Source: Lingula anatina (lineage: Eukaryota > Animalia > Brachiopoda). Taken from it: DNA of 64,000 bases. The translations under genes were made by a program, and so were the position numbers. The notes under the pieces are model-generated. The model made no database searches. It saw only the letters and a program-made list of their open reading frames with translations, and was not told the origin of the DNA. Location: positions 31,267,967-31,331,966 of the forward strand of contig CM120640.1 in the NCBI GenBank assembly GCA_051362555.1, given 5' to 3'. Below, piece after piece: positions 1 through 64,000 of this stretch; position 1 is the first letter of the stretch; each line of letters opens with the position of its first letter.

Positions 1-3000
1 TCCACACATAATGCAAAAACTTTTATTCTTCCTTCTTCCACGCACATACTGGGGTACATAGTTGCACTAATTTTGATACAACCCTTGCGCAACCTCCAGA
101 ATAAAGTCAAATGTCATATTTTTTTACTTGAATCTGTTTTTAAATTGGTTTCTTTTGCTAAAATCTTCTTTTTACAAAATAGTTTGTACTCTTAGAGTGT
201 CGTATTAGACACGCTGAAGGGTTCAGAAAGAGAACTAGTTTTGGAAACAGATTGTATATATTCTCTTGAAATATTTTGCAAGTTAATTACTATCCTAACT
301 TCAGATTTTAACGCTCTCTTTCTACCGTTTCACAGCGATAGAAATCACAGTGCGCGATGATTGACGTTCGTTCATATCATATGCCAATCAAGCTGTTATT
401 ACTTGACAGCAACTATCAAAACTAACTGAATTTGATTGGCACCTTGTCAATCAAAAGATGTAGGAAGCTTGAACTAAACGCGTTACAAAAAGTCGGGTTC
501 TTTATTTCAACCGAGAGACTACATGGATTTAACAAAGTGAAAGAGTCCCCGGTTCTTTCACAGGCGTTTTTAATTGTACTAAAAATCAGTTGTAATTTTT
601 TTCTGACTGGATATGATGTAAAATGACTATACATGAATTGGCGTTGTTGTCGCTGTTTGTTGCTCCATAATCCTTTCTTTGTTGCTCGCACGAAATCGGT
701 ACTGAACATATTACTTTAATCATACTCATGTTCTTTTACACCCAATGAATATTTTTGGATCATTTAAATAAAAAGCGAATGGTTTAAAAGGAAAACCTTT
801 GTTATTTATTTTTCATGAGCTAGGGAGAGAAAAAATGCCGAGATAATGATGTTAGTGGCCTGGTAAATTAAAAAAGTGTCGGGGCGATAAGTAGCCCGTC
901 GCTGTATATTGACATGAGCGTGCATGAAAACTGTTGTTTTAAAATAAACTACACAATTAAAACTGCCAAATTAAAATTGAAAGGAATTTTATGAAATGTG
1001 TTAACGAGCTTTCATCTGCGATATATTGTTAGTACTCCATAAGTATTAAAAACTGATTTCAATAAAGTGTGAAAATTAATAAACTAATAGTGGAAATTCT
1101 TCAATTTATTGAAGTTGTTCGTTCAATATTATATTCTGTATTTCATCTGATTGGTAATTTTTTTTCATTATATATAAAATGGATACTACGCCGTATAAGA
1201 ATTAATTGGTTTACATGACAAAATCACAACATCAATGGCTTAACACTTTTTAAGACCTTTCCCGCCGTGCGTAAGCACAGACAGTACAACGCATGGATGT
1301 TGTGCTAGCGAGATCGCAGTACAGGCAAAACACTGCAGCCTTAGCAGTGGCGGGTTTAGGGGGGTGTCAAGGGGGTTTTCCTTCGCTTTCTGAAAAAAAA
1401 TCACACAATACTCCCCTTTTGATATTAGAATTTTGACTAGGCTAAGCTTAATAATAGTTCTAAACCGTACCAAATGGCACCATTCGCCCTCTAAATTACC
1501 AAAATTTTTCGATGAAATAATTCTGGATACACTATTGCAAAGAGATGCCTGCAACATTTCCTTTCTACAACCAGTTTCCCTGTCGCACAAATGAGGAAAA
1601 AAGGTCGCTGTGGTCGTAGAAAGGATGTTTGGTGGGATGTTTGGTCGGATGTTTTGGTTGTTTAGGATAAACTCCCCGTTCGAACCAGCATCTTACGTAT
1701 TTTCCAAAACACTGGATACATTTGACTACAAGGAGTACTTTCTTTTCAATAAATATGCATTTTAGTCATTCCAAACGTGTTTGAATATATATGTAGGGAT
1801 ATTTTGACAAACTTTCACAGTATTGTGGATGTGCAGATGTGTGTGTGTGTGTGTGGTGTGTGTGAGCACATGCAGGGGTGGGGATGGGGCAGTGGAGGAG
1901 GATCCAACAAAGATAATTTGGAAGACTGCCAGAAGATATCTTTGGATCCGCCCGACTCTTGCTGACTCAGGCCTACCCAACTACCAGACTCGGCACCGAA
2001 CGATCCTGAATTCACCGGTAGATCGGACCACACTACCCGTTTTCAAGGTGTGTCAGATCGCATTTCACAGTATCATACCCCGAACAAATTTTGAGTGGTG
2101 ATGCAATACTTTTCAACCTGCCTAAACATCACATTTAACTAAATGCAGACATATTGACTTGTGTGTATGGGCATGAGAAGTTAAAATGGCTTAAAGGACA
2201 ATAGACCCACAAAAATCCATTTCTCGAATTTTAAATATTCAGCACTCAATCTATACACTAGAGGTATGTTTTAATCGATCCCCGCCATTAAAAAATTATA
2301 AAAACAATCTTTTAGTCGAAAAAAAAAGCGTTTTAGTAAACCTCACCTCAATATGCATAAATGAAGCAACAGATCTGGGTCACGTGGTACTGTGACGACA
2401 ATGAGGATAAAGGTCTATGAGACTTAACTGAGCTGCATGGTGCATACAGACAATAGTTTAAGAAAGTTGTGTTGAACGGAATTGAGCAATTTTCCTTATG
2501 CCTCATTGTGTTGCCGTGGGAATTTCCCAAAATTGCAGCACTCCTTGACAATCTTTCTTTGTCTGTGACGGTCTTCCGTGACTTACTTACTAGACAATAC
2601 AATAGTTGCGCTGCTCGCGATCTCGGTCACCTCAGGTGTTTTAGATCATATCAAAAGCTGCTAGTCTTTTATCAGTTGGCAAGCTTGCTAATTGCTGATG
2701 CATTTTAAATGCATTGTAGTTGACCAAGAGCTCGTTAACAATAAAACCTGTTAATTATGCACTGTTGCAATTCCCAAGCCAGGTAATAACAGGTATCAAA
2801 CTCGTCTTGGTGGGCTTTCATATTTTTCAATATATCTCATTTATTTCATGGGGTTATTTTATTGGTATTTGTAAATGACGTAAAATATCAATATTTAAAC
2901 GATTAAGATCAAACACGGTCGCGAACATTAATAACAGAAATTCCTCTCAGGGTATCTTGAAGCATGCGTATGCCCAGGCATTACTTCCTTGGAAAAAAAC

Positions 3001-3209
3001 GTGTTGAGGAAAAACAGGAAAAAGAGCGTTATATTAAAGAAAAACTGGGAACTGCTGTAATAAAATGGTTCGTAATCCTAATACAGTTATGCTTTGAGGA
3101 TTTGTTTCTGAAGGTTATTTCTTCTGAAATATTAAATAATTTAAAAGGTTTATCATTTTATAACTTGAAAGGCAAGTTCTGCGTCTGTACGCAAAACTTT
3201 TTGCAGATT

Positions 3210-3870
3210 TGTAAGCTTTGTCAAACCCAAAAACATGTAGCAGATCAAGGTAAAAGAGAATTGTTTGCTACTGGTAGCATGGAAAAATCATTAATTTAAT
3301 GTGTTTACTAAATGTGCAGTTTTACGTACGTTAGTATATTTTAAATTATGCATGGAGATTTGACCTGGTAAGGGATATAAGAAAGCCACAAACGGATTTT
3401 TTAAAAAGAATGTTGGGTGTAAAAAAAGAGCACTACTGATAACTTAGTTTATTGTATATAACTTAGTATATTATGAAAAGCGGGAGATACCCAATTCTTT
3501 TAAGTATGAAGCTACAATTTTTTTAAATATATTGATTTAAATCCCCTCTTCGAAAAATTGTATTATAAAACCGTGCTATAAAGATCTACTGAAGAAAAAA
3601 TTTGCTTGGCTAAAATTAAGTACGGAATGAACTGGAGACCCTTGGCTTGTCAATAAGTTTTCACGAAAATATGTCAGATAACTTTATACTGTCCTTGAAA
3701 GAGTAAAGATTGAAAGATGATTTTAGACAAATAGACAAACTTTGACGGGGAAAATATCCACAAAGAGTAAAGGGCTATTGCGCCAACATCTTGTTGAAAT
3801 TTTTACACTGCAATTCTATTTAAATAAGCTAAGGAACTAATTGCCAAATTAAGACTTTCATCACATAACA
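3210..3870 (+). mobile_element. Decayed non-LTR retrotransposon (LINE, CR1/L2-group-like), ORF2 C-terminal fragment
   Basis: Frameshifted translation gives the motif series typical of the region after the RT domain: LCQTQKHVADQGKRELFA ... YVS.LNYA ... FLKRMLGVKK(S)TTDNLVY ... GRYPI ... NCIIKPCY ... RNELETLGL ... ELIAKLRLSSHN. Multiple stops and frameshifts. Confidence 0.75.
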
Positions 3871-5695
3871 GGGGCGTAACCAGACCTGCAAAAGTTGTAC
3901 ACACAGATTAAAGATTAAAATTACAAGTACGTACAGCAAAATGTAGACTAACGCAAAACATGAAGGACAGCGTAATCCCAGCAAATGTACCTCATATAGT
4001 AGCTTAATTTCCATTAATAAAAAAATCATCATTTAAGTCAAAAATATTCTCGCGATTTAATAAATATTCTAATTTACCCAGAACGGTTATTTATTTAAAA
4101 GGAGGCTAACTGAAATATAGTTTTATTATTTGTTTGTGAAAATTGCTCATGTCACGCTGTTAGTTTGGAGGTCTAAGATGGATCAAGTCCATGTTAAAAT
4201 TCCTATGAAGCTGTGCAGGAAAAATTCTTCCTTTGTTTCTCTAGCTCCTCGATAAACCTGGTGTTCAGATTTTATCTAGTACCCCCAGGTCTGCGGGAGC
4301 TGCTCTTTGAAACTAACGCACAGGTAGATTTTTACCTGAGATAAATATCGCCAGCGAGGGTGCGTTCGATACTCGCTACAGGAGAATTGAATGCCATTTA
4401 ACCCTCTAATTAAGAGGTAAAGGAAGTTCCAGTTAGATGGATGGTTAAGATAGGACTTGTAAAGGTAACGGGCATTGTTTACCTCAGTTTAATAAAAGTA
4501 TGCAAGACGGAGTGTCAGCGGTTTAATAAAATTAATTGAATTTCACAAATAACATGGACCTCATATGCAATAATCAACAGTACCTTTAAATCATCCAAAT
4601 GCAGTGTTTTATACAACTTGGGATAACCATAATTAAATGCTTGTTAAAGAATTGACTAGACGGGAAATGGTTTTACACAGCTTCACGAGGATTTAGACCC
4701 CTCGGGTAAGAGATTTGAATGAGTATAAACTTTTATCAGAAGCCAGAGAAGTCATCTTACAGGTAGACAATGCAGCTCAGTTTGACAGCTAAGCACACTC
4801 TGTTCTCCGGTGGCACGATTGTCGTCATCGGACCACGTAGCTCATTAACTCCCAGGCCGAGCAAATAGGACGTTTTTAAAGCCCAAAATTTACAAAATGA
4901 GCTTTTAATTTGTGTTGGATAAAGATATCGTTAGTTGGGCATGTTTTCTGAAGAATATGTTGCGTATGGCGCAAATCCTTTAAAACTCTACACCTCCAAT
5001 GTTTCTGCCAAAATCTACCTAGGTCTTCTCGTTTGATGTCAACTACTGATTTCTGGTCCAAAATTTGGTATATAAGAGGCCATTGGCCTTTTGCTTCATA
5101 ATCATAGGGACTAGTAATTGTCCTAAAATACACGTCAGATTCTAAAATGGGAATGTTCGGAACGTGTTGTATTTTAGCCATACAAGTGTGCAGGAAAGAC
5201 AGGTGCAGGTGCCTTTTATATATAGTCACATTGCGTCTGTCCATAAAACATTTTGTTCTCTTTCATTGTTGAACTGGTTGTTTACCGTTACTAGACTATT
5301 TTAATGTCACTGGTAATATCATTACTGACATAAGTGCCTGTCTATTTGACAGCTTTGCTGCCTTTTTTGATGTACACATTTTAAATCTGCCTCTAATATT
5401 TCAACAACTGAAACTGCAGCCATATAATTTCATGCTTTAAGTGTATTCACAATTTTTATTTGGTAAATGAACATTCTCAGGTCAATGTATATTAAATTTG
5501 ATGACAGTTATAAAACAAATGGAAGATTACTGGCTCAGTTTCATATATATTTGGTGGCTTTTATCTTGCAATTAAATAAGGATTTCTAAATTTTGTAAAA
5601 AAAAAAAAAAAAAAAAAATCAGTACTGGTATGTACATATTTACAAGAACAATGCTAGAGTTATGTTCAGAGCTTCAGGTCCTACTGATTTTTGAC

Positions 5696-9739
<4,044 letters not shown>

Positions 9740-9964
9740 ATCGACTTCTGATTTTATTCAATACCACGATGGAATTGATCCTTGTATTCGCCAAGTTCCT
9801 AAGGTTTTACGACCATGTGTTACGGAAGTGAAAATGGTATTGCTGCGCAAGTGCGCTAACCCTTGACCTCGGCACAACTGAGACTCCCAAACAAATCGAT
9901 ATCACCTGGCATGTCTCAAAGTTTAGAATTTACAAGGATAAACTACGTTAAATACGACGGCTAA
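9740..9964. promoter_or_regulatory. Bidirectional promoter / 5' UTR region between MAK16 and ADISSP
   Basis: Divergent start codons only 225 bp apart. ETS-type CGGAAGTG at 9823-9830 and a TGCGCAAGTGCGC (NRF1-like) element at about 9844-9856. Confidence 0.7.
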
Positions 9965-12900
9965 ATGGAATTCAAACACCATCATGGAGGTATATGTCTA
10001 TATATTTACATATTTACATTCAATGTGTCATCATGAGTTGTAGCAAGGTTATCCATTATTGGTCGCTTTTATAAATCTGGCTACATAGTTCTAAATTAAG
10101 GTAATTGCAGCACGAAATTCATGAAATCAAAGGCTTCAATAAGTGTTAAATGAAGACAAGTATGTGAATCCATCGGAGTGCGGAAGCTCTCAATTTTTAT
10201 CTTACCTCTCATCTCTTCAACCCGCCCACTTCTGAAAAGCCAGCCAGCTTTCCAATCATCAGAGCTTTGATTAGGGTAATTAATATCCATCTGCTTGTCT
10301 ACCAGCTACAGGTAGGTTGCTGGGTAAGAATTTACCATGAAAAACTCATACTTAACTAATTTCTTGTGGTAAACTGTATATTTCTCTAGCTGATCCTCCT
10401 TTTTTGACACTCAGCATAATCTGTACCAGGGGAAAATTATAAATTTTAGGAGTTATCAAGTTTGATTTTAAAAAACTTGATCTATACGCTTAAGATGTGT
10501 TTAAATTGATTATCTCCCTATAAACTCTATAGAAAGTAGAAAAAATGTGTTTCTAAACAGCCCACCGCAATATGCGAAAATGAAGTGACAGATGTACATG
10601 TAGGTGTCATGTGGCACTGTACATGATATGCAAGTGTGCTGATGGACCATAGAGCATCTGAGCTAAGAAACATATGGAAGTTTGGAAATCTGTGCTAACG
10701 AAGTAAAGACACAGACATTGTTATGTCTCAGTGTATGGCATTTGGGTGCACTAAATCAGGTGTCAAAGGATCTTTAGATGCGGCACCCACAAACCTGGAC
10801 ACAGTTTCAGTTTTTCAGTAATGCACAATCACATCCCTGTTTATAGCATTTATCTGATAAAATTGATAGAAAAGAATTACTTGGCTTCTGATATGTTCAA
10901 CAAGAAGTGGTCAGTCATTTAGAACTAAATTATAAATTGAAAAAAAAAAGAAAAAAATAATATATCCAAGAGCAGGGATGGGATGAACATTAATCCCTGA
11001 CTTGAGAAAATTTTCACAAGGAAAATTATTTTTTGCAGTGAAATCAATTTTATCCGGTATAGAGTACCTTTTGTCAATCTCAAATATGACTGTTCAATTT
11101 TTAATGAGTGGTATAATGGATTGCAATTGGTAATGTAAATTAGTTAAATCTTCTGATATTTGTTCTAAAAGACAGGCCAACTAATTATGCTTTGACTGTT
11201 TTAAAGATCACAGTAAGGTCTGCTTTACATCATAATTTTTAATATTAAGATAAAAAACTTTGTACATTAATTTGTGTAGACATCTCTTTCATTTTAGATA
11301 TAGAAAAGGGAGAAAAAGTTACCCTTTTTAAACTTGGAATTTTGAGAGCTGTAATGTGTGGTCCTTTTATTTTATTATTACTATTTTATTTATTTATTTA
11401 TTTTTATTTTTTTGCCACAAGAAAAAAATAGTTAAGGGTCTAGAAAATAAACCTGTAAATAAACAGCAAGAGATTCAGATGAAAGTTGCCCAAATTGTTT
11501 TGTATGTAAACCTGTACTTTGCAATGCTTGTGACAATTGTTTTTACATTCGTGCCAAGAAATTGTTGATAATAAGACACTCACAATCGTATACCGAGTGC
11601 TCCAGATCACACATGACAATTATTGTTTATGAAGCCTGCAGAACATATTTTTGTTTTACTTCATATTTACTGAGTGGCTAAGTATGTCAAAAAGCATTTT
11701 CCTTTAAAAAACATAATGATGGAATTATTTTTACAAAAGTTCATTATGTTTGATTTAATTTTTTTTTTTTTTTGCATGTATTTTGGCAGTGTTCACCCAT
11801 GGAATGCCAAACTATTTTGCTGTACCAAATATGTGTTGTGTGATTTTGCTTGGTAAAAAGGTTGCTTCCTTGGGGCCATTTTCACAAAAGATATTTACTG
11901 TAATGTTCTTCTTAAAGATGCATATAAAGTCAATTTTTTGCCACAAAAGCCAACCAAATGCCAGCATATAGTTTCAAGTAGTATAACTAAGAGAATTACC
12001 AAAAGGCATTGTATAATTTTACCTGAAAATAATGTTTGAACGGATTTTTCTGCTAGCATTCTATGCTGTATGTCAATGGGGCAGAAAAGTACGTAGGTCA
12101 CGAAAGTAGGTTAAATTTTTGACCCAAAATTAAAGAAAAGAGCAGTCTAAAGCTCTTTTACGGCTGATCGAGTGATTTATTCAGTTTATCCCTTCACATG
12201 TCGAAGTATAAGAAACTAATAGTATGAGTATAAGAAACTAATAGAAGTGGTTTATGTGTGTTAATTGGAATCCAAGCTCCACTGATGCTCGGTTCGTATG
12301 TACCTTTAAAATGTTTGGATGTACACTGTATGTAAGAGTCAAGCAGTGATAGACATCAGGTACTGTAGTAATGTTATCGGTTTTTATTCCCAGGATTCCC
12401 ATCTCATCAGCCAGGGGGTCATGTACACTTTCCGCAAGAACAAGTTGTCCAGCATGACTCTGAGATTGTCATTTGTCCTGAGGGAGACAGGACTCTTGGT
12501 GTTCATTTAGGTTTTTTACAACACAGACATCACTATGAGGTGGCCTTCACTATACAGGATGATCTGGGGGAGGATGTAGACATAGAACCTTCCCTACATG
12601 CTAGAATACTGGAAGTAATGCCTTCAGAAACAGGTAGATATTTCCTTTTAATAAATCAAATCTAAATCCTTTTTTTAAATTATTTAATTAAATAATAATA
12701 ATTTAATTTGCGACCATAAGTTGGATGGTACATTTGTAATATGTTTTACTAAAAATGGTAATTTTAAGGAAAATATGAGAAACTAGAGGATCAGAGAGGC
12801 GATACCGCCTCCAAATATTGTACCACCAGCTGGAGCAAACGCATTCGTATAGACCCCCACATACACAAAATAAGGGACACAGCCACCAGTTTTGTGCTTG

Positions 12901-15900
12901 ACAAGCTGTAAAAATGCAATCAACAAGAATTTTTTAACTATTGCAAAAAATATATATGGTACAATCAAATTTAAGTTCTTCGTGAGGTAGGTCAAGGGTC
13001 AATTTCAAGGTCACAGTAAATTGCCAGTATATGACTTCCTATTCAAGTTCAAGAGTAACTATGGACCTATCTCTGTCAAGTTTGAAGTTAAAAGAGAAAG
13101 AAATTAGCAGAGTTCAGTTCATGATAAAAAGTAGGTCAAAGGTCAATTTCAAGGTCACACTTAGATTGCCAGTATAGGACTTCCTATTCAACTTCAATAG
13201 TAACTATGGACCTATCTCAGCCAGTTTTGGAGATAAAAGGGAAGCAAAATTTGCAAAATTCAGTTCATGGTGAAAAGTAGGTCAAAGGTCAATCTCAAGG
13301 TCACATTTAGATTGCCAGTATATGACTTTCTATTCAAGTTCAATAGTAACTATGGACCTATCTCTGCCAGTTTTGGAGATAAAAGGGAAGCAAAATTTGC
13401 AAAGTTCAGTTTATGGTGAAAAGTAGGACAAAGGTCAATTTTAATGTCACATTTATAATGCCAGTATATGACTTCCTACTCAAGTTCAATAGTAACTATG
13501 GACCTATCTCTGCCAGTTTTGGAGATAAAAGGAAAGCAAAATTTGCAAAATTCAGTTCATGGTGTAAAGTAGGTCAAAGGTCAATTTTAAGGTCACATTT
13601 TGATTGCCAGTATATGACTTCCTATTCAAGTTCAATAGTAACTATGGACCTATCTCAGCCAGTTTTGAAGATAAAAGGGAAGCAAAATTTGCAAAATTCA
13701 GTTCATGGTGTAAAGTAGGTCAAAGGTCAATTTTAAGGTCACATTTAGATTGCCAGTATATGACTTCCTTTTCAAGTTCAATAGTAACTATGGACCTATC
13801 TCTGCCAGTTTTGGAGATAAAAGGGCAGAAAAGTTTGCAAAGTTCAGTTCATGGTGAAAAGTAGGTCAAAGGTCAATTTCAAGGTCACATTTGGATTGCC
13901 AGTATATGACTTCCTATTCAAGTTCAATAGTAACTATGGACCTATCTCTGCCAGTTTTGGAGATAAAAGGGAAGCAAAATTTGCAAAGTTCAGTTTATGG
14001 TGAAAAGTAGGTCAAAGGTCAATTTTAAGGTCACATTTAGATTGCCAGTATATGACTTCCTATTCAAGTTCAATAGTAACTACGGACCTATCTCTGCCAG
14101 TTTTGGAGATAAAAGGAAAGCAAAATTTGCAAAATTCAGTTCATGGTGTAAAGTAGGTCAAAGGTCAATTTTAAGGTCACATTTAGATTGCCAGTATATG
14201 ACTTCCTATTCAAGTTCAATAGTAACTACGGACCTATCTCAGCCAGTTTTGGAGATAAAAGGGAAGAAAAATTTGCAAAGTTCAGTTCATGGTGAAAAGT
14301 AGGTCAAAGGTCAATTTCAAGGTCACATTTAGATTGCCAGTATAAGACTTCCTTTTCAAGTTCAATAGTAACTATGGACCTAACTCTGCCAGTTTTGGAG
14401 ATAAAAGGGCAGCAAAATTTGCAAAGTTCAGTTCATGGTGAAAAGTAGGTCAAAGGTCAATTTCAAGGTCACATTTAGATTGCCAGTATATGACTTCCTA
14501 TTCAAGTTCAATAGTAACTATGGACCTATCTCTGCCAGTTTTGGAGATAAAAGGGAAGCAAATTTTGCAAAGTTCAGTTTATGGTGAAAAGTAGGTCAAA
14601 GGTCAATTTTAAGGTCACATTTAGATTGCCAGTATATGACTTCCTATTCAAGTTCAATAGTAACTACGGACCTATCTCAGCCAGTTTTGGAGATAAAAGG
14701 GAAGAAAAATTTGCAAAGTTCAGTTCATGGTGAAAAGTAGGTCAAAGGTCAATTTCAAGGTCACATTTAGATTGCCAGTATATGACTTCCTTTTCAAGTT
14801 CAATAGTAACTATGGACCTAACTCTGCCAGTTTTGGAGATAAAAGGGCAGCAAAATTTGCAAAGTTCAGTTCATGGTGAAAAGTAGGTCAAAGGTCAATT
14901 TCAAGGTCACATTTAGATTGCCAGTATATGACTTCCTATTCAAGTTCAATAGTAACTATGGACCTATCTCAGCCAGTTTTGGAGATAAAAGGAAAGCAAA
15001 ATTTGCAAAATTCAGTTCATGGTGTAAAGTAGGTCAAAGGTCAATTTTAAGGTCACATTTAGATTGCCAGTATATGACTTCCTATTCAAGTTCAATAGTA
15101 ACTACGGACCTATCTCTGCCAGTTTTGGAGATAAAAGGAAAGCAAAATTTGCAAAGTTCAGTTCATGGTGTAAAGTAGGTCAAAGGTCAATTTTAAGGTC
15201 ACATTTAGATTGCCAGTATATGACTTCCTATTCAAGTTCAATAGTAACTATGGACCTATCTCTGCCAGTTTTGGAGATATAAGGGACTATATGTTATAAT
15301 TTTGGAGTTACCATAATGTGCCTTAAATTTCGTACAGAAAAAATTAATTAAAATAAAGAAAATGTCATTTTGGTCAAAATACTTGAAATAGGAGGTGCTC
15401 TGAAGTTTCAGAAGTTCAAATTTGATGAAATAATGTCATTTTTGAACACAAGTTGTCTGCTTTGCCAAGCCTTATGTTTTATTTTTCCAGAGTTCAAAAT
15501 TTATTATCCATTACCGTACTGCACATTTTGCTTTTACCACCAATATGTACTTTTTGATACAGCGTAACTCGAAAACCGTATGGAATACAAAAAAACCGAG
15601 ACCACCTCCAGTGTTGGGCTTTACATGCTCTACAAAATGCAAAAAAGAATGGGTCTCTAGCATTAACGGTTCCCGAATTAGAGACAGTTTTTAGTTTCGG
15701 TATCTTATGGCCGCTACTCCCGTGAAAATGCACCTATTGACCCCAAATTCATGGAGATGAAAGATGACCTGAAGGGTAACACTTTCCAATAATATTATTG
15801 GTTAAGTCTGTGTGGTGTCTGAATAACAGGGCAAAAAAAAATTTTTTCGTAAAAAATTTCATTTTTTTGAAAATTTTGGCCCATTTGACCTTGAAGTAGA

Positions 15901-18900
15901 GGTCAAAGGTCAAATCCAAGGGTATATTTGAAATCTACACATATGACTTTTGGAAAGCCGTCTATAGAAATTTTTCCCATAACTCCTTCCGTAGGGTAGA
16001 TAATTAGCATTTAATTTTGCCATTTTTAGACAAGGGTGTATTGCAATGAGTGCCACACCCAGACCCCAATACCGACAAAGCCCAAATTTTACGTGGAACG
16101 AGTTGAGATTATAGGTGACCTAAATCCATGAGATGGGTACGGGGGCCCTTACCGTCTAGGAGGAGAAGCGGTAACGGTAGCCGTCCGGCGGAGCCGGCGG
16201 AGCCAACGGAGCCGGCGGAGCCGGCGGAACGATCCGGACGGGACCGAAACCATGTGTACCGCCAGCGCTAACGCTGGTGGTACAATTAAAACATTTACTA
16301 AAATACATTTTGAAATACATTTCCAAGGACTGCATTTGAATTAATTTTTTGGATGTAAGATAAAATAAAAAAAAAATTACCAATAAGTTGATAATGCCCA
16401 GATAATAAAAGTCCCTTGAGTCTCTCATTGTCCTCAGTTTTGGCATTTCAAATGTCTGGGCACTTTGTAACTTATAAAACTGTCCACCTGTTGGTCCAAC
16501 TGTTGGTAAAAGGTGGTCAATTTTGTGGTAATTAATGTAATTATTGCACATTTTTGTTACATTCTTTTACACACCTGACACTGTAGTAATAGGGACAGTA
16601 ATTGGTAGTTTTGAGTGCTTCAGTTTTCAGGATTCAATATTTAAAAAACCCTTCTTTTGAATGGATTCTATTTTATCATATAGACTGTTAGTGAGGCCAA
16701 GGTGTAAGACCTAAAAAGACTGCAGATTTTCCCCTTTAAATTCCTTTGACATGTTTGAAGAAAAGAAAGGAAATTGTATTTGACTTCATCATAGTCAGGC
16801 CATCAAAAGTGTACTTAACAATGAAGAAAAATGTTTGGTAAATGCATTTAAATATTTGAAAATGAAATATGGCATTCCATCATACTATTATCATACTATA
16901 ATTGACAAAGCTTTATTCTTATAATCTTCCAGAATATCCTGGCCACACAGTGGCAGTGGATCTTGCTGCACACAAAGAAAAACTTATGCAAGAAAAGATC
17001 ACTCTCAGGAGCAGAAATGACAAAAATAAGGCCATCACCTTAGTGCTGCATGCTAGAGTATTAGGTAAGCTGATGCTATATTATATCTCACTCTTGTGAA
17101 TCTTAAAAACAAGTATTGGCAGCAACAAATATACTCTCTTGGTTTTCCCACCTACAATGCCATTAGTTTTTGTTTACTAATGATCACCTCATATCTGTAA
17201 ACCATTTTGAACAGTGTTAAATCTAACACACTGTATTTAACTTGAGTCATGGTACAGAAAATACAAAATACCGGTGAAGAAATCCATATTGTATACCATA
17301 AATTCCAATTTAGAGGATGCAAATCTCAGATATCTGATGTTCCACAGTGATTTCCACATAGGTAAAAATGTCCATAAAAATTGAAATGGCACCAAATGTC
17401 ATCAAATTTACACACAATTAGCATGAGCACATGCTTCCTCAAGGCCATGTTTCTAATAGTATGTGTGTTTACTGCATATTGCAATTATCTTCTATAGGCG
17501 AGTTGCCATGCCTTTAACAAGGGCAAGAATTCCTTTTTTTGTGAAAAATTGCCTCTAAATAATTTTAATTTGTGTGTGTGTATGTGTGTGTATGTGTGTG
17601 TGTGTGCCCATTATGAAGGTCCACGTTGTCTGGTGGCAAGCACAGATTTCAGAATAATTGTGATAATCACTATGTTGGTGGTAAAATGGCATTTATTATT
17701 GTACCACCAGCGTTAGCGCTGGCGGTACACATGGTTTCGGTCCCGTCCGGATCGTTCCGCCGGCTCCGCCGGCTCCGCCGGACGGCTACCGTTACCGCTT
17801 CTCCTCCTAGACGGTAAGGGCCCCCGTACCCATCTCATGGATTTAGGTCACCTATAATCTCAACTCGTTCCACGTAAAATTTGGGCTTTGTCGGTATTGG
17901 GGTCTGGGTGTGGCACTCATTGCAATGCACCCTTGTCTAAAAATGGCAAAATTAAATGCTAATTATCTACCCTACGGAAGGAGTTATGGGAAAAATTTCT
18001 ATAGACGGCTTTCCAAAAGTCATATGTGTAGATTTCAAATATACCCTTGGATTTGACCTTTGACCTCTACTTCAAGGTCAAATGGGCCAAAATTTTCAAA
18101 AAAATGAAATTTTTTACGAAAAAAAATTTTTTTGCCCTGTTATTCAGACACCACACAGACTTAACCAATAATATTATTGGAAAGTGTTACCCTTCAGGTC
18201 ATCTTTCATCTCCATGAATTTGGGGTCAATCGGTGCATTTTCACGGGAGTAGCGGCCATAAGATACCGAAACTGAAAACTGTCTCTAATTCGGGAACCGT
18301 TAATGCTAGAGACCCATTCTTTTTTGCATTTTGTAGAGCATGTAAAGCCCAACACTGGAGGTGGTCTCGGTTTTTTTGTATTCCATACGGTTTTCGAGTT
18401 ACGCTGTATCAAAAAGTACATATTGGTGGTAAAAGCAAAATGTGCAGTACGGTAATGGATAATATATTTTTAACTATGGAAAAATAAAACATAAGGCTTG
18501 GCAAAGCAGACAACTTGTGTTCAAAAATGACATTATTTCATCAAATTTGAACTTCTGAAACTTCAGAGCACCTCCTATTTCAAGAATTTTGACCAAAATG
18601 ACATTTTCTTTATTTTAATTAATTTTTTCTGTACGAAATTTAAGGCACATTATGGTAACTCCAAAATTATAACATCTAGTCCCTTATATCTCCAAAACTG
18701 GCAGAGATAGGTCCATAGTTACTATTGAAGTTGAATAGGAAGTCATATACTGGCAATCTAAATGTGACCTTAAAATTGACCTTTGTCCTACTTTTCACCA
18801 TAAACTGAACTTTGCAAATTTTGCTTCCCTTTTATCTCCAAAACTGGCAGAGATAGGTCCATAGTTACTATTGAACTTGAATAGGAAGTCATATACTGGC

Positions 18901-19982
18901 AATCTAAATGTGACCTTGAAATTGACCTTTGACCTACTTTTCACCATGAACTGAACTTTGCAAACTTTTCTTCCCTTTTATCTCCAAAACTGGCTGAGAT
19001 AGGTCCATAGTTACTATTGAACTTGAATAGAAAGTCATATACTGGCAATCTAAATGTGACCTTGAAATTGACCTTTGACCTACTTTTCACCATGAACTGA
19101 ATTTTGCAAATTTTGCTTCCCTTTTATCTCCAAAACTGGCTGAGATAGGTCCATAGTTACTATTGAAGTTGAATAGGAAGTCCTATACTGGCAATCTAAG
19201 TGTGACCTTGAAATTGACCTTTGACCTACTTTTCATCATGAACTGAACTCTGTTTATTTCTTTCTCTTTTAACTTCAAACTTGACAGAGATAGGTCCATA
19301 GTTACTCTTGAACTTGAATAGGAAGTCATATACTGGCAATTTACTGTGACCTTGAAATTGACCCTTGACCTACCTTACGAAGAACTTAAATTTGATTGTA
19401 CCATATATATTTTTTGCAATAGTTTAAAAATTCTTGTTGATTGCATTTTTACAGCTTGTCAAGCACAAAACTGGTGGCTGTGTCCCTTATTTTGTGTATG
19501 TGGGGGTCTATACGAATGCGTTTGCTCCAGCTGGTGGTACAATATTTGGAGGCGGTATCGCCTCTCTGATCCTCTAGTATTTCTTTGTGTTGTCTACAAT
19601 GTATTTATGGGGAATTTTGAATTTCGTACGAATAGTTTTTATCCCTTGAAGCATTTTTAAAACTGCATCAACTTGACAAAAAAACTTATTTTGTGCCTGA
19701 TTATTTTCTGCTTTATGCTGCCTTTTTTTTAGTGGTATGTTCATGTTGGCAATTATCAACCTTGCCACTAAACTGGACCAAATGCTACTCTTTTATTTCT
19801 GCAGCAGCCAAATGCTATGAAATGACCCATATACACACATGTAGTAGTACCAGTCTATATCAATTCCGGTTGTCTTTTCAGGGCGAGGCAAAGGCACCCC
19901 AGCATTAAGGAACGGCATAAAATGCACAGGCATCGATGCAGATGAGGAATCAGAAGCAAGTGACTGGATGGGCTTTGATTGA
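9965..19982 (+). CDS. ADISSP: ADISSP / C20orf27 (UPF0687) homolog, complete, 4 coding exons
   Basis: Exons 9965-9989, 12394-12633, 16933-17064, 19882-19982, with all introns phase 1 and GT-AG. Product: MEFKHHHGG..GHVHFPQE..HDSEIVI..VHLGFLQHRHHYEVAFTI..AAHKEKLMQEKITL..LHARVLGRGKGTPALRNGIKCTGIDADEESEASDWMGFD*. This matches the family hallmarks HVHF, GFL..H.YE..F, AHKE, ARV...GTP.L..G.KC and SDW.GFD. Exon 1 is the least certain. Confidence 0.92.
12782..16286 (+). mobile_element. Non-autonomous Helentron-type (HINE-like) element, copy 1, with internal 146-bp satellite array
   Basis: 5' end ACTAGAGG with a small hairpin (GAGGCG..CGCCTC) and subterminal IR TTGTACCACCAGC; ~16 x 146-bp tandem units; unique core; (CCGGCGGAG)n microsatellite; 3' hairpin TGTACCGCCAGCG-CTAA-CGCTGGTGGTACA containing the matching subTIR. 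No clear TSD, A/T-rich flanks. Confidence 0.8.
12985..15285 (+). repeat. 146-bp tandem repeat array, about 16 units
   Basis: Unit ...AAAAGTAGGTCAAAGGTCAATTT(C/T)AAGGTCACATTTAGATTGCCAGTATATGACTTCCTATTCAAGTTCAATAGTAACTATGGACC... Equivalent ORF starts at 13413, 13997 and 14873 are spaced by 4x146 and 6x146. Confidence 0.97.
17698..19578 (-). mobile_element. Helentron-type element, copy 2 (inverted, about 5 satellite units)
   Basis: Near-identical reverse complement of 12782-16286, including both termini. It is 1624 bp shorter, which equals 11x146 + 2x9. Confidence 0.85.
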
Positions 19983-22900
19983 CACATTCACCTCAGTTTA
20001 CCACAGTAAACTTTTTTATATGTTTGATAATGATGATTGTGTTAAAAGTAGAGCATCTTTTCATCCAACTCTGTGTTGTATTTCTTTGAAGAGGAAACCT
20101 CTCTATAAAGGTGGTTTTGACATATTCTGTACAGTTTTAAAAACTTAAAAGTAGTCTACGTAAGTGAAGTTACTCAGTTAAAAATAAGGTGTTTGTCTAG
20201 ATTATATGTTTCACTAAAGCATTAATCATACATCAAACAATTTTCAGCACAAGACACCAATATTCTGCACTTTCATACTGATAGATTGTCTTTCAGCACA
20301 TAAATACAAGTTTCTGGTCTCCACAACTGATAAGCATCTGCAAGTTTTTGTCTATTAACAGTTCTTCACCTGGTTTGTCACTTGGTAATGTATGGATGGA
20401 TGCTTGTGGTCCATGATTAACCCCATCATGGAAAAGGGACACAAATTTGCAGATGTGAGGTTGTTCCTTTTTTATCAGTGAGCCAGACCCAGTAACTGTT
20501 AAGTTGTGCCAATACATAAAAATATATAAAATGCATTAAAAATCTTGGTATGGCTATGGCATGGCTGTGCTGAATAACAGTAGGTTCTGCTGAAAATTAT
20601 TAGAGGTATTGGGTATTTGTATTTCTCATTTACATGGTATGTATATATCCAGACCTATTATTTCTTTTTTATATACAGACACCGTATACATCTGTATGTA
20701 TCCTGATTACTGTCTATGGCATAATTTTACTTTAAATTTCTGAGCAGCTTTGTTTGGTTGTAGAAGAAAGGTCCCTTGCAAAAATTAGCATGATAGGAAT
20801 ATTTGTGCAAAAGTTTTATTGCACATTTTTTATTTGTTATCAATACTTTTTAAATATTGTTGCAGTGTATTTTTCTTTGTTGTTAGGTCTCTGTATTTAT
20901 GACAGCTTTGCTGTTTGTTCTATGTACACAGTTAAATGGATAAGAATTTTTCATAATTTTCAGCCTTCATTTAGAATACAAGTTGAAACCCAATTTGATG
21001 TATATTTCAGTGTGTGTACAAACACAGTAGAAATTTTGTGTAATTTTTATGGTCCAAGACATTCATCTGTATTTCTTTAATTAATCTGCATTTTTGAAGA
21101 TTGTGGCATACCACCATGTCAGATATAAACAATGGAAGTGTCACCAAAACCCACTGTATCCGAGTATATTTATAAGAGTAGGCTTTCAATGCTTTCTTCA
21201 AAATTTTAAAGGTTATTGATGGCACTGTAAAATTATACATTGCTTGCTGCTTTATCAATGCTTTGTTAAATGTTATTTATTTTGCTGAAACAAAAATATG
21301 CTAGCATGCCACCAACTAGATTATCTCATTATTTTATTTTGTTAAATTCCACTTGGAATTCAGTGAGTATTGTTGTTCACTTCTACCATATATGATATTT
21401 ATCTCTGGATGCTCACTCCTTGACCATTCAGTATTGGAAGTTTTTCAAGTCAAACTTGCACAGAAATTTAAATGCAAGTGTCTGACTTTAAGTAAAATAA
21501 CCACGTAACCAATTATAGTTATTTGTCACAATAAAGAGGAATAATTGTGGATGAATTGGATGAATGGTAATCGTGATATTTGATTGAAACAGTTTGTCAT
21601 GTACCACATTTCTTTGCTATATAAAAAACTTATTCCGACAGCCACATTATCCATGTTCAGTGATAGTCGTAATGTTTTGAATACCACAAACAAAGAGTTA
21701 TCTAAGTTAAGGCCGGTGATAGTAAAAGGACCAAAGTCATAGAAACAAAGCCCTGGGCTTATAAGTTTTTATAAAAAATTAAAACAAACTTCCCAAAAGG
21801 CCAATTAAAGACGGGGATTAAGTACAGTGTCCAACGGATGACGCTCTGGCGCCAATTTGAGGGGAAAAATGCCGTTTTCGGTATTGGGATTTTTCTCTAT
21901 AACCAAGACAGCTATTCAAGTGATTCAAAAGGCCTCATAAAGCTGGGTGAAAGCACTACAGCGGGGTACCAGGGAATTGTCTTAAACTATTTACTTTTGA
22001 TTTTATCATCTTTTACGTTAAATTACCCTATATTTCAATGGCTTATTCACTTCAAAAGGCGATATCTTTCAAACAAACAATTTTCTCTTAAACCCCTGAT
22101 ATCATGCTGTAGTCCACATTCCTAACAACAATAGGTGCAACTTTTGTAACGATCGGTTGCTCAGATAGTGAGATATACTTGGCAGCGATTCACTTATCTC
22201 GTCAATATAGAAAGCTGTTAAAACAGCCAAAAACGTTCACAGGTTGGTTAACAGGGCTTATTAGTCAAATGCTTATCTGGCAAATTTACCTGTTATCGGT
22301 TATACGATCAGCTGGAACCATTGCTTATTGTCATCTAAAAATATTTTGTTTGGGTGCTTTGAAGGGGCAGAAAATCGTGCTTTTGTTACATTTTCCGACC
22401 ACTCGTTAGGCATGTAAGCGTGCCGCCATTTTGATTGACAGCTCTGGAGAGGGCCCTAGCCTTGTGATGCCCAGTAGGGTGTCAAGGATATGTAGAAGGA
22501 AGCGCTAACAAAGGCGATTACGTTTAACCGCAATTAAGAGGTGTGAAGTTGCATTTGAACGTTTCAATGGCTCTTCCTCGGCAATCGAGTAATTTTACCT
22601 GAGAGATTCCTTCTTTGTTATCGGCAAAGTGATCAAATAAAACTGTGTCGAGAGCAAGTGTCCGTCACTTGTGTTGATACGAGTTTTTTGACGGGTAACG
22701 CTGCAGGATTATTTTGCACGGCACTTGGTAGTCGTCAGATCAACGGAAAAATCCAGTGATTACTTCAGAGCGGTCTCGCTCAAAATGCCAGCTAAGATAA
22801 AGGGGTGACGCTCAGCTGCACAAGATTCAGCGGTAAAAGTGGCTGAGAGAAGGCTTTTGAATAAATATTTTATTTTTACACACATGACACTTAGACCCTA

Positions 22901-23287
22901 TTTGCTTTTTACCTGCTAGCCTTGACTATTCTCGGGGTCTTTTTGTGATTTTCATTTTTGGACACTTGAACTCTTTCTTCCCGCTTGATCAGTGATTTTG
23001 AAATTGTTTTTCTCCAAATATCGCAAAATGCAAAGCCGCTAACATGCGTTTTTATTTTTATTGTTTTAATCATGCTGTCAACCTTTGCTTGGATCTCTCT
23101 TGTTTGGCCATTCAAATCACAATTTTTCGCGTGTCTCTCAAGCTCCATGATATCATATCTTGGAGAATAAAATTTTATTTTGTCAACATTAGATTTACCT
23201 TTTGCAAACGGCGACCAACAATCATTTCCGGTTTCGTAACGTGTCGCAGATACGCTCGACGATATATATCGCAAAAATTAAAGGCTA

Positions 23288-25718
23288 CCCAGACAGCCTC
23301 AGTAATCTGGCCCACGTCTGGCCCAGATCTGGCAACGTCTGGCAATATCTGGGCCAGATTTTGCCAGACACTTGCCAGATCTGGGCCAAGTCTGGCAAAG
23401 TCTGGCATTTATGCCACATTTTGCCAGACACTTGCCAGATCTGGGCCAAGTCTGGCAAAGTCTGGCATTTATGCCACATTTTGCCAGATGCTGCCCAGAC
23501 TTGGGCCAGATATGGTACTTTCATTTTCAATTTTTATTTTCTATTTATTTATTTTTTATTGACCAGTGAGCTGAATGCATTGAACTGACGTCATTTGATA
23601 AATTTTGATTTAATTTATCTCTCTCTTTTTTCTTCAAAGTCCCCTCATAAGTGTGCTATTTGTTTAATTTGACTTGACATTTGAATGAATTCACTGATCT
23701 AAAACTTTTTTGGACTACTCGTTCCGCTGTTGTAAGATTCCGCTTTTTATGCTAAGCCGGTCAAGGACCCGGATGTAGCGTTTCTTAGAGTTATGGATAT
23801 GAAAAAAGCACAAGCGTATCAAACTGATACAATTTCGTTGAGTGATTTGATTCGTGGTGCGATTTATTTCGAAGGCATCAACACTGGCGACGAGGATAAA
23901 CACTAGTGCAAAAACTGTGAGTCAAGTTTCTTTGAAAAAAATGGAGAAAAAATGTGAAATTACGGAATTCGAACCGTACAGAAGTCCGGAGACATTAGGG
24001 TCACGCTCGACGCGATGGCTAGACAGTTTAAACTCTTCGCTGACGGAAAAGATTGATCTTTTCAAAACCAACGAACGGCATGAATAATGAACAAAGATAG
24101 AAAATTAAAAATACATGACAAAGGAGACGCGCGCTTATGTTGTATTCAGCAGGGACAGGTGTACAACTTACAAGATATTTTCAGAACTCTCCCAAACACA
24201 GGTTAGAAACATGAATATACATAAAACAGTTAACGCTTTGAATGAAATTGGAACACCAGAAACTGAGTATGATGAAACTGAAGTCATTTGACAAACCAAG
24301 CCAGTCTAAACATTACGAGTTTAGACATGAAAAACGAAGTAGAAACTCCCTGACTGAGAAAACATGGAACGTTGGATCACTTTGCAAAACTCTGCAAAAC
24401 TGAAACTATTATTCATGTAAATGACAGCTTTGAACATGATAATCCAGGAGTGCATATACATTTGGTGTGGGAACCAATGCACAGAAGACATGGAGGAAAT
24501 AGAGGAGGTGTTAATCTCAGTGTATTACCAGATTCAGGTGCATATTGTAATATCATTGATGAAAATACATGGAGAATGCTGAAATCCAAGAAAAATAAAT
24601 GTGGCTCTTGTGGAGGACCAGAAAACAAACAGTATTATTCATACACGTCTGAGAAACCTTTAAAAGTGAAGGGAACATTTGAATGTGATGTAAAGGCAAG
24701 CAAAGGAAGAGACCAGTAGTAGTGAAAGGACATGGGATTGGATATGAGTTGATTAGTTTTGAGAATTTTCAGTGTGGTTTAAGGAATAAAAGTTGGAGTT
24801 CATATGCTATTCTGCAAATGTTTGAAAAGACATTTTAAAGACTGAACTGTCAATTAACATGTTTTGAAAGGACCGTTTCTCTCCAAGAAAGGAAGGGATG
24901 TTGTGTTTTGACTTGACATTTGAATGAACTGTTGTTAACTTGGTAGAGTTACTTGTTCCATTGTTGATTCCTTTAATAATTATAAGCTTGTCAAGGAAAA
25001 AATATTTCCCCCTCAAACTCCTCCCCCCATGTATATGCATAATTAATTACAATTTTTGTAATTTGTGTTAATTCAGATTCGATGAGCAGCTTTGTGTTGA
25101 AAAAAAAATGCTGTTATAACTGTTTTCTTTACATGTATGTAAGTGACATTTCCTCTTGTTAAGTGTCTGTATATTTGCCTTTTTGCAGTGTAGTTTTTTT
25201 TTTTTTTTTTTTTCAAACATACATTGTTTTGTACAAAAAGACAAGGAGTGGCCCTTAATTTGTTACATGTTAGTTGCCAGCAAGGTTATATAATGTGTAA
25301 TAATTTTGTTTAGGGTTTTAGCACAGAATAAATACTTGAATTTTGAATCTTGTATGTCTTTTTTTATAGTAATCTTAATTGAATAATTAAAAAATAATTT
25401 TAAAAAAAGAAAAAAAAACAATCTGGGCCATATGTGGTCCATGTCCGGCCCTAATCTGGCCCACATCTGGCCCACTTCTGGTCCACATCCGGCATGCCAT
25501 ACCTTTGCCAGATATTGCCAGATCTGGGCCGACATCTGGCCACATGAGCAAATGTGGACTGGGCCAGATGTGGCAATGTCTGGGCCAGATCTGGCCCAAA
25601 CATTGCCACATCTGGCCCAGATCTGGCAAGCCATACGTGGGCCATACGTTTTGCCAGACATTGCCAGACGTTGCCAGATCTGGGCCAGACGTGGGCCAGA
25701 TTACTGAGGCTGTCTGGG
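23288..25718. mobile_element. Nested non-autonomous TIR DNA transposon with subterminal 10-11-bp repeats (EnSpm/CMC-like)
   Basis: Perfect TIR of about 60 bp, CCCAGACAGCCTCAGTAATCTGGCCCACGTCTGGCCCAGATCTGGCAACGTCTGGCAAT, at both ends, flanked by TA (alternatively a GGC duplication outside TA). About 230-300 bp of CCAGATCTGG-type palindromic repeats lie inside each end. Superfamily assignment is inference. Confidence 0.8.
23935..24720 (+). pseudogene. Gypsy/Ty3-type LTR retrotransposon gag-protease relic
   Basis: Translations FEPYRSPETLGSRSTRWL ... RRALMLYSAGTGVQ/DIFRTLPNTG (gag N-terminus of invertebrate Gypsy elements) and VNLSVLPDSGAYCNIIDENTW..L ... YSYTSEKPLKVKGTF (retropepsin DSGA motif). 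Interrupted by stops and frameshifts. Confidence 0.8.
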
Positions 25719-26608
25719 TAGGCTAAAAGTATCCTTTTTTAGCTTTTTTTATTTATGTATTAATTGATTTTTCTTTCATTTGTCAATTAATTTAGACGTT
25801 TCGATTAACTCTTTCACCCACTTATTAGGTATACAGAAATCAGTCATCCGACTGAACAAATAGGGCCGGTTTTCCCCAACCGCCACGCATAGGCCTTACT
25901 CTCAAAATTTTCCTTCTTTCCTCTGGAAAGGGACTTTGAACACGAACTTTTCTCTTCCCCGTAGTGTACTAGCTAGACTTCTTCGCTGCTAAGCTGATGT
26001 AAGACTTATGACCTATTACCGCACACGTAATCGGCTTATAATTCATTAACTGTGCTCCGACCCCCTCATGGCAACGGCCCTTAGTAACAGAGGCGTGGCT
26101 TAGTTGTCAGCCTGACTGGGGCGCGTGCCGGTTGAAAAACTCATCAAAAGACGCATTTTGCGATGCAAATTCATAAAAATTATTACATCCAACGTTAGAT
26201 ACTCTTTTGATTAATATAAACACACAAAAAACTCAAAAACACGATTTTAAGCGTATTTAACCCTATCACCGGCCTTAAGATAAAGCTGCTGTATTGAATA
26301 GTACATTTGACCTTTCATATGATAACTATTAAGGTTAAACCTGCTTGTGTAAAACTAGTAGTGAAGATAGCACATACTGTATGCAGACATTAAAGAAAGA
26401 AATGAAATAAATTACATGTAAGGCAAGTTGGATGGTTAAAGAATTTTTTAAAAACATTCGAATTAACAGTCAACTTTCACCTCAGCATCAGTTAAATTTC
26501 AACTCAAAACAGAAATATGCATGATAGATGAAGAATGACATGCTTCCAAATACCTCAACTGACAAAACACATTTGAAAACCAAATCAAACTACTATATTC
26601 AACCCAAT

Positions 26609-27084
26609 AAATTTTAACTAAAATAATGTAAGTTTTATGATTTTTTTGCTGCATATTTTTAAATTAACGAAAATATTGAAATTGGTTAGAGTTAAAATGG
26701 CACTTTAAAAGTCCCTTTTATAAATTATCTGGTGCTTTTCAGATAATCTTAGAATATGTGTAGAATCTAGTGCATGTTCCCTCTTCCCAATATCTCCCAG
26801 TTTTCTGACCAACCAGCAGAAAATTGTTTGTATATAGTCTTCTTACTTGTGTCTGTTCATGATGTCACCATCACAGAATGAGTTTTGTACCACCAGTGCG
26901 AGGTACAATGCAAACAGTCTCCATTATTGTTATATCTCAAATTAGCACAGTTTCAACTTAAATTTTAACTAATATAACGTAAGTTTTATGATTTTTTTGC
27001 TGCATATTTTTAAATTAATGAAAATATTGAAATTGGTTGGAGTTAAAATGGCACCATAAATGTCCCTTTTATAAATTATCTGGT
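26609..27084 (+). repeat. Local direct duplication of about 125 bp (26609-26733 and 26960-27084)
   Basis: AAATTTTAACTAA...GTAAGTTTTATGATTTTTTTGCTGCATATTTTTAAATTAA.GAAAATATTGAAATTGGTT.GAGTTAAAATGGCAC...TATAAATTATCTGGT occurs twice with few mismatches. Confidence 0.9.
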
Positions 27085-28334
27085 CTTATTCTTAGACTTT
27101 GGACTCAAATTTGCCAAGTGGTTTTGTTTAGTTAAAAAAAAAATCAACATGGTCACACTAACATTATTGTATATATTGTTGCAGGTTTTTTTTTCTTTTT
27201 TTTTTTTTTTGTGCATGTGCCTTATGCTTACTCGAGTTTTATGGATAGACAGTGTTCTTTGTAATTTAAAGACTAAAGTAGTTTTACTCCTATGGAGCTA
27301 ACTTGAATAGTTACATTAAATAACTGGTATAAATACATGCTGATTTTTTAACTCGGCCTGCCTTTTTGTCAAAACACAACTTGTAGAGTAAAAGTAAATC
27401 ACATATAAGATTTAGTTATGGGGTGAACAAATGTTTTCAATGACGACAGCTCAGACAAACACGCTCAGGTATTTGGAATATGTGCAGGCATTTACAATAT
27501 TAATGTCTGTACGTAAAACGTGATATTATTCAAGGTTGCTGACATACGGCACAAAACATTTATATCCAGCTTTTAAATATATAGAAAATTTTATTTGCTC
27601 TTTTTTTCCATAGTAATTTTACATAAGCACCAAGTGAATATTTATATGAACAAGTATCAACTGACATATTACTATTGCACTTAATACCTGAAGGCTGAAT
27701 ATTCCCAAGTTGCATTCGACTCGTAACTGTAAATCTGCATTATAAATGTACTTCACCATTGTTCAACTATTTCAAATATGGGACACAACTTCTTGGATAC
27801 ACATTCATCTGTGGAAAATCTAACAAACAAGAACAGAAAAGAACGTTTCTTCTTGAAATACAGTTAATCTGAAACAATTTCTTCTTATCACATTCAGCTG
27901 TGCATGTTATCAATGAGACATTGTGATCAATTATGTCCTTATCCACCCTCCCTGATAATCATACTAACAACATGTCAATTGACAATTGAAGATTTACTTG
28001 ATGCTACTGTTACTCATTTTGTGCCTGTCAGGCAAAAAAGATCTAGCTTCATTACAACTATATCAAATGTAAGAAAAATTTAATAACTATATCACATTCA
28101 TTTTAAATGTCTTATAGAGACAAGTACGCTATAATTATCAATACCAGAGATATTCCACACAACAGCAATGCTGTGCTGCCTAATAAGAATCACCTCTAAT
28201 GCTTATCATTTGTCTACCATCTATCAGTTTCATTTGTCTATGGAATTCTTCATTCCATTAATTGTAAAAAAAAAACCTTTAAGAATGATAAACTGTGAAC
28301 AAGTTTGTTGCTACCCAGCGAGGAGAGTCCTGTG

Positions 28335-31300
28335 TTACACACAAATGTCACTGGTAGGAGACTGCGCCTGTTTCCCTTTGTGCTTTAATTTGTCGGATTT
28401 ACTGTGGTCTACACTACTTTTCCTCTCTCGTTGAATTCCAGGACCTGGGCAAATGTTAGATTGTTTGTTAGAATTTTTAGTGTTTAATGATAAGAATACA
28501 TTTGGGTAGAACACAATCTGTCTGTACATAAAAATTAATAAAACAGATAGACGAAAGAGTTAAAGAATGGCTTGAGAATGCCAATATAATCCTTTGACTT
28601 TTGATTCTTGAGTGTACATTACCTAGATGAAAACGGACATACGCATATATATAATAAAACAGACTGCCAATGCCTCAAGACATCGAACTTTTGATTTTGC
28701 TACAATTAAAATCAGTGAATCTATTTATTTAACCATAAAACAACTCTCTCTTACCTAATGAAACTAGAGCACTGCCTATAGCTAACCCATTCTGGCCTTG
28801 AGGTGTGAAATCTTCATCACCAGTGGGCAATTGGATGACTATGGACAGCACCGCAGCTTTATGGCCACGTAATGGCTCTATAGCTACTGGGCTGGATTTG
28901 CAAGGCTGAAAGACCAAATGTTCAGCATATGCATACAAGACATAATACTAACTCATATTTACCCAGTTAAAGGTGCTGCTGTCCACAGGCTTTGAAGTTT
29001 GTGTCCTCATCATCAACCATGCAATTTATGTCATATACATTAATTAATTTAGTTTATCCATTGTTGCGTCAACTTAATTTGAGTGGTATAAGAAACAAGT
29101 AGACGTGGTTTATATGCATTACTGGGAATCAACACTTCACTGACACCCCAATTCATATGTACCTTTAAAAGGAGGCCATTTAAATCCACTAAATATTTAA
29201 CTTCATATTATTTACTCAATCATTAGAACCAAGCATATAAAATCCTTTGTTAATCTTACATTACTACCCCGGAACAATTAAGGTTCTACCTTTAAATTAT
29301 TTTTCATCCTTTTCCGAAGATCTACAGGAGGTTGTGGTAATGGTTTTTCCTTGAGCTGTAAATGTTCCTCATCATTTCCACCTTGTAAGTCCAGGCTAAC
29401 TATACTGAATGGACGGCTGGCCATCTGCTGCATCTGGACAAACATCCGCTGAAAAATACATGTGAAAATTAAGGCCACTTCAGGAAAAAATTATTTGTCC
29501 AATTTCAAACAAATATAAGAACTCATAAATCTCGGAATTGCTACTTCATACTTGAAAATGTCATCAATGAATTTAATGACTATCTAATTTAATCAGTGAG
29601 AAGACAGCAATTGGCAATCTCCTCCGATTCTTGATTTGAAATTTTGAAAGTTTAAGACAAAGGGTTATGAGGTTATCTCAGACTGTAACATATGCTGTAA
29701 CTACAAGGCAAAGTACACTCACCTGTCTTGATAAGTAGAGAACATACCGGATCTTGATTTTCCATATAATTATGGCAATCAAAAGGAGGGATATAAAACA
29801 ACTGAAATAAAAAAACCTAATGTGTAAATCAATTGCAATGACTACTTTAATACTGTTTTAAACTTTCACAAAAATCTTTCACATCTTTGGTAATACTCAA
29901 AAACTGCTCTACATTTCATTTTTTTGTACATAAAATGTTAAAATTCATATAAGACTTCAAAATTTTTGAAAGCCATCATGCAAGGAAAAATGAGAGCAGG
30001 TTACCAAACAACTTCCAACATCAAAAATGGCACATATACACACATTATAAAAATGTTTTTCTAGATTTCAACAACAAGATAGAGAATGGCACATAACAGA
30101 CATTAACCAAATAAATTTAAAGAAACAGATTCAATATCTGGACAAGACACAAATTTTTTTATTGTATCGGGAACTGACAAACCTTACATCAGGGCTATGC
30201 ATAGGCCCTTTGGAAAGGGCTGTTCCTTGGGGTGGGGCTCTCGTAGGAGGGTAGATAATACAAAATGTTCACAATTTATACTTTTAGGATTGATAGATCT
30301 ATCATCAGGGACATGTATTTGTATTTGTGAGCCTTGAGGCAGGCCAACCCTTGGGCAAGGATGGTTCTTTTTTTTTTTTCCACATCAAGAATTTCTTCAT
30401 CAGTCTTTTAAACAGCCATGCATGAAATTGCGTTTCTGATGTTGATATCATGCATTGATTTTGATGTTTGTGGCATAGACGCCTAATACATGGGGGTCCC
30501 TAGGGGAGAGCTACTCTTGACAACATGACAAAGTACAGGATGTGTCATGGCTTCATTTGGTACAGTCTGTACGTAGCTTCTAATAAAATCCACTTTGAAG
30601 TTCTATGCTGCGCAAACTTATGCACAGATCCCTTTAAATGCAACCGTTTGTGAGCGATGAAGAGAAACACAACAAAATTCACCATATACTTACCTAAAAA
30701 ATACAACAAAAAAGTTAACCAGATTTACATTAACCTGTTGTGAAAAGTAGATCTGGAATAGATGAGGTCAAAGTCAGAGTAAAGAGGAAACTTCAAGAGG
30801 ACATACCCTGTGTAAGGTCAGGCCATGGTTAGTTTGTGACATTGAATTTTCCACCCAAGTGCAACATCATTGTTTTTGAAGATTGCACGAATTTGGATTT
30901 TGCTATAAACACAACTTTCATCTCAATCTCACATATTGTTATTCATTATTAAACTGTTGTGGCATGGAAATAAGTTTTTTTTTAATTTGCACAAACTAGG
31001 ATGCTGGATTTTGTTGAAATTAGCAATTTGGCACCCAATTTGAAATTGGTGAAAATCACTTTCAAAATATATTTATTTAATGGCTGTCACAGACTTCTGA
31101 GGTGACGGTACATTTTGGTGCTTTTGGGGGGAAAACAGAAAGCAGCAGAGATCATACATCAATAGTTCCTTTTCATTTGCCTCACATGGTTTGTGCATAC
31201 TTAGAAGACTCTAGAAAACCTCTTAAGTCCTCTTTCTGTTATGTCACATCAAGACCATTCCTCCAAATCATCCAAAGGTATCCCAACATTGTGTTAAAAA

Positions 31301-34300
31301 TCATGCAAAAAAAAGAAAAAGAAATACCAACTAACCACTGAATGAGATTAATACTAACCCAAGAAAGGCACCAAAAAATACTGGTAAATTAATTGGAATT
31401 GGAAACAGATAGGCATACCGTGCTTGAAATGAGATCTAAAATATAGAAACAAATATACACACAAATTATGTAGAACTGGTCATGCAACAAATACTACACT
31501 ATTGCCAAGTGGCAGTAAAAAAATGGTAAAATTAGTTTAAAACTAGAAAACTGACCTCTGTGAGAAGCAAAACCAATTTTGAAGCTTTTTTTAATATGCA
31601 CCTTGACATAAAACCATATTTCAGTGTGAGAGTGATTGGTTTTCTAGTTTTATACTAAAACCCTGGGTTATTTGTGCAGTGTCATACAATCAATCATATA
31701 CTTTCTACATACCAAAAGAATGTTACGAAAAAGGTAATCAGGTCTATTTGAGGAAACTGTGAAAATGAGATCTGAAAATAAAAAATTGTTTTTGTTAGCA
31801 AATCGAACTCAGAACTAATTATAATGTTTGATATTTTTTGATAATCAACAAGGTCAATTACTTGTATGAAATGGTGACCAGATTTGGCAGACTGCAAAAA
31901 CTGTGCAGACAAAAACCAATGTTTTCCCTGTATTTCATTAGTTATAAAAACTAGTTCGAACTTAATCAAAATGAAATTATTTTTATGTCTTCAATTGAAT
32001 TTGATTAAAAAGCACTCATGGTTCACTGGATTTCAGCCTATTTTAAAAAAATTTAGGGCAGCAAAGCTGTCAAACGATGACTACTGTGCACAAAATATTA
32101 CATATTGCTTAACACTATAATTTTCCATTAAAGCTGTTATTCAAACTTGTAATTAACTTGTAATTAACTGCTTTAAATCACTCCAGTATGTTTTAGGATA
32201 GAAAGAGACATGATGAAAAGTGCACAGCGACAAAGATGACAGACAACCATGATGGCTGTATGTACTGACACACTGTGTCTGTACATAGAAAAATATATAG
32301 CCAATTTCACCAGGACATATATTTTGGACAACTGTCAAGAAATAAATACCAAATCATAATCAACAGGTCAGGGAATATCATCATTTTATTATAATGAAAA
32401 AACAAGCAAGCATATTTGATTTGGTTCATGTTGAAGCATAAAAAATGCATAATGCCAGAAGCTACAGTATAAATAAGTAAAAAAAAAAAAATTACACAGT
32501 TCAAGTGACCATAATTCATACATTTTCTCATTTTTATTAAGCCATGCAGCAACATTATTGGAATTTGGGGCATCTTGGAAACTTTTTGAGGAATTCATTA
32601 AGTGCATGTGCAACCATGGCCTGGCCACACTCTTTTCAGTTTTAAATGTTAACATTATTACAAATACTTAAAAATCTTTTAAGTCCCCCCCCCCCCCCTC
32701 CAAAAAAAAGTATTGTGTTTCTCGTAAGGAAAAACTTTAAAATGGTGCAGTGGTGGTTTTCCCCTTCTTCTTTTTTCTAATGTATATTGAGTCTAGTTCC
32801 CATAATTCAGGTATCATGCCTGGAATGTTTTGCAAAGTGGTTTCTCAATTTAACTTTTTCATAGTGAAAAATGTATAAAAGATATTTCTAAAAAGATGTA
32901 GACTTATTTCAGCATCCCAAACACCCAGGAAAAATCTCATTATACTGGTTTTATGTTAGAGCTCGGATATTATTTAAAACTTAATTTTAAGGCAAGGAAT
33001 ATTTTATCAATTTGCCTCATCCGATTCGCAACTGAACTTAAATAAACATTTAATTCCAAATTTTAACTTGAGATCACTGTATCAATAATTACTAGTACCA
33101 TGTGCAGCTAGATTAAAAACCTGGCTCTCCAAACATGGAAATTTGAGCTCAAACTACAGTCAAAAACTTTCTAAATGAGGTGCGCTGGCCTGGTGTCCAA
33201 TGAATCTGTCAGCTACGTATTGGGGTACTGCATCTCCGAGGCTCTGAATGTCACAGTGAAATTCCTAAAGTTCATTTTATCATTATGGTTTTAAAAAATC
33301 TGCAGCACACATAAAAGTTTTTATCAATTTCCAACCATTAGTGGTTTTTTCAATTTCTCACTAACTTTGCACCAAAGACCACCGTCTCTGACCAAAAACA
33401 AATAATAGGAGTGGTGCATAAGGTTTCATGTGACATGCACCACGACGAGAAACATAATACCCTTTTTTGGCCTTAAATAAATACATAAAACAACATTCAT
33501 TTTACTCAATTCTCTAAATTTCATCTTTTCTGTTAATACTTCTCAAATAACAGTAAACTTGAAACATATAGTAACATCACTTACCTGTAACCACATAGGT
33601 GTAGTGAAATTATACACATATACATAGAATGTGGTGTTTGTGCCTTCACCAAAATTGTAATCCTTGTGTAGAAATTTTGTCTTGTATGGATAATTATGCA
33701 AACAACTATGTAGTTCTACCCTAGTAGTCTCTGGTTTTCCGTCTGAAAGTGGAAATTCAAATTCCAGGAAAGGCTAATGAGAAAAATAAACTAACATATC
33801 ATTTAAATTAAGTACTATAAATGGTTTAGTCATGTTGCTGACCCGCTGGGTGTATCTACTATTAAAGGTTATGAAATGAACTGTGCCTGCCTATCCACAA
33901 GCAGGTTAAGTAACAATGCCATCAATGCAAAACTCACCAACAGCTACTGTAATATTCATCAATGCTGGCTTTGAGCAATTGATCATAAACTCCAAATCTC
34001 GATCATTCTGAAAACCAATAAATGTATTGGACTCAACTTCATCTGAGATTGATATCTTGCAAATTAATGCATTTTAACTTAAAATATTTTTTTAATCAAT
34101 CCAACTTTTACCAGACTGCTATGTCTTTTTTTAAGATAATTTTTTTAAATAAATGATTTATTTACTTTAACAATGCTAATGAAAATTATAAGCTATTTTT
34201 TTTTAGAAATTAATTTTCCAATTTATTCAAAACAGATGCACTCACAGTTCCAGGTTTATTCATAAAATTGATCTGAGTGAAGTATCGGTCACCTTCCTTG

Positions 34301-37300
34301 GAAAGATTAAAGGTGAATTGGTAGTCTGTGGGCAGTTCATCTAAAATAAGGAACTAACAATGTGAAACAAGAAAACATCATAAAAATCTATCATCTTTAT
34401 ATGGTTAATAACGCATTTGTCAAAGTAAACTTTTAATCAATATATTTCATGGCAAATAGAGAATACGTATAAATTATAAATTGTAAATTTTTTAATTACA
34501 AGTTGTGACTTACAAAAGCATGTCCCAGTCTTTGGATTGCCATAGTAGCGGTTGTCCTTGTCACATCTGCATCAATAACAATAGCTACAGTTAACTGCAC
34601 AGAACAGTAAAATGCAAAATGATTGTCACAGTTTTGTTAATATTTGACAAAAAAGGAATCTACTTCTATAATAAATTTACACACTAACCATGTTTTCAGA
34701 AAAAAACCTGGTGCAAAGCTGGCAAAAATACAGACACCAAACAACTAAATAATTACAACAATTCTTACTGAAAAGACTTTGCAAAAATAATAAATTCAAA
34801 GAAACAGATTCATTAACAACTTGGCAAGATAGATGCCTTTTGCATGATCTCAGAATATCTTAGTTTTTACAAATTTTCCTTTAAATAATCTCATGGTATT
34901 CTGACCAACTATCAAAATGTATCATTGTATCTGCATACTTTTTTTTCAGTTGTTATCAGTAAAGTAGTCTGATTTTTCAAAAAAAAGTTTGGCGCATGCC
35001 AAATGATAATTTACAGTTAGAACAATATTCACAAAATTAAAGTTAACCTATAAACCTCTTTCCAGGCACAAACTATATCAGCAATTTATTAATATTTAAT
35101 GTCTGTTCTGAAGCAGTACTTTCAACTGTTTGATAACTGTACGTGTCAGAACTACTTAACTGGTCTGATATGAAATAGTTGGCATGTGCACCACAATGGA
35201 TTACACACGTCACAGAATCCATATCACAGCAGTGCTTGCAGATGCCAAACAACATTCCCGATTTGTATCAATCACCGATTTCATTAGTCCAAATGAGTAT
35301 TATTAAGGGCTGAGCTGAGTTGACCTTGATATTTCAATACATTTGATTTATCATTTTTCATTATTTCATGATCAGCAAACCATCCTACACTCTCAGTCTG
35401 TACATGAAAATTTTTAAAGAAGATTAAATCTATATGCTGAATCTAATTTAACTTACACTTCACAAAAATTTCCTCGTACTCCTCTGGTGCGGCAGTGGCA
35501 CATCCCTGTGTCATGTTCACAGAAGTCTGCCTGACCATTGCATTCACATGCTAAAGAAAAGAACAGACAATATTCCAGGAAGATCAACAAGCAGTGATTA
35601 ACTGTTCAATGCACAGGTGGCAAATTGGCATCAAAATTCTTGACGTAGATGTTGAAATAAGTTCAAAGGTTCGATAATCGATTATATTGTAAAAGTTCTT
35701 TTGTCACAAAATAACCGCTTAATATACTCATAAATAATTAATATATTCTGTAGTTAATGCTGATGTCATTAGGTGTTGTGTCACAAGAAGACACCTAGTG
35801 ATGTCAGTAGACTGCACATGTCAGATTAACACTACAACAACTGTGAATATCTTAAAACATTAGTTTGTGATAAAGGAACCTTTAAAATCTATGGTAAATT
35901 GAAATCTCTCCAAGATTTTATGCATTATTTTTGGTTTGTCTTTACATGGTATACTAAAACCTCATCCAATGGATTAAAGTATTTTTGGAAATTACATACG
36001 TTTGCAGATCCCTCCATTGGTGGCTTCACCAAAATACCCTGGTGCACATATTTCACACTGGGAACCTGAAACAATCCACACACATAATCCTTACAGGATG
36101 TGCGAGCTCATGTGCCAGTGTGTATGTGCACACATACGCATGCATATGTGAGGAACACACAAATACCACATCTACAAGTTTTTCATCTATACTACTTTGC
36201 ACTACACATTACCAAATGTATTTTTAAAATAAATGAAATGCAATAGTAAGATGGCATTATTGATAAATCATACATTGCCCTACACTACACATTAACAGTT
36301 AACTTTTTGGTTTTAATGTTTTTTGTTATGGTGTTATGAGCCCCTAATTACAGATTTTCATTAAACAAAGACATTATTTTGCTTTATCAACAATAAAATC
36401 TGAACTAAGACTAGCAGGGTTTTGGAGTACATAATGGTATCTTTAAATTGGCATTGAAAAGGTGTGCGTGGGTGCTCAGGTAAAGGAGAATTTGCTATAA
36501 TTTGGTTACCATTACGAGCCATTTTTGGCATAAAATGGGATAAATAGCACCATATTCATCCAGCAGTTTTTTCTGGTCAACTTGCTTCAAACAAATTGAT
36601 GTATTATATGAACTATAAATAATTCTGAACCAAATTGTAGTAGTAGGTATACTTCAGTCAAAATTTTAAATTTCACTATTTTAACTTTAATTTCATATTC
36701 TAACAGGGGACCAATAACACTTATAGTGTGTAAAAATTGACTGGAAACTTACCTTGTGTATTTTGAGTGCATTTCTTGCAGATGGCTGTATTGTTGTAAC
36801 ATTCACTATGACCATTGCACTGACATACTAAAAAGAAGAGTATATTATATTTATATATAACAAATTATGTGGCTTGGAGAGAGTTCAACACTGGTGGGAG
36901 CCTAATAAAAACAAACCATATAAAACAAGTGAAGAAACAGGATGAAACAAATATATAATATTGCCAATCATCAGGTTTTTTTTTTTCAAATGAGTATATA
37001 TCTGGCTCATTCTTTTTTGAGGGCATGATTTATACTTTTCAACTTTACACAGGTTACAAATATTTCATTTTTTACATGTTTACTTGGTTTTCTTACAAAA
37101 TGTTTGTCAATTTTGATGCAATATTCCAAAATGCTTGACTGCATAATGAATGATGAAGAACTCATACTTTTTATTTTGATTTGATTCACTATCTACAGAT
37201 TTCCTGTTTGTGGGTAAAATTGATTAATGTATAACATAGTCCACAAGTTTTAAAAACAGCCCTCATAATGGGCATAAAAATTAGACAATTTTGGAGTTCC

Positions 37301-40300
37301 AACTAAATCCTAGGTCTGCAATTTCTCTCACCTATAAATCACATATAAGTCAAGGTACTCATGAATACTGAAATAAAGCTCATTCTGTACTTTGCACTTA
37401 ATATACACACTTAATCACACACACAGGTACTCACATGGACAACTATAGAAGTACCAACTTGGTGCTGGACACAAGGCTGGTTTGGTCAGTACATTGGAGC
37501 CATTTCTGACCACTGGTCCCTGGTTGTCCCCCTCCCTACAGTGGCCTATCCCTGTGTTAGAACCATCATCACACCAGCCACACAGTGGATTAGACTGGCA
37601 CTGTTCACAAGTCCTTAGCTCGGAGCATTTGGTCGCTGATACACAAAGATAAATATGCTGTGCTAATTTCTTTCATTCTGGTATGCATAAGAATATTATT
37701 TCTAAATGTCCCACGTGGGGAGGGGTTAAAAGAACCCCTTTTTGCAGGGAAAGGTACATGAAGGTTTCATGGTAAAAGGTCCACTTTTACAGAAAAAGAA
37801 CCCACTTTTGTAACTGCTGGCTACAGGCCTGATAGCCCATTCATTATGTTACATAAATAATTCACATGGGAAGTTAATATATTAGCTTTGTGTACATGGC
37901 CCTTGGTCTTGCTTACATGAAATCACCTCATCAAAAATGGACATCAGTTAAAAAACAAACCTGCACATCTTTTCTCTTCAGTGGTCCACTCCAGGCACTG
38001 TCCATAAGGGAAAGACGCCACATAGGAATTAGAGTCCACACAGCGGTTCTCACTACCACACCACATACACTTGGCTGAGGTACAGTTGCCACAGTCATTA
38101 AAGCTGGAGCAGGGAGGATTGCAGCGTTGTTGGTAATCCACCTCTCCCTCTGCAAGCACTGCCTGGTCTGTGGTGCCATCTGGAGTAGGAATAGAATAGT
38201 TTGGTATATATGAAACATTATTGTAGGTAATTACATACAAAGCATAAGAAATTCAATTTTTTTTCACACTGCATTTTATCACTTGGTACTAAATGTATTT
38301 TCCCAAAGAAATTAGTCACATTTGGTCCGCTTTAAAAAAACATCCCTGTAGAATATTTAACTATTTTATATTAATAATCAATTTCATATCCATCAGAAAA
38401 AAACCCTTTGACAGTTTATGACACAATGTTAAATTTAAGAAAGACGTTTGAAGTTAACATAAAATATAAATTAATTATCGTATAAACACCTAATGCAAAA
38501 TACCACCTAAAATGGACTGAATGACCAATTCTCCACTGAATGACTCTTTTTTATTCAAAATATATGAAGCTGCACCATTTGACCCCAAACTAGAGCAGCT
38601 GAAAACTGATCCCATATATTTATGCCCACCTTACTATATAAAATGCTGCAGCTCTTAGGTTTCTATAAACCAACAAAGACATTTTTCACATAGAAAATCA
38701 AAATTTAACCCATAGGACCTTCAAAAAGCAAGTCAAATACAAGGTTAGATTTTCAATCTCCACACTGTCAAATGGCCTCTTTTACAGCAGGGACATTTCC
38801 CAGATTTCCCTTAATTCACAAAAATTATGACAAGGGTCCATTTTGACTAGAGCCACAATGCACACAAAGGCACCTCCTGATCCCAAAATCTAGCAGATTC
38901 AAGATAAGATAAGTGACCTTACACCATCAGATGGGTTCATTGGTCTGTTTAGTTACAGGACTACCAGGAACGGGGAATTGTTTCTTACGCCATGCATTGG
39001 ATATGCATATTTTAGGTATAATTCAAATCTGCTTCAGGGTTGAAACATAATTCACAAGGCAGTCCTGCATTTCAGTATACTATGAACATTGGACAGACAT
39101 TAACCATGGACAGAATAAGGAGCAAGACCAATTTGAATCAGTCACCTATAAATCCAGACACCCTCCAGGCCTTATAAATGGATTAGGTGTTTTCTAACTG
39201 GAACATCAGATCCAGAGCACAAATGCCCAAATTAAAGACTCCAACCGTGAATTAATTACCCCAACATAAAATCATTTGCCACAAGCACAGCATTTCATTA
39301 CACAAACTGTTTATTCACTTTTCTACCTGTTCAGTACCTTCCCTATGTGCCAAAGCTTGTCGAGATGCATTGCTGCCGTATTCATACCCAAATGTATACA
39401 GCCTGAGACCCAAAAGAAAGCTGGCTAAATTGTTTGTGCAATGAAACGCTAAGCTTGTGGCATATAATTACATGTGTTGAGGTTGTTAATTTGTGGCTGG
39501 AGTCATTAATTTGTGCATTTGTGCTCCCAAATCTAAGATTCATGTTAGAAGATGGCAATTGTTGTTTATAAGGCCTGCCCTCCCTCTTGTGGTCTTTAAC
39601 CCTTGAGATTCCAGCTTTAAGACTTGGAGGTTTACACCTTCCACCACTTTTCTACTGCCTTATCTGGTTCTCTGCTATTTAATAATGAGTCAAATGAAAT
39701 GCAGATCAACTTTCAGAAGATAGCCTTCAGCCTGTCCATTCCCTCCTTGGCACAGTGTTGTAACTTAAGTGACAGTGACTCTAACAAAGATAACAGATGC
39801 AGGTAATGGCTAAATGTCCACACAACAATGCCACAAAAAATCTAGGTGACTTTAAATGCTTTTATAAAAAATATTAATCAAAAGCAAAGAACATTCAGAA
39901 TGCTCTAAAATCATGCTTATGACAGGAGACAAAAAACAACAATTTGTTGGGGAGTGTTTTAGACAGGGAAATACCAAAATAAATGGCACTTAAGAAATAC
40001 CAAAATAAATGGCACTTAAGACAACTAGAATCCAAACTGATCTAATTTCGAGCAAGTCAACATACAGACCAGGCTATAAAAAGGCATTACGATAAGAAAC
40101 TCAGAGGCAGGTGCAACAAACAGATAACAAACAGCTATGACGAAGCATGACCAATATCATGCACTCACCCACAGAGCGAAGGTATGTTATACAACGTTTG
40201 TCACTTTTGTACCAGCCACAATAAGTTTGCATGTGACAAGCTTGGCAATTGTGTAACTTGTCACACTCACTGCTGTACTTGGCCTTGCATTGACCAAGGG

Positions 40301-41420
40301 GTGACACTAGCTGCAGGTGGATAAAAAGAAATGGTGTGGAATTTAAAATTAGTTGTGAAGGCACTCTGTAATCTGCACAAAAGTTTGACTCAGGTTTTAA
40401 AGCACATCATTGGTGGACATGTTTCCAACAGCACCAATTTTTATTGGTTTACACAGGTCAACAGAGAGGTTCACATTTTTAGCAAATGCTAGATTTGCAG
40501 CTGAAGACTAAAGAAATCTTGAAAATGAACTATCAACCAATATCTAAAACAGTACCGAGATACCACTGATGGCATATAAATCCTGAATCATACTTTCTCT
40601 TCCAAATGTTATTTTTACAGTCCTACCATGAAAACAGTCTTTAGTACTATCTCGCCAAGTGCAATTGGCTGAGGCCAGAAAGCATGCTGCACAATTGTGT
40701 AGATAGGGACACTCTGCACCTTGGTCATGTGATGAACATGTATCCTGGAGACCATTAAACTGGAACATAAGAATCAGGTCATCCACAACATACATACCAA
40801 ATATACTTATTGTGCCATTCTTAACTCCATCTAAAAGGGCAAGAAAACTCTTGCCACTTACTGTAAAGCAGCCCTTTAATGTTTGAACATACATACATAA
40901 AGAAAATATCAAACAGTTTAAATGTATCCATTTATGATCAACATAAAAAATAGCTTTATAGAATCTGTTTTCGTACTTTGCCAAATGAAATATACTTGTA
41001 CATTTTAAGTGCAATGAAAAAAAGGTTCTGGCAATAATGAAGGGAACATCACACAATAAAAAAAAAAACTTTTAAAAACTGACCATACCTATTTTCAAAT
41101 TGATCCCATCTTTTGTTTAACAAAAACTTCTAGTAAAATTTAAATTAAACAAAAAACCAATTTGATAACTATGTTGTGGGCATTGTAAAAACACATGCAA
41201 ATGGAAAATAATACAAAAAAAAAAAGAAAAAAAATACATAATTACTTAATTTACTTGGAAAAAAAAACAAAACAAAAATACATTGCTTTTTGAACTCAAC
41301 CCGTTTTCTTGCTGAACAAATGCAATAACACATACATACACACAATTTTTGTGTCTGTTTGCAAAATCATTATATTAACTGATATTTTCTATGTGGTGCT
41401 TGTAATTTTAAAAAAATCAT

Positions 41421-41480
<60 letters not shown>

Positions 41481-44400
41481 TACAGAACTACAGTTATCCT
41501 TGGACTTGCAATGATGCCCACACCAGCTGCAGTTGTATGTATTCTCTTGACAACTTGGACAGGAAGTGAAATTTTCACAATAGCTCTTCCCAATGTCTGC
41601 AATTATTCAGTAAATGGTTATGGGTCAAAATACAAAATGTAACTTATTTTGCAATGACTACTAAACTTCATGTATATCTGGCAAAAATTTTCCCTTTTAT
41701 AAATCAGAAAAATCACCCCTCTGTGAAAGTGTTTCTGAAGTTACCATAAATTGAGATGAAAGACATTTTTTTTATAAAACACAGAAAAAGGTACATTAAA
41801 TATCCTCTTCCTAAATGTTATATGTTGCTCACTTATCAATTATTGAAAACATAATAGATGCTCTTCCTGTATTGTCTTGCCAAAATGAATTTTTAGTTGT
41901 CTCCACATATTTGAAAATCCCCCATGGTCATATTTATTTAATTTCCCAATTCAGACTCTACAGACAAAAAAACTCTTTCAATAAAATTTATCGGAAGCGT
42001 ACCTAGCAGTGTTATTTTCTTGTTGTCACCGTTCTCTGATATCCCTTACCAACTTGCAACATATGTTTTTTACATGGTACAGGGCTGCCCGATTCAAAAC
42101 ACCCCCACTATCTTCTTGAATAAAAACGAGGCAATGCTCATGAAGACAGACGTCATTTCTGACCACTGATTAAAACTTAAGTAGTAAAAATTCCATGGAG
42201 AGCAGATTTAACAAAATGCCTGTCAAAATCTTGATCTATCTATCTATACATACATACCTTTTCTTTTGCACCAAGGCTCAACCCTCGTCCCGGGCATTTT
42301 CTCTGCATCTTCTAGTGAATAACATTTGTCCAACCAAGTACATCGCAAGCCCTGGTGAGTGGAAATGCAGTCTTCTTTGGTTCCATACTTTTCACATTTT
42401 CCTGAAAAGAATCAACATATCACTTATGTGAACAAAATATATAATTTAAGGTGAGTAATTCATTGTAACAAAGAAAAACAAGGCAGCAAAGCTGTCAAAT
42501 GTACAGACAAAAAACAGAAAAAAAAAGATGCAAAAGAGGTCATTTTGTCAATTTTGATGCAACAATAAATAATGCTTATAATAGCAGTCAGTCAACACTA
42601 TTTTTTCATTATGCACAACAGGTAACATGGTCAATAACAGGAGCAGATCCAGAAATATTTTTGGCAGTATTCTAAAGTATCTTTATTGATCCATCTTGCA
42701 TTTTGATGGTCTTCCAAAAGAAAAAAATAGATACCCATCAATATAAAAAATCTAACTGTCTTCCAGGAGACCCAGAAGATGGTCTCAATCCACCCCTTCA
42801 ATAAGATTATAGTTTCATGACCATGAGAGTTAAAATTCACATGATGAAAGTCCCAATATAAGAAAAATGATGACAGTGCATAAAATAATATTACTAGTGT
42901 TTAAAGACATGAATACCAATACAACTGCTTACGTGGAAATACAGAAATTGTGCAGAGCCTCAGGTGGATGGGAAAGTCACATCTTAAAAATGCCAGTGTT
43001 GGAGAAGAAATTAAAAAGAAAACAACAAAAATATAATCTAATGAAGCTGCTATTCAGTGCTTCCTTATTATGGACACTGTTATCCAGCAGAGAGCTTAAC
43101 CTTTGGGAGTTTACAGGGAAATATCAACAAGTATGATTTATGAAATCTCATTTAATGGCCACTTAATCAGGCAAATGAGTTTATAGCACTAAACTTAGCC
43201 TAGTGAATACCCAAGGGGAATTTACAGACTGACCACACAAATTTGTCCCATAAGACACAGCTTAAGAAAAGCACAAAACAATAATGCACAAAAATAGGAG
43301 ACTGCCAATTCTGATGCAATAGTACATTATGTTTAACTGCACAGTCAATATCAAATTTTAATTATGCAGAACAGGTAACAACGACGAAAGTAAAAGCATA
43401 AGGCTTCAGGTCCATCAAAGTTCAAATTTACAATTAGAAAGAGCCAGAATGAGAAAAATGAAAATTTAACACAAAATTGCATAAATTCAATAATAAATGA
43501 CAACCCAATTGAGCTGGCTTTCTAATTTGAACTGCATGCCGATCCTAAAAATCATACTTGTAAGTTAAACATAATAATAAGTAACACAGTTTTCTTTCCA
43601 TAATGTTTGCAGAAGCAGTACAAAAATATTTTTGTCAATTTTGATGTAACATTACATAATAATTTATAGAATAATGATCACCAATTTTTTATTATTGACT
43701 ATGAATAGCAAGGACATGTAGAAAATTTGATTACCATTCGGCTTCATGTCCATGGGAGTTCTGAGTCCCACAATGAATATGCCAAAAAGATAATAATGAA
43801 TATTTCACTAAAATGTATAAATTCCAGAAAAAGAAGCCAATTAGACTGCTTTTCCAACTTTTTTTGAAAGATTGAGTCGTAAGTAACATGATTTTCCCAT
43901 AATGGTCATCATGGCAGCAACACCAAAAATTATGTTTTCTTCTATTTTGATGCAACATTACATAATGTTTAACAGCATAATGACCATCAATTTTTAATAA
44001 TAAAATATTAGTATCATGGATATTCAGAAAATGTGACTAGCAAAGGTCTTCAAGCCCGTGGAGGTTCTAAGTCACACCTTGAAAATGCCAATAAATGAAT
44101 AATTAAATTTTCACAAAAAACTGTTTAATTGCCAGAAAAATTTACCAAACAGACTGCATTGCCTACTGAAGCTATATTTTAGTCCCATGTTTCTTTCCTG
44201 TAAGTTTGAGAACAGTGAGTGATATGATTTTCCTTAAATGATCATCATGGGAACAGTGCCCAAAATAGGGGTTTCTTCAAATTTTGATGCAATATTACAT
44301 AATGTTTAACAGCATAATGACCATCAATTTTTAATAATAAAATATTAGTATCATGGATATTCAGAAAATGTGACCAGCAAAGGTCTTCAGGACCATGAAA

Positions 44401-47400
44401 CTTCAAAGTCACATCTTGAAAATGCCAAAATGTAAACAAGACAGCACTTTTCTGAAATGGGTTTATTTCCATTTTAACACTTTTTTAACATAAAACAAAA
44501 TTAACAATTAACTGCCATTTTTATATGACCAACTAATAAAATTGATGAGATGGGGAAAATATCAATAGAACAGTGTTAAATGTCCAATTTCCTCCATCTA
44601 AGATTCTGAACATAGTGGATGATTGAATATGACAAATTGCAATGATATGAGTTTATTTCCAGTTTTGACACTTCATTACACAATACATGATAACAAATTT
44701 ACCATCATTTTTACATAATCAACTGACAATGTTGTAAAGATGCAGGAAATGTCAAACAAACACTTTTATGTATCTTATTAGTTCAATAATGAGACTATTA
44801 ACATGCCTAAGAATTGAATCTGAGGAAATGTGAAAAAAAAGCATAACTTCTAAAATAATGGACCGATTATGCTGATTTTCATACTCAACCTATGTTTTAG
44901 TAAGATTGACCACTCTTGTGAGTAAAATGACAATTTGCCTATCTGTTTTTCTTATATTGTATTATCAGTGTTGTATATATGCTAAAAAAATGAAAAAACA
45001 GCATAACTTCCATAAAAGTGGCTCTATCATGCTGTTTTTCAAACTTTACCTGCGTATTATGAATATTCATCAGTTCTGTAAGTTTCAAGCCAAAAGGTAA
45101 AATGGTATTTCACATATCGTGTTATCGGTGCTGCATATATGCTGAGAAAAGTGAAATAAAGATGCAAATAAGTGAAAAATTAAATTTTCACAAAAAACTG
45201 TTAAATTGCCAGAAAATTTTACCAAACAGACTGCGTTGCCTATTGAAGCTGTATGTTAGACCCATGTTTCTTTCCTGTAAGTTTGAGAACAGTAAGTGAC
45301 ATGATTTCCCTTAAATGGTCATCATAGGAGCAGTGCACAAAATAGGGGTTTCTTCAAATTTTGATGCAACATTACATAATGTTTAACAGCATAATGACAA
45401 TCAAATGTTATTAATAAAATATTAGTAACATAGACATTCAGAAAATGTGACAAGCAAAAGTCTTCAGTATCATGGAACTTTAAAGTCACACCTTGAAGAT
45501 GCCAATATGTGAAAAATTAAATTTTCACAAAAAACTGTTTAACTGCCAGAAAAAATTAACAAACAGACTGCATTGCCTACTGAAGCTGTATTTTAGCCCC
45601 ATGTTTCTTTCCTGTAAGTTTGAGAACAGTAAGTGACATGGTTTTCCTTAAATGGTCATCATGGGAGCAGTGCCCAAAATAGGGGTTTCTTCAAGTTTTG
45701 ATGCAATATTACATAATGTTTAACAGCATAATGACCATCAATTTTTAATAATAGAATATTAGTAACATGAACATTCAGAAAACGTGACTAGCAAAGGTCT
45801 GCAGGCTCATGGAACTTCAAAGTCACACCTTGAAAATGCCAATATGTGAAAAATTAAATTTTCACAAAAAACTGTTTAACTGCCAGAAAAAAATTACCAA
45901 ACAGACTGCATTGACTACTGAAGCTGTATTTTGGCCCTATCTTTCTTTCCTGTAAGTTTGAAAACAGTAAGTGACATGGTTTTTCTTAAATGGTCATCAT
46001 GGGAGCAGTGCCCAAAATAGGGGTTTCTTCAAGTTTTGATGCAATATTACATAATGTTTAACAGCATAATGACCATCAATTTTTAATCATAAAATATTAG
46101 TATCATGAATATTCAGAAAATGTGATTAGCAAAGGTCTGCAGGCTCATGAAATTTCAAAGTCACAGCTTAAAAATGCCAAAATGTAAACAAGACAGCACT
46201 GTTCTGAAATGGGTTTATTTCCATTTTTAACATTTTTTAAACATAAAACAAAATAAACAGTTTGTTGCCATTTTTATATGACCAACTAAGAAAATTGATG
46301 AGATGGGAAAAATATCAATAGAACAGTGTTTAATGTCCAATTTCCTCCATTCTGAGATTCTGAACATGGTGGATGATTGAATCTGACAAACTGCAATGAT
46401 GAGTTTATTACCATTTTTGACAGTTTATTACACAATACACGATAACAAGTTTCCCATCATTTTTGCACAATCAATTAACAATGTTGTAAAGATGCAAGAA
46501 ATATCAAACAAACACTTTCACGTATCTTATTAGTTAAATAATGAGACTGTTAACATGCCTAAGAATTGAATCTGAGGAAATGTGAAAAAAAAGCATAACT
46601 TCTAAAATAAAGGCCCGATCATGCTGATTTTCGAACTTGACCTGCGTATTATGAATATCCATCAGTTCTGTTAGTTTCAAGCCAAAAGGTAAAATGTTAT
46701 TTCACTTATGGTGTTATCGGTGTTGCATATATGCTGAGAAAAGTGAAAAAACAGCCTAACTTCCCTAAAAATGACCCGATCATGCTGATTTTCGAACTTG
46801 ACCTGCGGATTATGAATATTCATCAGTTTTGTAAGTTTCAAGCCAAAAAATAAAATGGTTTTCCACTTATCGTGTTATCGGTGCTGCATATATGCTGAAA
46901 AAAGTGAAAAAACAGCATAACTTCCCTAAAAATGGCCCGATCATGCTGATTTTCGAACTTGACCTGCGTATTAGGAATATTCACCAGTTCTGTAAGTTTC
47001 AAGCCAAAAGCAAAAACGGTGTTCCACTTATCGTGTTATCGGTAAAAGTGCAAGACGGCGACGACGGCGACGACAGACGCAGGTGATGGCTATATGTACA
47101 GACACATCTGTGTCTGTACATAAAAAAGAAGATAAAGTACATTCATATACAGGCCATTCCATAAGCTTTCCCCTTCAAAACATCACCCCCCCCCCCCCCT
47201 GTATTTTTCTTCTTTCAATGTCACACACATAAAAAAGTAAAAAAGAATTCAATATTATTTCACTAAAGTAAATTTGTTGAAATAAAATCTTCAATAATTG
47301 TTGCAGAAAGGAAAATACTTCGTATTTAAGCACAATTATATTTTTAGTCAATGACTACGAGATGATATACACTGAAACTTATAAAGCAATTTTAATTGTA

Positions 47401-50400
47401 TTCATAAATGCTTCAGCTTAAAAAATACACCAAAATTTGTATATAAACTTGTCATACAGAACAATGGCACATTTTACCTGGTGTGTACTGAAACATATCT
47501 CCTAACATAAGTCCATTAAAGCCACCATAGATGAACATTTTCCTGAAATATAAAAATAATGTAGACTCAGAACACTTAAAATCATACAAAAAAAAATCTA
47601 CTAGGATTTAAGAATCAGTGCTATACTACAAGTCAACTTTGCACTATAAAACCTTTGACAGCTGAATCCAACTTACTGATCATACACTTCTGCTGAATGT
47701 CCAAATCTTGCTAGATCTCCTCTCACCCTGGGCTCAGGTAAGGTGTACCACTGATCACAACCTGTAATAACAGATTTTGCTAGGTTAAGACACCTCAATA
47801 TTTCAGAGCATTTGTATGTCCATAATTTCAACTTAATATCAATTTAACTTTCATTAAAAATAACTACAGTAACTTAACAATAAAAATCTGAATATCAAAC
47901 GCCATGTCAGCCACCTGAACAGGGACGGATCCAGAGATATTTTCTGACATTCTTCCTAATTATCTTTGCTTAGCCATCCGACATTTTTGACTGTCTTCCG
48001 ACAGAAAAAATTGGATACCCAACAATGTTAACTTGAAAATCTGACCGTCTTCCGGAAGACCCAGAAGACGGCCTCAATCTGCCCCTGCTGAACAAAGAGG
48101 AGATCAGTTGCTTGAATCTTACCAAGGTCATATCCCAAAAAATTTAGGGAATGACATTTTGCCCCATGACTGGTAGAAGTATCATTATGTGTATTTCCAC
48201 CAAACACCAACATTAGTCCACTGATGACAACTGCTGAATGAAGGTAGCGCCTCTGGCCACTGCTGTGTAAAATCACCCTGAAGGAAGCATTGCACGGAAT
48301 AATTCGATGTAAGACTAAGCTACTGCATTTTTACATTTTGATCTATTACTGGACTTCGAATGCCCAAGTCTAGTCATGTCCTGTGACAGGTTTGAAAAGA
48401 CATAGTTTGCAAGTGCATACAGAGTGAAATCATCTGGAATTTTGCATCTGATATTTTAACTTATATGAGCTCAACAGATAACTAAAATCTTAGTACTAAT
48501 ATATTTATTAATGACCAACTTTGGGAAATGATGCCACAAAGGAAACTCCATAAATCACACAAATTGTAAGCAATATATCAATAGTAAGTATGGTATGTCT
48601 TTCACATACCAACATAAATGAAATATTAAAGAAAAGGAACAGCTACACAAAAACTGTACTATATATAGAGACTTACCATTTGTTTGTGGTTGTCTCAAAG
48701 CTATATAATTCATCTGATATCTTGTATGTAGAGACTGCAGTGGAGTGGTAGCCACCATGAACATAGATCTTATCCTTATGGTAAACACTTGTATGGCCAT
48801 AACCTCCCTTTACAATTGCCCCTGATGTCCGGACAAGCTGACAGGATCCAATGACTAAGTAAAACCAAGAGGATCAAGTTTATCTCAATTACGCCAGCAT
48901 TTACATAGCAAATCAATGCAAGTTGTATGTTAGTTAGTCTTATTTGTACTTAAACTTCTAAAAGTTTGTTAAATAAAATATGCAACACATGAGCTGTCTT
49001 AATTAATACTTCATAGACTAGTGTACAACACAAAAAGATGGTCAAAAAGCATTGCCTTCTTTTATTGCTTATCAAATGCTAAGAGCAAAATATAACATTT
49101 TGAAAATTATTTAGTCAATAAAATAAATATTGCACATGGCTACCATACATACTATATCCATTGATAAAATTAAGAAAGCATTAACTTATAATAAATAATC
49201 ACTTCAGTAAACAAACTCCAAAAACAAATCCATTTTCATAGCTCCTAGACAAAAATAAGTCATTTTTTCTGGGGCGTTTTCATAGCAGACAAGCATATAC
49301 CATAAGTCTTTCAAAAAAGAAAAAGTACGTACCTATATCACATTTTTGCACAGTATTCAAGTAACCAAAGACAGGACTGTGTCCAAATATGACTATCATT
49401 TCACCATTCACGTAGTGGGCAGTGTGTCCAACAACCTGAAGTCCGGTCTGGTTGACCAGCAGCCAGTCTTTTGTATTTATATTGAACTTCCACAGTTCAT
49501 TAGTCACTTGTTTTTTGCCCACTAGTCCTCCATACATATATATGTCATTCTGAAACAAGTAAAAATGTGGTGAAAATTAAATGCCAAAATACCTGTTCTT
49601 CAATGGAATTTGTTAGTATGCTATGAGTGAGATAATGCACTGTCACCCAAGCCATTTATAAATGTTCATGGCACATATTGCCAGTGTATTTATAAACACA
49701 CATATCAAAAGAAAGTACTTTCCTTTACCCATAACACAGTTCCTCTCGGCTTTTCCACAACCTCATGGTGCTATGCTGTTCAGGGACATGTGTCACAAAA
49801 GAAAATGTTACACGTTTCCAACCTAAAACTTCCAATTTTAAATAGAATACGCTCATAACACTATACACAGGGTGATGTCAAATAACGGCCTTTCCACTTT
49901 TACAAGTTTCTGCTCAATTGCAAACTGGAATTAAATTTAAGCAGGGTCATTTGTCCCTGGAACAATTGCTTTTGTTACCTTTACTAATGAAATATTGAAT
50001 ATTTTATCACCATATTTGTTTGTATGACTATGTTGCTTATTTGTATTTGAAGCAATTCGACCATCCATACAAGCCAGTATTGCACATACCAGTATGTCTG
50101 TTCTCGTGTCATCTTACATAAATGTTCCTTGTATAAATTCTTTCTGTTTTACTTTACTGTGAGGTTCTCTTTCATTTTTATCAGCAATTGAATGCCATTG
50201 TTCATGATACAATCTCTCATAATACCACACACTAGAATTTGTGGGCTTTAAATACCTTTGAGAAGTGGAGCATTGTCAGGAATAACAAACATATTTTTGA
50301 TAATGAAGGAAACGACATACACAATGACCAGTACAACAAAATGTTTTGTCCTATTGAACAGATGGATGTGGATCTCCGTAACTACTGGATATCAATGTTC

Positions 50401-53400
50401 ATTGATATCCAGTAGTTACGGATATCCATGGAACAAAAGTAATAAGTCACACAAAGAAAGAAAGATGTACATTGAGCATCAGGCTAAGAGACAGGAAGAA
50501 AATGAAGTAGAGAAGAGAACAGATCAAGGTGAGGAATGTGCTGCTTACAATTCAGGAAATGAAATGGAAATGGGCAGGACACGTCAGTAGAATCAAGGAT
50601 GTCAGATGAACTATAAGGCTGAATGAGTGGTCACCAAGATATGGACATAGAAAACAACTAAAATATAACCTAAGTCCCGCATAAAACAACCTACTATCAT
50701 TGCCTGATGTGTATGAAATGGCAATTCTCCAGACACAAGTAGTGACAATCTGTCCATTGAAGTAATCAAAGCTGATAACCAGGGCAGGCTATGGAAGGTC
50801 AATGACAGCAATAAGCAATACAGAATTATAAAGATATTAAGTAGTAATTACATACTGTTATTCTTTTGTTAGATTTCTATATCATAACTATTTCAAAATC
50901 AATAACCTATTAATCACCCTAATTACCTACCTGTATCATTACCAGTGTATGTCCATATCTTTTGGGTGGATTTATAACTGTGCTGGGCTCTACTGCTTCC
51001 CAAAACTTGTTTACCATATCAAATCTGAAGTAGAGCAACAAAGAACAAGTAAATTAAATCAGACATTTGTACGTATATAATAAACAGCAGTTAAAAATAT
51101 AGACTCTCAAAAGAATAAAGATATAAGACCACTTTGAGCCTCTGAAAGTCTAGCCTCAGACTTCTACTGCAAATACAGGGACAAAAAAAAAGAAGCAAGT
51201 GAAGCAGAAAATAGCTATCATAACAGTGCACTAAATGATATCACATAATGTTTAACAGCATGAAAAACAACCAATCATGTTTTACTATTAATGTGGACAT
51301 TCAGAAAACGTAACTGGCACACCTTGAAAACAAAATTCATTTACAGCAATGTAAAGGTTACATTTCAAAGAAAAGAACTGAAAAGTTTCCTTTGCATAAC
51401 AATAAAAAATCAGCATTTATATGACAGAAATGGTCATGTTTATCCCATTACTCTATATTATTACCAGTATCTATATATATATGAAGAGCCAAGACATCAA
51501 CATACCTTGCTATCTGCTGAAATGTAGATCCACCAAAATGTTCTCCCCCAATCAACCACATGTGATCTCCATGTAACACAGTCCTATGAGAAGCTCTTCC
51601 ATCTATGTGTACAGAGGTAGTGTACACTACTTGTTCCCATGTGCCATTCTTCTCTGTTAAATTGCACCTTGGACCTGTGACAGCAATCATTTAATAATAA
51701 AACATCCAATCATTACATTTAAAATGATAAATTCAATAAAAGTAATTGGATGTGATATCAATTTGAGAAGTATGGTTTCCATAGTGGGCATAAAGCACTG
51801 TTTTACTTAATAATAAAATGTAATCTGTTGACATTTTCAAGACAACGACAACAAATATACATGGAAGGCACATGTTCATTTTTTTTTATCTACACCAAGA
51901 ATGACTACTTAATTCAGATGAAAACAAACCTAAGAACCCCGTGTTACAATAGCATCCCCCTATAGTGTAGTTACAGCGTCCATATCTCCCACAATCATTG
52001 GGACATATCTCCTCAGAGCAGGAGACACCTCTCCAGCCTTGGCTACAGTTACAGACATGCCCATTACAGCTTCCATGACCAGAGCAATTATTGGGACAAC
52101 CTCCGATTCTGAAAGGAAAGGTAAAATAACACTTAAGAGTGTGTGTATGCGTAAGTGTGCATTTTATTTCGTATTTGTACTTTATTTTGAACATTTTTGA
52201 CAAGGGTGCACTGTGAAGAATGTTACTGCTATGCACATCATTGAGCCCAAAATGTAGCAGGTTCAATTACATAATAATATATATGACCAAATAAAATTCA
52301 AGAACAAATCGTTATTTCATTAGGCTGAAGAAGACATATGCTCATGATGAAACGACATTCAATTACAGCAAAATACATCAAACATATTAATCTACCATAG
52401 GTCGTGTTATCTATGCATGTGCAATTCATAATAAAAATGACAGCAAGAAAATAAATCATGTTTTATTTTTGGCAAAGACAATGCTTACTGATATGAAATA
52501 TTGAATCCTGATATGTTGTAAGCTGCATCACTGAAGAAATAAAGAAAAGCTTTGCCCGACTTGGTTGTGACTTCTGGGACACTATGGCTCTGGTTTTTTA
52601 ATGTCTCTTGTACAACCAATCCACTGTAAAAAGAAACACAATATATAATCATAATATATAATCATATTGTGATGTTCTTCAGATACAAAGTTATATTAGA
52701 ACATCAATATAAACACTTTTCATTATTAATGTCACATCAAAGGTATAGCACCATAACTACTTCAAGGATCCATTAATATAACAATTACCTTTTTTTTAAG
52801 TCCACTCTTAAATTATGCATTGCCCAAGATCAGTCATATCCAATTAGAGAGCTAAAGAAAAAGCTTCACGGACCAAAGCGCCTTTATTTGATATTAACTG
52901 ACACCATGTGCAGTGTAACAACCATCTCCACTCATCCAATCAATACAGGAGCACAGCCACTGCTGCAACTGTAGGCAGGTTATATACACCCCCATTAAAA
53001 AGGCAATACTTTCTGACTGTTAGAATTTAACTAGACATCCATGATAGCACATATATACAGGCATTCAACTGTAAACAACGGAATACCAAGAAACGGACTC
53101 GATGACTTTGAGGCAAGATGGATGGGGAAGGATTTCTTAAACAAGGCAGCAAAGCCATCAAATAGACAGACAAATAAATGACAAAAGTAACGGAAGCATT
53201 ATCATGAAAATAATGAAGAAGCAATTTAACAATGAAAGTGCATAAAATGGTTTAAGTCACAGTGTAACAAGGGACAATCAAAGACTGACCAGCCAGTATA
53301 CCCATATATCAAAGCAAACAAACGAGGTGCCTGTTCCAAGCTGGCACATTCCATTACTACACTCTTAATTTGTTCAAAATAAGCTTGTGGGCTAAAATAA

Positions 53401-56400
53401 AAATTATAACTCGAAGAAAAACATTTAGTCATACTGTGGTTTCAAACTCAAGCTGCAGTGTACTGTGCAAGTTTGAGAAGAAATAACAGGTTTATCCTTT
53501 TATTTAGTTTTAACGAGGAAAAAGTACACAGCAACTGTGATCCTAGGGCTGGGACTACCAATATACAACTGATAGCATAAAGTCCAGATGCATAGTGTCT
53601 GTCCATAAAATTGCCCAGTAGAATACCGCATTAGCCCTTGACTAATAAATAGACTGAATTGGTTTTAACCTAAATATCAATGTTACATACATTGAAGGCA
53701 GTCTCCAAGGCATAAATACAGATGAAAATGTAGATACGGTCCTTTTGAGGCAAGTTATTTATGACAGAGCAACAGTGTTCTAAAAATGAGCCTGTATCCC
53801 TGCAGGTCTTGAATTGCAAGTTTGCAACCACCTGGTAATGTTTTAACCAGTGGAAGGAGCACTCTGGGCGTGCCTTTTTTTTTTTTCACTGCAAAATTGT
53901 GCAAATGATTCAGAATTAACAAAATAAAATTCTACAATCTTTTTTTACACGTGTGTTATTTTCTACACTAATCATTCAATATGATAGATAGTTCAATTAT
54001 ATATGGATGAGTTATTATGTAATGTGACATTTAACAGTACTTCCAAGTATCCCTTCTACTTGCTAAAATTGAGATAATATATGCTATCCATTGCCCTGAA
54101 TAACAGCTCACTGTGAATAATTTAGTTGGCAAAGCCTCATCATTGCAATATAATTCAATTGTCTTTGATTTTCTTCTGCTTCTTACAGTCACGTGAAGAC
54201 ATAAATAGTAAATCAATACCTACAGTAATGTGAAACAAGGCTAGTTGAAAGCCAACTTTTTACAGAAAAACACTACCATCTTTCACTCATTTCATACCAG
54301 AGTTGCATCTGCAAATTTATGTAAGTAAGCTATTGTGAATCTGGTATCTGGCCACATGAACAGAGTTCTTAGAACACCTACATAACTACAAGTACAGAGT
54401 AAATAATATGGCTTTTTCAGGGTGTATGTTGAGTAATCAATAAGTGAAAAAGAGAAATATTCACTTTTATTATTTACCTATTGGGAGCTCTAAATTTTAA
54501 GGGACATTTGTTGTAATTTTGCACCTTTAGCTGTGCTGCATATATCTCAAAATGAGGTACAACACTGTTTTCAATGTGTGAATGGCTCAGTGGCAAAGCC
54601 CAGATGCAACACAACAAACTAATGCTGGACTTACACATTTTATGAATACTAGTTTACTTTTTGTTCCTTTAACTTAATTTGGTGCTTAAATATTGGAACA
54701 TGAAATACATTGAAAAACATGGAAGGCTCTATTACATAAATGCAATATGTAATCTACGGTGTTTTCAAAGTGAACATGGTTTTTCAGAGCCACATAACAT
54801 TGCCCAAAGTGCTATTAGTCAGTTCATACAAGATAACATAAGATTGAAAGATATCTAAATCCACCATTCTGTATAGGATATTTTGTCTACATTATGGCAA
54901 AAATATCAAGAGGTATTTCACAAAAGAAACATGAAGCTGCCATAAAATGAAAAGGCTTTTTAATGTTAACTGCCTACTTGTACTGACAAACTGATGAAAA
55001 AAATAGGGCATATTCTATATGTGCAATAAACCTGCAGGCTGCCAAGAAAAAAAAAGGTTTTATTTTTATTGTTAGCACCTACCCAGAGACTGATAAGAAA
55101 GGTGCAAATAAAAACTTACATTTACCATACAGCCACCTAAATTATGGCAAAGGGGCCACATGTAAAATAAGGATGTAAAATTCAGTTTCACTAGACCATT
55201 ATAGAGAGCTGCACTTATGGCAAATAAGTGAAACGACATACTTTAACTTCCACTTTCTTTTAGTGTTTTGATCATTTAAACATTGAAAATTGCATGCATA
55301 AGGAAAAGCTTCAAGTTGATCACATACCTAAAAGCTGCTAGAAGTGGAGAGAAGGCCGAGTCTCCATCATATATGTACAGGTGATCCCAGGAACATTCTG
55401 TGGCATAGTGTTTCAGGCGGAAGTGAATGGGAACGTTGTCCTGACCACTGTCTATCAGCCAGGAACACTTACTATCTGTACTGTAATTTCCAGCACCATC
55501 ATGAATATAGCCACTGGGGTCTGTTAACCTGGAAGAAAATATGGAAAATGAGAAGTTAAATTAATTTAAGTTGTAGATCTTTACCTTTGTTTTGTGTTTA
55601 AGTTTTACGTTCATTGTCAAAACTGACAGCAAAACCATAAATTTTTATGTAGTACTTAACCATTTTACATAAATAATATTAAATGAATGATATTTACTGT
55701 ATTTTTAAAAATATCATTAGTATTGCTGTGCTGTTATGAAGTTCCAGAAACACTGGGGCATAGATAAAAATGATTTATTAACCAAGTTTATTCCCACTTC
55801 CTAAATGAGTAGTGGTTCTATTAACCTACTAGTAGTCAAGTTCTTATCTGCACTTAATCATTGTTCTCTAAGGTGTCAAATTAAACTGTACTGGAAGAAT
55901 AATTGTAAACACACACACACACACAGGGTAGAAAATTGGCAATCGCATCGCTTTTGTATAAAATAAAGATGTCTAATATACACAAACTAAACAAATAAAT
56001 TCAAAGAAACCAGCATCTAGACAAGACTGATAACAAGGGAGTTTAAAAAATGCTTTAAAATCTGAAATGTTCACCTTAACAAGAGGTATGGTCAGTCTAA
56101 AATAACTAAATGTTTTCCACTATACCTATTCTCTCTTAGTTTTCAGACTTAATACCAATACACAATTCTGTGTCAGCAAATTCTCAATAATCAATCTAAA
56201 GGTATACTGTACACACTTTAAACACTCCCATGTCATATTTTCTATGTTTACATATCCTGCAAAGCAACTAATCTTTCCCAATTCAGACTTTTAAAAATTT
56301 AATCAGCAGTTTCTGCTGAAATGTACAGGAAGATAACTTACATACGAAGTAAACACTGATTTTCTGTAATGCATATTAAACCACTTCTACAAAATTCTTA

Positions 56401-57535
56401 CACTATTTAAATAAAGTTGACATGCCATAGAATAAACCAAATAAATCAGTGAGTCAGCCAAAAAATAAAAATAAATAAATAAAAAATAGCTTGAAAACTG
56501 CACTTTTTTCAAATTTCTGGCCATAAACTTGACCTATTTATCTGTACCCCAAGTTTAAAAGTCTGCAAAAATTTAAAGTATGGTGTATTACTGTTGCACA
56601 TGTACATGCCACTGTTTTTTCCCCATGTATTTCTGTTTGCAGCACAGTGGCAATGCAAGAATAATTAGTATAATGGAGTAACAATCCTGGCTAAAAACGA
56701 TGCATAGACATAACAGATGACCCATGACCTCCCATGATGAAAAACAAGTTATTGTATGATGAGACAGAGGATGGGAGACTGATAATTTTAACAAGCTGTA
56801 CATGTCTAGCTGTAAAATAGTAAAACTGATCAATTATGTTTAGATTAGATATAAATGATTCCATTGCTCTTCGACCTTAAAATAATATTCTGCAGAATGG
56901 TACATGCACTAGGCAACAAATATGACACTGTTTAGTTTACACAACAGGGAATTACTTTTAAAATGGTCTTGCTTCTGACAGATACCTTTTACTTTGATAA
57001 CACAACAGTAAAAAAAGTCTGCGTGAATTAAAAGGTATGTTTCCTGGCTTCTGCTGATGTATGTATTGATCTCTTGTCTCTGTACAAAAACGTGGACCAT
57101 AAATAAACAGCAGGTAAGGTGGTTTGTGTTGAGTCACCAGGAACCACCCAAACAGGTTGTTATTGTTACACTTCCATTTGAGAAAAGTTCCAGTTCATAT
57201 GTCATTTTTTTAACACGATGCATCTCATGGAGTCAATTATCAACTGAATGAGGAAAGATTTCACATATGAAACAAAATTAAAGGAGAACATCTCCACCTT
57301 ACCTGACGCGACCACCGCACGACTGACAAGAAGTACCTGTCCAACCTGGAAAACATACACACTTCCCGTTTTTGCAGTTCCCATTTTCACACGAAACATC
57401 ACAGTTCTCTTTAGAGTCTGCAGGTATTAAATAGCTTGTAATTAATATCATGTACAGCACGATAGTCCCATATGATGTAAATTTCCGTCTATATTTGAAC
57501 AAAACTTGAAACTTAAATATTGTCACATCCTCCAT
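28335..57535 (-). CDS. ATRN: Attractin / attractin-like protein (EGF-CUB-EGF-Kelch-PSI-laminin EGF-TM-MASRPF tail), complete
   Basis: Exons: 57303-57535, 55328-55528, 52489-52623, 51930-52108, 51506-51674, 50931-51024, 49333-49549, 48677-48854, 48123-48277, 47677-47761, 47478-47542, 42258-42401, 41484-41596, ~40627-40744, 40169-~40306, 37961-38179, 37435-37635, 36753-36827, 36000-36065, 35457-35550, 34514-34566, 34246-34340, 33938-34007, 33585-33742, [one of three TM exons], 29723-29801, 29290-29448, 28755-28905, 28335-28444. Motifs: CUB ATECSWDHLYIYDGDS and FFSDAAYNISGFNISY; kelch GHT/YLHSA and VFGGNTHNDTSTSHGAKC; PSI YVASFPYGQCLEW; CQCNGHS; DYQFTFNLS; MASRPF; AIEP...AAVL...LPTG; GLAIGSALV; C-terminus DICV*. 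Confidence 0.96.
30694..30752 (-). CDS. ATRN: Attractin alternative TM exon C (IYFSQQVNVNLVNFFVVFF-S)
   Basis: ttccag|ATC TAC TTT TCA CAA ... TTT TTT AG|gtaagt; 59 nt, phase 0->2, consensus donor. Confidence 0.85.
31359..31435 (-). CDS. ATRN: Attractin alternative TM exon B (ISFQARYAYLFPIPINLPVFFGAFL-G)
   Basis: tttag|ATC TCA TTT CAA ... TTT CTT GG|gttagt; 77 nt, phase 0->2, open frame, hydrophobic C-terminal half. Confidence 0.75.
31713..31771 (-). CDS. ATRN: Attractin alternative TM exon A (ISFSQFPQIDLITFFVTFF-C)
   Basis: tttcag|ATC TCA TTT TCA CAG ... TTC TTT TG|gtatgt; 59 nt, phase 0->2. Closest of the three to the canonical attractin I.FSQ...DL..FFVTFFSCF. Confidence 0.9.
32056..32287 (+). 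mobile_element. Short, internally deleted copy of a second Helentron-type family
   Basis: Shares the 5' end GGCAGCAAAGCTGTCAAA and the 3' end GACAGAC...TGATGGCT.TATGTAC.GACACA..TGTGTCTGTACATA with the element at 42477-47125. Confidence 0.7.
41424..41476. repeat. (CA)n microsatellite
   Basis: About 26 uninterrupted CA units, beginning a few nt into the intron after the attractin exon at 41484-41596; reads (UG)n in the pre-mRNA. Confidence 0.98.
42477..47125 (+). mobile_element. Large Helentron-type (HINE-like) element, family 2, with composite internal tandem repeats
   Basis: 5' AACAAGGCAGCAAAGCTGTC hairpin plus subTIR ATGTACAGACA; 337-bp units (anchors at 45172, 45509, 45846); a duplicated block (about 44400-45150 vs 46150-46740); 161-bp units (46592, 46753, 46914); GACGGC/GAC microsatellite; 3' 14-bp-stem hairpin TATGTACAGACACA-TC-TGTGTCTGTACATA (47093-47122). 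The 5' kilobase is diverged and may be a separate, older copy. Confidence 0.7.
42638..42797 (+). mobile_element. MITE of about 160 bp (AGGGGCGGATCC-type ends, Harbinger-like)
   Basis: CAGGAGCAGATCCAGAAATATTTT...GACCCAGAAGATGGTCTCAATCCACCCCT; homologous over its length to 47920-48087. Confidence 0.65.
47920..48087 (+). mobile_element. MITE of about 170 bp, same family as 42638-42797
   Basis: CAGGGACGGATCCAGAGATATTTT...GACCCAGAAGACGGCCTCAATCTGCCCCTG; imperfect TIR CAGGG(A/G)C(G/A)GAT. Confidence 0.7.
50250..50655 (+). mobile_element. Decayed RTE-clade LINE 3' fragment
   Basis: An alternative frame reads ERCTLSIRLRDRKKMK*RREQIKVRNVLLTIQEMKWKWAGHVSRIKDVR*TIRLNEWSPRYGHRK, the RTE C-terminal signature (RDR....IR..T.V......KW.WAGH..R..D.RW....W.PR). 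Confidence 0.8.
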
Positions 57536-57789
57536 TTTTACTTTATCGCATATATTCGGGCATTTCCGTAACCGAAAATAGGCGATAGAGCAAGATAGGA
57601 GGCATCCTCTCTTTTTTCTTCAGCTCATGATAATTCAATCTTTAAAATGATTCATCTTATAAACAACTTTAATTATTTGTTTTTTTATATAAAATATTCG
57701 AATGAAATCTTCAACAAAATATATAACTTTATAATCTTAGTTGTCTCTTCATGTAACAGCGCCATCTTTTACAATGCTACACAACAAGC
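57536..57789. promoter_or_regulatory. Bidirectional promoter / 5' UTR region between attractin and NOC3L
   Basis: Divergent ATGs 254 bp apart. YY1-type CGCCATCTT at about 57760-57768 and ETS-like TTTCCG near 57563. Confidence 0.65.
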
Positions 57790-60700
57790 ATGGGTTCGGT
57801 AAGTTGTGTATAATGTGTCCATGTACATTACGGCTGACAATATAGCAATGTATGAGGCAATTACATTTGGCCTTGTTTGTACCGAAAAAATACTTTCATT
57901 GGGAGCATATAAGTAGTTATTTAATCCACCCGCCTCATATACTTGATTTCCTTCGTTTTTTTTTCTATATTTAATTAGCAAATACTTGGTAGTGCAGTGC
58001 AGGTACTAGTACTTTTCAGTACATGTACTTGTAACTGTAAGTTGTAACTTGGATCAGAGCCTCTGCTGTTCAGATACAGTAACCCAAGAAATTTATTTGA
58101 CATTTATCTACTGGCTTTTGAATGTTTTTACAAGGAAAATGTGGCCCATTCAAATATATTGAGAGCTGAGAAAATATTTGGGATGAAGATTTTAAAAGTT
58201 AATTGCCACACAATGTACAGCAGAAACTTTTATCAAAATTACCAGACATCTGAATTTAGAAAAACACAGAAAATCAAATTACACTTGTTTAAGGGAAATA
58301 TGCAGTATAAGTACCTTTATACTGCTAGGTGGACAAAGTTTCCTGTCTTCATTCACCTTAAGTATGAAGTATGTACATTTCACACATTACAGTGAAGGAC
58401 TCCTTATTTACAATTTCTGCTGTGTATAATATATATATATATATTACATATGTTCATGGCTATCCCAGCACCCCAAGCTCTCACTTTTCAAAAAATTGAT
58501 AAGTTGCCCAGCCGTCTTTGTAAATATTTGACATGGGCGTAACTAGGCATATTCATCAATTGTATATGAACAATTGTTTTGACCCTCCCCCTCTTGCATC
58601 TGGACTCCAAGTTAAATAAGGAGCTAGAGAAACAAAGGAAGAATTTTTCCTGCAAAGCTTCAAAGAATTTTGACACGGACTTGACCCAGCTTACCCCTCC
58701 AAACTAACAGGGTGACATGGGCAATTTTCACAAACAAATAATTAAACTTAGATGTATCAGAGCTCTGTCGTGTCATACAATTGGTTGTTTTTGGGAGCCA
58801 TGCATCTACATGAAAGGTGAATGAAACCATATGTTAGTTGAACTCAGAGGCAGATCCAAGATTATTCGAAGGGGGTTCCACGTATGCGAAGTTAGCCTCC
58901 TTTTAAATAAATATACCGTTCTGGGTAATAAGAATGTTGAAACTTTTTTAATTACGAGAATATTTCTGACTAAATGATGATTTTATTATTAGTGGATATT
59001 AAGGTGCGATGTGTGGCACATATGCTGTGATTACGCTGTCCTTCATCTGTTGCATTAGTCTACATTTTGCTGGGAATTTTAAAAATCTGTGCGTACTATT
59101 TTTAAAGGTCTGGTTATGCCCCTGTTTGACTGGGAAAAGCCTTAAGGGTCATATGATAAAGACATAAGAAAATCAAATTCTAGTCTATTTCAAAAAAAAT
59201 TATTGTATCTGTTACAAACTGGGGAATTTGAAAAGTCATTCACACATGTTTAAGAGATGTTTTTTAAAATTCTGCCATCCTTCCAAGTTCAATTTTCACA
59301 CTGATTAGACAGAAGGCAAGATTTTTCAGGAGGTAATAAATTTGAAGAATTTTTTAATTCATAGCATGTATCTATTTAAATATGATCAAAAAGTATTATT
59401 TGTCCTTGCATGAATCCATCCAGAAGTGGTTTATGTGTGCTTGAAATCCTATGCTTTTTTTATTTTATCTAAAGTGAGTTCATTGGGCTCCCTTCTATAT
59501 AGCAGCATATAAAATATACCTTTAAAAGTATGATACATGTAGCACATAATTTTCGATTGAACATGCAATTTTTAAAATTTATTTTTAGAAAACAAAAAGA
59601 GGAAAGGCAAAGAAAGCAGGGGCAAAAGTCAGTCATTACAAACTCTCTAACAAAAGACTTACAAAGTTAGCCAAACAAGGTAAATTGAAGAAGAATTTAA
59701 AGAAGAACAAACAGCTCATAGAACAGAAACTAAAGCAGCTGAAAGGAGGTAAAAATGCAGAGATCATACATCAATATTCTGACCTGGAAGAGGAAGATAG
59801 AGTGGACGTTGATGATGTGGAAATTTTTTCCAACCCTAACTGCAGTTTTGTGGAAGGAATTGCAAAAGGGTATGCTTCATTCATTAGTTTTATTGTAGTT
59901 GAACTATAGTTTTGTATGATATATATTTGGGGAAAACAAATAGATGTCTAAAAATTTACATTGCCCAAAACACAAAAAAATTAAGAGCAAGTCTTAGTCT
60001 AGATGTGTGTAAGATGTGAAATTGTATTGTTTCATCACAGTCACTATGGTTTTGCAAATGTGTTTTTCAAGGGTGAAAAGGCAGTCCTACAGTGATCCAG
60101 TGGCGCAGTATGAACAGGTGCCCAGGAGAATGCACCATGAGGAAGAACCAGTATTAAAGCCACTGCTGCCTATCAAGAGCAAACAAGGCCTTGTTGTTAG
60201 GATGGGAGTGCAAGAAGAAGATGAAAAGTCAAAAGAGGGTATGAATACAGAAACATTTTGATATATTACTGAATCCTTTTGATATATTAAAAATGCTCTA
60301 TGTTCTTAAAGCAATTACTCTTGTTGTCTATACTTGTTTCGTTATTTGCAGGTATCATTATGATTGATGAAAAGTGCCAAATTATCACAAGGAATGTTTT
60401 TCATATGATGAAATGAACATATTTTGTTGCGGCAGTTATAAACAGGGAACTCTGTGCCTTTAGCAAATAAAAACAATAATATCAACCAGAATTTCTTTTT
60501 TTTTCTTTAGACACTGTCATAAATGGAGATGCTGCTGAAGAAATACCAGAACCCTGTGAACCACTTCCAGCACTGAGTACAGCACAGTTGTTTGCACAGA
60601 GGCAAGAAAAACTGAGAGAAGTAAAGCATAAGATTGCACTGCTGGCTGGTGCTATCATTGAAAACCCAGAAGAAAATGTGAGAAAATAAATAAGTTTTAC

Positions 60701-63592
60701 CATTTTTTTTTATCTTCATCTCAATGAGCATAATTAGCTACAAGTATCTTTAGGACTGTTTACTTTCAAGTTCTTGATGGAAATTTCATTGGAAAACCAT
60801 TTGCAGTCACTAATATTCTGACCAGATGGGTAAAAAAATCGCAATTTGTGTTAATAGGTGATTGTGATATAATGATAGGATAGGCAAGCATTATGTAGAA
60901 GTCATGAAATATTGTTCATTTAGTGTTAACCTCAGTGCAATCCTGGAGATGTTTTTCAAATTATATAATATGATAATAATGAGTAATCCGTATTGTTACA
61001 GATGCGAAAACTTAAAGAACTAAGGGTGATGCTAGAGTTTCAAGATCCCCAGTTATTTATAACAGTACGTAAACTGGCCATGCTGTCACTGCTAGAGGTG
61101 TTCAAGGATATTATTCCTGGCTACAGAATAAGGCCTCCTACAGATAAAGAAAAAGAGCAGTCAGTAAGTAATTCTCGCATTGTTGTTTAAATCAATTATT
61201 AATCTGGATGCATAAAATACAAGGGATGTTATTCATTTTGAAGATCATTGTTGTGGTAGAGAAGATCATTAAATAATGTTGTAAGCAGTTTGATTTTACT
61301 TCATTTTGGTGTAAAAAACTTCAGTTTGGTGTAAAATGGATTTGAATACACCTTGTGAGTTATGATATTGTCATTTTTATGAGGTAGCTAGTTGTTGTTT
61401 ACTTACTTTTGGATATTACGCAGGACAAAGTGCTAGGCCATTTAGCATTGTGTCCAACTACTAAATTTAGCATCTGACATGGTGACATGGTGAAATATCA
61501 CTTAAATATCCAAGCTAAGTGTTGGACACTTAGATTACTTTGATTTGTTGATGAAATACAATTAGATAAAGCTAGCCAAGTTCTTACAACATTTACATCA
61601 TTACTGCATTTTTGTTGATATCTGTGTGTAGAATACAAACTGCTGCAAACTATGATGAATTGAATGCATCAGCTGTGCAGCCATCTTTGTCAATCATTTT
61701 TTTTTTTCAAAAACACTGTACTGTGTCATTTTGTATGACATCCAATACATATATAGGAATTATAGGAATTATTTAATAATTTCAACCAGTACCATTCAGG
61801 AAGACCATTTTTATTTTCAGTAGGTTGCAAATAAATAGATAAAAAAAATTGTGCTGAAACAGTCACTTGTATTGATGGTGAAAAAAGTGAACCTAGCAAA
61901 AACATTGCTAATTATAAAAGTAATTTTTTAATTAAAAAAATTATATTGACGTCTGTCTTGCAGAAACATCTCATTCACTCTGTTTATGTTACTTTATTTG
62001 TTTAATGTCTGTATGTGTACCTTCCATGATGTGTAGTTTTACTACTGGCTTTAAAAGCCCAAATGATAAATGGATTTTGGATATGTGAATAATCAGCAAT
62101 TATCTCCAGGCCTGCACATCAAAATTTTGCTTCAAAACATGTCTCTTTACAATAGTCTAATGTCTGTCATTTTTCTGTAATACATAAATAAGTTGAAGTT
62201 ACTATCTTAATGTGATTGGAAATTGTATTCTTTTATTAAACTGTATGTTTATCCCTACTTGCAGATGAAACTGGAAACCAAAAAAATCAGGGACTTTGAA
62301 GAAAGTCTAATTCACAACTACAAGCTTTATCTCCAGTTCTTGGAAAGAATGTCAACAGGAGTGAATGCCAAACCAACCAAGAAAAAAGCAAAATATATCA
62401 AAGAAAAGAATGCCTTTCCACAAGAGGCAGCAAAGGTTTGTTGTTGTTTTTTTCACAGGAGGCAATGAAGGTTGAATAATGTTAACATGAGTTTGTTAAG
62501 ATATTCTTTATGTTGCTGAGGCAGTTGTTCATTTTAATGAATTAATTTAAAATAATGATCTGTGAGCAAGAGAAATAAAAAGATTTATGTACCTCAAACA
62601 TGGATTATTGGCATCAGTATTCTAAAATAAACTACACAAAGGAAAATGTTTCTTATGTTTTGCCTCAGTGTAGAACTAGACTTTAAATTTACGTACATAT
62701 AGATTTTTGAGAATGTGAAGGTGATTAAGAGTATTTATTTTAACATAAACAAAATACATTGCTTTAGGTGCTACGAGAGCTGTCAGTTCATTGTATGTGT
62801 GATTTGCTGGTGACACATCAAAACTTCAACTTTAGAAGCAATCTTGTGACAGTGGTAGTGCCATTCATGAACCACAGGAATGTCAAGGTGAGGCATCAAG
62901 GCTGAAAAATATGGCAGACTGCCAGTGCAGCATTAAATTTAGCTAACAAAATTTGCCTACAAATATTGTTTTCTCTTAAAGCTACTTAATTTGAGATTGA
63001 ACAGCAAATTAAAATGAATTTTCTTTTCCATTTCTCAAAACCATTGCTTATCCCGTCCCTGCACTTGGATCAGATGTTTTTTTTTTTTTTTTTAATTTTA
63101 ATTTTTAATTTATTAATATATCATTCTAAATGACTAGCCAGTGCTTTAAATTTCCTGTACATTTCAAAAGGAACTATAGATATGACTTTGGGGAATTTTC
63201 AAACACTTACAGTATGCCTTTAAGCTCAAAATCCTTATGCAGTACATTAAGTAAGTCCCACCTCAAGTGGATTCTCAAATGCTTTCTACTCTCATATGGC
63301 ATCATGCGGTGGCAACAGCCTTGTATTAAAAGTTATTTTAGATGATTTCCAATATTATATAATAGAAGTTTAAAAAGACTTCCTATTAACCGATAAATTT
63401 ATTCTGTTTCTTTGATTTATCTAAATGTGTGCATATCTGCCATATTTGATGTCTAGTTGTTTTGAATAAATTTATTCACTAATTGAATTATTAATTCATT
63501 TACTTATTTGCACATTTCAGCTCTCTGACCATGTTTGTGAATGTGTTGAAAAGATTTTTAAATCAGACAAACTGGGAGAAGTAACACTTGAG
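57790..63592 (+). CDS. NOC3L: Nucleolar complex protein 3 homolog, 5' part (8 exons; continues beyond the window)
   Basis: Exons 57790-57798, 59589-59869, 60072-60238, 60511-60677, 61002-61163, 62265-62435, 62768-62887, 63521-63592 splice in frame. Motifs: [113 protein letters not shown]. The 9-nt first exon is the least certain. Confidence 0.95.
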
Positions 63593-64000
63593 GTAAATGT
63601 GACAATGTTTTATCTTTTCCTCACTTCCTCACTTAAAACACGGCTCTTATTAATTAGCACTTACCTCAGATCTATTCAGAGTTGACAATGCATAACAATT
63701 TTATTGACAGTTCTAGCATAAAAAAATCAAAAAGATCAAAATGTCCAAACTTTTCACTTTGATGTAATTTTGATGAATAAAAGAAGTTTTTATTCATGAA
63801 ACAGCCCCTTTAAGACTACCCTTTTTTGATTCCTGATCAAATTATATTGGTTAAATCAAGTGAGCCAAATTAAAACTTGTCTTTGTGTATGAAACAGTGC
63901 CTTGTTTTTACTACAGATACTGAGGCACATCTTGAATATATGATTGTATAAATCCACATGCAGTATGGTAATTCATTCATTTTGTGAACTCATTTTTTCA

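What the first reader, a model, noticed from the sequence alone, without database searches (positions are those of the whole stretch)
30694..31771. Three tandem, mutually exclusive transmembrane exons in attractin: a TM-switching cassette
Seen in sequence: between constitutive exon 33585-33742 (...TPMWLQ, ends phase 0) and exon 29723-29801 (starts phase 2, CFISLLLIAIIIWKIK) lie three paralogous exons. They encode ISFSQFPQIDLITFFVTFF, ISFQARYAYLFPIPINLPVFFGAFL and IYFSQQVNVNLVNFFVVFF. Each begins ag|ATC T, is stop-free, ends in phase 2 at a GT donor, and has length 59, 77 or 59 nt (all 2 mod 3). Including zero, two or three shifts the frame, so exactly one must be used. They are strongly diverged yet keep frame, splice sites and the hydrophobic pattern, which suggests purifying selection. 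Established: attractin-family proteins are single-pass adaptors whose MASRPF tail (present at 29290-29448) binds the E3 ligase MGRN1 to down-regulate membrane receptors, and vertebrate ATRN/ATRNL1 have one such exon as far as I recall. Inference: swapping only the juxtamembrane segment and outer half of the TM helix could switch intramembrane partners or substrates, or ectodomain shedding, of a membrane-tethered ubiquitin ligase complex. I do not know of this having been described.
Basis: partly seen in the sequence, partly recalled or inferred. Interest (0 to 1): 0.88.

Follow-up and report, generated by a model that had tools for sequence, protein, structure and literature searches.

The report
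Swappable membrane-anchor exons in attractin
A brachiopod's attractin gene holds three side-by-side versions of the exon for the outer half of its membrane anchor; RNA reads show two of them used one at a time while the third is intact but was not seen spliced, and the swap likely changes which membrane proteins this ubiquitin-ligase adaptor engages, an untested idea.

Summary
Exons A (31713-31771), B (31359-31435) and C (30694-30752) have the stated ends and phases; only single inclusion keeps the frame. The gene is Lingula anatina attractin. RefSeq already models A (X2) and B (X1), not C. In 8 RNA runs, listed joints: A 57 and 51 reads, B 5 and 22; none listed for C, skipping or double inclusion. 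The same 19-residue block, and nothing else, is swapped between same-length isoform pairs of three scallops and an apple snail; whether the duplication is shared or parallel is unresolved. The cassette codes the end of the last stem strand, the linker and the outer ten helix residues, the region by which paralog MEGF8 binds MOSMO; mammalian ATRN does not bind MOSMO. New here: a second duplicated exon pair (PSI repeat, 40627-40759 / 40169-40310), also swapped in bivalves, and a candidate RNA pairing upstream of C. No paper on it was found; the scan had noted nephrin analogues, not attractin. Function is inferred only.

The parts
28335..57535 (-). Attractin gene, coding span (CUB, EGF, kelch propeller, PSI repeats, laminin-EGF, stem/GBD-like domain, one TM helix, MASRPF tail)
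   Evidence: tblastn of P0001 on the window; Pfam; exon 33585-33740 is 100% identical to Lingula anatina attractin-like X2
33585..33742 (-). Constitutive upstream exon (stem domain), ends in phase 0
   Evidence: joints to A and B
31713..31771 (-). Alternative exon A, 59 nt, the major and widely conserved form (16-17 of 19 residues shared with the common mollusc and nemertean form)
   Evidence: 57 upstream and 51 downstream joint reads; RefSeq X2
31359..31435 (-). Alternative exon B, 77 nt, linker 6 residues longer
   Evidence: 5 upstream and 22 downstream joint reads, all in the three runs of one study; RefSeq X1; model
30694..30752 (-). Candidate alternative exon C, 59 nt, intact, consensus splice sites, not seen spliced
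   Evidence: no joint listed in 8 runs; absent from the 3 database proteins of the cluster
29723..29801 (-). Constitutive exon with the inner half of the TM helix
   Evidence: joints
29290..29448 (-). Constitutive exon with the MASRPF motif
32610..32631 (-). Candidate upstream pairing (docking-like) element, predicted only
   Evidence: -30.5 kcal/mol duplex with 30809-30832; its 15-nt core matches only there in 64 kb; no difference listed in 32609-32647 in 4 reads of a diverged sample
30804..30832 (-). Candidate selector about 55-80 nt upstream of exon C, predicted to pair with either of two partners
30174..30196 (-). Candidate downstream partner that would loop out exon C, predicted only
   Evidence: -27.7 kcal/mol
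40627..40759 (-). Second cassette: PSI-like exon P1, 133 nt, phase 0 to 1, used in the RefSeq models
40169..40310 (-). Second cassette: PSI exon P2, 142 nt, phase 0 to 1, not in the three Lingula database proteins; closer than P1 to the common bivalve form
   Evidence: Pfam PSI E 3e-4, 21.5 bits, just under the 23.1 cut-off; RNA not tested

Best explanation
This is a cluster of tandem-duplicated, mutually exclusive exons in Lingula attractin: A is the main form, B a minor spliced form and C a likely rare or stage-restricted third form, and the choice likely changes which membrane proteins the adaptor contacts while its ligase-binding tail stays the same. Shown: exon anatomy; frame logic; splicing of A and B singly. 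Predicted: the cassette gives six residues of the last stem strand, the linker (4 residues in A, 10 in B) and the first ten helix residues. Inferred: wrong combinations shift the frame and would be removed by nonsense-mediated decay; competing RNA pairings around the element upstream of C may gate C; the changed outer-leaflet face and linker would retune binding to a co-receptor or substrate receptor that is then ubiquitylated by MGRN1.
For: Frame test. Joint reads for A and B on both sides, none for doubles or skips. RefSeq X1/X2. Same-length isoform pairs in Pecten, Mizuhopecten, Argopecten and Pomacea differ only inside this block. B joints occur only in study P3 (22 B against 36 A; other studies 0 against 15; Fisher p 0.003, reads not independent), which fits regulation. 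Models, mean pLDDT 85. The block aligns with the MEGF8 linker and helix start (E 2e-6); in the MEGF8-MOSMO structure the last strand, linker and helix contact the partner (PMC12458338 section 6). How adapters set MGRN1 substrate choice is called unresolved in PMC12752501 (passages).
Against: No C joint in 8 runs (6-30% of each run read; rows need 3 reads in one run; one row hidden). Mammalian ATRN and ATRNL1 do not bind MOSMO, and overexpressed adapters were interchangeable on MC1R/MC4R. No partner or substrate of Lingula attractin is known from these calls. P3 samples differ from the window at many fixed sites, so B's pattern may reflect population rather than tissue. 17 of 21 clusters examined show no swap, and 3 metagenome loci with introns on both sides hold one exon only. 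The RNA pairing was found after the fact, has no A or B counterpart (61 of 493 windows pair as well as the site before A) and conservation was not testable.
Confidence: 0.55

Rival explanations
1. Only A and B are live; C is a silent duplicate not yet decayed, perhaps kept off by the pairing that loops it out.
For: No C joint against 73 downstream A+B joints; C is not in the database models; 6 of 10 shared A/C residues keep the same codon, so the copy need not be very old; the -27.7 kcal/mol pairing encloses C.
Against: C kept length, phase, frame, a consensus donor and the hydrophobic pattern through 21 base differences from A, while no similarity of the flanking introns was found beyond the acceptor; tissues and stages sampled are unknown.
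Confidence: 0.3
2. The swap sets where the protein goes (cell compartment, membrane domain, oligomer state), as for Dscam TM1/TM2, and not what it binds.
For: Dscam TM isoforms differ by localisation rather than biochemistry (PMC7685093 abstract); localisation is offered as a route to specificity in PMC12752501; helix hydrophobicity is similar in the three forms (2.7-3.0).
Against: The cytoplasmic side, where most sorting signals lie (general knowledge), is unchanged; the changed part faces the outer leaflet.
Confidence: 0.25
3. B is a shedding switch: its longer, less ordered linker exposes a cleavage site and yields soluble attractin, a parallel to the human secreted form.
For: B's linker is 10 residues against 4, local pLDDT 67 against 86; human ATRN makes a soluble form by an alternative terminal exon placed before the TM-coding exons (PMC3554611 passage).
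Against: The scallop, snail and C alternatives keep the short linker, so shedding cannot explain most cases; B's linker is hydrophobic and proline-rich.
Confidence: 0.12
4. The copies are near-neutral: exon duplication at this spot is tolerated and the isoforms do the same job.
For: Patchy distribution (4 of 21 clusters); the alternatives of different lineages share only 8-10 of 19 residues; no functional data.
Against: The scallop alternative is conserved across three genera (15-18 of 19 identical) while 7 of 19 identical to Lingula A; B makes up about 30% of downstream joints.
Confidence: 0.15

Closest known systems
Drosophila Dscam1 exon 17 (TM1/TM2)
   Same: Tandem alternative exons for a single-pass membrane anchor, used one at a time; competing RNA pairings are reported for that cluster (PMC6071210 passages).
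   Different: Two exons there, three here; here only the outer half of the helix and the extracellular linker change, the cytoplasmic side is constant; the host is a ligase adaptor, not an adhesion receptor.
RefSeq isoform pairs of attractin in Lingula (X1/X2), Pecten maximus, Mizuhopecten, Argopecten and Pomacea
   Same: The same block is exchanged at the same boundaries; these are automatic annotations of the same phenomenon.
   Different: They show two forms only; C and the P2 exon are not in the three Lingula proteins; no paper discussing them was found; their genomic layout could not be read here.
Human ATRN secreted/membrane splicing
   Same: Alternative splicing just before the TM-coding exons of the same gene family (PMC3554611 passage).
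   Different: An L1-derived terminal exon removes the anchor; here paralogous internal exons replace part of it. Identity of the exact intron was not tested.
MEGF8-MOSMO-MGRN1 complex (PDB 9qqs, 9qty)
   Same: Homologous helix and MASRPF tail; the cassette corresponds to the linker and helix start that contact MOSMO.
   Different: A paralog; mammalian ATRN does not bind MOSMO; no alternative exon is described in the passages read.

Membership tests
Tandem-duplicated mutually exclusive exon cluster | Adjacent homologous exons in one intron | tested here: met
Tandem-duplicated mutually exclusive exon cluster | Same splice phases, each alone keeps the frame | tested here: met
Tandem-duplicated mutually exclusive exon cluster | At least two members spliced on both sides | tested here: met
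   A and B
Tandem-duplicated mutually exclusive exon cluster | Every member is spliced (exon C) | tested here: inconclusive
   no C joint listed in 8 runs of low depth and unknown tissue
Tandem-duplicated mutually exclusive exon cluster | No joint inclusion or skipping in mature RNA | tested here: met
   none listed at the 3-read threshold; decay of frameshifted RNA could hide them
Docking-site/selector controlled clusters (Dscam type) | One docking site complementary to a selector at each exon | tested here: not met
   strong pairing only before C (-30.5); before A -22.1 (61 of 493 windows as good), before B -14.5
Docking-site/selector controlled clusters (Dscam type) | Pairing conserved with compensatory changes across species | not testable with these tools
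   no related genome held; only 4 reads of a diverged sample over one arm
Attractin (ATRN/ATRNL1/Distracted) | CUB, EGF, kelch propeller, PSI, laminin-EGF, stem domain, one TM helix | tested here: met
   GBD_ATRN E 8e-41
Attractin (ATRN/ATRNL1/Distracted) | MASRPF motif after the helix | tested here: met
Attractin (ATRN/ATRNL1/Distracted) | Binds MGRN1 and promotes receptor ubiquitylation | not testable with these tools
   shown for mammalian ATRN (PMC12752501 passages) and fly Distracted (PMC8254101, search listing only); not for Lingula

The most novel reading that the evidence does not exclude
Lophotrochozoan attractin is a splice-programmed ligase adaptor: two exon cassettes (2 PSI x 3 membrane-proximal exons, up to six proteins in Lingula; both cassettes also in scallops) inherited from a common ancestor of brachiopods and molluscs retarget MGRN1 to different surface receptors in different cells, giving a natural swap series that pins substrate choice to about 20 residues at the outer leaflet.
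Probability: 0.15. Interest if true: 0.82.

Novelty: new member of a known kind. Interest (0 to 1): 0.52.

Why it matters
How transmembrane adapters give MGRN1 its receptor specificity is a stated open question (PMC12752501 discussion). These isoforms are natural, minimal swaps of the strand end, linker and outer helix with everything else constant, so they make the question directly testable. That brachiopods, scallops and a snail vary the same small exon, and brachiopods and bivalves the same PSI exon, marks these two spots as tuning points of the attractin family, whether by ancestry or by repeated evolution. As a splicing phenomenon it is a familiar kind.

Tried and rejected
No whole genome is held, so no search for a second copy, MGRN1 or MOSMO. 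Depth of 5.6 over the bin holding C in run X2 came with no C joint and the flanking intron bins were also covered, so I read it as unspliced RNA. A search of shorter proteins with the B isoform gave 8 hits, none B- or C-like. The profile-free search of representatives gave 36 hits, one a repeat artefact (P0261); most confirm an intron after the upstream exon. Of 33 metagenome loci none showed two TM exons; most are cDNA-like, fused to the upstream exon or too short, and three (L021-L023) span both introns with one exon. My early idea that C is the orthologue of the cephalopod exon is not supported: 13 of 19 identical to C but 12-13 of 19 to A. A tree of the 19-residue block could not be built; the PSI tree (32 rows, 51 columns) left orthology open. 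Fold searches listed generic beta-sandwiches (best Z 9.5) and not MEGF8, so the MEGF8 mapping rests on sequence alignment. Escape from a stem-binding bacterial toxin was considered (PMC12632345 passages) and set aside: the strand modelled there as the contact lies in a constant exon (34246-34340). Whole-region folding added nothing. No complex was predicted because no partner is known. Literature: eight searches listed no paper on alternative TM exons of attractin, judged from titles and abstract starts; ATRN, ATRNL1 and MEGF8 are absent from the held supplements of two human catalogues of such exons. Tang et al. 2000 is not held; bioRxiv supplements are closed and most subscription papers are not searched.
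Full report
Observation. Each follows a pyrimidine-rich AG, begins ATCT and ends at a GT donor. The upstream exon (33742-33585) ends in phase 0 and the downstream exon (29801-29723) needs two bases. Of eight combinations translated, only A, B or C alone reach the MASRPF tail; zero, two or three exons give stops. The junction residue is Cys, Gly or Ser. Chance is excluded: with a profile from 28 homologous blocks of other animals, A scores 61.6 and C 46.1 against 19.8 for the best other stretch among 41,050 stop-free 19-mers, of which only the hydrophobic ones were scored. With a free linker length, B scores 31.5 against 20.3 for the best unrelated of 1,701 AG..GT candidates.

Identity. The upstream exon is 100% identical to Lingula anatina attractin-like isoform X2; the window differs from that model at a few other residues. 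The database cluster has three proteins: X2 and a second-scaffold copy carry A, X1 carries B, none carries C. Two of the three forms are therefore already in automatic annotation. Pfam gives the full attractin architecture.

Splicing. Eight of nine offered RNA runs were laid, 6-30% of each. Listed joints, summed: upstream-A 57, A-downstream 51, upstream-B 5, B-downstream 22. No joint was listed for C, for skipping all three, or for any two together. A row needs three reads from two starts in one run, and one row was hidden, so rare C use is not excluded. Runs X3 and X5 gave no listed joint for either exon. All B joints came from the three runs of study P3 (22 B to 36 A, against 0 to 15 elsewhere; Fisher p 0.003, with reads not fully independent). 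P3 samples also differ from the window at fixed sites, so tissue and population cannot be told apart. In X8 and X9 eight fixed differences were listed in the three flanking constant exons and none in A or B (27 weaker rows hidden), which fits constraint but is too little to prove it.

Other animals. In 21 clusters examined (at most 15 members listed each) the block is swapped in 4, covering five species: Lingula, Pecten maximus, Mizuhopecten yessoensis, Argopecten irradians and Pomacea canaliculata. In the four mollusc pairs of equal length every difference lies inside the block. Oysters, mussels, Mya, Dreissena, abalones, octopuses, Lineus and the four arthropod clusters showed one form. These are gene models; I could not read their genomic DNA. 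The scallop alternative is conserved among three genera (15-18 of 19) but shares only 8-9 of 19 with C and cannot be matched to B or C; the cephalopod form is about equally close to A and C. Three metagenome loci that span both introns hold a single exon, and none of 33 held two. Shared ancestry and parallel duplication are both open. That 6 of 10 shared A/C residues keep the same codon leans a little to a younger, lineage-specific copy.

What the cassette codes. Models of the A and B forms (mean pLDDT 84.6 and 85.8) put the first six cassette residues in the last strand of the stem beta-sandwich, then a linker of 4 (A) or 10 (B) residues, then the first ten residues of a long helix that runs on into the cytoplasm. 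The linker and helix align with MEGF8 in its solved complex (E 2e-6). In that structure the last stem strand, a polar linker and the helix contact the tetraspan MOSMO, and this contact is needed for substrate recognition (PMC12458338, section 6 read whole; other passages). I infer, without checking the numbering, that the linker histidine named there is the one aligned with the cassette linker. Against a direct analogy, mammalian ATRN and ATRNL1 do not bind MOSMO, and overexpressed adapters were interchangeable (PMC12752501 passages). The same paper calls adapter-based substrate choice unresolved. A 2026 review has no occurrence of 'splic' (PMC13161197 passages).

How exclusivity may work. The introns between the exons are 277 and 606 nt with GT-AG ends, so steric or U12 exclusion is unlikely (inference). 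Frameshift followed by decay is enough to leave only single inclusions and is a recognised route (PMC6071210 passages). In addition, the strongest predicted long-range duplex of the 3.8-kb intron joins 32631-32610 to 30832-30809, looping out A and B and ending about 55 nt before C (-30.5 kcal/mol); the second strongest joins the same element to 30196-30174 and would loop out C (-27.7). Block shuffles reached the best value in 4 of 251 and 6 of 252 cases and both top values in 1 of 252; 3 of 8 overlapping control stretches of the gene had a stronger helix, all local hairpins. The 15-nt core occurs only at these two places in the window. No comparable selector exists before A or B, and three differences of the P3 samples fall in the weak site before A. 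This is a lead, not a Dscam-type docking system.

A second cassette. The gene also holds two PSI-type exons, 40759-40627 and 40310-40169, both phase 0 to 1; either alone gives the native frame, both give stops, neither shifts the frame. The Lingula models use the first. The same block is swapped in all 8 bivalve isoform pairs I selected for it (three scallops, four oysters, one mussel), and scallops have models for both cassettes. The second Lingula copy is nearer the common bivalve form (scores 75-117 against 56-82), but the tree does not settle orthology. It lay outside both read lays, so its use in Lingula is untested. If all are used, the gene makes up to six proteins.

Verdict. A real mutually exclusive cluster, shown for A and B, plausible for C (my estimate about 0.65 that it is used somewhere). 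The kind is well known: Dscam1 exon 17 (PMC7685093 abstract), and this scan has noted similar anchors in nephrin genes (unchecked AI notes) but nothing on attractin. Eight literature searches found no account of it in attractin (listings only), and two human catalogues lack the gene in their held supplements. The known human splice choice removes the anchor instead (PMC3554611 passage). I commit to a partner-selection role as most likely, with localisation, shedding and near-neutrality as rivals; none was tested. Novelty: new member of a known kind. Interest 0.52.

Noticed in passing
window 40169-40759 (-): Second duplicated, frame-exclusive exon pair (PSI repeat) in the same attractin gene; the copy at 40169-40310 is missing from the Lingula database proteins, and the same block is swapped in scallop, oyster and mussel isoforms.
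   Followed up: partly
window 12782-16286 and 17698-19578: Large inverted repeat (about 1.7 kb at 96%, plus 0.9 kb at 97%) with a 146-nt tandem array in both arms (15.8 and 4.8 copies); an exon of a DUF4517 gene (16902-17096) sits in the spacer and another (about 12372-12662) just outside the left arm. Foldback-type element or assembly artefact.
   Followed up: no
window 5699-9129 (-) and 59589-64000 (+): Neighbouring genes: MAK16 (Pfam L28e and Mak16 hits) and NOC3, the latter head-to-head with attractin about 2 kb from its start codon.
   Followed up: no
window 39245-39522 and 50393-50430: Strong local hairpins in attractin introns (-33.7, -32.5 and -39.1 kcal/mol); the first lie in the intron after the second PSI exon; a -27.9 pairing links 40670 (inside P1) with 38085.
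   Followed up: no
P0028, P0158, P0159, P0162 (Dreissena polymorpha models): Some models carry a five-residue near-duplicate of the start of the TM exon between the upstream exon and the TM exon, others do not.
   Followed up: no
L001:397-817, L002:3331-3734, L003, L007-L009, L012: In these metagenome loci the upstream exon and the TM exon are fused with no intron between them, which would prevent this cassette from arising; the intron after the TM exon is kept.
   Followed up: partly
window 23300-23510, 25266-25723, 43865-47043: Short tandem arrays (60, 161 and 337 nt periods) and a 1.3-kb direct repeat at 88% in intergenic and intronic DNA.
   Followed up: no
runs X7, X8, X9 on window 27500-33800: These samples differ from the window at many fixed sites (dense in the 3' UTR and introns), which suggests a diverged population or cryptic species under the same species label.
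   Followed up: no
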